Made by a program: the position numbers and the translations under genes. The notes beneath the pieces were generated by a model, which saw only the letters and a list, made by a program, of their open reading frames with translations, did not search any database and was not told the origin of the DNA. Positions 1 to 64,000 of a stretch of 64,000 nucleotides of DNA are shown one piece after another. Location: contig CAVOPE010000008.1 of assembly GCA_963697755.1 (NCBI GenBank), forward strand, positions 513,788 through 577,787. Reading direction: 5' to 3'. The DNA comes from an uncultured Gemmatimonadales bacterium. Its GTDB lineage: Bacteria; Gemmatimonadota; Gemmatimonadetes; Gemmatimonadales; GWC2-71-9. Within the stretch, counting starts at the first letter, position 1; every line of letters begins with the position of its first letter.

Positions 1-315
1 AGTGGCCACCACCGCGGGCACGTGGGGCGCGACGAAGAAATCCATCTGCGGCCGCTTCTGCCGGTCTTCCTGCACGCGGAACACGACCGACGTCGGCTGG
101 CCCACGACCGGCTCGGCGAGTCGAGACAGCAGCGTCGCGTGCTTGGTCTCGTTCCATTCCACCGCGAACTGATCCGGCGCGCCCACGATGAGGCGACCCT
201 CGTCGAGGGCGATCGCCTCGGTAGGCTCTAGCCAGGTCCGGATCGTGTGATCAGGAAGCTCGCGATGCGCCTCATCGAGGATTCGCTTCCAGGCGTCTTT
301 GGCGGACAGCTGCAT
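1..315 (-). CDS. dnaA: Chromosomal replication initiator DnaA, N-terminal 105 codons (ORF open at window start)
   Basis: Own minus-strand translation from the ATG at 315 gives MQLSAKDAWKRILDEAHRELPDHTIRTWLEPTEAIALDEGRLIVGAPDQFAVEWNETKHATLLSRLAEP..., a DnaA domain I pattern. It is divergent from rpmH-rnpA-yidD-yidC-mnmE. It is absent from the ORF track because it is open-ended. Confidence 0.8.
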   Translation of the reverse strand, partial: MQLSAKDAWKRILDEAHRELPDHTIRTWLEPTEAIALDEGRLIVGAPDQFAVEWNETKHATLLSRLAEPVVGQPTSVVFRVQEDRQKRPQMDFFVAPHVPAVVAT

Positions 316-648
316 CGATGCTCGAAAACGGTGGGGGATTGATCAAGGGCGAGAGATGTTACGGAACGGGTGTGGAAAAGTCAACCAGGCATCAACGCGC
401 GTGACAGCGCTCTTGACAGCGCGGAAATTCTCGCACGCGAGAGTGCGAGCATGCTGTCGCCCATGCTGTCGCCATGGTGAAGGTGAGAGGGAGAGGACGG
501 AGACGACGGAGAACGACGAACTTCGTGAAGCGGCTTTTCCCTCCGTCCCGTTCGTCATCTTTGTCCTGTTCGGTCACTCCCCCTCCTGCTTGACCTCGAC
601 CTGCTCCCTAACTAGCTTCCCGGGCTCACTTTGGGAGGAACGCTCGCC

Positions 649-810
649 ATGAAACCGTCGTATCGGCCGCGCAACAAGCGCCGGATCAACAAGCACGGCT
701 TCCGCGCCCGCATGGCCACACGCTGGGGGCGCGCGGTCCTTTCTCGCCGCCGCAAGAAGGGCCGCAAGCAGCTCACCGTCTCGTTGCCGTCGAAGCACGG
801 GGGTTCCTGA
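649..810 (+). CDS. rpmH: 50S ribosomal protein L34
   Basis: Own translation gives [53 protein letters not shown] (53 aa, below the ORF-track cut-off). A gggagga RBS lies upstream. It is the first gene of the classic cluster. Confidence 0.93.
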
Positions 811-911
811 CGCCCTCGGCGCGCCTCCCGCGAGCCCATCGGCTCGCGCGCGCGTCGGATATTCGCCGGTGCCTCAGCCAGGGACGGCGCCGCCGCTTCG
901 AGCATCTGGAC

Positions 912-1160
912 ATGATCTGGATGGACAACACGACGGGCCACGCGCGGATGGGACTGATCGTTCCGAAGTTTCAGTCGACCGCCGTGGCCCGCAACCGTCT
1001 GCGCCGCCGGCTCCGCGAGCTCTGGCGGCGCGAGTTGCAGCCGCATCAGCCCGCGTGCGACCTCGTCATCCGGGCGCGCCGTGAAGCCTACGCCGCCGCG
1101 TTCGAGGAACTGCAGCGGGACCTGCTGACCTGGCGACGCACGGTGTTGGGGGCCGGGTGA
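912..1160 (+). CDS. rnpA: Ribonuclease P protein component (start uncertain; homology continues upstream of the first ATG)
   Basis: The track ORF contains ...[28 protein letters not shown]... (RnpA KK.g.AV.RNR.KR motif). The in-frame upstream codons 807-911 read [35 protein letters not shown], which looks like the RnpA N-terminus but holds no ATG/GTG/TTG. Confidence 0.8.
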
Positions 1161-1402
1161 CCGATCTCGGCTTGCGCGCGGCCAGGGAGTATCCCCGCCA
1201 GCTGCTCGTCTCGCTGATCCGCGGCTACCGACGCTTCCTGTCCCCGGCGCTGCCACCCAGCTGCCGCTTTCATCCGTCCTGCTCCCAGTACGCGCTCGAG
1301 GCCGTCACCCGGTACGGCGTGTTGCGCGGCGCCTGGCTCGCCGTCCGTCGACTCGCTCGCTGTCATCCGTTCCATCCGGGCGGCTTCGACCCCGTCCCCT
1401 GA
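1157..1402 (+). CDS. yidD: Membrane protein insertion efficiency factor YidD
   Basis: 81 aa with the YidD signature [25 protein letters not shown]...[14 protein letters not shown]. The GTG start overlaps the rnpA stop by 4 nt. Confidence 0.9.
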
Positions 1403-1419
1403 CCCCGTGAACTGAGCTC

Positions 1420-3150
1420 ATGGACCGTCGTACCGTTTGGGCGATTCTCCTGATGATGGTGATCGCCATCGCGCCCGCGATTTTCATCAAGCGCCCGCCG
1501 CGTCCGGCGCCCGGCGCCGCGGACAGCACTGCGACCACCCCGTCGTCCCCCGCGCCCGCGAGCCCCGCGGCTCCCGCGGCGGGCGTCGACAGCCTGCGCG
1601 CCGCGCGGGATACCGGATCGCGCGCCCCGACCGCGGGCCCCGCTGCCACCGGCATCGATACGGTGCAGGTCACCTCGCCGCTCTACACCTATGGCGTCAG
1701 CACCGCGGGTGGACGGCTGGTCCAGGCGCGGCTGCTGCGGCACCGCTCGATGGCCCCGCAGGATAGCGGCGGGGCCGCGCAGATCCTGCCGCCGGACAGC
1801 CGGCTCCTCGCGCTCACCCTGGTGCTCGGGCGCGATACCATCCAGCTGGACGACTGGGCGTTCTCGGCATCCACCAAGGCGCTCCACGTCAACGGCCCCA
1901 CGCCGCTCCGCCTCAGCGCCTCGCGCGGAGCGGTGAACGTGGACATGACCTACACCTTCGTGCCGGACGACTACCGCATCGCGGTCGCGGGACGGATCAC
2001 CGGCGTGGGCCCCAATGGCGGGACGCTCCTGGTGGGCATGGGGCCGACTTTGGCCAATACCGAGGCCAACATCGAGGAGAATCACCACGCGCTGGCCGTG
2101 GTGACCCGGCACAGCGACGCGGAGCGCATCGACCTGGGCGGCCTCAAGCCGGGCGAGACCAAGACGGTGAGCGGTCCGCTCGACTGGGCGGCGATAAAGT
2201 CCAAGTACTTCGTCACCGGCATCCTGGCCTATGACAGCACCGGCGGTCGCATCGGCGGCGCCGCCATTCGGGGGCGGCCGACGACCGAGAAGCGGCCTAC
2301 CGAGGCCGACGTCCAGCTGAGCCTGCCGCTGCCGCCGAGCGGGGACTTCAGCTACACCACCTACGCCGGGCCGATGGAGTACGACCGACTCGGCCGCCTC
2401 GGCCGCGGGTTCGACGACGTCAACCCGTACGGCTGGCCCGGCTTCCGCACGATCATCCGGCCGGTAGCGGTCGGCGTGCGGTGGCTCCTGGTCTGGATGC
2501 ACGAGCACCTCCACCTGGCCTACGGTCTCGTGCTGGTCTTCTTCGGCATCCTCGTCCGCGTGCTGCTCTGGCCGCTCAACCAGAAGGCCATGCGGGCCAA
2601 CATGCAGCTGCAGGCCGTGCAGCCTCTGATGAAGGAGATCCAGGAGCGCCACAAGAACGACCCGCAGAAGCTGCAGCAGGAGATGTTCAAGCTGTACAAG
2701 GAGTACAACGTGAACCCGCTGGGCGGCTGCTGGCCGATGCTGCTGCCGATGCCGGTGCTGTTCGCGCTGTTCTTCGTGTTCCAGAACACCATCGAGCTGC
2801 GCGGTGCGTCGTTCCTCTGGCTGCCGGACCTTTCCCGGCCCGACCCGCTCTACATCATCCCGGTGATCATGGGCGCGTCGATGTGGGGGCTGAGCAAGGT
2901 GGGACAGGTCGGCATGGAGCCGAACCCGCAGATGAAGATGATGCTCTACGTCATGCCCATCATGATGACGTTCCTGTTCCTCAACTTCGCCTCGGGGCTC
3001 AACCTGTACTACGCGGTCAGCAACATCGCGAGCATACCCCAGCAGTGGATGCTGGCCCGCGAACGGCTGCGGAAAGCGGGCACGGCGACGGTCAGCACCA
3101 AGCCGGCGGCGGCGGTGGCGGGGAAGGCCGGGGGCAAGCGGAAGGGCTGA
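1420..3150 (+). CDS. yidC: Membrane protein insertase YidC
   Basis: 576 aa with an N-terminal TM segment, a large periplasmic domain and a C-terminal 60 kDa-IMP core (WPLNQKAMRANMQLQAVQPLMKEIQERHKNDPQKLQQEMFKLYKEYNVNPLGGCWPMLLPMPVLFALF). Confidence 0.95.
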   Translation: MDRRTVWAILLMMVIAIAPAIFIKRPPRPAPGAADSTATTPSSPAPASPAAPAAGVDSLRAARDTGSRAPTAGPAATGIDTVQVTSPLYTYGVSTAGGRLVQARLLRHRSMAPQDSGGAAQILPPDSRLLALTLVLGRDTIQLDDWAFSASTKALHVNGPTPLRLSASRGAVNVDMTYTFVPDDYRIAVAGRITGVGPNGGTLLVGMGPTLANTEANIEENHHALAVVTRHSDAERIDLGGLKPGETKTVSGPLDWAAIKSKYFVTGILAYDSTGGRIGGAAIRGRPTTEKRPTEADVQLSLPLPPSGDFSYTTYAGPMEYDRLGRLGRGFDDVNPYGWPGFRTIIRPVAVGVRWLLVWMHEHLHLAYGLVLVFFGILVRVLLWPLNQKAMRANMQLQAVQPLMKEIQERHKNDPQKLQQEMFKLYKEYNVNPLGGCWPMLLPMPVLFALFFVFQNTIELRGASFLWLPDLSRPDPLYIIPVIMGASMWGLSKVGQVGMEPNPQMKMMLYVMPIMMTFLFLNFASGLNLYYAVSNIASIPQQWMLARERLRKAGTATVSTKPAAAVAGKAGGKRKG

Positions 3151-3166
3151 GGCGCTTCGTCCCCCG

Positions 3167-4507
3167 ATGCTCTCCGACCCGATCGCCGCCCTCGCGACGC
3201 CGCCGGGACGCTCGGCCGTCGCCGTGGTGCGTCTCAGCGGCACCGGGGCCTTTGCGGTCGCGGCGCGGGTTATCGACGGCTTCCGGCCCCACCCGCCTCG
3301 CCAAGCCACGCTCGCCGCCTTTCACGGCCCCGATGGCGAGCCCATCGACCGCGGCCTCTACACCGTGTTCCCGGCTCCCCACAGCTATACCGGCGAGGAT
3401 CTCGTCGAGCTCTCGTGTCACGGCGGGCTGCTCGCGCCCGCCCGGGTGCTGGCCGCGCTCCACGCCGCCGGTGCGCGCCCCGCGGCGGCGGGCGAGTTCA
3501 CCCGCCGCGCGGTGATGCACGGCAAGCTCGACCTGGTCCAGGCAGAAGCCGTCGGCGACCTCATCGACGCCACTGCGGCGGCGCAGGCCAGGGCGGCGCT
3601 CGGCCAGCTCGACGGCGGTCTCTCCCGTCGGGTGGCCGAGCTGCGCCAGGCGTTGCTCGACGTCGAGGGCCTGCTGGCGTACGCGATCGACTTTCCCGAG
3701 GAAGACGACGGGCCGGTGCCGACCAGCCGAGTGGCGACGGAGCTCGCCGCGGTGGCCGGGCGGATCGATCGGCTGCTCGCATCCGCGCCCGCCGCCGAGC
3801 GGCTGCGGGAGGGGGCCCTGCTGGTCCTGGCCGGCCGTCCGAACGCGGGGAAATCGTCCTTGTTCAACGCGCTGCTGGGCACCGATCGCGCGCTGGTGAC
3901 CGAGGTGCCGGGCACGACGCGGGACGCGGTCGAGGCCCACACCGATTTTCTGGGATGGCCGATCCGGCTGGTGGACACGGCCGGGCTTTGGGAGGCACCC
4001 GATCGGATCGATCGGCTCGGGGTCGAGGTGAGCCGACGCTACGTGTCCGCGGCGGACCTCGTGTTGCTCTGCGTCGAGACGGGCCCGGCGCCCGCCGCGG
4101 ACGACGCCGACCTCGCGCCACGCGAGCGGGCGCTGGTCGTGCGCACGAAGTCCGATCTCGATGACGGGGCGATGTCAGGCGCGAGCGATGGCGGGCTGCC
4201 GGTATCCGCGGTGACGGGCAACGGGCTCGACGAGCTGCGCCGCACCGCGGCGGCGCGACTGTTCGGCGATCGGATCGCCCTCGCCGATCTGGAGCCCGCG
4301 CTGACCCGCGCGCGCCACCGCACGGCGCTGGCACGGGCGCAGAGCGCGCTCGCCGACGCGCGCGCCCAGCTCCTCGGCGCGGGCGACGCGGTGCTGGTGG
4401 CGCACCACGTCCGAGATGCGACGACCGCCCTCGATGAGCTCATCGGGGCGGTCGACATCGAGGAGATCCTCGATCGGGTGTTCGCCAGCTTCTGCATCGG
4501 CAAGTAG
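3167..4507 (+). CDS. mnmE: tRNA modification GTPase MnmE
   Basis: 446 aa with G-domain motifs (GRPNAGKSSLFNALL, DTAG) and the diagnostic C-terminal FCIGK. Confidence 0.95.
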   Translation: MLSDPIAALATPPGRSAVAVVRLSGTGAFAVAARVIDGFRPHPPRQATLAAFHGPDGEPIDRGLYTVFPAPHSYTGEDLVELSCHGGLLAPARVLAALHAAGARPAAAGEFTRRAVMHGKLDLVQAEAVGDLIDATAAAQARAALGQLDGGLSRRVAELRQALLDVEGLLAYAIDFPEEDDGPVPTSRVATELAAVAGRIDRLLASAPAAERLREGALLVLAGRPNAGKSSLFNALLGTDRALVTEVPGTTRDAVEAHTDFLGWPIRLVDTAGLWEAPDRIDRLGVEVSRRYVSAADLVLLCVETGPAPAADDADLAPRERALVVRTKSDLDDGAMSGASDGGLPVSAVTGNGLDELRRTAAARLFGDRIALADLEPALTRARHRTALARAQSALADARAQLLGAGDAVLVAHHVRDATTALDELIGAVDIEEILDRVFASFCIGK

Positions 4508-4523
4508 CCGCCGGACCGGGCGG

Positions 4524-5477
4524 CTACGCCGTCTGGATCCCCCGTGCCAGGTCCTCGGCCGCCTGGAACGCGAGCGCCGGCGCCCGTAACGCCTCCGCCA
4601 GCCCGCGCTCCGCGACCAGCGCCTCCGTCATCCGATAGCCCAGGTAATAGCCGGAGCGCTCCGGCAGGACGCGACCGCTCACCAGCCGCGCGGTCGGGCT
4701 CATGCCGCCCGACAGGTAGCGGAGCCGCAGCCCGAGCCCACTCTGCTCCAGGTCGGGCTCGACGACCCGGCGGAGAAACGCCTCCATCTCCCGCAGGCGG
4801 TGATACTGCCGACGGGGATAGCCGAAGTAGTCCGCCGAATCGAAGCCCGGCGCCACGGCCTGCGCCGCATGCACGGCCAACCCCTCGTTGACCAGGAGCT
4901 CGCGGAGCGACGCGCGGCTTCCGGTGGACCAGTAGTCGTAGTAGCCGCCGGCTTCCGTCACCAGCCGCCGCATGTCGCTGACGCTGGTGGCGGACGTGTA
5001 GCGCACCGTGTGGGCCAGCTCGTGCCCGATCCACAGCGGGATCAGGTCGGGCGGCAGGCCCATGCCGTAGGTCTCGGGATTGACGCGTCCGGTGAAGTGC
5101 TCGAGGCAGATGAACGCGACACCTCGTCCGCCGACCACGAGCTCGCCCGCGTTGGCGCCGCCGAGCCCGACCATCAGGTAGGTGTCGGTCGGTCGGTCCA
5201 CCTGCAGCACTTCTTCCGCGCGCGTGATCGCTTCCTCGGCGAGCGGCACGAGATCGATGTTGTGCGCCAGGGTGAACAGGTCACTGCGATCAGCCCGCAG
5301 CGCGGCGGTGACGATTTCGCCGGCGTGCGGGCTGTCGGGGTCGAGCACGTAGTTGCGCCAGTAGGCGTCGAGGATCGGTCGGTGGGATTCCCGGTACTGC
5401 CGATACGCCTCCTCCCGGTCGCTGGCATCGAGCACCGCGAGGAAATCGGGAAGAAGATTGATCAGCACGGCGCACAA
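4524..5477 (-). CDS. Putative zinc metalloprotease (DUF2268-like, HExxH)
   Basis: 317 aa with an HELAH motif. The overall pattern resembles predicted Zn-dependent proteases; the family assignment is from memory. Confidence 0.55.
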   Translation of the reverse strand: MCAVLINLLPDFLAVLDASDREEAYRQYRESHRPILDAYWRNYVLDPDSPHAGEIVTAALRADRSDLFTLAHNIDLVPLAEEAITRAEEVLQVDRPTDTYLMVGLGGANAGELVVGGRGVAFICLEHFTGRVNPETYGMGLPPDLIPLWIGHELAHTVRYTSATSVSDMRRLVTEAGGYYDYWSTGSRASLRELLVNEGLAVHAAQAVAPGFDSADYFGYPRRQYHRLREMEAFLRRVVEPDLEQSGLGLRLRYLSGGMSPTARLVSGRVLPERSGYYLGYRMTEALVAERGLAEALRAPALAFQAAEDLARGIQTA

Positions 5478-5504
5478 TACGAAAGGCGAACTAAAGACGC
5501 AAGG

Positions 5505-6344
5505 CTAATGCTCCTGCTTCTTCTGCCGCGAAACTTCGTCGAGGAACCGGCGCTCGGCGGCGGTGAGGCTGTTCATTCCCTGCTCGCTGATCTTGTCGAG
5601 CACCCGATCGACCTCCGCCGCCACTGGATCGGCGTCGGCCCGTCGGCGCGGCCGGATCGGCGCCGGCGGCGTGCGGTGCTGATCGGGCTCCGCGGCGCCG
5701 GACTGGACCATCACCACGCGCTCGACGGCGCGGGGCGGAGGATGCGGATGCCGGCGCGAGAGCGCCTGGAGCCGGAAGAACAGATACCCGAAGCCCGCGC
5801 CGCCCACGTGCGCCAGGTGGGCGACGCCGTCGTCGGGCGTGAGCTGGGAGAAGATGATGTCGAGGCCGATGAGCACGAGGATGAAGGTCCGAGCCTTCAC
5901 CGGCATCGGGAGGGGAAACACCAGGAGCTCGGCGTCCGGCCAGAGCAGCGCGAAGGCGACGCCGACGCCCAGCACCGCGCCCGACGCGCCCACGATGGGC
6001 GCGGTCGGCATGATGCCCGACAGGACCAGACTCAGCACCGCCGCGCCGATGCCGCAGTAGAGGTAGTAGAGCAGGAACGCCCGGCCGCCCAACCGGTGCT
6101 CGACCGCGGGACCGAAGACGAACAGCATCAGCATGTTGCCCAGCAGGTGCAGCAGCCCCGCGTGGACGAACATGTAGGTCACGAAGGTCCACGGCCGGCG
6201 GAGCGCCTCGCCCGGCGCGAAGCGGAGCGCCTCCTGCAGCGCCGGGGAGGTGAAGACCGTCATGAGCAGGAGCAGCACCACCGCGTTCGCGATGATGAGC
6301 CGCCCCACCCAGGGGGTCAATCGGTTGGAAGGAGAAAGGTTCAT
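5505..6344 (-). CDS. Rhomboid family intramembrane serine protease
   Basis: Track ORF 5505..6686 trimmed to the ATG at 6344 (MNLSPSNRL...) to avoid overlap with ddl. It has rhomboid motifs HAGLLHLLGNM and GASGAVLG plus multiple TM segments. Confidence 0.85.
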   Translation of the reverse strand: MNLSPSNRLTPWVGRLIIANAVVLLLLMTVFTSPALQEALRFAPGEALRRPWTFVTYMFVHAGLLHLLGNMLMLFVFGPAVEHRLGGRAFLLYYLYCGIGAAVLSLVLSGIMPTAPIVGASGAVLGVGVAFALLWPDAELLVFPLPMPVKARTFILVLIGLDIIFSQLTPDDGVAHLAHVGGAGFGYLFFRLQALSRRHPHPPPRAVERVVMVQSGAAEPDQHRTPPAPIRPRRRADADPVAAEVDRVLDKISEQGMNSLTAAERRFLDEVSRQKKQEH

Positions 6345-6379
6345 CACGCCACGCCTTGTACGCTGAGACCCCACGACTC

Positions 6380-7429
<1,050 letters not shown>

Positions 7430-8818
7430 CTACCGTGACCCTATCAGCTGCTGCAGCACGTCGTACCGGCTCACGATCCCGACCAGCTTCCCCTCCCGGC
7501 GCACCAGAGCCGCCGGGTTCTCCCGCGTGAGCATCGCTCCCACGCGGTCGGTCGGCGTGGTGGCTTCGACCTCGGGAAACGGCGGATCCATCACCTCGCT
7601 CACCGGGCGATCGAGCAGCGCCGGCTGGGCGAGCGCGCGGGTCATCAGCGTGCCCTCGATCAGTCCCCCCACGGACTGCCCGTTCTCGAGCACCGGGATC
7701 TGGCTCACGCCCCACGTGTTCATGAGGGTGAGGGCCTGCCGGACGGCCGCGGCGGGTGCCACGCTCACCACCGCCGGCGCGTTGGCCGGCCGGCGCTCGA
7801 GCAGCTCCTGGACCGTAGTCCGCGGGGTCTCGAGCATCTGGTTCTCCTGCATCCACGCGTCGTTGAACTGCTTGGAGAGGTAGCGCTCCCCGGTGTCGCA
7901 CAGGATGGTGACGATCAGCGCGTCGGCGTCGTTGAGCTCGCGTGCCAGGTCGACGGCCAGCGCCACGTTGAGCCCCGCCGAGCCGCCGAGGAGGAGTCCT
8001 TCCTCACGGGCGAGCCGGCGGGCCATCATGAAGGAGGTCTTGTCCGACGCTTGGCGGAACTCGTCGATCCAGTCGAACCACACGGTGGTGGGGATCTTGT
8101 CGCCCCCGATCCCCTCCACCTTATACGGGTGGCCGTCGCCCATGGTTCTGGTGTGGTGGTAGTGGGTGTAGAGCGACCCCACGGGGTCGCCGGCGATGAC
8201 CCGGATCTTGGGGTTCTTCTCCTTGAGGTACTTCCCCGCGCCGCTTACGGTCCCGCCCGTCCCCGCGCCGGCCACGAAATGGGTGACCCGTCCTTCGGTC
8301 TGCTGCCAGATCTCCGGCCCCATGGTGGCGAAGTGCGCCTCGGGATTCACCTGATTGTAGAACTGATTGGCCAGGATCGCGCCGGGCGTCTCGCGCACGA
8401 TCTGCTTGGCCTTCATCACGTAGTGGTCGGGATGGTCCGGCGGCACGGCGGTCGGCGTGACCACCACCTCGGCCCCGTAGGCCTTGAGCAGCCGCACCTT
8501 CTCCATCGACATCTTGTCCGGCATCGTGAAGATGCAGCGGTAGCCCTTGATGCACGCGGCAATCGCCAGCCCGACGCCGGTGTTGCCGCTGGTCCCCTCG
8601 ACGATGGTGCCGCCCGGCCGGAGCTCGCCCCGCCGCTCCGCGTCCTCGATGATGGCGAGCCCGATCCGGTCCTTCACCGAGCCACCCGGGTTGGCGTATT
8701 CCGCCTTGCCGTAGATGGGGGTGCGGAGGCCCGCGCCGATCCGGCCGAGCCGGATGAGCGGCGTCCAGCCGATGGTCTCGAGGACGGAGTCGTACGGCCG
8801 GAGGTGCGGAGGTGTCAT
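7430..8818 (-). CDS. Cystathionine beta-synthase-like PLP enzyme with C-terminal CBS-domain pair
   Basis: Track ORF trimmed to the ATG at 8818 (MTPPHLRPYDS...). It has the CysK/CBS fold motifs NPGGSVKDR and GTSGNTGVGLA, and a C-terminal CBS pair. Confidence 0.88.
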   Translation of the reverse strand: MTPPHLRPYDSVLETIGWTPLIRLGRIGAGLRTPIYGKAEYANPGGSVKDRIGLAIIEDAERRGELRPGGTIVEGTSGNTGVGLAIAACIKGYRCIFTMPDKMSMEKVRLLKAYGAEVVVTPTAVPPDHPDHYVMKAKQIVRETPGAILANQFYNQVNPEAHFATMGPEIWQQTEGRVTHFVAGAGTGGTVSGAGKYLKEKNPKIRVIAGDPVGSLYTHYHHTRTMGDGHPYKVEGIGGDKIPTTVWFDWIDEFRQASDKTSFMMARRLAREEGLLLGGSAGLNVALAVDLARELNDADALIVTILCDTGERYLSKQFNDAWMQENQMLETPRTTVQELLERRPANAPAVVSVAPAAAVRQALTLMNTWGVSQIPVLENGQSVGGLIEGTLMTRALAQPALLDRPVSEVMDPPFPEVEATTPTDRVGAMLTRENPAALVRREGKLVGIVSRYDVLQQLIGSR

Positions 8819-9246
8819 GGCGCGCTCAAGGTCCGGGGATTCCGGAAGTGGATCGGCTGGAGGAAGGCGCCGGCGACCGGCCGCCCGTGCCGTCGGGCGG
8901 GAGCGAAGCGCAGCGCCGCCGCGCCGGCCACCGCAGCGGAGTCGAGCGCCGGATACCCGCTCGACTCGGCCACCCGCGTGGAGTCGGGCGCAAGCGCGCC
9001 GGTCGAATCCGCGTAGAGCCGGAGGAGCACGCGGCCCTCGATGCCCTGCTCGAGCAGCGTAACCGGATAGTCCACCGGTGACACCGGATTGATGGCCACC
9101 GGAGACTGATCGGCGTCGCTGCTGGGCGGGACCGGGACGTTGGTGGAGATCCGAAAGGTGCCGTCGTCCTCGCGGCCGCACGCCCCGGCCAGCGCCCCCG
9201 CGAGCGCCGCCCCCGCGAGCGCCACCCCCGCGACGGCCCACCTCAC
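8815..9246 (-). CDS. TonB C-terminal domain lipoprotein
   Basis: A GTG at 9246 overlaps the mutS stop (GTGA). It has a lipobox-like LAGAC, and the C-terminal region (YPVTLLEQGIEGRVLLRLYADSTG...ALDSAAVAGAAALRFAPA) resembles the TonB_C fold. Confidence 0.65.
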   Translation of the reverse strand: MRWAVAGVALAGAALAGALAGACGREDDGTFRISTNVPVPPSSDADQSPVAINPVSPVDYPVTLLEQGIEGRVLLRLYADSTGALAPDSTRVAESSGYPALDSAAVAGAAALRFAPARRHGRPVAGAFLQPIHFRNPRTLSAP

Positions 9247-11858
9247 CGACGATCCTCGGCTCGGCGCTTGAGGTCGGCCAGCCGGTTCAGCGCCTCGAGC
9301 GGTGTGAGCGCATTCACGTCGATCAAGCGCAGCTCCTCCACCATCGGATCGGGAGGCAGCGCGTCGACGAAGAGCCCGAGCTGCCCCGGATCGCGCGCGG
9401 CGTCGGGGGCGGCACCCGGCACCATCCGATGCTCGCCTTCGAGCGTGGTCAGGATCTCGCGCGCCCGCTGGACGACTGCGTCCGGCAATCCCGCGAGCTG
9501 GCCCACGTGAATGCCGTACGACCGATCGGTCCCGCCCGGCTCGAGCCGATGCAGGAAAATCACGGTGTCCCCCGTCTCCCGCACCGCGACGTTGTAATTC
9601 CGAGCATGCTGGAGTCGCTCCGGCAGCTGCATGAGCTCGTGGTAGTGGGTGGCGAACATCGTCTTGCACCCGACCCGGTCGTGCAGGTGCTCGGTGACCG
9701 CCCAGGCGATCGCCACGCCGTCGTACGTGGAGGTGCCGCGACCGATCTCGTCCAGCAGCACGAGGCTCCGGCGCCCGGCGTTGTGGAGGATGGCGCTCGT
9801 CTCGCTCATCTCGACCATGAAGGTCGATTGTCCCTGCGCGAGGTTGTCGCTGGCGCCCACCCGGGTGAAGAGCCGGTCCACCACGCCGATCGCCGCGTCC
9901 GCCGCCGGCACGAACGCGCCCATTTGCGCCAGCACCACGCAGAGCCCGATCTGACGGAGAATCGTGGACTTGCCGGCCATGTTCGGGCCGGTGACCAGCG
10001 CGACGCGCTCGGCCTCGGTGAACCGCGCATCGTTGGGGATGAACTGCTCGCGCGCCATCATCCGCTCGATCACCGGATGGCGGCTCTCGCGGAGTACCAG
10101 GTCATATCCCTCGTGCACCTGCGGCCGCACGTAGCGCCCGCTTACGGCGCGGTCCGCGAGCGCCGCCCACACGTCGAGCCGCGCGAGCACCCGGGCCGTC
10201 CGCTGCACCCGCGCGATCGCCTGGCCCACGGCCGCCCGGAGGGCGCCGAACAGCTCCGCCTCGCGCGCCGCCATCCGCTCCTCGGCGCCGAGCACGCGAG
10301 CCTCGTAGTCCTTGAGCTCGGGCGTCACGTACCGTTCGGCCCCCGCCAGCGTCTGCCGACGCTCGTAGTCGGAGGGGACTCTGGCCGCGTGCGCGTTGGT
10401 GATCTCGAGGTAGTAGCCGAACACCTTGTTGAAGCCGACCTTGAGCGACGAGATCCCGGTGCGCTCGCGCTCGCGCTGCTGGAGCGAGGCGATGTACTGC
10501 CGGCCGCCGTCCCGCAGCCCTCGCAGCTCGTCGAGCTCGGCGTCGTAGCCCTGGCGGATCACGCCGCCGTCGGTGAGCGTGACAGGCGGCCGCTCCTCGA
10601 GCGCGCCGGCGAGCTCCGCGGCGAGCTCCGCCAGCAGGTCGAGCTCGTCGAGCGCGTCCGCCAGGGCGGCCGCCCGGCCACCGCGCGGGAGCGTCGAGGC
10701 GGCGAGCGCGCTGAGCGCCTCGGCGACATCGGGGAGCCGGAGGAAGGAGTCGCGCAGGGCGCCGAGCTCGCGCGGGGTGGCGCGTCCCGCCGCGGCGCGA
10801 CCGGCCAATCGCTCCACGTCCCGCACGCCGTCCAGCGCCTCCCGGAGCCGGCCCCGACCGCGGCCGTCCTGCACCGCGACGTCGACCGCGTCCAGCCGGT
10901 AGGCGATGGCCGCCGGATCCCGCAGCGGCGAGAGCAGCCACTGCCGGAGCAGGCGGCCGCCCATCGGGGTCACGGTGGCGTCGATCGTCTCCAGCAGGGT
11001 GCAGCCGCGGGCCCCCGCGCGGAGCGGCTCGACCAGCTCGAGGTTCCGCCGGGTCATCTCGTCGATCCAGAGGAACCCGTCGTTGTGCCGCACGGTCGGC
11101 CGCGCCAGGTGCGGCAGCCCGGACGGCTGCAGCTCCGTCAGGTATCGCAGCAGCGCGCCCGCGGCGCCGAGCGCCGGCGCGTCCTCCGGGCCGACGCCGA
11201 GCCCGTCGAGGCTCGCGAGCGCGAACCGCCGCGCCAGCTCCTCCTTCGCGAGGTCGGGATCGAACTCCCAGCGCTCGCGCACCGTGCGCAGGACCCCCTC
11301 GCCGGCGAGCGGCAGATCCTCCGGGACGACCACTTCCGCCGGCGCGAGTCGGCCCAGCGCTTCGGCCGCGCCGCCGCCTTCCAGGGTCTCCAGCACGAAC
11401 TCGCCGGTGCTGAGGTCGATCGCCGCGAGGCCCATCCGCTCGTCCACCGCGCACAGCGCAACCAGGAAGTTGTTCTTGCCCCCGGCGAGCCAGCCCTCCT
11501 GCAGCATCGCCCCCGGCGTCACCGTCTCCACGACTTCGCGGCGCACCAGCCCCCGGGCCAGCTTCGGATCCTCGACCTGCTCGCAGATGGCGACCCGGTA
11601 CCCGGCGCCGATGAGTTGCCGCAGGTACTCGGCTGCCGCCTTCACCGGCACGCCGGCCAGCGGCACGCCATCACCCCGCGACGTCAGCGTGATCTCGAGG
11701 ACCCGGGCCGCCAGCTCGGCGTCCTCGTGGAACATCTCGTAGAAGTCGCCGACACGGTAAAACAGGATGGTCTGTGGATGCTGCGCCTTCACCTCGCGCC
11801 AGTGCTTCAGCATCGGCGGGGTCGGCGCGTCGGAAGCCTCGCGGCTCACGGGGGCCAC
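9243..11858 (-). CDS. mutS: DNA mismatch repair protein MutS
   Basis: N-terminal TPPMLKHWREVKAQHPQTILFYRVGDFYEMF and Walker A GPNMAGKST. The start is set at GTG 11858; GTG 11849 and ATG 11927 are alternatives, and the track gives 12047. Confidence 0.93.
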   Translation of the reverse strand: MAPVSREASDAPTPPMLKHWREVKAQHPQTILFYRVGDFYEMFHEDAELAARVLEITLTSRGDGVPLAGVPVKAAAEYLRQLIGAGYRVAICEQVEDPKLARGLVRREVVETVTPGAMLQEGWLAGGKNNFLVALCAVDERMGLAAIDLSTGEFVLETLEGGGAAEALGRLAPAEVVVPEDLPLAGEGVLRTVRERWEFDPDLAKEELARRFALASLDGLGVGPEDAPALGAAGALLRYLTELQPSGLPHLARPTVRHNDGFLWIDEMTRRNLELVEPLRAGARGCTLLETIDATVTPMGGRLLRQWLLSPLRDPAAIAYRLDAVDVAVQDGRGRGRLREALDGVRDVERLAGRAAAGRATPRELGALRDSFLRLPDVAEALSALAASTLPRGGRAAALADALDELDLLAELAAELAGALEERPPVTLTDGGVIRQGYDAELDELRGLRDGGRQYIASLQQRERERTGISSLKVGFNKVFGYYLEITNAHAARVPSDYERRQTLAGAERYVTPELKDYEARVLGAEERMAAREAELFGALRAAVGQAIARVQRTARVLARLDVWAALADRAVSGRYVRPQVHEGYDLVLRESRHPVIERMMAREQFIPNDARFTEAERVALVTGPNMAGKSTILRQIGLCVVLAQMGAFVPAADAAIGVVDRLFTRVGASDNLAQGQSTFMVEMSETSAILHNAGRRSLVLLDEIGRGTSTYDGVAIAWAVTEHLHDRVGCKTMFATHYHELMQLPERLQHARNYNVAVRETGDTVIFLHRLEPGGTDRSYGIHVGQLAGLPDAVVQRAREILTTLEGEHRMVPGAAPDAARDPGQLGLFVDALPPDPMVEELRLIDVNALTPLEALNRLADLKRRAEDRR

Positions 11859-11997
11859 GCGAACGTGCGGGCAGGCAGGGGGGGCATACGCCACCAAATA
11901 TACGTCCGAGGCGCGGCACACCTCCATTGCCGGCCGGGGCTTCCGCTGGACGACCCGCCGACCGCAAGTTGCGTGGTCCCCACTTCCGAGCGCCCTC

Positions 11998-12414
11998 GTG
12001 CCGCAACCGTTCCACTTCGCGTTCTTCGTCCGCGACCTCGCCTCCACCCGCCGGTTCTACGGCGACATCCTCGGCTGCCGCGAAGGCCGCAGCACCGAGA
12101 CCTGGGTCGATTTCGACTTCTTCGGCAACCAGATCTCCGCGCACACCACCGGGACCGTGACCCCGACCCAGAACACCGGCAAAGTCGAGGACCTGCTCGT
12201 GCCAATGCCCCATTTCGGCGCCTTGCTGGGATGGGACGAGTTCGAGGCTGTCGCCGGTCGCATCCGGACTGCGGGCCTGCCGTTCATCCTCGAGCCCCGC
12301 ATCCGCTACCCGGGCCAGCCGGGCGAGCAGGCGACGATGTTCCTCCTCGATCTCAGCGGCAACGCCCTCGAGTTCAAGAGCTTCAGGCACCCCGAGCACG
12401 TCTTCACCGCATGA
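11998..12414 (+). CDS. VOC (glyoxalase/bleomycin-resistance/dioxygenase) family protein
   Basis: GTG start at 11998 (VPQPFHFAFFVRDLASTRRFYGDILGC...), a typical VOC N-terminal beta-alpha-beta pattern. Confidence 0.7.
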   Translation: MPQPFHFAFFVRDLASTRRFYGDILGCREGRSTETWVDFDFFGNQISAHTTGTVTPTQNTGKVEDLLVPMPHFGALLGWDEFEAVAGRIRTAGLPFILEPRIRYPGQPGEQATMFLLDLSGNALEFKSFRHPEHVFTA

Positions 12415-12427
12415 GCTGGACGGCCGG

Positions 12428-13591
12428 GTGACCCGCGCGGCGGTGGCGGTCATCGGCGGCGGGGTAATGGGGGCGAGCGTGGCGCATCATCTCGCCGCGC
12501 GCGGCCAGCGCGACGTCATCGTCCTCGACCGCGCGGAGGGCCCCGGCGCGGGCAGCACCGGCCGCGCGACGGGCGGCTACCGGGCGCAGTACGCCACGTC
12601 GGTGAACGTGCGGCTCTCGCTCCTGGCACGAGCCAAGCTGCTTGGGTTCGAAGACGAGACCGGCGTCGACCCGGGCTACCTGCCCGCCGGATATCTGTGG
12701 CTCGCGGGCAGCGAGGCCGAGCTGGAGACGCTTCGCGCCGCCCGGGAGGTCCAGCACGCCGAGGGGCTGCACGAGGCCGTCGGGGTCACGCCCGACGACA
12801 TTGCCCGGCTCAATCCGGCGATCCGGCTCGAGGGGATCGTCGGCGGCGCCTTCTGCCCGAGCGACGGCTTCCTTCGCCCGCTGAAACTGCTCGAGGGCTA
12901 TCTCGCCGCGGCCGGGCGGCGCGGCGTGCGCGCCCGATGGGGCGTCGATGTGACCGGCATACGGCGCGGCGCCGGCGGACGGATCGAAACCCTCGAGACG
13001 TCCAGCGGACCGGTCGAGGTCGACGCCGTGGTCAACGCCGCCGGTCCGTGGGCCGCGAGCGTCGCGGCGCTCGCCGGCGTCGCTCTGCCGGTGACACCGC
13101 TCCGCCGACAGATCGCTCCCACCACGCCGTGCGATCTGCTGCCCGCCGACATGCCGATGACGATCTGGGCCGGCGACGGCTTCCACCTGCGTGTCCGCGA
13201 CGGCCGGGTGCTCCTGTTGTGGCCGACACCCGGTGAGCCGGGCCGACCACTCGACATCAGCGTCGACCCCGCCTGGATCGACGCCGTGGTCGCGATGGCG
13301 CATGCCCGGATCCCGATTCTCCGCCGCGCGACGATCGACCGGGCCGGGAGCTGGGCCGGGCTGTACGAGATGTCGCCCGACAAGCACGCCATCCTGGGCG
13401 CCGTGGCGGCCTGCCCGAACCTCTACTGCATCAACGGCTCGTCCGGGCACGGGGTGATGCACGCGCCGGCGCTGGGGCAGCTGCTGGCGGAGATCATCTG
13501 CGACGGGAAGGCCTCGACGCTGGACGTCTCCTGTCTGCGCCCGTCGCGGTTCGACGAGGGTCGGCCGAACCCGGTATCGGGTCTGTTGTAG
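12428..13591 (+). CDS. FAD-dependent oxidoreductase (DAO/sarcosine-oxidase-like)
   Basis: 387 aa with N-terminal dinucleotide fold VAVIGGGVMGASVAHHLA and C-terminal GSSGHGVMHAPALG. Confidence 0.85.
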   Translation: MTRAAVAVIGGGVMGASVAHHLAARGQRDVIVLDRAEGPGAGSTGRATGGYRAQYATSVNVRLSLLARAKLLGFEDETGVDPGYLPAGYLWLAGSEAELETLRAAREVQHAEGLHEAVGVTPDDIARLNPAIRLEGIVGGAFCPSDGFLRPLKLLEGYLAAAGRRGVRARWGVDVTGIRRGAGGRIETLETSSGPVEVDAVVNAAGPWAASVAALAGVALPVTPLRRQIAPTTPCDLLPADMPMTIWAGDGFHLRVRDGRVLLLWPTPGEPGRPLDISVDPAWIDAVVAMAHARIPILRRATIDRAGSWAGLYEMSPDKHAILGAVAACPNLYCINGSSGHGVMHAPALGQLLAEIICDGKASTLDVSCLRPSRFDEGRPNPVSGLL

Positions 13592-13664
13592 GAATCGCTG
13601 GGCGCGCCACGCCGGGCGCCGGCACCAGACTGCGTGCCCGACGCCCGGCATGTCGCCGGCCGAG

Positions 13665-14681
13665 CTACTGCGCCGAGCTGTCCCGCACCATCGGCGGGAT
13701 CGAGTCGGCCGGCGTCGTCGAATCCGCCGTCACGGCCCGCGTCCGCCACTGTTCGATCTCCGCCTGGAACTCCCGCGAGAGCGCCGCGACATCCACCGAC
13801 GAGGTGTCCGACACGGCGCCGTTCGCGCTCACCCGCGCCAGGCCAACGGCCGCCTTCTCGTACGTGCTGTCGGCCTGCAGGGCGGCCTGATAGGCCTCGC
13901 GGGCGGTCACGAAGTGCCCCGAGCGCTCGAGCGCGGTGGCGAAATTGTTCTGGAAGACCGGCACGTTGCCGCGGAGCTCCACCGCGCGGGCCAGCGGCAG
14001 CAGCGCGGCATCGCTCCGGCCCTGCTGGATGTACAGGTAGCCGAGGTTGTTCATCGCCCACACGTCACGATCGTCGACTGCCAACGCCCGCTCGTAGGCA
14101 TCGATCGCCTCGGTGAACTGGCCGAGCTCGTGGTGGGCCCGACCCTTGAGCCGCAGCCCTTCAGCCGACAGCGGCTCGATCGCCAGCGCCCGCTCGATCC
14201 GCTCGAGCGCGTCCTGCGGCCGGCTGGTCTCGAGCAGCACGCGTGCGGAGTTGAGCAGGCTCTTCCGATGCGACGGATCGAGTCGGAGCGCAGCGTCGAA
14301 CGCCTCCAGCGCGCGGGTGTGCTGGCCGATCTTCCAGTTCGCGAGGCCGAGCATGTACTGGCCCCACGCGTTCTCCGGCTCGCTCTCGGTGTAGGCCTCG
14401 AACATGCCGGCCGCCTCCTCGTAGCGGCCGAGGTGGAACGCGCGGTCGGCGTCGGCGTAGCTGGGCACGACGGCGGGGACGGCGATCGACCGGACGGATC
14501 CTTCCGTAGTGGCCGACGAAGGGGAGGTGGACGAAGTCGCCGCGCCGGTGGTCTCGGTGGTCGTACCCGAGGCGGTCGCGGATGTGGAGGGAGACCCTTT
14601 GTCCCCATCCCAACAGGCCGCGACGAGCGGGAGCAGGATGGCGGTGGTGAGGACGCTGAGGCGTGCGGTGGGGCGGGACAT
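13665..14681 (-). CDS. TPR-repeat lipoprotein
   Basis: Trimmed to the ATG at 14681, which is preceded by aggagg. It has a signal peptide plus lipobox (LVAAC), a Ser/Thr-rich linker and several TPR-like repeats. Confidence 0.75.
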   Translation of the reverse strand: MSRPTARLSVLTTAILLPLVAACWDGDKGSPSTSATASGTTTETTGAATSSTSPSSATTEGSVRSIAVPAVVPSYADADRAFHLGRYEEAAGMFEAYTESEPENAWGQYMLGLANWKIGQHTRALEAFDAALRLDPSHRKSLLNSARVLLETSRPQDALERIERALAIEPLSAEGLRLKGRAHHELGQFTEAIDAYERALAVDDRDVWAMNNLGYLYIQQGRSDAALLPLARAVELRGNVPVFQNNFATALERSGHFVTAREAYQAALQADSTYEKAAVGLARVSANGAVSDTSSVDVAALSREFQAEIEQWRTRAVTADSTTPADSIPPMVRDSSAQ

Positions 14682-14882
14682 GTTTCCTCCTGAGTGGTGC
14701 GCCGGGGCGCGGTAGACTTCGGGCACCGGGAGGAAAGGCAACTGCGCGGCCAAGCTGGCCGGAGCCACATAAGTCTTTGATTTGCAGGTTATTAGGCGAT
14801 ACACCCAGGCTGGAACTTCGACTCTGCGTGTCCGGGCGGACACGTTCAAAGATGGTGCCTCGTGTCCGGTCGGACACGGCCT

Positions 14883-16235
14883 TCAGGGTCGCCGGATATT
14901 GTGCCTCCGCATGATTTTCAGCAGGCTCGCGTGGTCGGCCAGTCCCAACGCCTCGGCAGTCCGGGTCACGTGCCACTCATTCCGCTCGAGCGCGGTGATC
15001 AGAATCCGGCGCTCGGCTTCCGCCTTGAGCGCCTGGAAGGTGTTCGCGCCTTCGGCCGCCGTCGCAGCGTCCCCGCGGATGTCCGCCGGCACCTGCTCGG
15101 GCCCGATGACGTCGCCGTCGGTCGCGATGATCATCCGCTCGATGACGTTCCTGAGCTCGCGGACGTTGTTCCGCGACCAGTCGTAGCGCATCAACGCGTC
15201 GAGCGTGTCGGGCGCGAGGCGCTTGGACCGGACGCCGAACCGCTCGCAGATGGCCGCCGCGAACCGCTCAGCGATCTCGGGGACGTCGCTGCGGCGGTCG
15301 CGGAGCGGCGGTACCGCGATCTGGTGCACGTTGATCCGATAGAAGAGATCCTCCCGGAAACGCCCCGCTCGAGTCTCGGCTTCGAGGTCACGGTTGGTGG
15401 CCGCGACGACTCGGGCGTCCACCCCGATGGACCGGGTGGCCCCGAGCCGGGTGACGCGACGCTCCTCCAGCACGCGCAGGAGCTTCGCCTGCGCGGGGAG
15501 CGGAAGCTCGCCGATCTCGTCGAGGAAGAGGGTTCCGCGCTCCGAGGCCTCGAACGCGCCGCGCCGAGTCGCGCTCGCGCCGGTGAACGCCCCCCGCTCG
15601 TGCCCGAACAGCTCGCTCTCGATCAGCTGTTCGGGTAGCGCGGCGCAGTTGATGGCGATGAACGGTTCCCCCGGCCGCGGGCCGAGCCGATGCAGCTCGC
15701 GGGCGACCAGCTCCTTGCCCGTCCCGCTTTCGCCCAGGATCAGCACCGTGCTGGGGACTGGCGCTACGCGGGCGATCTGCTGGCGGAGCCGCTCGATCGC
15801 GGCACTGCTGCCCACGAGCGAGCTCTCGCCGTCCAGCCGCTGCCGGAGCGAGCGCACTTCCGCCTGCAGCCGGCGCCGCTCGAGCGCCAGCTCGATCTCC
15901 CGCACGACCCGCTCCACCGGCTCGGCCTTGTCCACGAAGCCGTAGGCGCCGAGACGGACCGCCTGAATGCAGCGGTCGTAATCGCCGGTGCCGGTGTAGA
16001 CGATGACCGGGACCTCGGACCCGCCTCGCGCCAGGGCGCGCAGCACGTCGAATCCGTCCATGCCCGGCATCTCCAGGTCGAGGATCACGCAGTCCACCGG
16101 TTCGGACGCGATCCGGTCGAGCGCCGTCCGGCCGTCGGGCGCCACGCGCACGTCGTGGCCGCCGAGCCGCTTGAGGTCGTAGGCGTACTGCTCGGCCAGC
16201 GCGGGTACGTCATCCACCACCAGCACGAGCGTCAT
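14883..16235 (-). CDS. Sigma-54-dependent response regulator (NtrC family)
   Basis: 450 aa comprising REC (VVDDVPAL...ILDLEMPGMDG), an AAA+ sigma54-interaction domain (GESGTGKELVAREL, GAFTGA) and a C-terminal HTH. Confidence 0.92.
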   Translation of the reverse strand: MTLVLVVDDVPALAEQYAYDLKRLGGHDVRVAPDGRTALDRIASEPVDCVILDLEMPGMDGFDVLRALARGGSEVPVIVYTGTGDYDRCIQAVRLGAYGFVDKAEPVERVVREIELALERRRLQAEVRSLRQRLDGESSLVGSSAAIERLRQQIARVAPVPSTVLILGESGTGKELVARELHRLGPRPGEPFIAINCAALPEQLIESELFGHERGAFTGASATRRGAFEASERGTLFLDEIGELPLPAQAKLLRVLEERRVTRLGATRSIGVDARVVAATNRDLEAETRAGRFREDLFYRINVHQIAVPPLRDRRSDVPEIAERFAAAICERFGVRSKRLAPDTLDALMRYDWSRNNVRELRNVIERMIIATDGDVIGPEQVPADIRGDAATAAEGANTFQALKAEAERRILITALERNEWHVTRTAEALGLADHASLLKIMRRHNIRRP

Positions 16236-17953
16236 CCCGAGCGCGCCTCCCCGCCGACCGGCCCGCCGTCGGCGGGCAGCTCGACCACCGCGCGAGTCCC
16301 CGCGCCGGGCGCGGTCTCGATCCGGAGCGCGCCGCCGAGGTCGAGCACCAGTCGACGCACGATCGACAGGCCGAGGCCGGTTCCGCCCTCCTTGGTCGTG
16401 TGGAAGTCGTCGAACGCGCGGTCCAGCTCGGCTCGGCTCATGCCCGGCCCCGTGTCCGCGACGGTGACGCGGACCCGACGCGTGCCATCCTCGTCGCCCA
16501 CCCGCTCGGTGCTGACGGTCACCTCGCCGTCACTCCGGCCGGCCACGCTGTCCACCGCGTTGCCCACCAGGTTTTCCAGGATCCGGCGCAGCACCAGCGG
16601 ATCCGCCGGCACCCGCGGGCGCGAGGGATCGGGAACCGCGTGCAGGGTCGCCTGCCCGGCCGCGGTCCCGCGGACTACCTGCTCGACCACCTCGGTGACG
16701 TCGCACGAGACCCGCTGCACGGCCGGCGTGAGCCGCGCGTAGTTGCGGGCCAGGGTGTCGAGGTACGTGAGGCTCGACTCGAGCGTGCCTCGCCGCTCCT
16801 CGAACACCCCGGCCAGCGACGCGGGATCCTCGCGCGCGACCTGCGTGAGGTGACGCAGCACGTTTCGGATCGGCACCAGTCCGTTCTTCACGTCGTGATT
16901 GACCTGCCGCGCCAGGTCGCCCGTCGCCAATCGGCGCTCCGCCTCGCGCAGCCGCGCCGCGCTCACGCGCAGACGCTCGGTCATCGCAGCCATGACGGAG
17001 GAGAGCGCGCCGATCTCGTCGTCCCGATCGCTCGCGAAGCTCTGATCGAGCCGGTCGAGGTCGATGGCGGCGGTCTGCGCCGCGAGCGCGGTGAGCGGGC
17101 GGCTGATGCGCGCGGCCAGCCAGGCCGCCGCGGCAAGCGCGAGCGCGACCGTGGCGCCGAGCGTCGCCAGGAACCAGCGGTCGAGGCCCCGCTGCAGCTC
17201 CCCCAGCGTGCGGGACGAGCGCGCCACGATCACTTCCGCGTTGCCGGGCGATCCCGCCGGCGCCGGCGCGCCGCTCGCTCCGGCCAGATCGAGGAAGGGC
17301 AGCGCAATTGTGCCCACGGCACCCGGGACCGGGTCCGCTCCCTGCCCGGGGTAGCGGATCGCGACGGACAGCTCCGGATCTCGAGCGAGCTCGCGACGGA
17401 GCACGGACCCGATCGCGACCCCGCCCGTGATCGTGAGGCGCTCGTCGGCCACCGGGACCGACTCGAGACGCGCGAGCACGACGATGGCCGAATCGGCGGT
17501 GCGCGCGCGCACCAGCACCGCCGAGTCCGCGGAGGCGGCGAGCATTCGGGGCAGCTCGGGCTCCACCCGATCGAACTCGTTCCGGAAGTGCCCCGAGCTC
17601 AGGATGCGGCCGGTGCTGTCCTGGATCCGCAGCAGGTCGAGTCCCGCAGTGCGCATCGTGCCGACGGCCAGGTCCAGGACGGCACGGCGGGTCGAGGCGT
17701 CGCCGCCGACCACCGCCAGGCGCAGCCGGTTGTCGCGCCGGAGCTCGGCGGCCAACGTGGCGAGGCGGGCCGCCACCGCGTCGCTCTCGCGCGAGAGGCC
17801 GTCCCGCAGCGCACTCACCGCCGCCTCGCCGCGTCGAAGGTTTTCGTCGCTCAGCCGGCGGGATAGCTCCCGGCGCACGCCGTAAGCCAGCAGTCCAAGC
17901 GGCATCAGGGCGGCCAGCGCCAGCGCGACGAACGCACGCGCGCGGAAGCTCAC
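16232..17953 (-). CDS. Sensor histidine kinase (HAMP-HisKA-HATPase)
   Basis: The GTG at 17953 overlaps the upstream stop by 4 nt. It has two TM segments, an H-box-like region (VNHDVKNGL) and ATPase motifs DTGPGM and GGTGLGLS. Confidence 0.85.
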   Translation of the reverse strand: MSFRARAFVALALAALMPLGLLAYGVRRELSRRLSDENLRRGEAAVSALRDGLSRESDAVAARLATLAAELRRDNRLRLAVVGGDASTRRAVLDLAVGTMRTAGLDLLRIQDSTGRILSSGHFRNEFDRVEPELPRMLAASADSAVLVRARTADSAIVVLARLESVPVADERLTITGGVAIGSVLRRELARDPELSVAIRYPGQGADPVPGAVGTIALPFLDLAGASGAPAPAGSPGNAEVIVARSSRTLGELQRGLDRWFLATLGATVALALAAAAWLAARISRPLTALAAQTAAIDLDRLDQSFASDRDDEIGALSSVMAAMTERLRVSAARLREAERRLATGDLARQVNHDVKNGLVPIRNVLRHLTQVAREDPASLAGVFEERRGTLESSLTYLDTLARNYARLTPAVQRVSCDVTEVVEQVVRGTAAGQATLHAVPDPSRPRVPADPLVLRRILENLVGNAVDSVAGRSDGEVTVSTERVGDEDGTRRVRVTVADTGPGMSRAELDRAFDDFHTTKEGGTGLGLSIVRRLVLDLGGALRIETAPGAGTRAVVELPADGGPVGGEARSG

Positions 17954-19143
17954 GGGACCTCGACGCGGAGCGTGCCGTCCCACTCGGCCACCAGCGCCGG
18001 CGCCCCGCGCCGAAGCACGGCCTGCGCGCGGGTCTCGATCAGGGGAACCACCGTGGCCGAGTCGGGCCACGCGGCCGTTTCCCGGCAGGGGACGAGGGCG
18101 CGGGTGGGCACCGGGATCACGAACGCACGCGCGGCGCCCGCGCGCAGCGCAAGCGCCAGACTGTCCGCCGAGTAGCCGCGGGCCGTCACCTCGGGCCGCG
18201 AGGCCAGGGCGACGAGCCGCTCGGCGAGCCCACGCGCGACGCGATCGGCCGCCGGATAGACGATGACGCTGGCCGCCGGGCGAGTCGGGCCTGCGGCGCC
18301 GCGCGAAGGACACGCGGCCCGGGCATCCCACCATGCGGGAGCCTCGGAGGCGCGCGCCTCGACCTGCACCGCGTCGCGCGCGAGTCCTGCTCTGAAGGCG
18401 GACGTATCGGAGGGAATGCCCATGTCGGGTGGAGCGTGTCCGGGCAGCACGAGCAGATAGCTCCGGCTCCAGGGAAGCGCCCGGGTGGTGAGGCCGGGCC
18501 GTTGGCGCGCGTAGTCGAGCAGCTCCGGATCGCTGGCGGCGATGAGGTCCGGTCCGCGGTCCACTGCGTCACGCAAGTCCGTGGCCGCGGCTATCGGCTC
18601 GACGGCCGGCCGCGCGTCATCCTGCGCGACACCGAGGGTCGGGTCGGCGAACAGAGCGGGGAGCTCGAGGTGCGGCGAGGCGAACCCGACGGTCAGTCGG
18701 CGGTCGTCGAGCGGGACCAGTGACTGCACGCCCTCCCACCGGAGCGCGACCGCGGCCTCGGAGTCGGCCCGCCAGGTCGCGGCCACCGTGCCGGCCGTCC
18801 ACCGCGCGGCCGCTCCCGCCGCCGCGGGTTCGAGCTCGAGCGTCCAGAATCGTCCGGAGGTGTCCCGCGACCAGGCGACCGCCAGGCCCGGCGACGGCCG
18901 GCCCTCGCAATCGAGGCGGACCGGCGGTTCGACCGACGCGGCCCGTCGAGCGCGGCGCGCGTCGCCCGAGTCCTCGAACACGGCCGATACCGACCGAGCT
19001 GGCCCCACGCTGTCGCTGGCGAGCCGGCAGGCGGCCGCCGGCGGCGTGGGGGCTGGCATCGGCGGGTGCGGCGCAGACCCGCACCCCGCGATGGCGACGC
19101 CGATGGCGACGCCGCCGGCGAACAGCAGCGCGCGCCCTGGCAT
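17950..19143 (-). CDS. Hypothetical lipoprotein (first gene of the HK/RR operon)
   Basis: 397 aa with a signal peptide plus lipobox (IAGCGS). Its stop overlaps the kinase start. Function is unknown; weak resemblance to solute-binding folds is only an impression. Confidence 0.6.
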   Translation of the reverse strand: MPGRALLFAGGVAIGVAIAGCGSAPHPPMPAPTPPAAACRLASDSVGPARSVSAVFEDSGDARRARRAASVEPPVRLDCEGRPSPGLAVAWSRDTSGRFWTLELEPAAAGAAARWTAGTVAATWRADSEAAVALRWEGVQSLVPLDDRRLTVGFASPHLELPALFADPTLGVAQDDARPAVEPIAAATDLRDAVDRGPDLIAASDPELLDYARQRPGLTTRALPWSRSYLLVLPGHAPPDMGIPSDTSAFRAGLARDAVQVEARASEAPAWWDARAACPSRGAAGPTRPAASVIVYPAADRVARGLAERLVALASRPEVTARGYSADSLALALRAGAARAFVIPVPTRALVPCRETAAWPDSATVVPLIETRAQAVLRRGAPALVAEWDGTLRVEVP

Positions 19144-19152
19144 CGCCGCCGT

Positions 19153-20076
19153 TCAGGGCTCCGAGACGACGAATGGACTCCCGCCGAGCCGGGCCTTGAG
19201 GCTGGCCGCGGCGGTCTGCGCCGCCTCGCGGGTGCGATACTCGCCCACGCGGACCTTGTAGAGCCCCTTGTCCTGCACGGTCACCACGGTCACACCCAGC
19301 GCGCGCGCTTTCTTGGCAGCATCGTCGGCGCTCTTGCGGCTGGCGATCGCGGCGATCTGCACGCGGTAGACGGTACGGGCCGACGGTGCCGAGGCCGCGG
19401 GGGCCGGGGCTGGTGCCGTGCGGGTGGAGTCGGCCGTCGGCGCTCCCGCGACCTTGGTGGACGTGTCGGGCCGGGTGCTGTCGGATGCCGTCCGCGGGCC
19501 GGTCGAATCCCCCTGCAGGTCGCAGCGCTGGTAGAGGAAGCCGAGCTGGTTCTGGAGCTCGACATCGTCCCTGGCCTGGGCCATGCCATCGGCGAGCCAG
19601 CGGCAGGCGGCGGCCGGGTTGTTCGCGTCGAAGTAGGTGCGCCCGGCCCAGTACGCGGCCTGAGGCATGAGCGGCGTGGACGGGAAGTCGACTCGGAGCC
19701 GCTCGAGGTTCCGCGCGGCGCCGTCGTAGTTGCGCGTGGCGTAGTCCATCTGGACCAGCCGCAGGAGCGCGTCGTCCGTCCAGCTCGACGTGGCATACTC
19801 GACCGCCACGCGCTGCAGCAGCCGGCGCATGTCGCCCGCGGTGCCTGCGACCATCGCCTGGGTGTAGAGGATCTGCGGGTAGAGTGTATCGGATGGCGGC
19901 GTGGCCGCGAGGAGGCGGTCCACTGCCACCCGGGCGGAGTCGCCGCGACCCTCCTGGGCCTCACGCACGGCAGCCAGCAGCCGCGGATCGGTCTGGGCGG
20001 CCGCGCCGCGCGTGGCGAGCGGAGCGCCGACGGCCAGCGCCAGGCCCGCGAGCCATCCGATGGTCCCCAGCTTCAT
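19153..20076 (-). CDS. SPOR-domain protein with TPR-like N-terminal region
   Basis: Trimmed to the ATG at 20076 (MKLGTIGWLAG...), overlapping the holA stop (ATGA). The C-terminal YRVQIAAIASRKSADDAAKKARALG...YKVRVGEY is a SPOR repeat pattern. Confidence 0.78.
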   Translation of the reverse strand: MKLGTIGWLAGLALAVGAPLATRGAAAQTDPRLLAAVREAQEGRGDSARVAVDRLLAATPPSDTLYPQILYTQAMVAGTAGDMRRLLQRVAVEYATSSWTDDALLRLVQMDYATRNYDGAARNLERLRVDFPSTPLMPQAAYWAGRTYFDANNPAAACRWLADGMAQARDDVELQNQLGFLYQRCDLQGDSTGPRTASDSTRPDTSTKVAGAPTADSTRTAPAPAPAASAPSARTVYRVQIAAIASRKSADDAAKKARALGVTVVTVQDKGLYKVRVGEYRTREAAQTAAASLKARLGGSPFVVSEP

Positions 20077-21128
20077 GCAGCCTCCACCTGCGCGACGGTC
20101 AGCCGAAGTACGAGATCGGTCAGGATCCCGCGCTCGTCGGAGACGGTCGTGCTCTTGAGCGCCTGATCGGCGTCGCGCGCTGCCCGCAACCCTTCGCGGA
20201 TTCGGGCCGCCGGCCAGCTCGCCGCCCAGCCTGCCCAGCGGGCGCTCTCGGCCTTCCACTCGGGCAGGCCGAAGAGCCGGAGGGCGCGGATCTTCTCGAA
20301 CATCTGCTGCTGGAGACTGCCGCCCCGGACCTTTCGGTCGTATTGGCTGCGCGCGAGCCCCACGCCGACCAGGGATGTGCCCAGCAGCGTGACCAGCCGG
20401 ACCGCGGTGACACCGGGCTGGTCCAGCAGCGACGCGATCATCGCGGCAGCCTTGCCGGGCTCGCCGTCCAGCACCGCATTGCGCCAGTCGTAGATGGTCT
20501 CGCCCCGGCGGACACCGACCAGTTCGCCGACCTGCTCGACCGAGAGCGAGGTGCCCGCCGGCAGGGAACCGAGCTTCTGCAACTCCGCGGCCACGGCGCC
20601 CAGGTCGCCGTCGGTCACTTCGAGCAGGTGATCGGCCGCCGCGTCCTCCAGCGTGACACCCAGTGCGCCCGCCCGGCGGAGCAGCCACCTGCGGGCCCGC
20701 TCGGTCGGGAGCGGCTCGCACGCCACCGCGTATGCGCCGCGCACCAGGTCCTTATCCGCTTCCTCCTCCGCCGATCCCTGCACAAGTACGACCACGGTCT
20801 CCGGAGCCGGGCGTTCAAGGTACTTGAGGAATGCGGCACGGACCTTGGGCTTCCGCTTCCAGCCCTCGAGCTCGCGTATCACCACGACGCGGCGGTCCGC
20901 CATCATCGGCAACGTGGTGCACAGGGCGAAGATGGACTCGGCGTCGAGCTGCCCGGCCGCGCGCTGATCGAGGTTGAAGTCGCGTAAGCCCGGATCCAGC
21001 GCCCGGTCCAGGATCGCCTGGACGGCCTCGTCCTTCAGGATGTCCTGAGGGCCGTACAGGTAGTAGACCGGCGCGAGCGCTCCCTTCGCGAGAGAGCGCA
21101 GGAGCGCATCGTATGTCTGGGTGGGCAT
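20073..21128 (-). CDS. holA: DNA polymerase III subunit delta
   Basis: 351 aa. The N-terminus (APVYYLYGPQDILKDEAV...) and overall length fit HolA. Confidence 0.8.
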   Translation of the reverse strand: MPTQTYDALLRSLAKGALAPVYYLYGPQDILKDEAVQAILDRALDPGLRDFNLDQRAAGQLDAESIFALCTTLPMMADRRVVVIRELEGWKRKPKVRAAFLKYLERPAPETVVVLVQGSAEEEADKDLVRGAYAVACEPLPTERARRWLLRRAGALGVTLEDAAADHLLEVTDGDLGAVAAELQKLGSLPAGTSLSVEQVGELVGVRRGETIYDWRNAVLDGEPGKAAAMIASLLDQPGVTAVRLVTLLGTSLVGVGLARSQYDRKVRGGSLQQQMFEKIRALRLFGLPEWKAESARWAGWAASWPAARIREGLRAARDADQALKSTTVSDERGILTDLVLRLTVAQVEAA

Positions 21129-21171
21129 GCCGAATTGTAGGCGGGATGACGGCCCGCTGTCATCCCGCCGC

Positions 21172-21714
21172 TCAGGGGTGTCGCCTAAAACATTGAACGA
21201 ACATGAGTGCCGTCAAAGTCTTCGCATCCTGGATCTCCCCCGACCGGATCAGCGTGCCCACCCGCGACCACCGCAGCAGGTGCACTTCCATGAACTCGTC
21301 CGCCTCGCGCTGCTCGGCGCCGGTCTCGAGGCCCCGGGCGAGGAACAGGTGAATCCGCTCGTCGGTGAAGCCCGGCGTCGTGTAGATCGTCGTGAGCCGC
21401 TCGATCGCGCCCGCCAGAAGGCCGGTCTCCTCCTCGAGCTCGCGCCGCGCGCAATCCTCGGGGGACTCGCCCGGGTCGAGCCGTCCCGCCGGCACCTCCC
21501 AGATGAAACCGTCCGCCGCGTGCCGGAACTGCCGGATGAGCAGCACCCGGGGGTCGGGGTCGTCCGGGTCGTCCACGAAGGGCACCACGGCCGACGCCCC
21601 CGGGTGGCGCACCATCTCGAGCTGGCCGATCGAGCCGTCGGGGAAGCCGACGGCATCGCGGTCGAGGTTGACGATGCGGCCCGTGTACAGCCGCTCGGAG
21701 GAGAGGAGGGTCAT
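21172..21714 (-). CDS. NUDIX hydrolase (ADP-ribose pyrophosphatase-like)
   Basis: Nudix box GRLDPGESPEDCARRELEEETG. Confidence 0.88.
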   Translation of the reverse strand: MTLLSSERLYTGRIVNLDRDAVGFPDGSIGQLEMVRHPGASAVVPFVDDPDDPDPRVLLIRQFRHAADGFIWEVPAGRLDPGESPEDCARRELEEETGLLAGAIERLTTIYTTPGFTDERIHLFLARGLETGAEQREADEFMEVHLLRWSRVGTLIRSGEIQDAKTLTALMFVQCFRRHP

Positions 21715-21720
21715 GGGAGG

Positions 21721-22311
21721 TTACCAGCTCCGTGCCCAGGCGACAGGGATCTTGAACGCTTCGGCCAGGAGATAGCGGAGCTCGAGGACGGGGTTGTGGG
21801 AGATAGGGCTGCTCTCGGTGGGTGAGGTGTATGCGTCCAAGGCGGTGCGGCGGGCCTCGAGGCGAAGGCGAAACATGTGAAAGGGGTCGCTGACGAGGAG
21901 GACCCGGGTGAGCTGGCGGTCGCGGACCCACTGCCCGACCCCGTTCATGGACGCGCTGGTGTTGCGTCCCTCGCTCTGGACGACGACGGCGCTCGCGGGC
22001 ACCCCGTGCGCCACCAGGTAGCGCCGGCCTACGGCGGCTTCGCTGATGGTATCACCGCGGCCCACGCCACCGGTCACGATCACCACCGGCGCGTGGCCCT
22101 CACGGTAGAGCTCGAGGGCATGGTCCAGGCGGGCGCGCAGCACCGGCGAAGGGCGTCCGTTGTACTGAGCCGCTCCCAGCACGACGATGGCGTCGACCGG
22201 CTCCCGCTGGTCCTGCTGGCTCACCACCAGCACCATGACCAGCGAGACCGTGTAGACGATGGCGCCGGCGAGCAGGGCGAGCATCAGTGCCCGGCGCAGG
22301 ACGCGAAGCAC
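21721..22311 (-). CDS. YdcF/ElyC (DUF218) family protein
   Basis: N-terminal TM segment, then DAIVVLGAAQYNGRPSPVLRARLDHALELY...VIVTGG, the DUF218 pattern. Confidence 0.8.
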   Translation of the reverse strand: MLRVLRRALMLALLAGAIVYTVSLVMVLVVSQQDQREPVDAIVVLGAAQYNGRPSPVLRARLDHALELYREGHAPVVIVTGGVGRGDTISEAAVGRRYLVAHGVPASAVVVQSEGRNTSASMNGVGQWVRDRQLTRVLLVSDPFHMFRLRLEARRTALDAYTSPTESSPISHNPVLELRYLLAEAFKIPVAWARSW

Positions 22312-22328
22312 GGCGCGACGGGCTCCGG

Positions 22329-23720
22329 TCAGAGATCGAAGGCTTCGCCGTGCTTCGGCAGGATGACCTCGCGGATGCCCTCCTCGCGGAGGATCGTGGC
22401 CATGGCGCCGAGGGCCTGGGCCTCACCGTGCACCACGAACGCGCGCCGGATGGGGCCGCCCAGTCGGCGCACCCAGGCCCGGAGCTCGTTGCGGTCGGCG
22501 TGGGCCGAGTAGCCGCCGATGGTCTCAACCTCGGCGCGGCGGGGATAGTCCTGGCCGAGGATGCGGACGACCTCGTCGCCGCTCTGGATCCGGCGGCCGA
22601 GCGTGTGATCCGCCTGGAAGCCGACGAACAGCACCAGGTTGCGATGGTCGCCGATACCGTGCGCCAGGTGGTGCAGGATGCGGCCCGACTCCGCCATGCC
22701 GCTCGCGGCGATGATGATCGCCGGACCGCGCAGCTCGTTCAGCGCCTTCGACTCCGCCACGTTCCGCGTGTACCGCACCAGGGAAAAATCGAACATCGCG
22801 ACATTGTCCGCGACCAGCTGCTCCCGCTCGTCAAACACTTCAGGGTGCATCCGGAACACGGTGGTCGTGTCCACCGCCAGCGGGCTGTCGATGTAGATCG
22901 GCACGTCGGGAATCCTGCCGGCACGGTGGAGTGCATGCAGGGCGTAGACCAGCTCCTGCACCCGACCCAGTGCGAACGCCGGGATGAGCACCCGGCCGCC
23001 CCGGGCCGCGGTGCGCCGGACCGCCTCGCCCAGGCGGTCCTCGGCGCCGGCCACCGACTCGTGGTCCCGGTCGGCGTAGGTGGACTCGACGATCAGCGTG
23101 TCCACGGGGCCCGAAGGCGGCTCCGGATCGCGGATGATCGGCAGTCCGCTCCGGCCGATGTCGCCGGAGAACACGATCCGGTGGTTGACGCCTTCCGTGA
23201 TCCGCAGGTCGACCGAGGCGGACCCCAGGATATGCCCCGCCTCGACGAACTCGAGGGCGAGGTGCTTCCGCAGGTGGGTGATCCGCCGGTACGGCACACC
23301 CACCATCAGCTCCTGCACCGCCACCGCGTCGGGGAGCGTGTACAGCGGCTCGCTGTCCGGGCCGGCCTTGCCGCGCCGCACGAGGTACTCGTAGTCCTGT
23401 TCCTGGATGTGGGCGGCATCCGGGAGCATCACCGCGCACAGGTCACGCGTGGCGGGGCTGGTGTAGATCGGAGCGTGGAAACCGTGGCGAAGGAGCAGCG
23501 GGAGCCGGCCGCTGTGGTCGATGTGGGCATGACTCAGCACGATGCCGTCGAGCCGGCGCGGATCGAACGGCAGGCGCGCGTTGAGCTCCTGGGCCTGGGC
23601 GCGATGCCCCTGAAACAGCCCGGCGTCGAGCAGGAACCGTCCCCCGGCGGCCTCGAGCAGGTGCATCGATCCCGTCACCTGGCCCGCGGCTCCCCAGAAC
23701 GTCAATCGGATTCCGGTCAC
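22329..23720 (-). CDS. MBL-fold metallo-hydrolase, beta-CASP RNA-metabolising family
   Basis: 463 aa with an HAHIDHSG motif. The beta-CASP organisation and a C-terminal YSAHAD motif are present. Confidence 0.85.
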   Translation of the reverse strand: MTGIRLTFWGAAGQVTGSMHLLEAAGGRFLLDAGLFQGHRAQAQELNARLPFDPRRLDGIVLSHAHIDHSGRLPLLLRHGFHAPIYTSPATRDLCAVMLPDAAHIQEQDYEYLVRRGKAGPDSEPLYTLPDAVAVQELMVGVPYRRITHLRKHLALEFVEAGHILGSASVDLRITEGVNHRIVFSGDIGRSGLPIIRDPEPPSGPVDTLIVESTYADRDHESVAGAEDRLGEAVRRTAARGGRVLIPAFALGRVQELVYALHALHRAGRIPDVPIYIDSPLAVDTTTVFRMHPEVFDEREQLVADNVAMFDFSLVRYTRNVAESKALNELRGPAIIIAASGMAESGRILHHLAHGIGDHRNLVLFVGFQADHTLGRRIQSGDEVVRILGQDYPRRAEVETIGGYSAHADRNELRAWVRRLGGPIRRAFVVHGEAQALGAMATILREEGIREVILPKHGEAFDL

Positions 23721-23747
23721 GTAGCGATCCGCGATGAAAAGTGAAGG

Positions 23748-24398
23748 TCAGCCGTGCCGGGTGCCGAACAGCCGGTCGCCCGCATCGCCGAGGCCGGGCA
23801 GGATATACCCGATGTCGTTGAGCTCGCGGTCGAGCGCGGCGGTGAAAATATGCACGTCGGGGTGGGCCTCCAGCATCCGCTGCACCCCGGGCGGGGCGGC
23901 CACGATCGAGAGGAAGCGGATCCGCCGCGCGCCGGCGTCCTTGAGCGCGCCCACGGCGGCGACGGCCGATCCGCCCGTCGCCAGCATCGGATCGAGCAGG
24001 TAGAAGTCCCGCTCCACCTCGGCCGCGGGAATCTTGAAGTAGTAGTCCACCGGCTTGAGCGTGTCGTGGTCGCGATACAGCCCGATGTGGCCGACCCGCG
24101 CCGACGGGATCAGCTGCGCGATCCCCTCCACCATGCCCAGCCCCGCCCGCAGGATCGGCACGAGGGTCAGCTTCTTGCCCGAGACCTGGCGCCCGGTCAT
24201 GCGCTCCAGTGGCGTGTCGATCTCCACCGGCTCCGTCGCCAGGTCCTTGGTCGCCTCGTAGGCCATCAAGGTGGCGATCTCGCTCACGAGTTGCTTGAAG
24301 TCGCGCGTACTGGTCTCGCGGTCCCGCAGGATCGAGAGCTTGTGCTGGATGAGCGGATGATCGAGGACGGTGAGATTGGGAAACGCCTGGGTCGACAT
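23748..24398 (-). CDS. upp: Uracil phosphoribosyltransferase
   Basis: 216 aa, with [15 protein letters not shown]... and the PRPP-binding [12 protein letters not shown]. Confidence 0.93.
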
Positions 24399-24449
24399 GC
24401 GACCAATATGCGGGAGCCGGCGGCGCGGGCCTAGGGGCGCCGCCCAGTC

Positions 24450-24866
24450 TCAGAGATCGAGCGCGACCGCCTGGCACAGCCGCTCGTCCACCCGGCACAC
24501 GCTGGCGCGAAGTCTCCCGTGGACCCGGCCGTGGCGCCCGGCGAGGAGTGCGCTGGGCGGCTCCGCGAAGTAGGCGGAGTCCGGTGTGAGGCGCGCGCTC
24601 CCGAAGCGGAGCACGGTGCCGTCGGCCAGCTCGAGCGCGGGGGCCACGCGCGCGTTCACCATGACACCGGGCTCGGCGACGAGGGTCAGGCGCGTGTTCG
24701 CGCCGACCGCGGCGGTGGTGAGGTGGACCGGTCCGGGAGGAGCGGCGCGTCCCGAGCACGCGAGCGCCGCGGCGGCCAGCAGCGCAAGGCCAGGGCCGAC
24801 TGCACGCCGGCCTGCACGCTGCCTCCCCGCGCTCACCGCCACCAGCTCTCGCCTTGATCCGCTCAT
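24450..24866 (-). CDS. Hypothetical lipoprotein
   Basis: The ATG at 24866 overlaps the upstream redoxin stop (ATGA). It has a lipobox (LACS) and no recognisable domain. Confidence 0.5.
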   Translation of the reverse strand: MSGSRRELVAVSAGRQRAGRRAVGPGLALLAAAALACSGRAAPPGPVHLTTAAVGANTRLTLVAEPGVMVNARVAPALELADGTVLRFGSARLTPDSAYFAEPPSALLAGRHGRVHGRLRASVCRVDERLCQAVALDL

Positions 24867-25432
24867 TCGGCCAGCAGCTCCCGGATGCGCCCGTCCCACG
24901 TACGGTAGCTCCCGTCGTTCAGGTGAAACTCGCCGTAGCCTTCGTACCGGATGTTGCCCTTCTTGTCGATCAACACGAAGCTCGGCCAGTAGCGGATCCC
25001 GTACAGGTTCCAGGTCCGGGAGTCGTTGTCCTGCGCGTTGGGATACCTGATATCGTACTGCTTGAGCGCGCGCTGGACGTTGCCCCGGTCGTGCTCGCCG
25101 GCGTAGGGCGGGAACTCGGGCGTGTGGATGCCGATGATGGTCAGTCCCCGGCCGCGGTACTTGCGGTCGAAGTCCACCAGCGACGGCACCGTGTTGGTGC
25201 AGTTATAGCAGGTGAAGACCCAGAAATTGAGCAGCACCACCCGGCCGCGGAGCTCCTCCAGCGACAGGGGATGGTCCGAGTTCAGCCAGCTTTCGTTCTT
25301 CCACGTGGGGGCGGGGCGCGCCTGGCGGTCCGCCGGCCACCGTGCCGGCACCCGGCTGGCCGACTCGACCGCCACGGTGGCAGGCAGGACGGCGCCAAGG
25401 GCGCAGAGAAACAGCAGTCCGGGACGCAACAT
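24863..25432 (-). CDS. Thioredoxin-like (TlpA/redoxin) protein
   Basis: 189 aa with a signal peptide and the motif FWVFTCYNCTNTVP (CxxC). Confidence 0.85.
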   Translation of the reverse strand: MLRPGLLFLCALGAVLPATVAVESASRVPARWPADRQARPAPTWKNESWLNSDHPLSLEELRGRVVLLNFWVFTCYNCTNTVPSLVDFDRKYRGRGLTIIGIHTPEFPPYAGEHDRGNVQRALKQYDIRYPNAQDNDSRTWNLYGIRYWPSFVLIDKKGNIRYEGYGEFHLNDGSYRTWDGRIRELLAE

Positions 25433-25546
25433 CGAGGCTCCAGGAGTCAGGGCGTAGGACTAACGCCACCTGTCCCGAATCGGTTTGCGGTCCCCGGTCG
25501 CGGCCTTGGCCCCAACCAGGCCCGTTTCTATATTACCCACCCCTCA

Positions 25547-25571
25547 GGCCAGGTAGCTCAGTTGGTAGAGC
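25547..25571 (+). repeat. 5' fragment of tRNA-Phe (first 25 nt; identity block 25544-25571 includes 3 upstream nt)
   Basis: ggccaggtagctcagttggtagagc is identical to positions 1-25 of the intact tRNA-Phe at 27156, and similarity then stops. Confidence 0.85.
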
Positions 25572-25630
25572 CGGCGATGTAGTTCTTGGGATACCCCCGC
25601 TGCTCGAACTTGATGCGTGTTTCCAGTCTG

Positions 25631-26203
25631 TTAAAGAGAATCGAACAGAGAGCAAATCGCGATCCTCAATGGGCCTATCAGGGCCGCCAATCCGTATCCG
25701 ATAAGACCCTCCCCAAGATCGCGCGGTTTGGCGGGCAGGTAGCGCGCCATGGTGTTCAACTGATACCCTACCGTGCCAAGGTATCCTTCGAGCCAATCGA
25801 GACGATCGATGATGAATCCGGCGGAGCTGAACAAGTACCGTAAACCGAACTGGGTATATCGGTAGAAATCATATGGCTGCTCGTGCTCTTCATAGAATAG
25901 AGGCCCGCTATAGATCATCCTCCCACCTGGTTTCAGCACTCGATACAACTCGGCCAGGACGCGCTGCGGTTCCGGCACATGCTCCAACACCTGATTGAAG
26001 ATGATGAAATCGAAACGACCATCTTCGACGGGAATGCTCTGCAAATCGCAGACATACGTGGAAGGTGCATACGCCTTGTTGACTTTCTCAAAGTCAGCCG
26101 ACTCATATTGGGTGTGCTGAAAGAGGCTCTTGTAGGGAGCTTGACCAGCCCCGGCATCCAAGACCAAAGCGCCGCTGGGAACCGAGGCGGCGAAGGCTTC
26201 CAT
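25631..26203 (-). CDS. Class I SAM-dependent methyltransferase (possibly 5'-truncated)
   Basis: Motif [11 protein letters not shown], then [34 protein letters not shown]. The segment is AT-richer than its surroundings. The N-terminal 113 codons of the track ORF are antisense to the integrase remnant and were discarded. Confidence 0.7.
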
Positions 26204-26249
26204 CTCCTGTAAGAGACGGTAACGAGACGAGTTGAAACTCAGCAGACGA

Positions 26250-27115
26250 CCCGGCGCTATCTCAAGCCCGCGCTCGGCACCCGGCGCTTGACGCACCTGA
26301 CGCCGCCGGACGTGCGCGAGATGCTGGCCGGTCTCACCCGCGACGGGCTCGCGCCGAGGACCGTGGGCTATGCGCGGGCCGTGCTGCGCCGGGCGCTCAA
26401 TCAGGCGGTGAGCGACGGCCTGATCCCCACCAACCCGGCGGCGGGCCACGGACTCGTGCCCAAGTTGGAGCGGCGCGAGATGCAGGTGTTGAGCGGGGCG
26501 CAGGTGAACGCGATCTTGGACGCGACCCGCGACGACCCGCATGGCGCGTTGTGGGCGACGTTATTCCTGACCGGCGTCAGGCCGTCCGAGGCGCTGGCGC
26601 TCAAATGGGCCGACGTGAACCTCGACCACGGGCAGCTACGGGTCGTGCGGAAGCTTCGCCGCCCGAAGAACGGCGCTGCGTATGTGCGTGGAGGACGTGA
26701 AGACCGCAGCGGGTCGCCGGGTGGTGCCGCTCGTAGGGCCGGCGGTGGACACGCTCGTGCGGCACCACGACCGGCAGGCCGTCGAGAAGGTGATCGCCGA
26801 GGCAGGGCTATCGAGGACAACGGCTTGGTGTTCGCCGATGCGCGTGGGAATCCGTTGCGAGGCGACGGGCTGTATAAGTACTTTTGGCGTCCGCTACTCC
26901 GGCGGCTCGGTCTGCCGCAGGTGCGGCTCTACGATGCGCGCCACAGCGCCGCGACGATGCTCCTGGAGGCCGGGGTGCCCATGAAGGTCGTGCAGGAGGT
27001 GTTGGGGCACAGCTCGATGGCGGTGACGGCGGACGTGTACAGCCACGTCACCCACGCGTTCAAGCGGCAGGCGGCGGACGCGCTGGCGGCCCATCTCGGC
27101 GCAATCACGGAATAG
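26250..27115 (+). pseudogene. Tyrosine recombinase/phage-type integrase, N-terminally truncated with two compensating frameshifts
   Basis: The main frame gives ...[16 protein letters not shown]...LTGVRPSEALAL...NGLVFADARGNPL...YDARHSAATMLLEAGVPMKVVQEVLGHSSMAVTADVYSHV (R..H..R..Y-type catalytic domain). Residues VEDVKTAAGRRVVPLVGPAVDTLVRHHDRQAVEKVIAEAG sit in another frame between about 26685 and about 26808. The arm-binding N-terminus is missing. Confidence 0.8.
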
Positions 27116-27155
27116 CACGGAATCAGGGGAGGGGTCAGGTTTCGTAAGTTGTTCA

Positions 27156-27228
<73 letters not shown>

Positions 27229-27334
27229 TTCTAAGTAAATCCCTCGCACCCAATCGCTTGCCCAATCTAATGCTCCCCCGATAAGCGAAGGTTACGACGT
27301 GGCTTACTAGCGTTCCCACGGCGCGGCAGGCACA

Positions 27335-30300
27335 TTGCAGACACTCCTACCTGGCCGTTCCGTGACCGCAGTAGTCCCACCGCTGGCCCAGGCCCTCCGC
27401 GATCGCTACGTGCTCGAGCAGGAACTCGGGCGTGGCGGCATGGCCACGGTCTACTGCGCCCGTGACCTCCGACACGACCGGCTGGTCGCCCTCAAAGTTC
27501 TCCATCCCGAGCTCGCGGCGACACTGGGCCCCGAGCGCTTTCTCCGGGAGATCCGACTCACCTCCCGCCTGCAGCATCCGCACATTCTTCCAGTCTTCGA
27601 CTCCGGCGGTGCGGCCGGCCAGCTCTGGTACACCATGCCGTACGTCCGCGGAGAGTCGCTCCGGGACCGCCTGCGGCGGGAGGTTCAGCTGCGGATGGAC
27701 AGCGCACTGGACATCACCAGGCAGGTGGCGGACGCACTGGGATACGCCCACAGGCAGGGCATCGTCCACCGAGACGTCAAGCCGGAGAATATCCTGCTCG
27801 AAGGCGAGCGCGCCGTTGTAGCCGATTTCGGCATCGCCCGGGCGCTGGACCTGGCCGGGGGCGAGCGGCTCACCCAGACGGGCCTGGCTCTGGGAACGCC
27901 CTCGTATATGAGTCCGGAGCAGGCAGTGGGGAGTCCTGCGGACGCGCGGAGCGACATCTATTCCTTGGGATGTGTGCTCTACGAGATGCTCGCAGGCGAG
28001 CCGCCGTTCACTGGTCCGACCGCACAAGCGATCATGGCCAGGCGACTGAGCTCCCCGGTTCCCACTCTCCGCACCGTTCGGGAAACCGTGTCCCCGGCAG
28101 TCGAGCGGGCGATCGAAGTCGCGCTCGCCAAGGTGCCGGCCGACCGGTTCGCAACGACCGACGAGTTCGTTGCGGCGCTGAATGCGGCCGGCCCAAGCGA
28201 TGCAAAGCCCTCAGCTGCCGTCCGCGGCATCCCGCGGCGCCGGGTCGCCATCGCGGGAGGGATCGCCGTTGCCGTAGTCGCGGCAGCTCTCGGCCTGCAG
28301 CGGTGGTCGACGCCAGCCATCCACCCGGATACCGGCCTGGTGGCCGTGGTTCCGTTCCGGATCGCGAGCAGCGACTCCTCGCTCGCTTACCTCCACGAAG
28401 GCATGGTCGACCTTTTCGCGGCGAAGCTCAACGGAGAGGCAGGCCCGCGGTCGGTGGACCCTCGCTCAACCATGCGGCTTTGGCGCGCCGCCGCCGAAGG
28501 AAGAGCCGACTTGCCGGAAGCGGAGGTTCTGCGCCTGGCACGCCGGCTCGGGGCGGGCCGGCTTTTGACCGGCAGCGTGATCGGCACATCCGAGCGGCTG
28601 GTGCTCAGCGCCGCCGTGCTCGACGTAACCACCGGCAGGACACAGCTGCAGGCGACCGTGGACGGACGCTACGACAGCCTGCCGTATCTCGTCGACCGGC
28701 TCACGGGCCAACTGTTGGCGCTCGGAGCCGCGGTCCAATCCCAGCGGCTCAGCAGCCTTACCAGCACGTCGCTCCCCGCCATCCGCGCTTACCTGGCCGG
28801 CCAGGCGGCCTTCAGGAAGGGGCGGTTGGAGGAAGCGGTCCAGCGGTTCAACGAGGCTACCCAACTGGACTCCACATTCGCCCTGGCAGGGATGGAGTTG
28901 GCGCACGCGGCGGGTTGGCTTCTCAGTGGAGGTGAGGATGCGCAGGCGCGGGGACTGAGACTCGCTGTGGCCGGCCGCGATCGTCTGGGCCAGGGCGACC
29001 GCGCGCTGCTGGAGGTCAGCATCGGGCAGTGGTCCGGCGCTCCTGACATGTTTCAGAAGTGGCATGCCGCCGCCTCCGCCTACCCGGGACGCCCTGAAGT
29101 GTGGTACGGTCTAGGGGACTCGTACTTCCACTGGGGCCTGCTGGCCGGCATGAGCGACCCGCTGCGGCGTGCGGGCGAGGCCTTCCGTCGAGGCTGGCAG
29201 ATCGACTCCAGCAGCACCAGCGATTCCATGCTCCCCAAGCAGTCTCCGGTGTTGGCCGAGCCACTGGGTCACATGGTCGAACTAGCTCAGATCGCAGGAG
29301 ATACCGCGGAGGTCCGCAGGCTCGTCGCGCTAGGCTTGGCGGTGGATTCGACCGACCGGTATCTCCAATGGCACCTGGCCGTCAGCCTGGGCGACTCGGC
29401 ACGGCGTGCATTCTGGGCCAGGCCCGATCTTCCCGACGGGGTCTTCAGCATTATTGGCATGTTCACCTCCTGGACCGGAATCGCCGCCAGCGACGGCGCG
29501 CGCGCGAGAACCGAGGAGTTTCGTCGATTGAGGCGCAAGAACCCAGACGTCGCCGGGTTCGTTGGGCGCGGAACGGCGCTGAACGCCGGCCGACCGAAGG
29601 AAGCGTACCGCCATCTCGACGAGCGGCATGCGCCGTCCAGGCAAGTGCTTCGGTTGCAGGTCTTAGACGCCCTCTATTGGGGCGGGGACACCAGCGCCGC
29701 CATCGAGGCCGTCCGCCGGCTCAGGCCCTTTGCCGAGGCAGGTGCAATGCGCGGAGACGAAGCACGAGAGCAATACCACGCTCTCTGCGTCGTGGCTCAG
29801 TGGCGCCTCGCGCGCGGTGAGACCCAGGGTTCCGACATGGCGATCCGGAGGCTCCGCGCCACCACCGTACCCGGACTCGCCTCGGCCGATCCAGCAGAGT
29901 TCGCCCGCTACGCCGCCCTCTGCGCCGGCGTTGCCGAGGCGCTGCAAGCCGCGGCGCTCCATCGGCCGGACGTCCGGATGCGGACCGAACGGCTCGACTC
30001 CCTCGCCCGGACCTTCATCTTCGAGGTCTGTTGTGGGCAGTCGGTTCCAGGAGTGAACCTGGTCCTTGCACATCTTTGGGAAGCGCAGGGGGATCTCCCT
30101 CGGGCGCTCCAGGCGGTGCGCCGGCGCGCGGCGGGCTACGGGCTCGCCCCGAAGCTCATGTCCACCTTCTTGCGCGAGGAAGGCCGCCTCGCCGCGTTGG
30201 TGGGCGAGCGTGCGGAGGCCATCCGAGCCTACCAGGATTACCTCGCGCTGCGGCCCGATCCCGAGCCGTCAGTCAAACCCGAGGTCGAGCAGGTGCGGGC

Positions 30301-30337
30301 GGACCTGGCCGATCTGATCGGCGAGCGGGGCAAGTGA
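27335..30337 (+). CDS. Serine/threonine protein kinase with large C-terminal TPR-like region
   Basis: 1000 aa with Hanks kinase motifs GRGGMATVY, VALK, HRDVKPENIL, DFGIA and SPEQ, then a TM segment and helical repeats. Confidence 0.9.
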   Translation: MQTLLPGRSVTAVVPPLAQALRDRYVLEQELGRGGMATVYCARDLRHDRLVALKVLHPELAATLGPERFLREIRLTSRLQHPHILPVFDSGGAAGQLWYTMPYVRGESLRDRLRREVQLRMDSALDITRQVADALGYAHRQGIVHRDVKPENILLEGERAVVADFGIARALDLAGGERLTQTGLALGTPSYMSPEQAVGSPADARSDIYSLGCVLYEMLAGEPPFTGPTAQAIMARRLSSPVPTLRTVRETVSPAVERAIEVALAKVPADRFATTDEFVAALNAAGPSDAKPSAAVRGIPRRRVAIAGGIAVAVVAAALGLQRWSTPAIHPDTGLVAVVPFRIASSDSSLAYLHEGMVDLFAAKLNGEAGPRSVDPRSTMRLWRAAAEGRADLPEAEVLRLARRLGAGRLLTGSVIGTSERLVLSAAVLDVTTGRTQLQATVDGRYDSLPYLVDRLTGQLLALGAAVQSQRLSSLTSTSLPAIRAYLAGQAAFRKGRLEEAVQRFNEATQLDSTFALAGMELAHAAGWLLSGGEDAQARGLRLAVAGRDRLGQGDRALLEVSIGQWSGAPDMFQKWHAAASAYPGRPEVWYGLGDSYFHWGLLAGMSDPLRRAGEAFRRGWQIDSSSTSDSMLPKQSPVLAEPLGHMVELAQIAGDTAEVRRLVALGLAVDSTDRYLQWHLAVSLGDSARRAFWARPDLPDGVFSIIGMFTSWTGIAASDGARARTEEFRRLRRKNPDVAGFVGRGTALNAGRPKEAYRHLDERHAPSRQVLRLQVLDALYWGGDTSAAIEAVRRLRPFAEAGAMRGDEAREQYHALCVVAQWRLARGETQGSDMAIRRLRATTVPGLASADPAEFARYAALCAGVAEALQAAALHRPDVRMRTERLDSLARTFIFEVCCGQSVPGVNLVLAHLWEAQGDLPRALQAVRRRAAGYGLAPKLMSTFLREEGRLAALVGERAEAIRAYQDYLALRPDPEPSVKPEVEQVRADLADLIGERGK

Positions 30338-30494
30338 GCAACGAGTTGACGCGGCCTCGTGCAGCTGGACTTAGGTTCGCAGCAACATCCACAGATCAGA
30401 GGTCGGTTACAGCCCATGAGCCTCACGTTGAGAGCGGTGGCCGAGCTGCCGCCTTGCCGTAGCCCTTCGAGTGGGCACTGCAGGGAGAGGTCTC

Positions 30495-33400
30495 ATGAAC
30501 ACTCTCAGAACTACGCTCGTTTTCGTTGCGGCGGCATGGCCATTGGCGGTCGGTGGCCTCGCCGCCCAGGGAGTCACCACCGCAGCGCTGTTCGGGACGG
30601 TGACGGGTTCCGATTCCACAGCGCTCGAGGATGCCGTCGTCACGGTGACCAACACGGATACCGGCGAGCGATGGCAGACCGCTACCCGTGCCCGCGGCAG
30701 CTACGTCTTCGAGTATCTGTCGGTCGGCGGCCCCTACCTCCTCGAGGTCCGGGCCATCGGGTTCTCGCCGGGGCAGGGACCGGTGATCCTGCTCTCGTTG
30801 GGCGAGCGGCGCCGAGCCGATCTCTCCCTGACGGCAGCGTTCGTCGAGCTGCCTGAGATCGCAGTCTCCGCGGCGGTCGACCCGCTGGTGAACCCGGCGC
30901 GCAGCGGGCCCGCGCAGACCATCGGCGACTCACTGATCTCGCGAATGCCGATCCGGAGCAGGGACTTTTCCCAACTAGTCTACCTCTCCCCGCAGGCCGT
31001 GCTGACGCCGTCGGGCGGTGCGTCCATCGCCGGGCAGTCGGACCGGCTCAACGGCTTCCAGATCGACGGTGCCACCAACCTTGATCTCATTGGATTCGCG
31101 GGGGGCGGCGGCTTCGGTACGCCGGCCGCGAGCAGCGGGGTGCGCACCCTCTCGGTCGAGGCGCTGCGCGAGCTGCAGATCCTCTCCGCGCCGTTCGACG
31201 TGCGCTTTGGCACCTTCGCCGGTGGGCTGGTGAACGCGGTGACCCACTCGGGCTCGAATCGCTGGGCGGGGTCGCTCTCCGGCTACTTCGAGGACAAGGC
31301 GCTGACGGGGCGGGACTCGACCGGCCTCCGGGCGGAGGACTTCAGCACCAAGGAGTTCGCCTTCACCCTGGGCGGACCGATCGTGCGTGACCGCGCCGCG
31401 TTCTTTCTGGATCTCGGACTGCAGCGAGACGTCATCCCGCAGGGGACACCCAGCATCGGCAGCGACACCACCGGCGGCGCCGACTCGGCTGGCGTGGGAA
31501 TCCGCTACGCCAGCGCGGTGCGGTTCCAGGAAATTCTCCGGAACACGTACGGCGTTGAAGCGGGAAGCTTCGCCGCGGCGCCCGTGCGCCAGCCGAGCGG
31601 GAATCTCTTCGCCAAGGTGACGCTGCTGCCCGCGGTGAACAACCGGCTGGAGCTGTCCCACAACTACGGCCACGGGAACCCGGAATACCCGGGCGATCGG
31701 ACGCCCTACGAGGCCTACGCGCTCTCCTCCAACGGGAGTCAGGGCCCGGGCACGGTCAACGCTACCCGGCTCACCTGGACGATGGCGCGCGGAAGCCGCC
31801 TCTCGAATGAGCTCAACCTGGCCTATCTCCGGGTGCGTGAGGAGGAGCGCTGCCTGTCATCGAGCCCCTATTCCGAGGTCGTGGTCCACGCCGACGAAAG
31901 CTTCCTGGTGGCGGGAGACGGCTTTAGCTGCACCGTGAACTTCTCCAACCAGGACGTCTGGGAGCTGACCGACAACCTGTCGTGGTTTCAGGGCCAGCAT
32001 CAGCTCACGTTCGGTACCCACAACGAGCTGATCCGTACCCGGCGGCTTACCCGCATCCAGCCGCTGGGGCACTGGGAGTTCGCCAGCCTGGACTCCCTGC
32101 AGGCCGGATTGCCGGAGGTCTACTTGGGAAGCGTCCCGAACCCGCTCCAGCCGGAGGGCTCGGAGGCGGATCTGGGAATCAACCAGATCGGGCTTTACGT
32201 CCAGGATCGGTGGGCCGCGACCCCCAGTCTCACCCTGACGGCTGGCCTGCGGATGGACGTGCCGTTCGTGACCTCCAGCCCGGTGAGAAATCCGCTACTT
32301 CAGTCAGAGCTGGGGATCGACAACTCGCTCACACCAAGCGGCAACACCCTCTGGGCACCCCGGGTCGGCTTCAGCTACGACGTCGGCGGCAAGGGATTCC
32401 TCCGGGGTGGGGTGGGGGTGTTCTCCGGACGGCCGGCATCCACTGGATCAGCTCGGTATACGGCGGCACCGGACTCAACGCGTCCAATCTCTCTTGCGAA
32501 GGCCCGGACGTTCCCGCGTTTAGCCTCGACCCCGACAACCAGCCCCGCAGCTGCGGGAGTGGCGCCATCCCGGTCGTGGCCGATGTGACCTACTTCGACC
32601 CTTCGTTCCTGTTCCCCCGAAACTTCCGCGTGGCGCTCGGCACCGACCTCCGGCTGCCCTGGGGAATGGTGGGGACAGTGGACCTGCTATACGTGCGCGG
32701 GATGAACCAGATCTACCTAAACGACGTAAACTTGGTGCCGACCGGCGCGGCCGACGGGGAGGGTGGCCGGCAGCTGTACGGCGCGCTCGATCCGGCCACC
32801 GGCGCCGCCACGCCCAACAGGCAGAGCGCCGTCTTCGGGCCGGTGATCGAGGTGCGCAACTCGAGTGGGGACCGCTCCTACGTGGCTACCGCCCAGCTCC
32901 AGAAGCGCTTCGCCGGGGGCGCGGAGCTCGGTGTGGCCTACACCTACACCGACAGCAAGGACCGCCTGTCGGCGGCGGCGGACTTGGCGTCCTTGAACAT
33001 CGGCAGGGTCAACATCCTGGATGGCACCCTGGACCAGAGGCGGCTGGCGGTTTCGATGTACAGCGTGCCCCACAAGATCACGCTGGTCGGGGCCCTCGAT
33101 CTTCCGTACCGGTTCCGGCTCTCCCTGTTCTACAACGGGTTCTCGGGTGCCCCATACACCTACCGCATCACCGGTGATGCCAATGCGGACGGGCTTACCG
33201 CGTTTGGGCAGCCGACGTTCAACGACCCCATATACGTGCCCCGGGACGCGGCCGACATCACGCTGGAGGACCCGGGCCAGTGGGAGGCGCTGGACAGTTA
33301 CATCGAGAGCCGGCCGTGTCTGCGGGAACAGCGGGGGCAACTGCTGCGGCGAAACAGCTGCCGAGACCCGTGGGTGTCGGTCATGAACGCGCGGTTCTCG

Positions 33401-33646
33401 AAGGTCATCCCCACCACGAGCGGGCAGTCGATCGAGCTGATCGCGGACCTCTTCAACGTCCTGAACCTCATCGATGGTGACTGGGGGGTCCGGCGGTTCA
33501 TCGAGGATACTCGGATCCTGAGGCTGGTCGGCTATGACGCGGCGAACGGCCGCGGGATCTACGCGTTCGACACTCAGGATCCCAACATTCGTGATCACGA
33601 GGCCACCCGCTGGCGGATGCAGCTCGGGGCGCGGTACACGTTTTAG
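30495..33646 (+). pseudogene. TonB-dependent receptor with carboxypeptidase-regulatory-like N-domain, interrupted by a 1-nt frameshift near 32437
   Basis: Track ORFs 30471..32588 and 31982..33646 join as ...GGVGVFSGRPA / IHWISSVYGGTGLN.... It has a signal peptide MNTLRTTLVFVAAAWPLAVGGLAAQG and a C-terminal ...QLGARYTF beta-barrel end. Confidence 0.8.
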
Positions 33647-33668
33647 CCAATGTTACCATTCCTTCACC

Positions 33669-33811
33669 GATCTAGTACCTGAGCAGTACCTGAACTCCGC
33701 ATTCCTGGAGGGGTCTGGCCGGCGCTGGGCGACGATGCTGCGGACCGTAAGGCCTTGCTGGAAAGTGCCTAACGGTTCTCCGCAGGTCTCAGTGGATAAG
33801 CCCCTGACGCC
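33669..33811 (+). repeat. 143-nt island right-arm repeat, copy 1 (partner at 45893-46035)
   Basis: Hand alignment with 45893-46035 shows no net length difference and about 30 mismatches in 144 positions. Both copies directly precede a tRNA-Phe 3' repeat, and both contain the tandem GTACCTGA...GTACCTGA. Confidence 0.75.
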
Positions 33812-33853
33812 CTGAAAATCCGCGTGTCGGGGGTTCGATTCCCTCTCTGGCCA
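33812..33853 (+). repeat. tRNA-Phe 3' fragment (att repeat 1), 42/42 identical
   Basis: ctgaaaatccgcgtgtcgggggttcgattccctctctggcca equals tRNA positions 32-73 (anticodon loop to 3' end). Confidence 0.9.
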
Positions 33854-34226
33854 TTGCACTTAGCCCACCGCTCGACTCTCCACCTTTGACCGACCTTTGT
33901 CCATTTCGCCCGGATCGCCGGGCGGGGTGTGGATTTCGGTCGCGACGTCAAAGACGGCGTCCTCGGACGGTGCCCGGTAGACAGGGAATATTGTCTCCCA
34001 GTAATACCAGGCACCCGCCGAAAGCAGCAGGGCAGGCAGGCCGAGGATCACAATGAGATCCTTGGCCAAGCGCCAGACTTCTCGGAAGGAGGCGGCGTCA
34101 TAGGGGTAGCCGCAGTAGAGGCAGCGATGGTGGTCTGACCGGTCACGGATGCGCGCGCTCTGCTGAGATCGTAGGACGCATCGTTCTTCGCGGCCACCCC
34201 TTGCATGCCGCGAACGCTTGCGTTAA

Positions 34227-34250
34227 ATACTGAACCATATGGTTCAGTAT
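34227..34250. promoter_or_regulatory. Perfect 24-nt palindrome, probable ArsR-family operator
   Basis: ATACTGAACCAT|ATGGTTCAGTAT lies immediately upstream of (or overlapping) the arsR-family start codon. Confidence 0.6.
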
Positions 34251-34604
34251 ATGACGACCCGACTTGATACTTCGTTCGCCGCGCTCTCGGACGCCACGCG
34301 GCGTGGCGTTCTGGAGCAGCTCGGACGAGCCGACGCTTCGATCACGGACCTTGCCGAGAAGTTCCACATGACGCTCACGGGCATGAAGAAGCACGTCGGC
34401 GTTCTGGAGCAGGCGGGGCTCGTCACCACGAAGAAGATCGGGCGCGTGCGGACGTGCCAGCTGGGCCCGCGCCGATTGGAGGAAGAGACGGCGTGGCTCG
34501 AGAGGTACCGCCAGCGCTGGGACGAACGCTTCGACGAGTTGGACAAGGTTGTCGAGGAACTGACACGAAAGGAGAAGAGCGATGAACGCAAGAATCGAAA
34601 GTAA
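34251..34604 (+). CDS. ArsR/SmtB family transcriptional regulator
   Basis: FAALSDATRRGVLEQLGRADASITDLAEKFHMTLTGMKKHVGVLEQAGLV (winged HTH). The track start at 34239 is an alternative. Confidence 0.85.
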   Translation: MTTRLDTSFAALSDATRRGVLEQLGRADASITDLAEKFHMTLTGMKKHVGVLEQAGLVTTKKIGRVRTCQLGPRRLEEETAWLERYRQRWDERFDELDKVVEELTRKEKSDERKNRK

Positions 34605-35100
34605 GCCCGGCCCCGTGAAGAACCGCACCACGGTGGAACGGAAGTCGGACCGCGAGGTGGTTGTCACGCGGACCATCAACGGCCCGGCGCGCATCGTGTT
34701 CGAGGCATTTACCAAGGCCGAGCTGCTCAAGCGTTGGTGGGTGCCCAAGTCGATGGGAATGACCCTGCTGTCCTGCGAGGTGGATGCTCGTGTCGGAGGC
34801 AAGTACCGATTGGTATTCGACCACGGTGGCCCCGAGCCTGCCGCGTTTTTCGGCACGTATGTCGAAGTGAAGCCGTATTCGCGCCTCGCGTGGACCAATG
34901 AGGAAGGTGGCGAGGGCGGGCCTGTCACCACGGTGACCTTCGAGGAAAAGGGCGGCAAGACGCTGGTGGTCCTGCACGAGAGCTATCCTTCGAAGGAAGC
35001 GCTCGACGCTGCCGGCACCGGAGCAGCCGATGCAATGGTCGAGACGTTCGATCAGCTGGACGAGCTTCTCGTCGCCCTGGGTGAGAGCTCGGGACAGTAA
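34582..35100 (+). CDS. SRPBCC/AHSA1 (activator of Hsp90 ATPase homolog 1-like) family protein
   Basis: 172 aa, with ...INGPARIVFEAFTKAELLKRWW...GGKYRLVF.... It overlaps the arsR end, a common ArsR-SRPBCC pair. Confidence 0.8.
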   Translation: MNARIESKPGPVKNRTTVERKSDREVVVTRTINGPARIVFEAFTKAELLKRWWVPKSMGMTLLSCEVDARVGGKYRLVFDHGGPEPAAFFGTYVEVKPYSRLAWTNEEGGEGGPVTTVTFEEKGGKTLVVLHESYPSKEALDAAGTGAADAMVETFDQLDELLVALGESSGQ

Positions 35101-35213
35101 CAGAGACGTGGATCTCGCGGTCGGTCGTCCGATAGTCCCGGCTCACACTGGCCGGGGCTATCGGGTCCCACGGTACGTAGTCTCATCTGTCCCGACATGA
35201 GTGCGTGGGCGCC

Positions 35214-35351
35214 ATCTAACGACTTGCGCATCAGCTGCAAGCGACTCGCTCGCTCATACATCAACCTTACGTTCCACCGCCCGCCATCGGCGGGTGGCGG
35301 TTGACTAAACTTCGCCCAGTAGCGCTTGTCGGCTGCATGCGCTGGTTAGGC
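35214..35351 (-). other. attC-like recombination site (minus strand), 138 nt, canonical cores
   Basis: On the minus strand it reads GCCTAAC-cagcgcatgcagccgacaag ... internal hairpin ... cgcttgcagctgatgcgcaagtc-GTTAGAT. It lies downstream of the minus-strand gene 35594..35950. Confidence 0.7.
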
Positions 35352-35593
35352 GGCACCTGGGACGTTTGACCCACGCGAAGCGCTCGCTTGAAACGCCTTT
35401 CGCACGATGACACTCATGTTCTCTGCCACCCCGCTCGACCAGCGATCGAGCGAGGTGGGGATACCACCTAGCTCATCGGGGTCAGCAGCGACGCCTTCCC
35501 TCAACGTCAGCGACAAGGCCATAGCTAACACGGCCGAAGCAGTAGTCGGGCGCGAAGCCGGAACGCCACGCGCCCGGTACTGCCGTACTCGGT

Positions 35594-35950
35594 CTACTCT
35601 TCTCCCATCGCCCCCTCGACCGCGCGAGCTAGAACGGCTCGCCGGACCGCGCGCTTCACAAGCGCCCTCTTCAGCGCACGCTTCTTCAGCGCACGCTTCT
35701 TCAGCGCACGCTTCGCGACCGCCCTCTTCAGCGCACGCTTCTTCAGCGCACGCTTCGCGACCGCCCTCTTCAGCGCACGCTTCTTCAGCGCGCGCTTCGC
35801 GACCGCCCTCTTCAGCGCACGCTTCTTCAGCGCGCGCTTTGCGACCGCGCTCTTCAGCGCACGCTTCTTCAACGCGCGCTCGGCCCGCTTCGCGACCGCC
35901 CGCTTCACTTTCCGCCTCGCTACCGCTTTCTTGATTGCTTTTCGTGGCAT
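35594..35950 (-). CDS. Lys/Ala/Arg-rich repeat protein (histone H1-like / AlgP-like)
   Basis: The ATG at 35950 is preceded by gaaggaggg. The product is MPRKAIKKAVARRKVKRAVAKRAERALKKRALKSAVAKRALKKRALKRAV... (118 aa), built from 14-aa repeats. Confidence 0.7.
   Translation of the reverse strand: MPRKAIKKAVARRKVKRAVAKRAERALKKRALKSAVAKRALKKRALKRAVAKRALKKRALKRAVAKRALKKRALKRAVAKRALKKRALKKRALKRALVKRAVRRAVLARAVEGAMGEE
35663..35876. repeat. About five tandem copies of a 42-nt coding repeat
   Basis: The unit cgcttcgcgaccgccctcttcagcgcacgcttcttcagcgca begins at 35709, 35751, 35793 and 35835, with partial copies on each side. It encodes AKRALKKRALKRAV on the minus strand. Confidence 0.85.
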
Positions 35951-36517
35951 TAGTCCCTCCTTCTGACTTGCCCGAGGACCGCGGGAACGCCCGCGCGCGA
36001 CGCTGCCACCCACGATGGGGTGGATGGACAGCCTGGCCCAATAGTAGTAAGGGTCTGGTAGGTGGCGTGGATAGTGGACTTTGGGACAGGCGGCAAGGCA
36101 GGCTCGAATGGAGCGTGGGTGGGAGGGCAACCTAGTGATTAAGAGTCCTCCAGCCTGGGCAGGCATTTTCGACAACTTGTTGGGAGTCGGCCACTGTTCG
36201 AGCCTCGGTGCCCGGTTCCTTGCCGGAGTTTGCCCGCTCAGGCGAGGCGGGGACGACATTTCCCTCACGCCAGAATTTTTATTTTTTGAACGGGGGGACT
36301 CCCACCCGCATCTTCCAGCGGTATAAGCTCGCGCCCTCATGACCCGGCCTATTCCACGGCCGGGAACTTCTGGAATTGAAGGGGGGCACCTGTGACCAAA
36401 CCTGTGTCCGAACACCAGACAACTGCAGACTACTGGGGACAACACACTGTTGTGTAAGTCCCGCAACGACAACACCTGGACAGTCCGGTGTAGTCCCGTA
36501 TTTTTCGATTTGAAGAA

Positions 36518-36559
36518 CTGAAAATCCGCGTGTCGGGGGTTCGATTCCCTCTCTGGCCA
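36518..36559 (+). repeat. tRNA-Phe 3' fragment (att repeat 2), 42/42 identical
   Basis: The same 42-nt block as 27187-27228. Confidence 0.9.
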
Positions 36560-36794
36560 TTGCAGTTAGCCCGCCGCACGACTCCCCATTGTACCCAAAC
36601 TGTACCTTAGCGATTGTGGCGCGAGCCCCGGAGGCACGGTGGTCGTGAAACTGGAGGCGGTTCGAAGTCGATGGGCACGGCCAGGGAAATACAGCGCTCC
36701 GTGAGGCGTGCGGCACCGGAGTCGCCGACTTAGGCTGCGGTGGTCGCAGTCTAATACCAGTTAGACAGCCGCTATATCCGGAACTGGAAGGCAG

Positions 36795-37322
36795 ATGCGT
36801 CGAGTCCTTTACCGAGTCGCCGCGAGCGTTGACGGGTACATCGCGGGGACCCGCGGCGAGGTGGATTGGATCATCCACGATCCCGCCGTGGACTTCGCGA
36901 AGCTGTACGAGTCCGTCGACACCGTGCTCTTGGGGCGGCGCACCTATGAACTCACCCGCCAACCGGGTGCGCCCGCCTGGCCGCCAGGCTGGCAGGTCTA
37001 CGTGTTTTCACGCACGCTGCCGCCGGAGGAACACGCCGGCGTGACGGTCGTGAGCGTCGACGCCGGTGCGCGCGTGGCTGCACTCCGCGCTTCGCCCGGC
37101 CGGGAGATTTGGCTGTTTGGAGGCGGTAGCCTGTTCCGGAGCCTACTCGAGGCCAAGCAGGTGGACCTCGTGGAGGTGCTCATCGTACCGGTCCTGCTGG
37201 GGGGCGGCATCCGACTTCTGAAACCAGGAGCAGCGCTGACGCGCCTCGATCTCGAGCACGTGCAGAGGTATCCAAGCGGGCTCCTCGGCTTGCGGTACCG
37301 GGTTCCCAATGCCGTTGTCTGA
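36795..37322 (+). CDS. Dihydrofolate reductase family protein (RibD C-terminal domain)
   Basis: 175 aa, with MRRVLYRVAASVDGYIAG...DTVLLGRRTYE...IWLFGGGSLFRSLL...LVPVLLGGG. A ggaagg RBS lies upstream. Confidence 0.8.
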   Translation: MRRVLYRVAASVDGYIAGTRGEVDWIIHDPAVDFAKLYESVDTVLLGRRTYELTRQPGAPAWPPGWQVYVFSRTLPPEEHAGVTVVSVDAGARVAALRASPGREIWLFGGGSLFRSLLEAKQVDLVEVLIVPVLLGGGIRLLKPGAALTRLDLEHVQRYPSGLLGLRYRVPNAVV

Positions 37323-37327
37323 CTCGC

Positions 37328-37356
37328 GCCTGCAGCTGATGCGCCAGTCGTTAGAC
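37328..37356 (+). other. attC 3' half (L'-R'), GTTAGAC at 37350-37356
   Basis: gcctgcagctgatgcgccagtcGTTAGAC. The only upstream partner is a weak GTCTGAC at 37317-37323, so this is a half-site or a very short attC. Confidence 0.55.
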
Positions 37357-37404
37357 AGCGGCACCGGCAATCGACAGCCCCTGAGTTGATGGAGGCTCAT
37401 TCTG

Positions 37405-37722
37405 GTGATCACGGACGAAGGCCTGGTCAATACGCCCATTCTAGCACATGCCGCAAGCGACCCCTCGGGAGTCATGTTTTCGATGGAGGAGATCGCCGAC
37501 GACAGCAACCATTACCTGGCGCAGGAGCTCGAACAGATGCTCTCGGGTGTGGATGCTCAGACTGTGTCCGAACTGAAGTCGGACCAGCAGTTCCTCTTTT
37601 TCCATGGCGAGCGATCCCCAGGCGACCAGGACCGCCAGGCACGTTTGTGCATAGTGAGTCAGTGCATCCAGCAAACGATAGACGAGCTGCGGCTGAACCT
37701 CCTTGCTCGTTCCACTGAGTGA
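37405..37722 (+). CDS. Hypothetical protein (acidic, 105 aa)
   Basis: Track ORF only, with no recognisable domain. The segment is AT-richer, and it overlaps the next ORF by 20 nt. Confidence 0.4.
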   Translation: MITDEGLVNTPILAHAASDPSGVMFSMEEIADDSNHYLAQELEQMLSGVDAQTVSELKSDQQFLFFHGERSPGDQDRQARLCIVSQCIQQTIDELRLNLLARSTE

Positions 37723-38380
37723 GTTCGAAGTAGACGGCTTGGCTTTGGTACGACGTGGCCATGCCTTTGCCCCTGTGCCGGCAGTCAACGGACAGAATGC
37801 TGCCTATTGGTTCATGAAGACAGTCGTCCGGCGCGGCTTGTGCGATGCGGTTTCGGTACGTCTTGATCCCTTGATGCATCGGCCCAGCTCAACGTTCCCC
37901 GGTGTAGAGTATCGCATGTGGCTGTACGGCCGAAATTTGGACCTCACGCAGCTTGTAGGTCTCTCCGAAGAACAGTTTGGCAGGTGGCTCCCAGGCAGGC
38001 TCTCCCGATCCGCAGAATTCACGGATTACGTCTGGTCTCCTCGAGATGGCGAGCTCCACCTGACGCTGGAGGAACTCCCTAAACGAGATGAAATACGCGT
38101 TCGTGGAAGTCGCTATCTGCACGCGATCTACGACCCCTCCGAGGAGCTGGTCATCTATCTCGACGGGGCGGTACGGGTCTTCGACCAGGAGCAGTGGGAG
38201 AGAAGGGCAGGGAGCCATGTCCGCAACTCGAGCAAGGCGGGCACAAGGATCAAGACGTTCCGCCTCAATCGTCAGGTGAACGTGGAAGACCTTACCTCGT
38301 TAGCGGCGTGCTATTTCGTCTGGAACTACGACGGCGCGAAGTTCTGCAGGGTGCCGATACGGGATGAACTGCTCGCGTGA
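37703..38380 (+). CDS. Hypothetical protein (225 aa; start uncertain, alternative ATG at 37814)
   Basis: Track ORF with no recognisable domain. It is followed 20 nt downstream by an attC 5'-half-like motif. Confidence 0.5.
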   Translation: MLVPLSEFEVDGLALVRRGHAFAPVPAVNGQNAAYWFMKTVVRRGLCDAVSVRLDPLMHRPSSTFPGVEYRMWLYGRNLDLTQLVGLSEEQFGRWLPGRLSRSAEFTDYVWSPRDGELHLTLEELPKRDEIRVRGSRYLHAIYDPSEELVIYLDGAVRVFDQEQWERRAGSHVRNSSKAGTRIKTFRLNRQVNVEDLTSLAACYFVWNYDGAKFCRVPIRDELLA

Positions 38381-38400
38381 TCACATCTCCCGGCGTCGCC

Positions 38401-38427
38401 GCCCAATGCGCGCGTGCAGCCGACAGG
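38401..38427 (+). other. Degenerate attC 5' half (R''-L'')
   Basis: GCCCAAT-gcgcgcgtgcagccgacagg compared with the family consensus GCCTAAC-ccgcgcatgcagccgacagg. The only downstream counterpart is a weak GCAGCTG at about 38481. Confidence 0.4.
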
Positions 38428-38489
38428 CCGGCGGAGGCGGGCCCCGTCGCCGGCACCGTCCACGGTACGCCGTCCGCGGAGCAGCTGCC

Positions 38490-39872
38490 TCAATGTCCAT
38501 CGTGGTCACTAACACCACGATACCGCGAGATCAACTGGCGCAACATCGCCGCATCGCTTATCGATGCGTTCTCTTTGAAAGCAAGGTTCGGCACGATCAA
38601 AAAGGCCAGGAGCGGGATGGCGATCGCGTAAACGTACTGCGTCCGCGACACGCCGATGCCGAACGGAAACCAGATGCCCCGCACGCCGATCGTATCGAGC
38701 AGCTCGCCGCCGAATAGCCCGGCCATAATCGAGGCTAACGTGGCGAGCGCCAGGATCTGCATTGGTCCGCTGCGGACAATGCGCGCGCCTATCACGACAA
38801 ACAGTGCGATCGACCCGAGCCGGCTGCCACTTGTCACACTCGCCGAATGGATCACGGCGCCGAAAATCCCGGCGACCGCCAATACCACAGCCGACACATC
38901 GATGCTTCGCCACGGACGTAGGCACCAGCGGTTCCAGGCCAACGTCCAGGCGGCCCCTGCTGGCACCCACATCACTGACGCCAGCCACGCATAGGTAGTC
39001 AGATCTACCAGATCGGTCCATGAGACGATCGCATTGCTGAGGCGCCTGGCTGCGGTAAGCGCAAGCGCGATGCTGGCAAAGATCCAGAAACCCTTGTGGC
39101 TGCTGCAAGACCGGCACCCGAGTGCCAAGCCGATGAGTGCCAACATGGCGATCGGCTCGATCACATCGACGATGTAACCGGCGATGGTTCGCTCCCATTG
39201 CACGCGGTGGAGCGCATCGCTTATCGGCCGCGGAGCCAGTATGGGCGCGCTGTGCATGCCGCCGCCGTCTGCGCTGACCCCGGAACTGGGAAGCATGTAT
39301 GTGCGGACAGCGAGCACGCCACGGGTGCCCGCCGCATCGGCGGGAAGGGCGAACCGCAGCGGCCGCGTGCCGACGACGCGCGGGGCTGGGCCGAGCATGC
39401 CCGACCCGCCTAGCCGTTGGCCGTTCCAATAGAGTTCGTAGCCGTCCTGGACGAGGGTCGGCCCGAGGATGTCCCACGACGCGCGTCCGGCCGGCACCGT
39501 CACCGCGCGCCGGTACCAGGCGTAGCCGTGATAGCTGGGATGACCGTGCGCCATCCACCCGCCTACGTAATCGGGCAGACCCACGTCGCCGTCGTGGCTG
39601 CCCGGCAAGGCGGTCATATCGACAGTCTCCCAACCGCTATCGTCTGTATTGGCGTCCGCCCAGTGTGGGTCATCGCCGGTATGGAATCGCCAGGAGCCAT
39701 CGAGCAGAGTAGCTGCGGCGCGCAGCGTCGGCGGATCAGGCCGGCCGCCGCTCGCCAAGTCGGCGATCACGATGGCCCACGCCATCAGCGTCGTTATGAC
39801 GATGCCGACGATCAGTTTGCGTTGTGTTGCGTCGATGGATGTCGCCGTCGAAGATGTCGATTTGGGCATCAT
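38490..39872 (-). CDS. 7TMR-DISM-type membrane sensor module without output domain
   Basis: 460 aa. After an N-terminal TM segment comes an extracellular sugar-binding-like domain (WRFHTGDDPHWADANTDDSGWETVDM...YHGYAWYRRAVTVPA...YELYWNGQRLGG), then seven predicted TM segments and a short tail. Confidence 0.7.
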   Translation of the reverse strand: MMPKSTSSTATSIDATQRKLIVGIVITTLMAWAIVIADLASGGRPDPPTLRAAATLLDGSWRFHTGDDPHWADANTDDSGWETVDMTALPGSHDGDVGLPDYVGGWMAHGHPSYHGYAWYRRAVTVPAGRASWDILGPTLVQDGYELYWNGQRLGGSGMLGPAPRVVGTRPLRFALPADAAGTRGVLAVRTYMLPSSGVSADGGGMHSAPILAPRPISDALHRVQWERTIAGYIVDVIEPIAMLALIGLALGCRSCSSHKGFWIFASIALALTAARRLSNAIVSWTDLVDLTTYAWLASVMWVPAGAAWTLAWNRWCLRPWRSIDVSAVVLAVAGIFGAVIHSASVTSGSRLGSIALFVVIGARIVRSGPMQILALATLASIMAGLFGGELLDTIGVRGIWFPFGIGVSRTQYVYAIAIPLLAFLIVPNLAFKENASISDAAMLRQLISRYRGVSDHDGH

Positions 39873-40196
39873 GCGATGATCTCATCGTCGGGTTTTCGAT
39901 GTCGGCAAACAGGCTACTACTGGTAACTACGCAGGTCGCCGCCTTAACGTGCCACACGGCGCCGGATCTGTTATCGCCGTCTCTGAGCGACAAGAGATCC
40001 TAGAGCCGTCCGGGTAAGAGGCTAGAGAGATGACCCAGGCACGGTAAGAACTGCTCACCAAGATTGAGCAGGGCACCACACTATTTCGTCCTGAAGAGAC
40101 TTGCCCGGGCGTGGACACATCGTTCACCGCGGTCTTCGGTCTTCGATCGCCTCATGCCGGTCGGCTTTCCCAGAGCGTCCGCCAACGAGCATCGCG

Positions 40197-40523
40197 ATGA
40201 ATCGTTTCGGCATTCCTGCGAACACAGAGCAGAGGATAAGGGCACGAGACACGCGCTGCGTGTACTGTGGCAAGCAATTCTCCCACGCTTCACGTAAGGA
40301 CATGCCGACCATCGAGCATCTGCACGAGAAGCGGCCCTTCTATTGGGAGGAAGGCCTGAAGGAGGAGGGTCTGGCCATTTGCTGCGGTAGCTGCAACTCC
40401 AGCAGGGGAAACAAGAGCTTGCAGGAATGGTTACAGACGTCCTATTGCACGCAGCGCGACATGCCCATAAACAGCAGTACTGTCGCGGAGCCGGTGAGAA
40501 GATACCTCCGATCCGCAAGGTGA
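40197..40523 (+). CDS. HNH endonuclease family protein
   Basis: Trimmed to the ATG at 40197. The sequence MNRFGIPANTEQRIRARDTRCVYCGKQF...TIEHL...CCGSCNSSRGNKSLQEW shows the CxxC...H...CxxCN HNH pattern. Confidence 0.7.
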   Translation: MNRFGIPANTEQRIRARDTRCVYCGKQFSHASRKDMPTIEHLHEKRPFYWEEGLKEEGLAICCGSCNSSRGNKSLQEWLQTSYCTQRDMPINSSTVAEPVRRYLRSAR

Positions 40524-40876
40524 GCGCTCGAAGTCACGGATGACCATCAAGGCGAAACAATCTCGCAAGCATTGTGATTTTTTTCTGAAGGCACCATCGA
40601 CCGATTTTTCTCCCCAAGCATCCTCGCGACCCCCTGGCCAGGCCTTTGCTCGGGCCACCAACTCGTACGCACCGAAATCCGGTTACTACGCTCGCGTCTC
40701 GGTGTCGGCCAGCTCGCCCGAGGACGCACGGGTTCCGGTCAAGCACCGGGACTACAGCACGGGACACGCCATTCTGGTCACGAGACGACACGGTTTGTGA
40801 AGCAGCCGAATATTATTGAGCAGAAGGCTTATAGGGATACCTGGGGATGATAGGCGAAGGGGGGACAAAGAAGACA

Positions 40877-41494
40877 ATGAAAACATCACTTCAGGCAAGC
40901 AAGAGCGTACTGTCGCTCATTGACCACCAATCAAATCTGTTCAATGGAATCATGTCGCACAAGCCGGCATATGTAAAAAATAATGTGCTGGCATTGGCAA
41001 AAGGTGCTTCGATATTGGATATTCCGGTTGTACTAACCGTTATAAGTCCACAAACAAACGGACCGATGATTTCTGAAATCACTGAAATGTTTCCGGATGT
41101 TTTTGTAATAGTCCGCAAGCATCCCTCATTCAATGCTTTTGACGAGCCAGAATTTGTTCAGGCAATAAAAAGTACGGGACGAAAACAACTTGTACTTACC
41201 GGTCTGTGGACGAGCATGTGTATGTCGTTCAGCGCACAGCAAGCTTTGCAGGAAGGTTTTGAAGTTTTCGGAGTGATGGATACTTCCGGCTCCGAATCGT
41301 TGGATGCATACAATATGGCTGTGCAACGTATGATTGGTGCAGGAGTAATACCTTGCACGTGGATGCAAACTGTTTCTGAATGGATGGATAACTGGCTAAA
41401 TCCTAAAGCTGGCGACATGTTCACTCAAGTGTATTGTCCGTACAGCAAAGGCAATCCATTTTTTGACCAAGATATGCCTGAAGGCACCAATTAG
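40877..41494 (+). CDS. Isochorismatase-family cysteine hydrolase
   Basis: Trimmed to the ATG at 40877. It has SLIDHQ (Asp) and LVLTGLWTSMCM (Cys) motifs. This is the most AT-rich gene in the window by eye. Confidence 0.75.
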   Translation: MKTSLQASKSVLSLIDHQSNLFNGIMSHKPAYVKNNVLALAKGASILDIPVVLTVISPQTNGPMISEITEMFPDVFVIVRKHPSFNAFDEPEFVQAIKSTGRKQLVLTGLWTSMCMSFSAQQALQEGFEVFGVMDTSGSESLDAYNMAVQRMIGAGVIPCTWMQTVSEWMDNWLNPKAGDMFTQVYCPYSKGNPFFDQDMPEGTN

Positions 41495-41667
41495 AGTGCC
41501 CGCGAGATTGGCGGTGCTGGACTCCCGCCGGCGGGTGGAGTGACGTACGCAACGGTGCTCGTCGTCGTGGTCAGCCTCGGACTCCTTGCGGTAGAAGCCG
41601 CCAGACGACGGGCCCCCCTCAGGGGTCCCTAGGCTCAACAGCTCTGCAAGCTGGCGCACTCGTCGCG

Positions 41668-41985
41668 TTGATACGTCTCAGCCTGTTCTGGGCTGGGCTC
41701 GCGCTGTACAGTGGCCACACCGACTCGCGGCAAGGTGCGGGCTACGCGCTGTTGATTTTGAACGCCGTGGTTGAATTAGCGCTCGCCGCGTCACTGTACG
41801 ACAGGCAACCGGGCCTGCCCTTGATGGTGGCCGGATTGATTCTGCTAACCAGTCTCTTGTTGGGGTTCGTGGGATGGCTGCGATTCGCCCGCCATTTGGG
41901 GGAGCGGCCTAACCCGCGCATGCAGCCGACAGGCTGGACGGGCACCGGGCTCCGCTCGGGCGACGCCTCCGCTGAGGCCCACTAA
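41668..41985 (+). CDS. Small hydrophobic cassette protein (3 predicted TM segments)
   Basis: Track ORF with a TTG start inside a degenerate R'-like GTTGATA at 41667. Its 3' end runs into the attC at 41907. Confidence 0.45.
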   Translation: MIRLSLFWAGLALYSGHTDSRQGAGYALLILNAVVELALAASLYDRQPGLPLMVAGLILLTSLLLGFVGWLRFARHLGERPNPRMQPTGWTGTGLRSGDASAEAH

Positions 41986-42048
41986 GGAAGCATTGGTTTG
42001 TGCGGGCGCGGGCTTGAGGGCCTGCAGCTGATACGCAAGTCGTTAGGC
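41907..42048 (+). other. attC-like recombination site, 142 nt, canonical cores
   Basis: GCCTAAC-ccgcgcatgcagccgacagg ... ggcctgcagctgatacgcaagtc-GTTAGGC. R'' is the exact reverse complement of R'. Confidence 0.75.
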
Positions 42049-42101
42049 AGCGACTGGAGTCCACCGAGGGTTGGCAGCTCCGCCGTGGGAGTGGAGGCAG
42101 G

Positions 42102-42484
42102 TTGATCGAGGGAGGATCGGACCCGAGCGCGAGGCGCGTGGAGTCCGTGGCGGACATCGACGCGCTCATCACGGATACGGCCGCCGTGCTGGTGGTCCGG
42201 CCGGACGATCGCAAGCTCGCGGCGCTCGGTCGGCTGAACGCGCTCCGGCGGCTGTACCGGGAAGGCCCCTCGCAGGTCACCGACAGTGGGCTGTGCTATC
42301 TCGTCACCTTCCCGCTCGAGGTGCTCGACTTGGGGGAGAGCTCCCAGATCACTGACCACGGGCTGGTAGAGCTGCGACTGATCCGCAGTTTGCGCTGGCT
42401 CGAGGTGACGGGGTGTCCCCGCTCACCGTGGCCGGGCTCCAGGCGCTCCAGGCGGCGCTTCCACGGTGTGAGATCGTCGCGTAG
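42102..42484 (+). pseudogene. Leucine-rich-repeat protein cassette, frameshifted in a G/C run near 42411-42420
   Basis: The track frame gives ...LDLGESSQITDHGLVELRLIRSLRWLEVTG. The LRR C-terminus PLTVAGLQALQAALPRCEIVA* continues in another frame, ending at TAG 42482-42484. The 269-aa track ORF is a read-through into the next cassette. Confidence 0.6.
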
Positions 42485-42486
42485 CC

Positions 42487-42512
42487 GCTGCCTGATGCGC
42501 AAGTCGTTAGAC
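42487..42512 (+). other. attC 3' half (L'-R'), GTTAGAC at 42506-42512
   Basis: gctgcctgatgcgcaagtcGTTAGAC. No family-type R''/L'' half lies upstream. Confidence 0.55.
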
Positions 42513-42533
42513 CGACAGACAAGCATCATCAAC

Positions 42534-42911
42534 ATGCGAAGGTCGCGGATTGGACTTGGACTGGCGGGAGTGTTCGCAGTTGCCGCAGCCGCGGGGCTCT
42601 GGACTGCCCCAGCGTGGCTCATCGACCGAATCGCAAGATGGTTTTCGGGCTGCCTATACCGAGTGTCGACCAGAGCGCCGCTCCTCGCGCTGACGATCGA
42701 CGATGGCCCTGACCCGAGCACAACACCCCTCATACTGGCCGAACTGCGTCGTCACGGCGCGCGCGCAACATTCTTTCTGATTGCTGAACGCGTCGCGGGA
42801 CAGCAGGAGTTGGTGTGCAGGCTCGTGGCCGAGGGACATGAACTCGGGAATCATTTCACGCGGAATCGGCCGAGTATTCGGTTGGACCCAGTTGCGTTCG
42901 TTTGCAGCTGA
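42534..42911 (+). pseudogene. Polysaccharide deacetylase (NodB-domain) cassette, 3'-truncated
   Basis: MRRSRIGLGL... has an N-terminal TM segment, then LALTIDDGPDPSTTPLILAELRRHGARATFFLIAERV...GHELGNHF. The domain then breaks off, and the stop TGA 42909-42911 lies inside the attC GCAGCTGAT motif. Confidence 0.65.
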
Positions 42912-42928
42912 TTTGCAATCCGTTAGAC
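42899..42928 (+). other. attC 3' half (L'-R'), GTTAGAC at 42922-42928
   Basis: cgtttgcagctgatttgcaatccGTTAGAC, fused directly to the truncated deacetylase ORF. Confidence 0.55.
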
Positions 42929-42954
42929 AGCTGCACCAAGTGTGAGGGGGCAAG

Positions 42955-43329
42955 GTGAGCTGGGAAATCGCGTGGGCTGAGGCCGGCGTCGCACGTCGCT
43001 TCGTACAGCGGCTGTCTCAGCTGAGCGCACGTGACCGGCGGCCGGCGCTGCCGCTTTTACTCGATAGCGACCCCTATCTGAGCGCCTGGATCAATGTCGA
43101 GGCAGCGCTGGGGAGCGTACCAGATGCTGATCAGGGGCGGTTCCGGGAACTCATTGCAGAATTGGATGCGGAACTGGACCACGTGGACATACTTCCGAGC
43201 TTTCGTGAGGCGGCGCGCCGAACCGTGCTGGCACTCCTGGCACGCCGATGGCTGCTGACCCCCGAGAGCTTCACCTTTGTTTACGAACCATTTGAGAAAG
43301 TGATCCCCTTAACCTCACTCAGTGAGTGA
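42955..43329 (+). CDS. Hypothetical cassette protein (124 aa)
   Basis: Track ORF with a GTG start preceded by gaggggg. It has no recognisable domain and is bounded by attC elements. Confidence 0.5.
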   Translation: MSWEIAWAEAGVARRFVQRLSQLSARDRRPALPLLLDSDPYLSAWINVEAALGSVPDADQGRFRELIAELDAELDHVDILPSFREAARRTVLALLARRWLLTPESFTFVYEPFEKVIPLTSLSE

Positions 43330-43353
43330 CGGCCAGTTAGGGCGCCGGTAGCT

Positions 43354-43481
43354 GTCCACCCCGCTCATGCAGCCGACAAACGCGGTCGACGTTGGGCGCC
43401 GCCCGCGTCCAGCCCTCCCCGCGGCGACAAAGGACCGTAGGTTGTCACAGGTCGTTTGCAGCTGATTAGCCATCCGTTAGG
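43354..43481 (+). other. attC-like site, 128 nt, degenerate R'' (GTCCACC)
   Basis: gtccacc-ccgctcatgcagccgacaaa ... cgtttgcagctgattagccatcc-GTTAGGC. Confidence 0.55.
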
Positions 43482-43555
43482 CGGCCACGAGCATCGGTTG
43501 GTGGGTTAGCAAAGAGCGTCTCTGCAATCGTCTCGCGCTGAACTAAGGGGGCAGT

Positions 43556-43933
43556 ATGAGTGAGGCTGCTTGGTCGGAGCACGTGTCGAACCTGAACGCA
43601 ATGCTCGACACTCTCGAAGGCCGAGTACGGAGCGGGGATCGGAGCACACCCGGACTCTCGGAGTTGAAGAGCGCCCTAGACGATCTACGGCTGCGGACCT
43701 GGAGCCTGCTTACAGCGATTCACGAGGATGATCCCCACGCCTTTCAGGAGCAGTTCCGCACGTTACGTGGCACTGAGATGTGCCGCGCGCTGAGCATAGA
43801 CCTGCGGACAGGGAAGATGAGTGGCCGACAGCCGGACGTGCCGGCTCTGGGCGCCGCCGCGCGTGATCTAGCAGCAGCAGTGAAGGAAGGGGCCGGGAAG
43901 GCTCCAAAGCGGCGCGGCAAGGGTACCCCCTGA
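43556..43933 (+). CDS. Hypothetical cassette protein (125 aa, helical, basic C-terminal tail)
   Basis: Track ORF with a gggggca RBS-like stretch upstream. It has no recognisable domain. Confidence 0.5.
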   Translation: MSEAAWSEHVSNLNAMLDTLEGRVRSGDRSTPGLSELKSALDDLRLRTWSLLTAIHEDDPHAFQEQFRTLRGTEMCRALSIDLRTGKMSGRQPDVPALGAAARDLAAAVKEGAGKAPKRRGKGTP

Positions 43934-43942
43934 GCGCTGGCC

Positions 43943-44079
43943 GCCTAACCCGCGCATGCAGCCGACGGGCCGCTCGGCCTCGCGTTCCGCTCGGGCGCTG
44001 CCCCCCGACGGCGGCCAACGGAACGTACGTTCGTGCGGGCGGGCATGATCGCCCGCAGCTGATGCGCATTTCGTGAGGC
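43943..44079 (+). other. attC-like site, 137 nt (R'' GCCTAAC, R' GTGAGGC)
   Basis: GCCTAAC-ccgcgcatgcagccgacggg ... cgcccgcagctgatgcgcatttc-GTGAGGC. There is one mismatch in the R' core. Confidence 0.65.
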
Positions 44080-44110
44080 TGACAGTAGCCAACCTTCGGG
44101 CGAGACAGCA

Positions 44111-44308
44111 ATGCTCTTTCGATTCGGTCCCCTGCACCGCACCGCGGGATGGTTGCTGACTCTGCTCGGTCTGCTCGCGCTCGCAGTGGGAGGGCGCGGG
44201 TATCTGACTGGAGCGCCTGTGCGCCCCGGGTGGGTACTTGGAGGACTGATCGGGATCGTCGTTGGGACCGCCCTGGTGCGGTGGGCGCGCCGAGCTTGCC
44301 CGGACTAG
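44111..44308 (+). CDS. Small membrane cassette protein (65 aa, 2 predicted TM segments)
   Basis: Track ORF, hydrophobic, lying between attC elements. Confidence 0.4.
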   Translation: MLFRFGPLHRTAGWLLTLLGLLALAVGGRGYLTGAPVRPGWVLGGLIGIVVGTALVRWARRACPD

Positions 44309-44325
44309 GCTTCTCGCCGGCTGCA

Positions 44326-44352
44326 GCCTCACCCGCGCATGCAGCCGACAAG
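44326..44352 (+). other. Terminal attC 5' half (R'' GCCTCAC) with decayed 3' part
   Basis: gcctcac-ccgcgcatgcagccgacaag. Downstream there is only a faint cctgatcgcactgacga resemblance to L'-R'. Confidence 0.45.
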
Positions 44353-44730
44353 CCCGGGCGATGCGGGTGCTTCGCCTGGATCCCCTGATCGCACTGACGA
44401 TCTCATGTCCCGTCCGGCGGTGACGTATCCAATCCATTCTTGCCAAGCGGCCAATTCCGCCGACCACGCCCCTGCCGTCGTGGGGAACTTGAAAAGTCAG
44501 TCTCGCTAACAGGGGCGATGTCGCCCGATAGCCCCTACACGTTGGGAAAGGACTCGGGACTCGCCTCACTCGACAGGCAAGAGTGGGGGGAAGGCTAACT
44601 CGGGTAGCTCCCCTTTGGGGGCTTCCCCAATCAAGAGGCTAGGGCAGCGGGGTATCAAGAGGATAACAACTCGCACTTCCCGCAAGCTAAGCGGCCACGC
44701 TGCAAGTGGTTGCAAAGCCAGATATCCGTG

Positions 44731-44772
44731 CTGAAAATCCGCGTGGCGGGGGTTCAATTCCCTCTCTGGTCA
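44731..44772 (+). repeat. tRNA-Phe 3' fragment (att repeat 3), 39/42 identical
   Basis: ctgaaaatccgcgtgGcgggggttcAattccctctctggTca, with three substitutions. This is the most diverged copy. Confidence 0.8.
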
Positions 44773-44912
44773 CTCTTCGCAACCTGAAGGCGACCTAACT
44801 CACGAAGGGGCCACCTGGGGATGGTGGCCCTTTCGACACCTAGCACCTATAGATCCCCAATACAATCTGCCGGACTCGATACTAAGGGCGCTGACCTTTA
44901 ACATTCGGGAGC

Positions 44913-45836
44913 ATGCAGCAGGGCCGTCGCGCACCAGTACACATTATGGCGCGATCAAGAGGATTTCGAGCTGCTGCAGAACGGGAGGTTCCCACGCTAG
45001 TCTTCGAGAGCGCGCGCGTCGACGCCGCTGGCGCAACCGATATTGGCAAAGTTCGACAAACGAATGAGGACCAGTACCTCATCGCGGGACTCCGGCGGGT
45101 CGTCGAGATCGAGGAGACCAGCATCCCAATCGAGGGCCGGCTGGGATTCACTCGGGGCGCGAGCGCGCTGCTGCTCCTCGTGGCCGACGGCGTGGGTGGC
45201 GGCAAGGGTGGCGAGGAGGCGAGCAGCCGAACGCTTGACACGATCGTACGGTACGTCGCCGGCTCCTCACTCTTCTTCTCCAACCTGGACCAAGAGGGTC
45301 AGCGCGCACTCCTGCACGACCTGACGCTTTCGGTGCAGTGGAGCCACGCCGCTGTGCGGAACGAGGCGGCGGCGAGCACCAGCCTGCAGGGGATGGCCAC
45401 GACGCTCACCATGGTCCTCGTGCTCTGGCCTCGGGCCTACGTCGTCCAGATCGGCGACAGCCGCTGTTACCACCTGCGCACACCCACCATCACGCAAGTC
45501 ACCAAGGACCAGACGATGGCCCAACAAATGATCGACCAGGGCGTGCTCCCCGCCGCGGCTGCCGAACGGTCGCCGCTGAGCCACGTCCTGTCCCAGGCGG
45601 TGGGCAACAAGGAGAGCGAGATCTGGCCCGAGATCTCGTCCCTGGACCTAGAGCCCGGCGACACCCTGCTGCTCTGCACCGACGGGCTCACCAAGCACGT
45701 GGCCGAGGCCCAGATCGCCGAATTGATGACGAAGGCGGAGTCGGCCAAAGGGGCATGCGCCTCGCTGATCAATGCGGCACTGACAGACGGCGGCAGCGAC
45801 AACGTCACGGTGGTTGTGACCCGCTTGCTCACCTAA
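44913..45836 (+). CDS. PP2C-family serine/threonine phosphatase
   Basis: 307 aa with TDIGKVRQTNEDQ, VADGVGG, DSRCY, LLLCTDGL and GGSDNVTVVV motifs. Confidence 0.88.
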   Translation: MQQGRRAPVHIMARSRGFRAAAEREVPTLVFESARVDAAGATDIGKVRQTNEDQYLIAGLRRVVEIEETSIPIEGRLGFTRGASALLLLVADGVGGGKGGEEASSRTLDTIVRYVAGSSLFFSNLDQEGQRALLHDLTLSVQWSHAAVRNEAAASTSLQGMATTLTMVLVLWPRAYVVQIGDSRCYHLRTPTITQVTKDQTMAQQMIDQGVLPAAAAERSPLSHVLSQAVGNKESEIWPEISSLDLEPGDTLLLCTDGLTKHVAEAQIAELMTKAESAKGACASLINAALTDGGSDNVTVVVTRLLT

Positions 45837-45892
45837 GCGCCGGGCAAACGGGCAGTACTACGCGGTGCAGATTGACCGCACTCCTCTTACCG

Positions 45893-46035
45893 GATCTAGT
45901 ACCTGAGTCGTACCTGAACTCCTCATTCCTAGAGGGTTCTCGCCGGTACGGGGCGACTCCGTGGGGAACCGTAAGTCGTTGCTCGAAGGCGCCTAACCGA
46001 TCTCCGCGGTTCTCAGCGAATCAGCCGCTGACACC
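45893..46035 (+). repeat. 143-nt island right-arm repeat, copy 2
   Basis: See 33669-33811. It holds the same position relative to the att repeat. Confidence 0.75.
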
Positions 46036-46078
46036 CTGAAAATCCGCGTGTCGGGGGTTCGATTCCCCTCTCTGGCCA
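46036..46078 (+). repeat. tRNA-Phe 3' fragment (att repeat 4), one extra C
   Basis: ctgaaaatccgcgtgtcgggggttcgattccCctctctggcca. It is followed by a terminator, so it is probably the ancestral tRNA 3' end. Confidence 0.85.
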
Positions 46079-46101
46079 TTCAACTCGATCGTTCACTCAC
46101 G

Positions 46102-46147
46102 GCGGCAACGAGTTAGCCTGGTCGGGCTCGTTGCCGCTTCTTTCGTT
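46102..46147 (+). terminator. Rho-independent terminator
   Basis: An 11-bp perfect stem, gcggcaacgag / ctcgttgccgc (46102-46112 / 46127-46137), is followed by ttctttcgtt. Confidence 0.75.
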
Positions 46148-46293
46148 ACCAGCGCTTTTCGCGACTGGAAATCGCGTGGTACCGCCCGCCCGCTCTTGAC
46201 ACCCGCGAAACCAGCGCAAATCATTGCACTTCGGTTGCAACCGTGGTGGACCTCCTCGCCCGCCCTCCCCACCAGCTGGACGATCAAGGGCCT

Positions 46294-47364
46294 ATGCCGG
46301 ACCTACGTAGGGCTCAACCAGATTACGCTCTGAACCCGTTTCGACTGAGCCGCCTGCTGGCGGTGACGTTGATGCTTGCCGTCGGCGCATGCGGCGGCGG
46401 CAGCGGGGATGCAGCACTACCTCCCGGGGGTGGCGACCCGACGTCGCCGGAGCCGCCCTCGACGCCCGAACCGCCGCCCACGTCACCGGAGCCGCCCGCC
46501 GCCCCGCCACCGGCTCCCCCACTTCCACCGAGCAGCCCGCCCGTTCACGCCGGAATTCCGTTCGGCCCGAACGTGTACACCAAGCACGAGAGCTCCACCT
46601 CGATCATACCACCGTCGGGCATCGATCCCGCGTTCACCGGGCTGGTGACGGCCGCCTATCCCCCGACCCTGATCGCCAAACTGGAAGCGGCTCGCCGGGT
46701 CAACGGCCGGGTGCTCCTCAGTTTCGCCGGCAATTCCGACTTCTACCGTGATAGCAACGGATTCAATCTGTCGATGTGGAAGGCAAAGACCGATCGGTTT
46801 CGGGGCATCGATATCTCGTCCTACATCGCCGACGGCACACTGATGGGCAATTTCCTCATGGACGAGCCGAGCGATCCCAAGAACTGGTTTGGTCACCAGG
46901 TCTCGCGGGCGGACATCGACGAAATGGCCAGGTACAGCAAGGAGATATGGCCTGATCTGCCCGCCATCATCCGCGGTTGGCCGTGGTATCTGAAGGGCTA
47001 TCAGTACAAGTATCTGGACGCCGCCTGGGCCCAGTACCACGCGCGCTTCGGCTCCATCGACGACTTCATCGCCACCAACAGTCGTGACGCGAAGGACCTT
47101 GGATTGTCACTGGTCATCGGCCTGAACGCGCTGTCCGGCGGCGGCGAGCACGGAATGCAGGGTTTCTATAAGGACAAGTTTTCGATGACTGCCTCGCAAT
47201 TGAAAACCTGGGGCGGCACCCTGCTTGCCCAGCCGTACGGCTGCGCCTTCTTCATGTTCAGGTACGACACGGTCTACTTCGCTCGGCCCGATATCCGAGA
47301 GGCCATGGCCGAGCTGAGCCAGAAGGCGCAGAGTCTTCCGGTCCAACCGTGCCGGAGGTTGTGA
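46294..47364 (+). CDS. Hypothetical lipoprotein with Pro-rich linker
   Basis: Trimmed to the ATG at 46294. It has a lipobox (LAVGAC) and a PEPP-rich linker. The globular domain is of unknown function. Confidence 0.6.
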   Translation: MPDLRRAQPDYALNPFRLSRLLAVTLMLAVGACGGGSGDAALPPGGGDPTSPEPPSTPEPPPTSPEPPAAPPPAPPLPPSSPPVHAGIPFGPNVYTKHESSTSIIPPSGIDPAFTGLVTAAYPPTLIAKLEAARRVNGRVLLSFAGNSDFYRDSNGFNLSMWKAKTDRFRGIDISSYIADGTLMGNFLMDEPSDPKNWFGHQVSRADIDEMARYSKEIWPDLPAIIRGWPWYLKGYQYKYLDAAWAQYHARFGSIDDFIATNSRDAKDLGLSLVIGLNALSGGGEHGMQGFYKDKFSMTASQLKTWGGTLLAQPYGCAFFMFRYDTVYFARPDIREAMAELSQKAQSLPVQPCRRL

Positions 47365-47530
47365 CCCGGTAGTTGGCCCTCTGCGCGGGAGCTCCGCCGC
47401 GCAGGGGGACCGGCAAGCATCGCTCGAGTGCCCGGCCGCCACGCCGGGCTTTTTCGTGAGCGAGCATCGGCGGAGCCGTTGCCCCGCGCTCAGCGCCATC
47501 GTATGATGGGCGACCCGTCTCGCAGGGGGC

Positions 47531-50500
47531 GTGCCCCTGGTTGCACCGCTCCTCTCCCTCGCCCTTTCGGTTCTCGTCGCGGCTCGCATCGACACCACCG
47601 ATGCGGCCAGGCTCGTCGTGCGCCGGGCACAGCAGGCCGTCGAGGGCGATAGCGTCGCCCGTGTCCAGGCGCGCTGGTCCGCACGTCTGCATCAGGATTC
47701 CACCGATCGCCCGGGGCGGCTCGGGCTCGCCACCCTCGCGCGGCTCCGCTACGACTATCCCGCCGCCGAACGGCTCTACGCCCAGCTGTTCGACGCCGAC
47801 TCGCTGCATCCCGACGCCTATGCGGCCTACGCCCGTCTCGGCCGCGCCTGGTCGCTCGAGGAGCGCGGCCAGAGCGACGCCGCGGCTGAGGAGTTCGCGC
47901 GCGCGCGACTGATGGCGCGCGCCGCGGGCGACCCGGCGGCCGAGGCGGAGGCGCTGATCGGGCGCTCGTTCGCCCGCGGCGCCGTCGAGGGGATGGCGAT
48001 GGTGATGGCGACCCTCGACACGGCGGGCACCCTCATCCCCGCATCCGCGCTCGATCTGCAGGCGGAGCGCCGGTGGCGCCGCGCCCTGGTCCGAGGCCTT
48101 CTGGCCGACCCGGGCGCCACGGCGGAAGCGGCGGCCGCCGTCGAGCTCGCCCGGCGAGCGGGGGACCCGCGGGTCGAGGCACAGGCGCTTCGGGGTCTCG
48201 CGAAAGTGCTGGACTGGCGAGGGCAGGAGGACTCGGCGCTCGTCGCGTTCCGCGAGGCCGAGCAGCGGTTCCGGCAAGCGCGGGAGCACAGCTGGCTCGC
48301 CGTCACGCTGATGAACCGAGGCAACTCCTTGCGCAAGCGGGGCGATCTGGGCGAGACGATGGAGGCTCTGCGCGCCGCGCTCGCCGAAGGCGAGCTGTCG
48401 CACAACCTCTGGGCGGTCGCCAGCGCGCACACCGGTCTCGGGGTCGTCGCCATGCAGCTCAACGACCCCACCACGGCCGCGCAGCACCTGCATCGGGCCG
48501 TCGCCATGTTCGAGGCGCAGGGCGACCGGTCGAGCGCGATGAGCGCGCGCAAGTTCCTGCCGCTGGTCGCCGTCGCCGAGGGCGACTTCTCCACGGCCCG
48601 TCGGCAGACGCTCGAGGCGCTGGCGTTCTATCAGGGAACCGGGGAGACGCTGGACCAGTTCGGGGCGTATCAGACGCTCGCCACGATCGCGATCCGCGAG
48701 CGGGATTGGGCCGCGGCCGACCGTGCGCTGACCGACGCGCGCGCGCTCCTCCCGAAGCTCGATGGACCGCAGTGGGGCGGGGCGCTGGCCTACGACCAGG
48801 GACGGTTGGCGCTCGCCCGCGGCGAGCTGTCGACGGCGGAGCGGTCGTTCAAGCGCCTGCTCGGGACGCTCGACGGCACCCAGCACCTCTCCCGCTACGA
48901 TGCGCGGCTGCGCCTGGCCGATACCTATGCCCGGGGTCGCCACCTCCGGGCGGCCGAGCGCGAAGCCACGTCGGCGTGGGACGAGCTCGACCGGTGGCGC
49001 GCGACCCTGACCGATCGCGAGCTCAGACTGCTCGCCTTTCAGGTCGTCAGCAGCGAGAACGAGGTGTCGCCCGCCAACCTGAGCGAGCAGCGCGCGAGCG
49101 TGGCGCGCGTGCTGGCCGCGCTCGCCGCCGGTGGTGAAGCGGCGCGTGCGTTCGAGCTGGCGGAGCGCCGGCGCGCACGAGAGCTCATGGACCGACTGGT
49201 GCGGGCGCAGGCGCTCCGCACGGACTCTTCGGCCGCCTCCGGCCAACCTTCAGCGCCACGGCAGGCGCCGGCGCTTTCGGCGGGCGACATCGCCGCGCTG
49301 ATCCCCGATCAACGTACCGCGATCCTGGAGTACGTCACCGGGGGGCTGGGTGCGCCCACGACGCTGTTCGTGCTGACACGGTCGGCTCAGGGCGCCGCAG
49401 CCGTTCGCGCGCGCATCATGCCGCCGGCCGATTCGCTCGCCGGGGCGCTCTCGCGATTTCTGGCGTTGCTGCAGCACGGGGACGAGCTGGGTCCGGTCGC
49501 GCGCGACTTGGGCAGAGTGCTGCTGGATCCGGCGTTGGCCGACCTCGGCGCCGGCGTCACCCGGCTCATCGTGATCCCGGATGGGCCCCTGCACCGGGTG
49601 CCATGGGATCTGCTGCGTCTCCCCGACGGGCGGTACCTGATCGAGCAATACGCGGTGAGCGTCGCCCCCTCCGCGGCCATCCTCGCGACACTCTGGCGCC
49701 ACCCGAGAGTGCCGCCGGCGGACCGCCCCGTGCCGCTGCTCGCCTTCGGCGATCCGACCTTTGCAGGGGAGGCCGGAGCGGGTTCAGCGTCCGACGGGGC
49801 GCCAACCGAGGCCGCACTCGACCCCACGCCGGGGTTGCCGCGCCTCGCGGGATCGGGTCGCGAAGCACGGCTCGTGGCCCGCTACTCGACCGACGCGGAG
49901 GTCCGGCTCCGCCGTGAGGCCAGCGCCGGGTACCTCAAGCACACGCCGCTCGAGCGCTTCCGCGTCATCCACTTCGCCACCCACGCCGTGGTCGACGAGC
50001 GCTCGGTGACCCGCACGGTGCTGGCGCTGGCGCCCGACGGCGGCGACAACGGCCTGGTCGGGCCGGGCGATCTGGCCGCGCTCAGGCTCGACGCGGACCT
50101 GGTCGTGCTCTCCGGGTGCCGCACGGCGGGCGGCGTGCTGGTGGAAGGCGAAGGCGTCCAGGGGCTCACGGCGCCGCTGATCCAGGCCGGGGCGCGCAGC
50201 GTCGTCGCGAGCCAATGGCGCATCGGCGATCAGAGCACCATCGCGTTCGTTCAAGACTTCTATCAGGCGCTCGCGAAAGGTCTCCCCGTCGGAGATGCGC
50301 TCCGCGCGGCCAAGCTCGACGCGCTCCGTGGCGGCGCATCGCCCAGGTCGTGGGCGGCATTCACCCTCGTCGGCGACCCGCTGGTCGGGATCCCGCTCAC
50401 GACCTCGCGGCCCGAGCCCTGGCGACCAGCCGTGCTGGTAGCCGCGCTGGTGACCGCGCTGGTGCTCGGGGCGACGGGTATCGCCTACGCGCGGCGCCGG

Positions 50501-50548
50501 CGGGTGGCCGATGGGGCACGGCTCGGCAATACCGCCCAGAGCCGCTGA
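47531..50548 (+). CDS. TPR-repeat CHAT-domain protein with C-terminal TM anchor
   Basis: 1005 aa. After a signal-like N-terminus and many TPR-like repeats comes the CHAT core (VIHFATHAVVD...LVVLSGCRTAGG...ARSVVASQWRIGD), then a hydrophobic segment. Confidence 0.85.
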   Translation: MPLVAPLLSLALSVLVAARIDTTDAARLVVRRAQQAVEGDSVARVQARWSARLHQDSTDRPGRLGLATLARLRYDYPAAERLYAQLFDADSLHPDAYAAYARLGRAWSLEERGQSDAAAEEFARARLMARAAGDPAAEAEALIGRSFARGAVEGMAMVMATLDTAGTLIPASALDLQAERRWRRALVRGLLADPGATAEAAAAVELARRAGDPRVEAQALRGLAKVLDWRGQEDSALVAFREAEQRFRQAREHSWLAVTLMNRGNSLRKRGDLGETMEALRAALAEGELSHNLWAVASAHTGLGVVAMQLNDPTTAAQHLHRAVAMFEAQGDRSSAMSARKFLPLVAVAEGDFSTARRQTLEALAFYQGTGETLDQFGAYQTLATIAIRERDWAAADRALTDARALLPKLDGPQWGGALAYDQGRLALARGELSTAERSFKRLLGTLDGTQHLSRYDARLRLADTYARGRHLRAAEREATSAWDELDRWRATLTDRELRLLAFQVVSSENEVSPANLSEQRASVARVLAALAAGGEAARAFELAERRRARELMDRLVRAQALRTDSSAASGQPSAPRQAPALSAGDIAALIPDQRTAILEYVTGGLGAPTTLFVLTRSAQGAAAVRARIMPPADSLAGALSRFLALLQHGDELGPVARDLGRVLLDPALADLGAGVTRLIVIPDGPLHRVPWDLLRLPDGRYLIEQYAVSVAPSAAILATLWRHPRVPPADRPVPLLAFGDPTFAGEAGAGSASDGAPTEAALDPTPGLPRLAGSGREARLVARYSTDAEVRLRREASAGYLKHTPLERFRVIHFATHAVVDERSVTRTVLALAPDGGDNGLVGPGDLAALRLDADLVVLSGCRTAGGVLVEGEGVQGLTAPLIQAGARSVVASQWRIGDQSTIAFVQDFYQALAKGLPVGDALRAAKLDALRGGASPRSWAAFTLVGDPLVGIPLTTSRPEPWRPAVLVAALVTALVLGATGIAYARRRRVADGARLGNTAQSR

Positions 50549-50599
50549 GGTAGACAACCTTCGACACGCGCCCGCGGTCTCTCCGCGGGCGTTTGTGGC

Positions 50600-53078
50600 T
50601 CAGACCGCCACGCGATCCCCCGACCGCTCCAGCGAGACGTGCACCGACTTGTACGCCGGCTGGTTGCTCTGCGCCGCCACGCTGCCGAGCGGGACGAGCA
50701 CGTTGCCCTCCGGGTAGTACACGGCCACGCACCGCCGGGGAATGGAGTAGGACACCAGCTGGAACTGCCGCGCCACGCGCTGCTCGTTCTCGAAGTGGCT
50801 CGTGATGTCCACCCGCTGCCCACTCGACCAGCCGCGCGCCGCCAGGTCCTCCGGATTCATGAACAGCACCCGCCGGCCGCCGTGCACCCCGCGGTAGCGG
50901 TCGTGCAGGCCGTAGATCGTGGTGTTGAACTGGTCGTGACTCCGAATGGTCATGAGCAGATACTGGTCGGCCCCGAGGTCATGCGCCGAGATCGGGGCGA
51001 CCGCGAAGTGGGCCTTGCCGGTCGAGGTGACGAACTTGCGCTCGCGCGGAGGGTTCGGCAGGTAGAAGGTCCCCTTGGCGATGCGGTTGTTGAAATCCTC
51101 GAAGCCGCGGATGACGCGGGCGATCCGGTCACGCACCTTGCCGTAATTGCCCGCAAGCGCGTCCCAGTCGACGGTCGAGTGGCGCCCCAGCGTGGCCTTC
51201 GCGATCCCGGCGATGATCGCGGCCTCGCTGCGGAGGTTGGGCGCCACCGGCTCCTGCCGGCCGGTGGACGAGCTCACCACGCCCATGGCGTCCTCGACCG
51301 TGAGAAATCCGCCGGGATCCTGTTCGGAGCGACCGAGGCACGGCAGGATGAGCGACTGCCGGCCGGTCACCAGGTGCGAGCGGTTGAGCTTGGTGCCGAT
51401 GTGCACGGTGAGCCGACACCGTCGCAGCGCTTCCGCCGTACAGACGGTGTCGGGCGTGGCCGAGAGGAAGTTGCCGCCCAGCGAACGAAGATCTCGATCT
51501 CGCCCTCGTGCATCGCGGCGATCGTGTCCACCGTGTCGTGTCCCGGATTCCGCGGCGACTTGAAGCCGAACTCGCGGTCCAGCGCGTCGAGGAACGGCCC
51601 CGGCGGCCGCTCCCAGACGCCCATGGTGCGGTCGCCCTGGACGTTGGAGTGGCCGCGGACACAGCAGGTCCCGGCGCCCGGCCGGCCGATGTGGCCGCCC
51701 AGGAGGAGCAGGTTCACCAGCGTGCGGATGGTGGCCACCGCGTCGCGGTGCTGGGTGAGGCCCATGGCCCAGCAGGCGATCATCCGCTTCGACCCGGCGA
51801 TCATCCGCCCGGCGCGCTCGATCTCCTCGCGCGAGAGGCCGCACCCGTCCACGATGTCCTGCCAGCTCGTCGCCTCGAGGTCGGCGTACAGCTCCTCGAA
51901 GCCGTCGGTGTAGTCGCGGATGAAGGCGTGATCGATGACGTCGCCCTTCACCGCGTCCTCGTCCAGGATCACCTTCATCAGGCCTTTGAGCAGGGCGATG
52001 TCACCGTTGATGCGGACCGGGAGGTGCAGGTCGGCCAGCGGGTCGCCCGGCCGAGCAGATGGGCCGCGAAGTGGAGCGGCGTCTTGTACTCGTCCGGGTT
52101 CGGGTCGTTGAAGCGCAGGAAGCCCGGCTCGGGCAGCGGGTTGATGGCGATGATCCTCGCGCCGTGCTTCTTGGCGTGCTCGAGCGAGGTCAGCATCCGG
52201 GGATGGTTGGTGCCGGGGTTCTGCCCGACGATGAGGATCAGATCGGTCTGCTCGAAGTCGTTGAGCGTGACCGAGCCCTTGCCGATGCCCAGGCTCTCCA
52301 TCAGCGCCGTGCCCGACGACTCGTGGCACATGTTCGAGCAGTCGGGCAGATTGTTGGTGCCGAACTGGCGCGCGAAGAGCTGATACAGGAATGCGGCCTC
52401 GTTGCTCGCCCGGCCGGAGGTGTAGAAGGTGGCCCCGTTGGGAGACTCGAGCTGGCGAAGCTCCGAGCCGATGAGGTCGAACGCTTCGTCCCACGAGATC
52501 GGCTCGTAGTGGGCGCAGCCCTCGCGCCGAAGCATCGGCTCGACCAGCCGTCCCTGCGCGTTGAGCCAGTGATCGGACTGGGCCGCCAGCGCGTCGACGG
52601 ACCAGTCGGCGAAGAACTCGGCTCCGATCACCCGGTTCATGCCCTCGTCGGCCATGGCCTTCGCGCCGTTCTCGCAGAACTCGAACTGGTGCCGCTTGCC
52701 GTCGGGCGACGGCCAGGCGCAGCTCTGGCAGTCGAAGCCGTTCTTCTGGTTGACCGCCAGGAACGTCTGCATGGTCTTCCGGAGGCCCATCTTGGGCAGG
52801 GCGACCCGGAAGCTGCTCGCGATGGCCGGAAGTCCGGCGGCGGTGTGCGAGCCTCCGCGGATGCGGGCCGGCTCGGTCTCGACTGGCGTCTGGGCCCGCA
52901 TGGCCGTGATATCGCCCCGCGCCGTGGCGTCGCAGCAGCGATCCATCGCGGAGTGCACGGCCGGGGCGAGCGTGGAGTCGGGCCGGGGCGAGTGGGTCGG
53001 GAAGAAGCCGTTCGCCAGGAACGAAAGGGTATCGACGCCGGGCACGTCGCCCGGGCCGGACTGTGCGTCGTCAGCCAC
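50600..53078 (-). pseudogene. YdeP/FdhF-like molybdopterin oxidoreductase, two frameshifts (about 52050 and about 51485)
   Basis: Three overlapping track ORFs join as ...TPLHFAAHLLGR/GDPLADLHLPVRINGD... and ...AMHEGEIEIFV/SLGGNFLSATPD.... The N-terminal part contains NGFDCQSCAWP and SNMCHESSG. Confidence 0.8.
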
Positions 53079-53208
53079 GGTCAGACCTCGTATCGTGAAG
53101 GAAAGGCATCATCACAATCGAAGTATAGGCGCGCCCGGCGCGCCCGGATGCGCGTCTCGTCACAAGCCGGCAGGGCGCCGGCGTCCGCGCTTCGACATCT
53201 TGTGGAGC

Positions 53209-54330
53209 ATGCGCATGCGAGTGATTCCGGCCCCCTGGTCGGGGCGGGCAATTCGGCGGGCATCGATGGCCGGTGGAGGATTCTGGCTCAGCCTCCTGGT
53301 CCTCTGGACCGGAACCGCAACGGCCCAGTCGGCCGCTCTCAGCACGCCGCCGAGCGACAGCGCGGACGCCGCCATGCGGAGTGCCCTCGCGAGCGCGCTC
53401 CAGGCACGTGGCAACGAGGCCGTAGCGGCCCTGCGGGCGCTCGATTCGACCAGCCTGTCCGAGCGCTATCGGCCGACCCGGCGGTGCATGCTCGAGCGGC
53501 TGGGCGCCCGCCGCCTGCCCGCACCGGCGGTGTCGGACCCGGTCGTGGGCGCGGTGCTCGACACCTATCGCGAATACTGGCTTCGCTCGCTCCTCGCGGA
53601 GCAGCCGGCCGCGGCGAACGAGCGGTGGCTGCTCGATTCCCTGAACGCCCTGGTCCAGCGGAACCGCGGCCAGGCCGCGGCCAGCCTCGACGACCTCGAG
53701 CCGGCCCTGACCGCTCTGATCGAGCCGCGCGGCTACCACCTGCTCCTCGGCGTGACCAGCCCGCTCCGCGAGCTCATGCTGTGGCACACCGAGCGGGCAA
53801 CCACGTACGACGTAAAGCTACCCGAGGGCACCCAACCGGTGACCGTGGTCTTCATGGACGACTTCGCCAGCCTCGGCTGGGCCGGCTTCGCCACCTGCGA
53901 CCGGCACCACACCGGCGGATGGACCAAACCCGACCGACTGTACGCGGTGCGTAGCGCGTATGACCTAGGCAGCGAGAACTTCCGGGTGAGCTACCTCGCG
54001 CACGAGGCGCAGCACTTCTCCGACAACCACCGGTTCCCGAAGCTCGAGCGGCAGGACCAGCTCGAGTACCGCGCCAAGTTGGTCGAGCTGGCCGAGGCGG
54101 ACAGCACCGTCTACGATCTGCTCGACAACTTCGGGTCCAACGTGAGCCAGGACGTATCCGTGCCGCACAGCTACGCCAATGGACGAGTCGTCCGCGACCT
54201 GCGACAGCGACTCTTCCGGGCGGCCGCGGCGCCCGCGTGGCGGCAGGCGAGCGTCGGCAAGATCAACGCGGCGGCCGCCGAGCTGCTGCGGCTCGACACG
54301 GCGAGACTGAGCCGGACGGGCGGCCAGTAG
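53209..54330 (+). CDS. Hypothetical secreted protein (HEAQH motif)
   Basis: Trimmed to the ATG at 53209 (alternative 53266), because the upstream part of the track ORF is antisense to the YdeP-like gene. It has a signal peptide (WLSLLVLWTGTATAQS) and a possible HExxH. Confidence 0.55.
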   Translation: MRMRVIPAPWSGRAIRRASMAGGGFWLSLLVLWTGTATAQSAALSTPPSDSADAAMRSALASALQARGNEAVAALRALDSTSLSERYRPTRRCMLERLGARRLPAPAVSDPVVGAVLDTYREYWLRSLLAEQPAAANERWLLDSLNALVQRNRGQAAASLDDLEPALTALIEPRGYHLLLGVTSPLRELMLWHTERATTYDVKLPEGTQPVTVVFMDDFASLGWAGFATCDRHHTGGWTKPDRLYAVRSAYDLGSENFRVSYLAHEAQHFSDNHRFPKLERQDQLEYRAKLVELAEADSTVYDLLDNFGSNVSQDVSVPHSYANGRVVRDLRQRLFRAAAAPAWRQASVGKINAAAAELLRLDTARLSRTGGQ

Positions 54331-54392
54331 CACACCCGCGGCCCTCGCCGCGTTGCCGGGCCCGCCCGGCGCCGGTAAGATTGCCGAACGCC

Positions 54393-55295
54393 ATGCTGCT
54401 CAGGCATCTGCAATACCTCACCGCGCTCGCGCGCGAGCGTCACTTCGCCCGCGCGGCCGCCTCCTGCCACGTCGCCCAGCCGACACTCTCCGCCGGCATC
54501 AAGCAGCTCGAGGAGCAGCTCGGCCTGCTCGTGGTGCAGCGGGGACAACGCTTCGAGGGATTGACGGCGGAGGGCGAGCAGGTCCTGGCGTGGGCCCAGC
54601 GGATCACGGCCGACGCGGAAAGCCTCGAGCAGGAGGCCAGCCGGCTCCGTCAGGCGCTGGAGGGGCGGCTCCGTCTCGGCGTGGTGCCCGCGGCGTTGCC
54701 GGCGGTGCCGATCCTGGCCTCGCCGCTGGCGCGGCGGCACCCTGGGGTGACGCTGACGGTGCTCTCATCCACCTCGATCGACATCCAATCGGGTCTGGAC
54801 GAGTTCAGGCTCGAGGCGGGCATCACCTACCTCGACAACGAGCCGCTGTCGCACGTGCGAACGATCCCGCTCTTCAAGGAGAGATACCTGCTGATCACGC
54901 CGGCCGGCGGCCCATTGGCCGGCCGGACCCGAGTGACTTGGCGGGATGCGGCCTCGCTTCCGCTCTGCCTGCTCACCCCCGACATGCAGAACCGGCGGAT
55001 CCTGAACTCGCACTTCGCCGAGGCGGGCGTCACCGCCAGGCCCGCCCTCGAGACCAACTCGGTGTTTACGCTCTGTACGCTCGTTCGCTCGGGCTATTGG
55101 TCGAGCGTGCTGCCGCACGGGTTTCTGCCGCTGTTGTCGGGCGCACAAGGGATCGCCATCCTGCCGCTGGAAGGGCCACCGGCAGCGCACACGGTCGGGT
55201 TGGTGGTGTCGGACCGGGATCCGCTGCCGCCGACGGCGACGGCCCTGCTGGGCATTCTGGATGGACTCGACTGGTCCCCCATCGCGGGGCGGTGA
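54393..55295 (+). CDS. LysR family transcriptional regulator
   Basis: MLLRHLQYLTALARERHFARAAASCHVAQPTLSAGIKQLEEQLG is the canonical LysR HTH. Trimmed from track start 54237. Confidence 0.9.
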   Translation: MLLRHLQYLTALARERHFARAAASCHVAQPTLSAGIKQLEEQLGLLVVQRGQRFEGLTAEGEQVLAWAQRITADAESLEQEASRLRQALEGRLRLGVVPAALPAVPILASPLARRHPGVTLTVLSSTSIDIQSGLDEFRLEAGITYLDNEPLSHVRTIPLFKERYLLITPAGGPLAGRTRVTWRDAASLPLCLLTPDMQNRRILNSHFAEAGVTARPALETNSVFTLCTLVRSGYWSSVLPHGFLPLLSGAQGIAILPLEGPPAAHTVGLVVSDRDPLPPTATALLGILDGLDWSPIAGR

Positions 55296-55306
55296 TCGAC
55301 GAGTAG

Positions 55307-56173
55307 TCAGCGACCGCCCGCGCCAACCAGCCGCTCCGGGTGCGTGTAGGCGGTGAGCCGCGCCCCCCGGGCGAAACCGACCAGTGTCAGCCCCGACTGC
55401 TGCGCGACCCGCACGGCGAGGCCGGTCGGGCCCGAGATCGCGGCCATGAGCGGGGCGCCGAGAACCGCGGTCTTCTGCACCATCTCGAAGCTGGCGCGGC
55501 TGGTGACCAGCACGAACCCGGTCGCGGGGTCGAGTTTGGCCGCCACCGCCGCGCCGACCAGCTTGTCGAGTGCGTTGTGGCGCCCGACGTCCTCGCGCAC
55601 CAGCTCGAGCGTGCCGTCGGCGTGGGCCCAGGCGGCCGCGTGGACCGCGCCGCTGACGGCGTTGAGCGGCTGCCGATCCGCCAGCGCCTCGAACGCCCGG
55701 TGAACGGCCGTGACTGCGATGGTCCCGTCGGCGCGCACGGGATGGAGCGTCTTGAGCACCGCGTCCACGCCGTCGGCGCCGCAGATCCCGCAGCCGGTGC
55801 GGCCGGTGAGCCGCCGCGTCCGCTCCGCGATCCCCGTGGCGCAGCGCTCGGCGACGAGCGCCTGGATCTCGACCCCTCGGCTGTAGCGGACGACCTGGAG
55901 CGACTCGAGGTCCTCGGGCGACCCGATGAGCTCTTCGGTCAGGCTGAAGCCCAACGCAAAATCCTCGAGGTCGGCCGGCGTGGCCATCATGACGACGTGG
56001 GGGATGCCGTTGTACACGATGGCGACCGGCGTTTCCTCGACCACCGACTCGGTCTGCTCGGTGTGGGTGGCGCCGTCCCATCGGACGCTGGGGGTCTCCA
56101 GCAGCGGCGCGGCATAGCCTAGGCGATACAATCCCATAGGATCGCGGAGTCGCTCAGCATTGGTGCCGTTCAA
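55307..56173 (-). CDS. fdhD: Formate dehydrogenase accessory sulfurtransferase FdhD
   Basis: 288 aa with GRTGCGICG and EDVGRHNALDKL motifs. Confidence 0.9.
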   Translation of the reverse strand: MNGTNAERLRDPMGLYRLGYAAPLLETPSVRWDGATHTEQTESVVEETPVAIVYNGIPHVVMMATPADLEDFALGFSLTEELIGSPEDLESLQVVRYSRGVEIQALVAERCATGIAERTRRLTGRTGCGICGADGVDAVLKTLHPVRADGTIAVTAVHRAFEALADRQPLNAVSGAVHAAAWAHADGTLELVREDVGRHNALDKLVGAAVAAKLDPATGFVLVTSRASFEMVQKTAVLGAPLMAAISGPTGLAVRVAQQSGLTLVGFARGARLTAYTHPERLVGAGGR

Positions 56174-56387
56174 GACGATCCTCCTATGGGCTCCCGGTCC
56201 GCAGGCTGGTCCCGGACCGCAAGATACAGCGACGGCCCGGGCTGCGGCTGCGTTGATAGACGGCGGCTATTCTGTAATATAAGTGATGAATTGGCGATAA
56301 CTTGCGCCGTGGGGGTCGACATGGGCGCCGCCCCTTCCGCGCGCGCGATCGAGCCGACCCACGCCTTCCACCTGCTCCGCTAGCGGC

Positions 56388-57017
56388 TCAGAGCAGGATC
56401 ACCCCCGCCCTCGCCCCTGCCGCCACCGCCTCGGCGCGGGTCGAAACGCCCAGTTTGTGAAATAGCGCGGCCAGATGGGTCTTCACCGTGTGGCTCGAGA
56501 TCCCGAGTCTGGCCGCGATCTGCTTGTTGACCAGTCCTTCCGCCAGCAGCGCGAGAATCTGCGCTTCGCGTGCCGTCAGCGCCTCGGGCGCGGCTACGGC
56601 ATGGGCAGCCGTTGCTTGGGGCGCATCCACCAGCGCGTCAGCCGGCAGCACGACCAGTCCCGCCGCCGCCGCCTCGACTGCCGCGACGATCGCGTCCGCG
56701 CTCGCGGTCCGCGGGAGCACCGCCCGCGCGCCGGCGCGCACGGCCCGCACGGCCCATCCGCGGGGCAGCGCGTCCCCGAGGATCGCGAGCGCCGGCGCCC
56801 GCGCGGCCGAGTCGGGTGGCAGCGCGAGACGGGGCACGTCGGCGCCGCGGTCGATCAGCGCCAGGACGACCTGCGGGGCGGTCTCGTCCAGCCGCCGGCG
56901 CGCGTCCGCCAGCGAGGGGCTGCCGCCGCCGACCGCAACGTGGCCCCGGCTCGCGAGCAGCGCTTCGAGGCCCGCTCGCTCGAGATCCGATTCGGCGACC
57001 ACCAGCACGCGGATCAC
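56388..57017 (-). CDS. LuxR/NarL-family response regulator
   Basis: The GTG at 57017 overlaps the upstream stop (GTGA). It has an N-terminal receiver-like domain and the C-terminal HTH LTAREAQILALLAEGLVNKQIAARLGISSHTVKTHL. Confidence 0.8.
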   Translation of the reverse strand: MIRVLVVAESDLERAGLEALLASRGHVAVGGGSPSLADARRRLDETAPQVVLALIDRGADVPRLALPPDSAARAPALAILGDALPRGWAVRAVRAGARAVLPRTASADAIVAAVEAAAAGLVVLPADALVDAPQATAAHAVAAPEALTAREAQILALLAEGLVNKQIAARLGISSHTVKTHLAALFHKLGVSTRAEAVAAGARAGVILL

Positions 57018-57637
57018 GCGGCGCGCGCCCCTCCGCCTCGACCCCGGTCGCTCAGAGCCTCTCGCACGAAGCGCTCGACCACGTGGGTCGGCACGGCGAC
57101 GCCGAGTCCGCTCACGATCATCGCGTTGATGCCGACGACGCGGCCCGAGCTGTCGGCCAGCGGCCCGCCGGAGTTGCCGGGCGCCAGCCTGATGTCGGCG
57201 TGCAGCCAGCCGGCGGGCCCACGCATCGCGCTGGGCGCACGATGCACCACGCCGAGCGCCGCCGCGTAGGACACGCCGAAGGGATGCCCCAGCGCGACCA
57301 GCAGCTCGCCGGGCCGCAGGCCGCGCGCGTCGGCCCGGAGGGCGGACTCGAGATCCGACGTGGCGATCGCCAGCACGGCGAGATCCCGACGCGGGTCGCG
57401 GGCGATCACCCGAGCGGGCAGCTCCCGTCCGTCCGGCAGCTCGACGTCGGCCCGCGGCCCGGCGGCCACGTGGGCGTTGGTGACGATGAGGCCGTCGCGG
57501 AGCCACACGACGCCGGCACCCGCGCTCCGGCCGTCCGCGCGGACGTGCACCGTCACCCGGCCGAGCCTGGCGGCGACCTCCCCGACCGCGCGCTCGAGCG
57601 CGGGCACGGCGCCGAGCAGCGCGTCAACCCCGGGCAC
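57014..57637 (-). CDS. Trypsin-like serine protease (S1C, no PDZ)
   Basis: Triad context TNAHV, RDLAVL and GNSGGPL. Confidence 0.8.
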   Translation of the reverse strand: MPGVDALLGAVPALERAVGEVAARLGRVTVHVRADGRSAGAGVVWLRDGLIVTNAHVAAGPRADVELPDGRELPARVIARDPRRDLAVLAIATSDLESALRADARGLRPGELLVALGHPFGVSYAAALGVVHRAPSAMRGPAGWLHADIRLAPGNSGGPLADSSGRVVGINAMIVSGLGVAVPTHVVERFVREALSDRGRGGGARAA

Positions 57638-58550
57638 GGGGCCGCTCTCCCACGGTGACCGACAGGCTCTCCGCGCGTCCGCCTCGGGCGACGCGAAGGC
57701 CGATCGCCTGCCCGATCCGCTCGCCGCCGAGCGCGGCGAGCACGTCGCCCGGGTCGCTCACGGGCCGGCCGTCGAGCGCGAGCAGGATGTCGCCGATCTG
57801 CACCGCGCCGCGGTCCGCCGGACTGTCCGGCTCGACGTTCACCACGACGAGCCCCGCCTCCGTTTCGCTCCCGAGGCTGCGCTGCAGCGCGGGTGGAAGC
57901 CGGACGGGCTGGGTCGCGATCCCGAGCCAGCCTCGGGCGACGTGCCCTCGCGCCAGGAGCTGGCCGGTGACCCGCGCGACCGTGCTCGCGGGCACGGTCA
58001 CTGCCGTGGCCCGCGCCAGTCCCGAGGTGTTGAGTCCGATGACGCGGCCGGCGGTGTCCACCAGCGGTCCGCCCGAGAACCCGTCGTAGACCGCCAGGTC
58101 GAGCCGGACGAACCGGTCGATGGTGCCGCCCTGCCAGGTGCGCCACTCGCCTCCGACCGCGCTGACGATGCCGAGGCTGGCGGTGACCGACCCACCTGGC
58201 CGTCCGAGCGCGAGCACGAGCTGCCCGACGCGAGGCGGCTCGGTTGCCGGCGCGACCGGGGGTGCGCTCGCGCCCTCCGCCAGACGGAGCACGGCGAGGT
58301 CGGTGGACGGGTCCCGCCCGGCCAGCGTCGCGGCGACGCTGGTGCCGTCGTGCAGGCCGACGGTGATGTCGTCGTCCCGCTGAATGGTGTGGTGCGCCGC
58401 GACGACGACGCCCGGCTGCCAGACGATGCCCGATGCCGGAATCCGGCGCCGGGCGTGGATGGCGACGACCGAGCGCCCGACGGTGTCCACCGCCGCGGCG
58501 AGATCGTTGGAGACGGCGGACAGCAGGCCGTCGGTCGAGGATGCAGACAT
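57624..58550 (-). CDS. HtrA-like serine protease with C-terminal PDZ domain
   Basis: Trimmed to the ATG at 58550 (MSASSTDG...). It has AAHHT, TDLAVL and GFSGGPL, plus a PDZ-like GLVVVNVEPDSPADRGAVQIGDILLALDG. Confidence 0.8.
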   Translation of the reverse strand: MSASSTDGLLSAVSNDLAAAVDTVGRSVVAIHARRRIPASGIVWQPGVVVAAHHTIQRDDDITVGLHDGTSVAATLAGRDPSTDLAVLRLAEGASAPPVAPATEPPRVGQLVLALGRPGGSVTASLGIVSAVGGEWRTWQGGTIDRFVRLDLAVYDGFSGGPLVDTAGRVIGLNTSGLARATAVTVPASTVARVTGQLLARGHVARGWLGIATQPVRLPPALQRSLGSETEAGLVVVNVEPDSPADRGAVQIGDILLALDGRPVSDPGDVLAALGGERIGQAIGLRVARGGRAESLSVTVGERPRARG

Positions 58551-58701
58551 GAACGCTCCGATGGTGAGTAACCGGAGAGTATGATGCGGGAGTTTCCGGC
58601 CGGCGGGGGATCGGGCGAATGGGCGAGGAGAGGGTCGGATGTTCGGGGGATGCAGATCGCGCGGTGCAAGACCGGCGCGGCCAGCCGTCCTAGTCTGTGC
58701 C

Positions 58702-59226
58702 ATGCGAGATCAACACCGCCCGAAACAGGATCTCATCAACGAGGTCACGGCCCTGCGGAAGCAGGTGGCCGACCTCCGCGATGCGATGACCGCCCGCCGC
58801 CGGGTGGAGGACGCCCTGCGTCAGTCCGAGGACCAGCTCCGGCTGCTGTTGGACGCGGCGCCTGTGGGCTTGTGTCTCTTCCGACCGAACGGGACGCCGC
58901 TGGTCGCCAACCGCCCGTTCGCGCGCCTGCTCGGCTACGACACGACCGCCGAGCTTCTGCGGGTGGCGGATGCGCTCGGCGTATTCGGCAGCCGGGAAGA
59001 GCAGGGGCGGGTCCTGTCGCTGGTGGAGCGGGGGCTCGAGCGCGTGGCGGGCGTGGTCTTCCGGCGCAAGGACGGGACGCGCCAGGCGTTCGGCGTGATC
59101 GGCGCTGTCTGCTCCGACCCGCATGCCGTCGCGCTGGTGATACTGGAGCGGCAGCCGCAGCCGTGGCGCTCGGCGCCGCTGGCGGCCCTCAGCCCTGCGT
59201 GGTCGCCCGGTATACGCTCGGGGTGA
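58702..59226 (+). CDS. PAS-domain protein
   Basis: Trimmed to the ATG at 58702. A coiled-coil N-terminus is followed by EDQLRLLLDAAPVGLCLFRPNGTPLVANRPFARLLGY (PAS). Confidence 0.7.
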   Translation: MRDQHRPKQDLINEVTALRKQVADLRDAMTARRRVEDALRQSEDQLRLLLDAAPVGLCLFRPNGTPLVANRPFARLLGYDTTAELLRVADALGVFGSREEQGRVLSLVERGLERVAGVVFRRKDGTRQAFGVIGAVCSDPHAVALVILERQPQPWRSAPLAALSPAWSPGIRSG

Positions 59227-60010
59227 GGCCCGTGTAGCCGCGAAACGCGCGGGTGAAATGGCTCTGGTCCGCGAAGCCGGCGACCAACGCCACCCGCGCC
59301 AACGCCGTGTCCGACCGCGCCAGCTCTCTCGCCGCCCAGTCCAGCCGCAGCCGCCGCACGTAGGTCCCCACCGTCACCCCGAACTGACTCTTGAACGCCC
59401 GCGCGAGGTGCGCGGGATGGACTCCGACGTCGCTCGCCAGATCCGCGAGACGAACCGTCTCGCCGAACCGGGCGTGCAGGAGCTCCTGCACTCGCCAGAG
59501 CCACTTCGGTGCCGGCCGGCGCCCGCTCGGTGGGAGACGGGCGAGCGTGACCAGCATGTCGATCACGAGCCCTTCGGCGGCGAGCGCACCGAGATCGTCG
59601 GCTGCCGTCAGCTCGCCGGCCAGTTGCGCCGCACGCGCCGTCACGCCGGCGTGGTAACGATGCGTGGGCTCTTCGAGCAGGTGTGCGAACGGGCGAAAGA
59701 ACTCCTGGTCGGCCGGGTTCGGCTGCACCACCACGACGCGCGCTCCGGCCGTGCCCATCCGATTGGTGTGGCTGGAGCCGGCCGGCTCGATGAAGACGGC
59801 GGTGGGGGCGCAGTGGCGGGTCGTCGTGCGGAGTTCGAGATCGAAGGAGCCGTCCATCATGACGGCGACCGACCCCCGCTCGTGCGAGTGCCGGGGAAGG
59901 ACGCTGAAGGCGGCGAAGCTGGCCTCCACGACGGTCGCCGGGCCGAGGTCCAGGCTGCGCGAGGAAGCGCAGCCCAGCGTGACGGGAACATGGCCGCTCG
60001 GAGTAGACAC
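59189..60010 (-). CDS. AraC family transcriptional regulator (cupin-like N-terminus)
   Basis: C-terminal double HTH ...LASDVGVHPAHLARAFKSQFGVTVGTYVRRLRLDWAARELARSD...GFADQSHFTRAFR. Confidence 0.88.
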   Translation of the reverse strand: MSTPSGHVPVTLGCASSRSLDLGPATVVEASFAAFSVLPRHSHERGSVAVMMDGSFDLELRTTTRHCAPTAVFIEPAGSSHTNRMGTAGARVVVVQPNPADQEFFRPFAHLLEEPTHRYHAGVTARAAQLAGELTAADDLGALAAEGLVIDMLVTLARLPPSGRRPAPKWLWRVQELLHARFGETVRLADLASDVGVHPAHLARAFKSQFGVTVGTYVRRLRLDWAARELARSDTALARVALVAGFADQSHFTRAFRGYTGLTPSVYRATTQG

Positions 60011-60186
60011 CCTGGTCTCCTGGCTCGGGCCACCTCAGGTGCGTCAGTCAGGTGGACGCGCCAGTCCGGGCCGCCAGCACAGCGCCCGCGCAACTCCGGT
60101 TCCACCGACGTGCGATGGATGCAAGACCGCCGACTCGTCCCGGACTACCCTGGTCTCTTTCGCTTCTTACACTCGAGGAGGCGGGT

Positions 60187-60735
60187 ATGTCCGGCGATCG
60201 TTGGATCGTGGCGGTGCTGCTTGGAGTGGCGACGGCCTGTTCGGAGCCCGCGGCGCCCGAGGCGGGCCGTGCGTCCCATGGACTCGAGATCGATGCTGCC
60301 GCCGGCGGTGTACAAGAGTCGGTGACGGGAGGCGGGCAGTTCGTCCACCCGGTCTTCGGCACGGTGACGTTCGCCTTCACGGCGCAGCGTCTGGCCGATG
60401 GGCGGGTGACGGGCCGGTTCCAGCAGCACCAGCCGGCGTTCGGATTCACCTACAAAGGTGACGTCACCTGTTTCGCCATCGATCCGGTCAATCACCGGGC
60501 GTGGATCGGCGGCGTAGTCACCCAGAGCAACGATCCCGACCCGATAGCGCTGCCGGGAAAGGACGCGTGGTTCCGGGTGCTCGATGCAGAGGACGGGCTC
60601 GATCGGAGCACGTTCCTGGGCTTCGAGGGTGGTGGCGGCATCCTCACCTCGGCCGAATACTGCGCCGCGCAGATCTGGCCGGAGGCCAATGCCCGCACGT
60701 GGCCGGTGGAGCACGGCTCGATCACGCTGCAGTGA
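60187..60735 (+). CDS. Hypothetical lipoprotein
   Basis: The ATG at 60187 is preceded by ggagg. It has a lipobox (VATACS) and no recognisable domain. Confidence 0.55.
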   Translation: MSGDRWIVAVLLGVATACSEPAAPEAGRASHGLEIDAAAGGVQESVTGGGQFVHPVFGTVTFAFTAQRLADGRVTGRFQQHQPAFGFTYKGDVTCFAIDPVNHRAWIGGVVTQSNDPDPIALPGKDAWFRVLDAEDGLDRSTFLGFEGGGGILTSAEYCAAQIWPEANARTWPVEHGSITLQ

Positions 60736-60802
60736 TTTTCGGCCGGGCGCACCGGCGCGAGTCCCGCGGTTATGTTACCGGCATCCCTCACAGGATGCCG
60801 GC

Positions 60803-61564
60803 ATGCTCCTCGCCAGACCGTTGGTACGCGGTGCGATCGTGGCCTCCGGGCTCGCGGTCGGCGGGTGCGCTCGTGGCGGCTCGCCCGCCCCCGCGACACC
60901 CACCGCGGCGGCCGCGCACCTCGCGATCGACACGGTCGGCTTGCCCCGCATCCGGTTCACCCCCGGCTCCACCTCCGGCATTCTCGACGACAGCCTCGGT
61001 GCCGGTGTCACGCGGAGCTATGTGCTGGGCGCGGATCAGGGCCAGGTCATGCTGGTGCACGCCATCGCCTGGCCGGTCGAGGAGCGGCAGCATCCGCCGC
61101 CGGAGCCCACGGTGCGCGTCTTCTTCGCGGCCAGCGGCGCCGAGCTGCCCACACCCCGAGCCGAGCCCGAGATCTGGTCGGCCCGCCTGCCGCAGAGCGG
61201 CGATTACATCGTTCGCGTGACCGCCGAAGCCCCGACCAGCTACACCCTGTCCGTGCAGATCCCTCGGCGCGTCACGCTCGCCCCGGGTGACTCGGCCGCG
61301 ATCTTCACCGGCGCGGCGCCGTCGCGCGCGCCGATCGACTATCTGGTGCACGCCGAGGCCGGTTGGACGCTCGAAGCCGTCCTCGGCGGGGCACCCACCG
61401 TGGGACTGCACGTCTATGGATTGGACGATGGAGTGCAGCTCGCCCGCCTGGCGGACCGGCAGCGCCTGTACGCCGGGCGGATCGAGCGCACGCAGGACTA
61501 CGTGGTGAGCATCATCCCCGGCGACGAGCGCGCCGCGTTCGACTTGCGGATCTCCATCAAGTAG
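60803..61564 (+). CDS. Hypothetical lipoprotein
   Basis: ATG at 60803, lipobox LAVGGC, no recognisable domain. Confidence 0.55.
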   Translation: MLLARPLVRGAIVASGLAVGGCARGGSPAPATPTAAAAHLAIDTVGLPRIRFTPGSTSGILDDSLGAGVTRSYVLGADQGQVMLVHAIAWPVEERQHPPPEPTVRVFFAASGAELPTPRAEPEIWSARLPQSGDYIVRVTAEAPTSYTLSVQIPRRVTLAPGDSAAIFTGAAPSRAPIDYLVHAEAGWTLEAVLGGAPTVGLHVYGLDDGVQLARLADRQRLYAGRIERTQDYVVSIIPGDERAAFDLRISIK

Positions 61565-61570
61565 CTCTCC

Positions 61571-62602
61571 TCACCCGCCGTCGATCCCGCCCAGCACCGG
61601 CAGAATCTCTCCCGTGATGTAGCTGGAGCAGACCGGCGCGGCCAGGAAGACGTAGGCCGGGGCCACTTCCTCCGGCTGCGCCGGCCGCTTCATCGGCGCC
61701 GAGCCGCCGAACTTCGCGACCTTCTCCGCGTCCTGGTCCGCCGGGTTGAGCGGCGTCCAGACCGGTCCCGGCGCCACGCAGTTCACCCGGATGCCGCGGT
61801 CCAGCAGGTTCTGCGACAGCGATTTGGTGAAGGCGTGGATGGCGCCTTTGGTGGAGGAGTAGTCCAGCAGCTCCTTGCTCCCTTCGAAGCCGGTCACCGA
61901 GCCGGTGTTGATGATCGACGAGCCTTCGCCCAAATGGGGCACCGCCGCGCGGGCCATGTAGAAGTAGCCGAAGATGTTGGTGCGGAACGTCCGGTCGAGC
62001 TGCTCGTCGGTGATGTCCTCGATCGACGCCGCGTGCTCCTGGAACGCCGCATTGTTCACCAGGATGTCGAGCTGGCCGAACTCCTGGACCGTACTCTCGA
62101 CCGCCTCCTGGCAGAATGCCGAGCTGGTCACGTCGCCCGGGATGAGCAGCGCGCGGCGGCCCTCCGCCTCGACTGCGTCCCGCGTCTCCTCCGCGTCCTC
62201 GTCCTCGCTGAGGTAGACGATCGCGACGTCCGCGCCTTCTCGCGCGAACAGCACGGCGACGGCGCGCCCGATCCCGGAGTCGCCGCCCGTGATCAGGGCC
62301 ACCATGCCGTCCAGCTTGCCCGACCCGCGATACTCGGGCGCCTCGTACGCCGGCCGGGGCTCGAGCGCCGCCTCGCTGCCGGGCTTCGCTTGATGCTGCT
62401 TGGGGTAGGGAAGCTCGGGATACTTCCGGGCCCCCATCTGAGCCGCGCTTTCCTTCTTGGACGGCGCCTTCTCCGTCCGCGGGCGGCGCTGCTCCGCGTC
62501 GCGCTGGAGCTTCCGGTCGGATGCCGCCGCCTTCTTGCCGGCCGCGGCATTGCCCTTCTTGCCGTTGCCGGACCATCGCGCCGTATTCTTCTTGACTGCC
62601 AC
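61571..62602 (-). CDS. SDR family oxidoreductase (YghA/general-stress-protein-39-like) with Lys-rich N-terminal extension
   Basis: The GTG at 62602 is preceded by aggagg. It has TGGDSGIGRA, NNAA and YSSTKGA motifs. The upstream part of the track ORF was discarded. Confidence 0.85.
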   Translation of the reverse strand: MAVKKNTARWSGNGKKGNAAAGKKAAASDRKLQRDAEQRRPRTEKAPSKKESAAQMGARKYPELPYPKQHQAKPGSEAALEPRPAYEAPEYRGSGKLDGMVALITGGDSGIGRAVAVLFAREGADVAIVYLSEDEDAEETRDAVEAEGRRALLIPGDVTSSAFCQEAVESTVQEFGQLDILVNNAAFQEHAASIEDITDEQLDRTFRTNIFGYFYMARAAVPHLGEGSSIINTGSVTGFEGSKELLDYSSTKGAIHAFTKSLSQNLLDRGIRVNCVAPGPVWTPLNPADQDAEKVAKFGGSAPMKRPAQPEEVAPAYVFLAAPVCSSYITGEILPVLGGIDGG

Positions 62603-62942
62603 GTCTGCCTCCTGAGGTGCCGTTGATGTCCGCTGGCAGGATGGCGCTCGCGCCGCCGGCGGGCGGTGACAGACCTCACCGGATCGCGCTCGCGGCGTAC
62701 TCGCGCCGACGCTGGCAAGACGCTCTATGAGCTCCGCCGCGGCCGGGGTCCGACGAGCCCCTCCTCGGCGCGACCGACCTGCGCTCGACGCCGCCGGCTT
62801 CATCCGGACACGGGCCATCGGCCTTCTATCCCCGCGACATTGCCTCCCAGAAACGGGCTGCCCGCCCGGGCCGTAGGTTAAGGATGGCCCCCGCGCCGCG
62901 CTCCGCGCGCGCCGCAGTCCCGCCCAACCCTCGAGCACCTCC

Positions 62943-63404
62943 ATGGCCGTACTCACACTGACCGTCAACGGCGCCCGCCGCCGGGTCGACCTTCCCGGCG
63001 ATACACCGTTGCTCTGGGCTCTGCGCGACACGCTCGGCTTGACCGGGGCCAAGTACGGCTGCGGCGCCGGGCACTGCGGCGCCTGCACCGTGCACCTGGC
63101 CGGCGTCGCCGTCCGAAGCTGCGGCATCCCGGTCGCCCAGGCGGCCGACAAGGCGATCACGACGATCGAAGGGCTGTCGCGCGACGGGAGTCATCCCGTG
63201 CAGCGCGCCTGGATCGCCGAGGACGTGGCCCAGTGCGGCTACTGCCAGGCGGGTCAGATCATGGCCGCGGCGGCGCTGCTGCGCGCGACACCGCGGCCGA
63301 CGGACGCGCAGATCGACGCGGCGATGTCGGGCAACTTGTGCCGCTGCGGTACCTATCAGCGGATCCGCGCCGCGATCCACCGCGCGGCCGGCGAGGAGGC
63401 CTGA
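62943..63404 (+). CDS. (2Fe-2S)-binding small subunit of an aldehyde-oxidase/isoquinoline-oxidoreductase-type enzyme
   Basis: 153 aa with [12 protein letters not shown] and [11 protein letters not shown]...NLCRCGTY motifs. Confidence 0.9.
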
Positions 63405-64000
63405 TGCGACGCCGCGATTTCGTGCAGGTGAGCGCGACGGCCGCGGGCGGACTGCTCGTCGCCGTCGCGATACCCGCTCGGCTGCGCGACGCGCTGCCGC
63501 GGCTTCGCCGCCCGCCGGCAGCTCGCTCGGCGCCTTCGTCGAGATCGCCGCCGACGGCACGGTCACCATCGCGTCCAAGAACCCGGAGATCGGCCAAGGG
63601 GTGAAGACCTCCCTGCCGCTGCTGGTCGCCGAGGAGCTCGACGTGCCCTGGCAGCGCGTGCGGGTGGTGCAGGCCGGGCTCGACCCGCGCTACGGCGACC
63701 AGGGCGCGGGCGGCAGCACGGCGGTGAGCGAGAACTGGAACGGGCTGCGAAAGGCCGGCGCCACGGCGCGCCACCTGCTCATCGCGGCCGCGGCGACGCG
63801 ATGGGGTGTGGCACCCTCGGCCTGCCGGGTGGACGCCGGCGTGGTCGTGCACCCGCCGACGGGACGCCGGCTGTCGTACGGCGCGCTGGCGGCCGACGCG
63901 GCTCGCATCCCCGTTCCCGACGACGTCGTCCTCAAGGACCCCTCCCACTTCCGGCTGATCGGCACCCGGGTGGCCGGCGTGGACAACGCTGCGATCGTCA
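63404..64000 (+). pseudogene. Molybdopterin-binding large subunit (IorB-like), partial at window end, apparent frameshift between about 63470 and about 63525
   Basis: The ATG overlaps the upstream stop (TGATG) and gives the Tat signal [25 protein letters not shown]. Conserved ...GAFVEIAADGTVTIASKNPEIGQGVKTSLPLLVAEELDVPWQRVRV... continues in a different frame that has no start codon of its own. Confidence 0.7.

Follow-up and report, generated by a model that had tools for sequence, protein, structure and literature searches.

Clusters of attC sites lacking an integron-integrase (CALINs), as defined by IntegronFinder, are common, and loss of intI is one published route by which they arise (Cury et al. 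2016, PMC4889954). Integrons have already been recorded in Gemmatimonadota (PMC8618304) and are known on genomic islands (PMC3575428), so that an integrase-less cassette array in a tRNA island of this lineage, a combination that an earlier note on this DNA had called unusual, has ample precedent. The locus described here lies in a 64-kb window (the whole stretch of DNA that was analysed) and is a CALIN or integron remnant, an element of a well-known kind. Three of its attC sites (41903-42052, 43350-43486 and 43939-44083, as bounded by the covariance model R1) share a bottom strand on the minus strand, and no integron integrase is nearby; the mini-site at 37313-37360, with 4.5 kb between it and the full site that follows, might form a cluster of its own. 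Like other CALINs, it carries two or more attC sites on one strand without a nearby intI, and its array is small, with cassettes that mostly lack a functional call and include no resistance genes, but it differs in that an attI-type region can still be made out at its intI-proximal end.

Sedentary chromosomal integrons, as in Xanthomonas and Treponema (PMC3607928, bioRxiv 10.1101/2025.06.18.660453), share with this locus and its relatives a lineage-specific, homogeneous attC family and, among the relatives, integrase decay, whereas the window array is short and half-degraded and occupies a variable tRNA island, not a conserved place in the chromosome. The 'inverted integrase' integrons of the Treponema denticola type (Boucher et al. 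2007), to judge from the account given in PMC3575428, resemble the complete relatives in that intI points the same way as the cassettes and lies upstream of attI; this likeness is one of orientation, the Gemmatimonadales IntI being at most candidate members of that clade, and the window itself is without intI. In104 in Salmonella genomic island 1 is likewise a cassette array in an island bounded by direct repeats of a target gene's 3' end, but it is a complete class 1 integron with a transposon backbone, in an island with its own integrase, whereas the window has neither an IntI nor an intact island integrase and its target is tRNA-Phe.

The window repeats are confirmed as attC (59-be) sites by a family-specific model and by their context. 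The model, R1, is a covariance model built from 98 homologous attC sites of other genomes, with the window sequences excluded. It recovers four full sites in the window (103-132 bits, E 1e-33 to 1e-25), each on the strand predicted from the cassette ORFs, and additionally one internally deleted mini-site, while a local profile search (nhmmer) recovers four half-sites; about half of the array's attC sites are damaged. Rfam, which has no attC family, reports only tRNA in the window at its gathering threshold. The two partner motifs by which the sites had first been noticed recur as reported, with one end shifted by a nucleotide: the R' motif (TGCAGCTGATGCGCAAGTCGTTAGRC) ends at 37356, 42048, 42512, 42928, 43482 (formerly 43481) and 44079 on the plus strand and at 35214 on the minus strand, and the R'' motif (GCCTAACCCGCGCATGCAGCCGAC) starts at 38401, 41907, 43354, 43943 and 44326 on the plus strand and at 35351 on the minus strand. 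An extra, degenerate R'' (GTCTGAC, 37317) is part of the 40-nt mini-site. At up to three mismatches each motif is found four times, against 0.1 (R') and 0.0 (R'') matches expected from shuffles. The complete R''...R' units span 128-142 nt, and each lies immediately 3' of a short ORF, also as first described.

Folded on the bottom strand with DNA parameters, the window sites form the anticipated hairpin with extrahelical bases, R box and L box: GCCTAAC/GTTAGGC pair as a 7-bp R box, which is followed by an asymmetric spacer and an L stem with two unpaired bases (C and T), which are invariant and sit on the 3' arm in the family alignment. The site at 41907-42048 displays the 7-bp R box, the L stem and both extrahelical bases, and its cores (GCCTAAC...GTTAGGC), like those of the inverted site (GCCTAAC...GTTAGAT), fit RYYYAAC/GTTRRRY; the other two full sites deviate, one in R' and one in a degenerate R'' (Table 1). 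The AAC/GTT triplets are almost invariant across the family alignment. Sites of the aadA7 type probably differ in geometry, the family here pairing most of its central spacer. Because whole-site folding energies are uninformative in such GC-rich DNA, where they are no better than those of shuffles (z +0.5 to -2.4), covariation was relied on instead. Paired cells make up 96.5% of the family, compared with 20-40% in slid controls, and changes on both sides affect 190 cells where shuffles give 64.7; none of 500 shuffles attains 190. The crossover signature G↓TT is present at cassette ends and joints, and cassette starts are complementary to the flank of their own R'' (8.74/10 in foreign arrays versus 7.38, at most 7.62, when shuffled; 7-10/10 in the window). 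The start of cassette 43477-44073, TTAGGCGGCC, complements its own flank, GGCCGCCTAA, at 10/10, and a T-to-G variant is compensated in the last cassette, whose R'' (GCCTCAC) makes up for the unusual TGAGGC with which the cassette starts.

About ten co-oriented cassettes, bounded by attC sites and joined at G↓TT, make up the array (Table 1). Their ORFs are short, co-oriented and unrelated, as the earlier note had it; among the functions that it proposed, the RibD_C/DHFR fold and the NodB deacetylase, the latter as a fragment, were recovered with Pfam, and the LRR protein had no Pfam match. The LRR-like ORF is frameshifted in the window relative to another assembly (L119, gene call of 127 aa), and the NodB fragment covers only profile positions 3-64 of 124 in PF01522. 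The first cassette has homologues in arrays L115 (82% aa) and L095, and the ORFs of the second have no Pfam or NCBIfam match. A deletion running from the TGCAGC repeat in one arm to that in the other would fit the missing centre of the mini-attC. The attC-free stretch within the array is probably an insertion or rearrangement scar; a candidate picked by eye at about 41637-41671 as the R' partner of the 38401 half across this stretch was not significant. Together with the inverted solo cassette at 35.2 kb, the stretch points to rearrangements that might likewise have parted array and integrase.

Table 1. The cassette array and its surroundings in window coordinates; scores are from R1 unless nhmmer, Pfam or Rfam is named.
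Feature	Start	End	Strand	Description
Generic tyrosine recombinase	26288	27115	+	Frameshifted; PF00589 in two stretches; beside tRNA-Phe
Intact tRNA-Phe(GAA)	27156	27228	+	ARAGORN; Rfam tRNA 71.6 bits; anchors tandem island region
tRNA-Phe 3' fragment repeat 1	33812	33853	+	42 nt, identical to 3' end of gene
Inverted complete attC	35214	35351	-	108.9 bits, E 2.7e-27, bottom strand on +; nhmmer E 3.6e-27
Solo inverted cassette ORF	35349	35951	-	Basic K/R-rich repeat protein; ended by attC 35214-35351
tRNA-Phe 3' fragment repeat 2	36518	36559	+	Left boundary of array-bearing segment
attI-type region	36730	36766	+	Hairpin motif TTAGGCTGCGGTGGTCGCAG, then core GCAGTCTAATACCAG↓TTAGAC
Cassette 1	36761	37350	+	RibD_C/DHFR-fold ORF 36795-37322, Pfam PF01872 6e-22
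Cassette 1 mini-attC	37317	37356		40 nt, without central ~100 positions; 35.4 bits, E 7e-8
Cassette 2	37351	38440	+	ORFs 37405-37722 and 37916-38380; attC reduced to R''/L'' half 38399-38432 (motif with 4 mismatches; nhmmer local match, profile positions 113-146, E 0.019)
attC-free stretch within array	38441	41660		3.2 kb
Membrane ORF	38490	39872	-	460 aa; in attC-free stretch
Weak HNH-like ORF	40101	40523	+	In attC-free stretch
Isochorismatase	40847	41494	+	GC about 0.55; in attC-free stretch
Cassette	41668	42042	+	105-aa ORF 41668-41985; intact attC 41907-42048 (132.1 bits, E 1.9e-33)
Cassette	42043	42506	+	LRR-like ORF 42102-42485; attC reduced to R' half 42487-42512 (nhmmer profile positions 2-25, E 0.0018)
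Truncated cassette	42507	42922	+	NodB polysaccharide deacetylase N-terminal half 42534-42911, fused to R' half 42895-42931 (nhmmer E 6.6e-7)
Cassette	42923	43476	+	124-aa ORF 42955-43329; full-length attC 43354-43482 (R'' GTCCACC; 102.8 bits, E 1.1e-25)
Cassette	43477	44073	+	125-aa ORF 43556-43933; attC 43943-44079 (R' GTGAGGC; 115.7 bits, E 4.3e-29)
Last cassette	44074	44385	+	65-aa ORF 44111-44308; attC truncated past R''/L'' half 44323-44379 (nhmmer E 1.8e-8)
tRNA-Phe 3' fragment repeat 3	44731	44772	+	3 mismatches; right boundary of array-bearing segment
tRNA-Phe 3' fragment repeat 4	46036	46078	+	End of island region

The same attC family accompanies integron integrases elsewhere. A scan of species-representative genomes with the family pattern gave at least 118 loci. 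Among the 118 listed, those with several matches are nearly all from Gemmatimonadales MAGs; when the other 84 were checked with a model, three Ca. Eisenbacteria loci alone proved to contain family sites, two weak matches aside. Across species the sites are 80-88% similar over their full length. In relatives they lie directly downstream of integrases that pass TIGR02249 (414 and 426 bits), and the 58 distinct R1 sites of 80 metagenomic IntI loci are without exception on the intI strand and, but for one, downstream of intI. Complete relatives carry intI upstream of attI and co-oriented with the cassettes. Integrase decay is seen among the relatives as an in-frame stop (L046), a frameshift (L118) and a C-terminal remnant (L002). 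The MAG CAVWRM01 holds, besides L046, three arrays without intI (L003, L035 and L041), and is an example of the Gemmatimonadales genomes that have several arrays, some with and some without intI.

The array starts, as the earlier note had placed it, at a G↓TTAGAC core at 36760, 201 nt past the second tRNA-Phe fragment. That note had seen no obvious attI and regarded the cassettes as marooned, and neither statement stands: an attI-type core is present at 36746-36766 with a hairpin motif upstream, so that the start looks like an integron minus its intI. At least seven loci (L016, L118, L128, L135, L175 and L182/L184) have sites resembling the 21-nt core at a distance of 62-380 nt downstream of intI; the predicted crossover point of the core is between 36760 and 36761, and the homology of the RibD_C cassette to L115 and L095 starts exactly at G↓TTAGAC. 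The hairpin motif occurs between intI and attI in L016, L046, L136 and L002; in L016 and L002 some 150 nt separate motif and core, which overlap in the window. When 36561-36745 and 44350-44735 of the window were compared with the relatives' intI flanks (blastn), nothing matched beyond the short core and hairpin motif. By its similarity and position, 36746-36766 is thus a putative attI-type site.

Neither the 36 kb upstream of the array nor the 19 kb downstream of it encode an IntI (TIGR02249, tblastn), in agreement with the original observation, and the adjacent intI of a complete integron is missing from the window. Against the window, tblastn with IntI1 and two Gemmatimonadales IntI gave only a generic C-terminal match. 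The window's only recombinase lies about 9.6 kb upstream of the array, beyond the tRNA gene. It was considered as a decayed IntI and rejected, scoring 43.6 bits with TIGR02249 against a cutoff of 265 and higher with XerC/D-like models than with IntI; it is not part of the array.

A tRNA-Phe island region does surround the array, which is flanked by two repeats of the tRNA-Phe 3' fragment at a polymorphic tandem-island locus and is one module in a tandem set of segments delimited by such fragments. The region, with its tRNA gene and direct repeats, is atypical in composition (GC 0.55-0.65 versus 0.69-0.77 in the flanks) and varies between strains by presence or absence: the block 25572-33811, which holds the recombinase, is missing from L119, where the first fragment corresponds to the 3' part of an intact tRNA, and the left context is different in L120. 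No functional island integrase was found in the array-bearing segment 36560-44730; the only recombinase is the frameshifted one upstream of the tRNA. The array is collinear in four other assemblies (L119-L122, 99.4-99.9% identity, same cassette order), and in one assembly the 33.8-47.3 kb block reaches 99.4% identity, although the core next to it has only 94.5%. Adjacency to tRNA is not typical of these integrons: of the 34 genome loci and 60 metagenome IntI loci scanned, only L118 (tRNA-Leu) and L158 (tRNA-Arg) have a tRNA gene close to intI. In L118, a complete relative, intI is immediately downstream of the tRNA-Leu gene. This arrangement, the exact tRNA-Phe 3'-fragment bounds and the contrast of 99.4% with 94.5% identity are hints that attI and array might be a passenger module of tRNA-Phe-targeting islands, moved by recombination between tRNA-fragment repeats rather than by IntI. 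We consider this improbable; were it true, no integron integrase would be needed for cassette arrays to spread and to persist.

R1, the IntI-adjacent relatives, the covariation and the G↓TT joints together uphold the central reading of the earlier note, that of attC-bounded cassettes in a tRNA-Phe island with no IntI in cis. The locus is very probably the remnant of a Gemmatimonadales-type chromosomal integron that has kept its attI-type start and lost its integrase, and whose array is decaying. In the original layout intI would have been transcribed toward attI and the cassettes, and IntI acting at the attI-type site would have assembled the latter. Later intI would have been lost, the tRNA-Phe 3'-fragment junction now occupying the place of intI in relatives. 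Since the relatives have both the hairpin motif and the attI-type core placed between intI and the first cassette, loss of intI is the most likely history; we only infer that it took place in situ, since no intI pseudogene fragment was found upstream of the array. Without IntI in cis the array would decay, as is suggested by one internal attC deletion, four half-sites, a truncated cassette gene and the 3.2-kb attC-free interruption. The four intact sites may still be excisable in trans if the genome encodes IntI elsewhere.

That the repeats are a generic REP- or MITE-like intergenic palindrome and not recombination sites at all deserves virtually no credence. They are indeed GC-rich, imperfect, intergenic palindromes of about 140 nt with unexceptional folding energies, but dispersal in non-cassette contexts, which the earlier note had named as grounds for such a view, was not observed: the motif, R1 and nhmmer searches found no further copy outside 35.2-44.4 kb in the whole 64-kb window, and in the listed loci of other genomes the family occurs only in arrays, which are regularly spaced, co-oriented and directly downstream of IntI genes. 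RYYYAAC/GTTRRRY ends and complementarity within each cassette are, moreover, what is expected of G↓TT crossovers. It is also possible, though rather unlikely, that the array was parted from a surviving intI by rearrangement or island insertion and still works with IntI in trans. Other Gemmatimonadales genomes, CAVWRM01 for example, do hold several arrays with and without intI, the inverted cassette attests to local rearrangement, and four attC sites are intact. However, a simple split would have left intI adjacent, since the array retains its intI-proximal end; half of the sites are damaged, and the shared cassette order of the four other assemblies gives no sign of recent shuffling. Very unlikely is a third history, in which the island DNA was never an integron platform but happened to contain a GTTAGAC, where an IntI from elsewhere inserted the cassettes. 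Such insertion is a listed route to CALINs (PMC4889954) and would agree with the lack of an intI remnant upstream, but the 21-nt junction matches the attI-type core of the relatives, the other intergenic motif follows the expected order, being immediately upstream, and about ten cassettes at a single secondary site would be unusual.

The locus leaves the current picture of integron biology unchanged. What it adds is a record of an attI-type site and a lineage-specific attC family in the integrons of Gemmatimonadales, an abundant soil group in which integrons had previously been recorded at the phylum level only. Read as an integron after integrase loss, with attI kept, internal deletion and truncation wearing away the attC sites, and the order of cassettes frozen across strains, it offers a snapshot that helps to explain how CALINs originate.

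The locus is, with good confidence, a cassette array of a Gemmatimonadales integron family without intI in cis. The two recurrent motifs from which the earlier note had read an integron-style cassette array lacking intI were recovered by reading of 34.8-45.0 kb and by pattern searches against shuffled controls, and that structural interpretation was right; all but one of the motif positions stood exactly, the end placed at 43481 actually lying one base further on, at 43482. Across all of the window, scanning by Hamming distance counted seven copies of the R' end and six of the R'' end, plus a degenerate seventh R'' at 37317, with no other near match to either motif.

Whether the motifs are the ends of attC sites was examined with foreign sites. 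A scan for the pattern TGCAGCCGAC-N70-100-GCAGCTGAT, in which each species was represented by a single genome (its GTDB representative), matched at least 118 loci. Among the matches listed, single matches in unrelated taxa were about as numerous as a rough chance estimate predicts, and multi-match loci were almost all from Gemmatimonadales MAGs, with 3-11 co-oriented copies per 8 kb spaced 350-1100 nt apart; outside this order the family appeared, among the same matches, in only three Candidatus Eisenbacteria loci and two weak hits. The bottom strands of 98 sites from multi-match loci were aligned, with the window sites left out, and pairs were counted for a structure comprising a 7-bp R box and an 18-bp L stem. 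Paired cells made up 96.5% of the alignment, as against 20-40% in slid controls, and changes on both sides occurred in 190 cells versus 64.7 in shuffles, none of 500 shuffles reaching 190. Compensatory change is seen as GCGCA-TGCGC alternating with GCTAA-TTAGC and GCAAA-TTTGC, and the inner stem varies among GGCC, GCGC and AACG types. In the bottom strand, the 3' arm is broken by an unpaired C and an unpaired T, both invariant, which sit at the position of the attC extrahelical bases. Cassettes of foreign arrays start with 10 nt that are complementary at 8.74 of 10 positions to the R'' flank of their own attC (shuffles 7.38, maximum 7.62), the trace left when circular cassettes open at G/TT.

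R1, a covariance model of the family trained on foreign sites alone, was applied to the window with its filters disabled. It gave the hits listed in the table and no further hit below E 0.05 in the 64 kb, and the nhmmer profile used for half-sites found no match in the window outside the array. The nine attC positions of the plus-strand array comprise three intact or nearly intact sites, one full-length site with a mutated R'', one mini-site and four halves; for the mini-site, deletion between TGCAGC repeats, one in each arm, is the best explanation. When the window sites were folded as single-stranded DNA, a check that the earlier note had proposed, R box, L stem and two bulged bases were seen; overall energies are no better than those of shuffles. 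Own-cassette complementarity in the window is 7-10 of 10; it is perfect (10/10) between the cassette at 43477 and its own R'' flank, and the rare cassette start TGAGGC is paired by GCCTCAC at 44326.

Features of the array and of the surrounding tRNA-Phe island
Feature	Position	Details
Full attC	41903-42052	R1 132 bits, E 2e-33
Full attC	43939-44083	R1 116 bits
Full attC	35210-35355	Opposite orientation; R1 109 bits
Full attC	43350-43486	R1 103 bits
Mini-attC	37313-37360	48-nt R1 hit, E 7e-8, without central 100 model positions
attC half-sites	44323-44379, 42895-42931, 42492-42515, 38399-38432	Local sequence-only profile (nhmmer)
Array core G/TTAGAC	36760	201 nt after tRNA-Phe fragment 36518-36559
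Multi-pass membrane ORF	within 38441-41660	Reverse strand, 460 aa, ends at degenerate attC
Weak HNH-like ORF; isochorismatase gene	within 38441-41660	Isochorismatase gene of low GC (~0.55)
tRNA-Phe	27156-27228	ARAGORN and Rfam
tRNA-Phe 3' 42-nt repeats	start at 33812, 36518, 44731, 46036	
tRNA-Phe 5' 28-nt repeat	25544-25571	
Sole tyrosine recombinase of the window	26288-27115 (+)	Frameshifted; TIGR02249 43.6 bits (fails)

In several relatives, arrays of the family are accompanied by an integrase. Searches by tblastn, first with IntI1 and next with the proteins so obtained, placed IntI homologues next to arrays at five loci in other genomes (L016, L093, L046, L118 and L028). The L093 and L016 proteins score 414 and 426 bits against the NCBIfam integron-integrase model TIGR02249 (cutoff 265), and the IntI-specific patch WPWQWVFP is present in both. 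Metagenome contigs, searched by back-translation, yielded 80 further IntI loci, in which R1 found 58 distinct sites, all on the intI strand and all but one downstream of intI; thus intI is co-oriented with the cassettes in these integrons. The gene is decaying in some relatives, with an in-frame stop in L046, a frameshift in L118 and a remnant in L002. The window's one tyrosine recombinase was rejected as IntI because it scores higher as XerC/D and fails TIGR02249, and six-frame searches of the window with three IntI queries matched only its generic C-terminal motif, bearing out the absence of IntI reported earlier.

Clusters of attC sites lacking integrases (CALINs) were defined and found abundant by Cury et al. 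(PMC4889954), so the rarity claimed in the earlier note is not upheld; the locus is a CALIN and not a complete integron. The origins given for CALINs are intI loss, rearrangement and secondary-site insertion (PMC4889954). Homology of the first cassette (RibD_C, 36795-37322) to cassettes at two other loci, L115 and L095, starts exactly at G/TTAGAC; a full attC precedes the cassette there, whereas in the window another sequence does. This sequence, GCAGTCTAATACCAG/TTAGAC, fits an attI-type core, GCAGTCNAAT-N4-GTTAGRC, which in L016, L118, L128, L135, L175 and L182/L184 follows the intI stop at a distance of 62-380 nt, is downstream of the intI C-terminal remnant in L002, and lies on the intI strand wherever intI is present. 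The core pattern matched five times in the metagenome set, each time in this position (rough chance expectation ~0.3). Directly upstream of the core the window has a hairpin motif, TTAGGCTGC-N-GCAG, that in L016, L046, L136 and L002 likewise occurs in the stretch from intI to the attI core. The window thus appears to keep two landmarks of the region between intI and attI, in order but compressed, and a tRNA-Phe fragment occupies the expected position of intI. The array probably, if with some reservation, goes back to an integron platform that stood at its present spot and lost intI.

Two other arrays, L003 and the very large L116/L040/L082 (CAWFGP010000003.1, 80-104 kb), also have an attI-type core without upstream intI. 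The latter, a further integrase-less array and far larger than that of the window, has more than 30 sites of the same attC family over three adjacent loci and starts at the core; the 2.3 kb upstream hold no intI, only a transporter-like gene. In Gemmatimonadales integrons, G runs (GGGGTGGGG...) crowd the coding strand of the spacer that separates intI from the attI-type core (L118:4230-4440, L016:2110-2470, L003:5270-5310), and a conserved hairpin is followed by an TTGACAGG-type motif in L016 and L046, more loosely in L118; the two may form a cassette promoter or IntI-binding element.

GC falls from ~0.70-0.75 to 0.55-0.65 across ~25-47 kb. Two long and two short contigs, located by an exact-protein look-up, carry the same array, 99.4-99.9% identical and with its cassettes in the same order. 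In one of these assemblies, L119, the segment starting at window position 33812 is directly 3' of an intact tRNA-Phe, and 25572-33811, with a methyltransferase, a recombinase pseudogene, a tRNA copy, a Ser/Thr kinase and a TonB-type receptor, is absent; the left context in a second, L120, differs again from both. From the differing contexts and the missing block it was concluded that the locus is a variable, tandemly filled tRNA-Phe hotspot, and that the array forms a single module within it, running from the 36518 fragment to the one at 44731. Tract 33812-47320 is 99.4% identical to L119 and the adjacent core left of the tRNA (18633-25571) only 94.5%; this difference in identity suggests that the island region was exchanged recently between diverged strains. 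A 1.6-kb insert between the 5'-end duplicate 25544-25571 and the intact tRNA-Phe carries a SAM methyltransferase (-) and the generic, frameshifted recombinase (+), suggesting an element directed at the tRNA-Phe 5' half. The TonB-type outer-membrane receptor (30471-33646) is two overlapping ORFs in the window versus an intact 1050-aa gene in L120, and an LRR-like cassette ORF (within 42102-42911) has a frameshift when compared with L119. Indel errors of long-read sequencing may therefore be present in the window, which calls for caution with "frameshifted" assignments, the recombinase included.

Adjacency to a tRNA as a general trait of Gemmatimonadales-type integrons was rejected, since only L118 and L158 are near one among the loci scanned. 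A complete-looking integron in L118 (3069-4206, intI frameshifted) starts ~120-140 nt after tRNA-Leu(TAA), and tRNA-Arg is ~630 nt upstream of intI in L158; in L199, tRNA-Met is ~6.7 kb upstream.

RibD_C is the only window cassette for which the sampled arrays contain homologues. NodB is truncated at position 64/124 of the profile, and 3.2 kb inside the array (38.4-41.7 kb) are free of attC, a stretch that may stem from insertion or rearrangement. The inverted solo cassette ORF (35349-35951, minus strand) encodes a very basic protein, without family match, from 15/27/42-nt tandem repeats (KRALKKRALKRAVA-like).

Integrons of Gemmatimonadota have already been recorded (PMC8618304), and an "inverted integrase" group and island-borne integrons have been described (PMC3575428). 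What is new is descriptive, namely the attC family and attI-type site of a Gemmatimonadales lineage, together with a clear snapshot of array decay after probable integrase loss.
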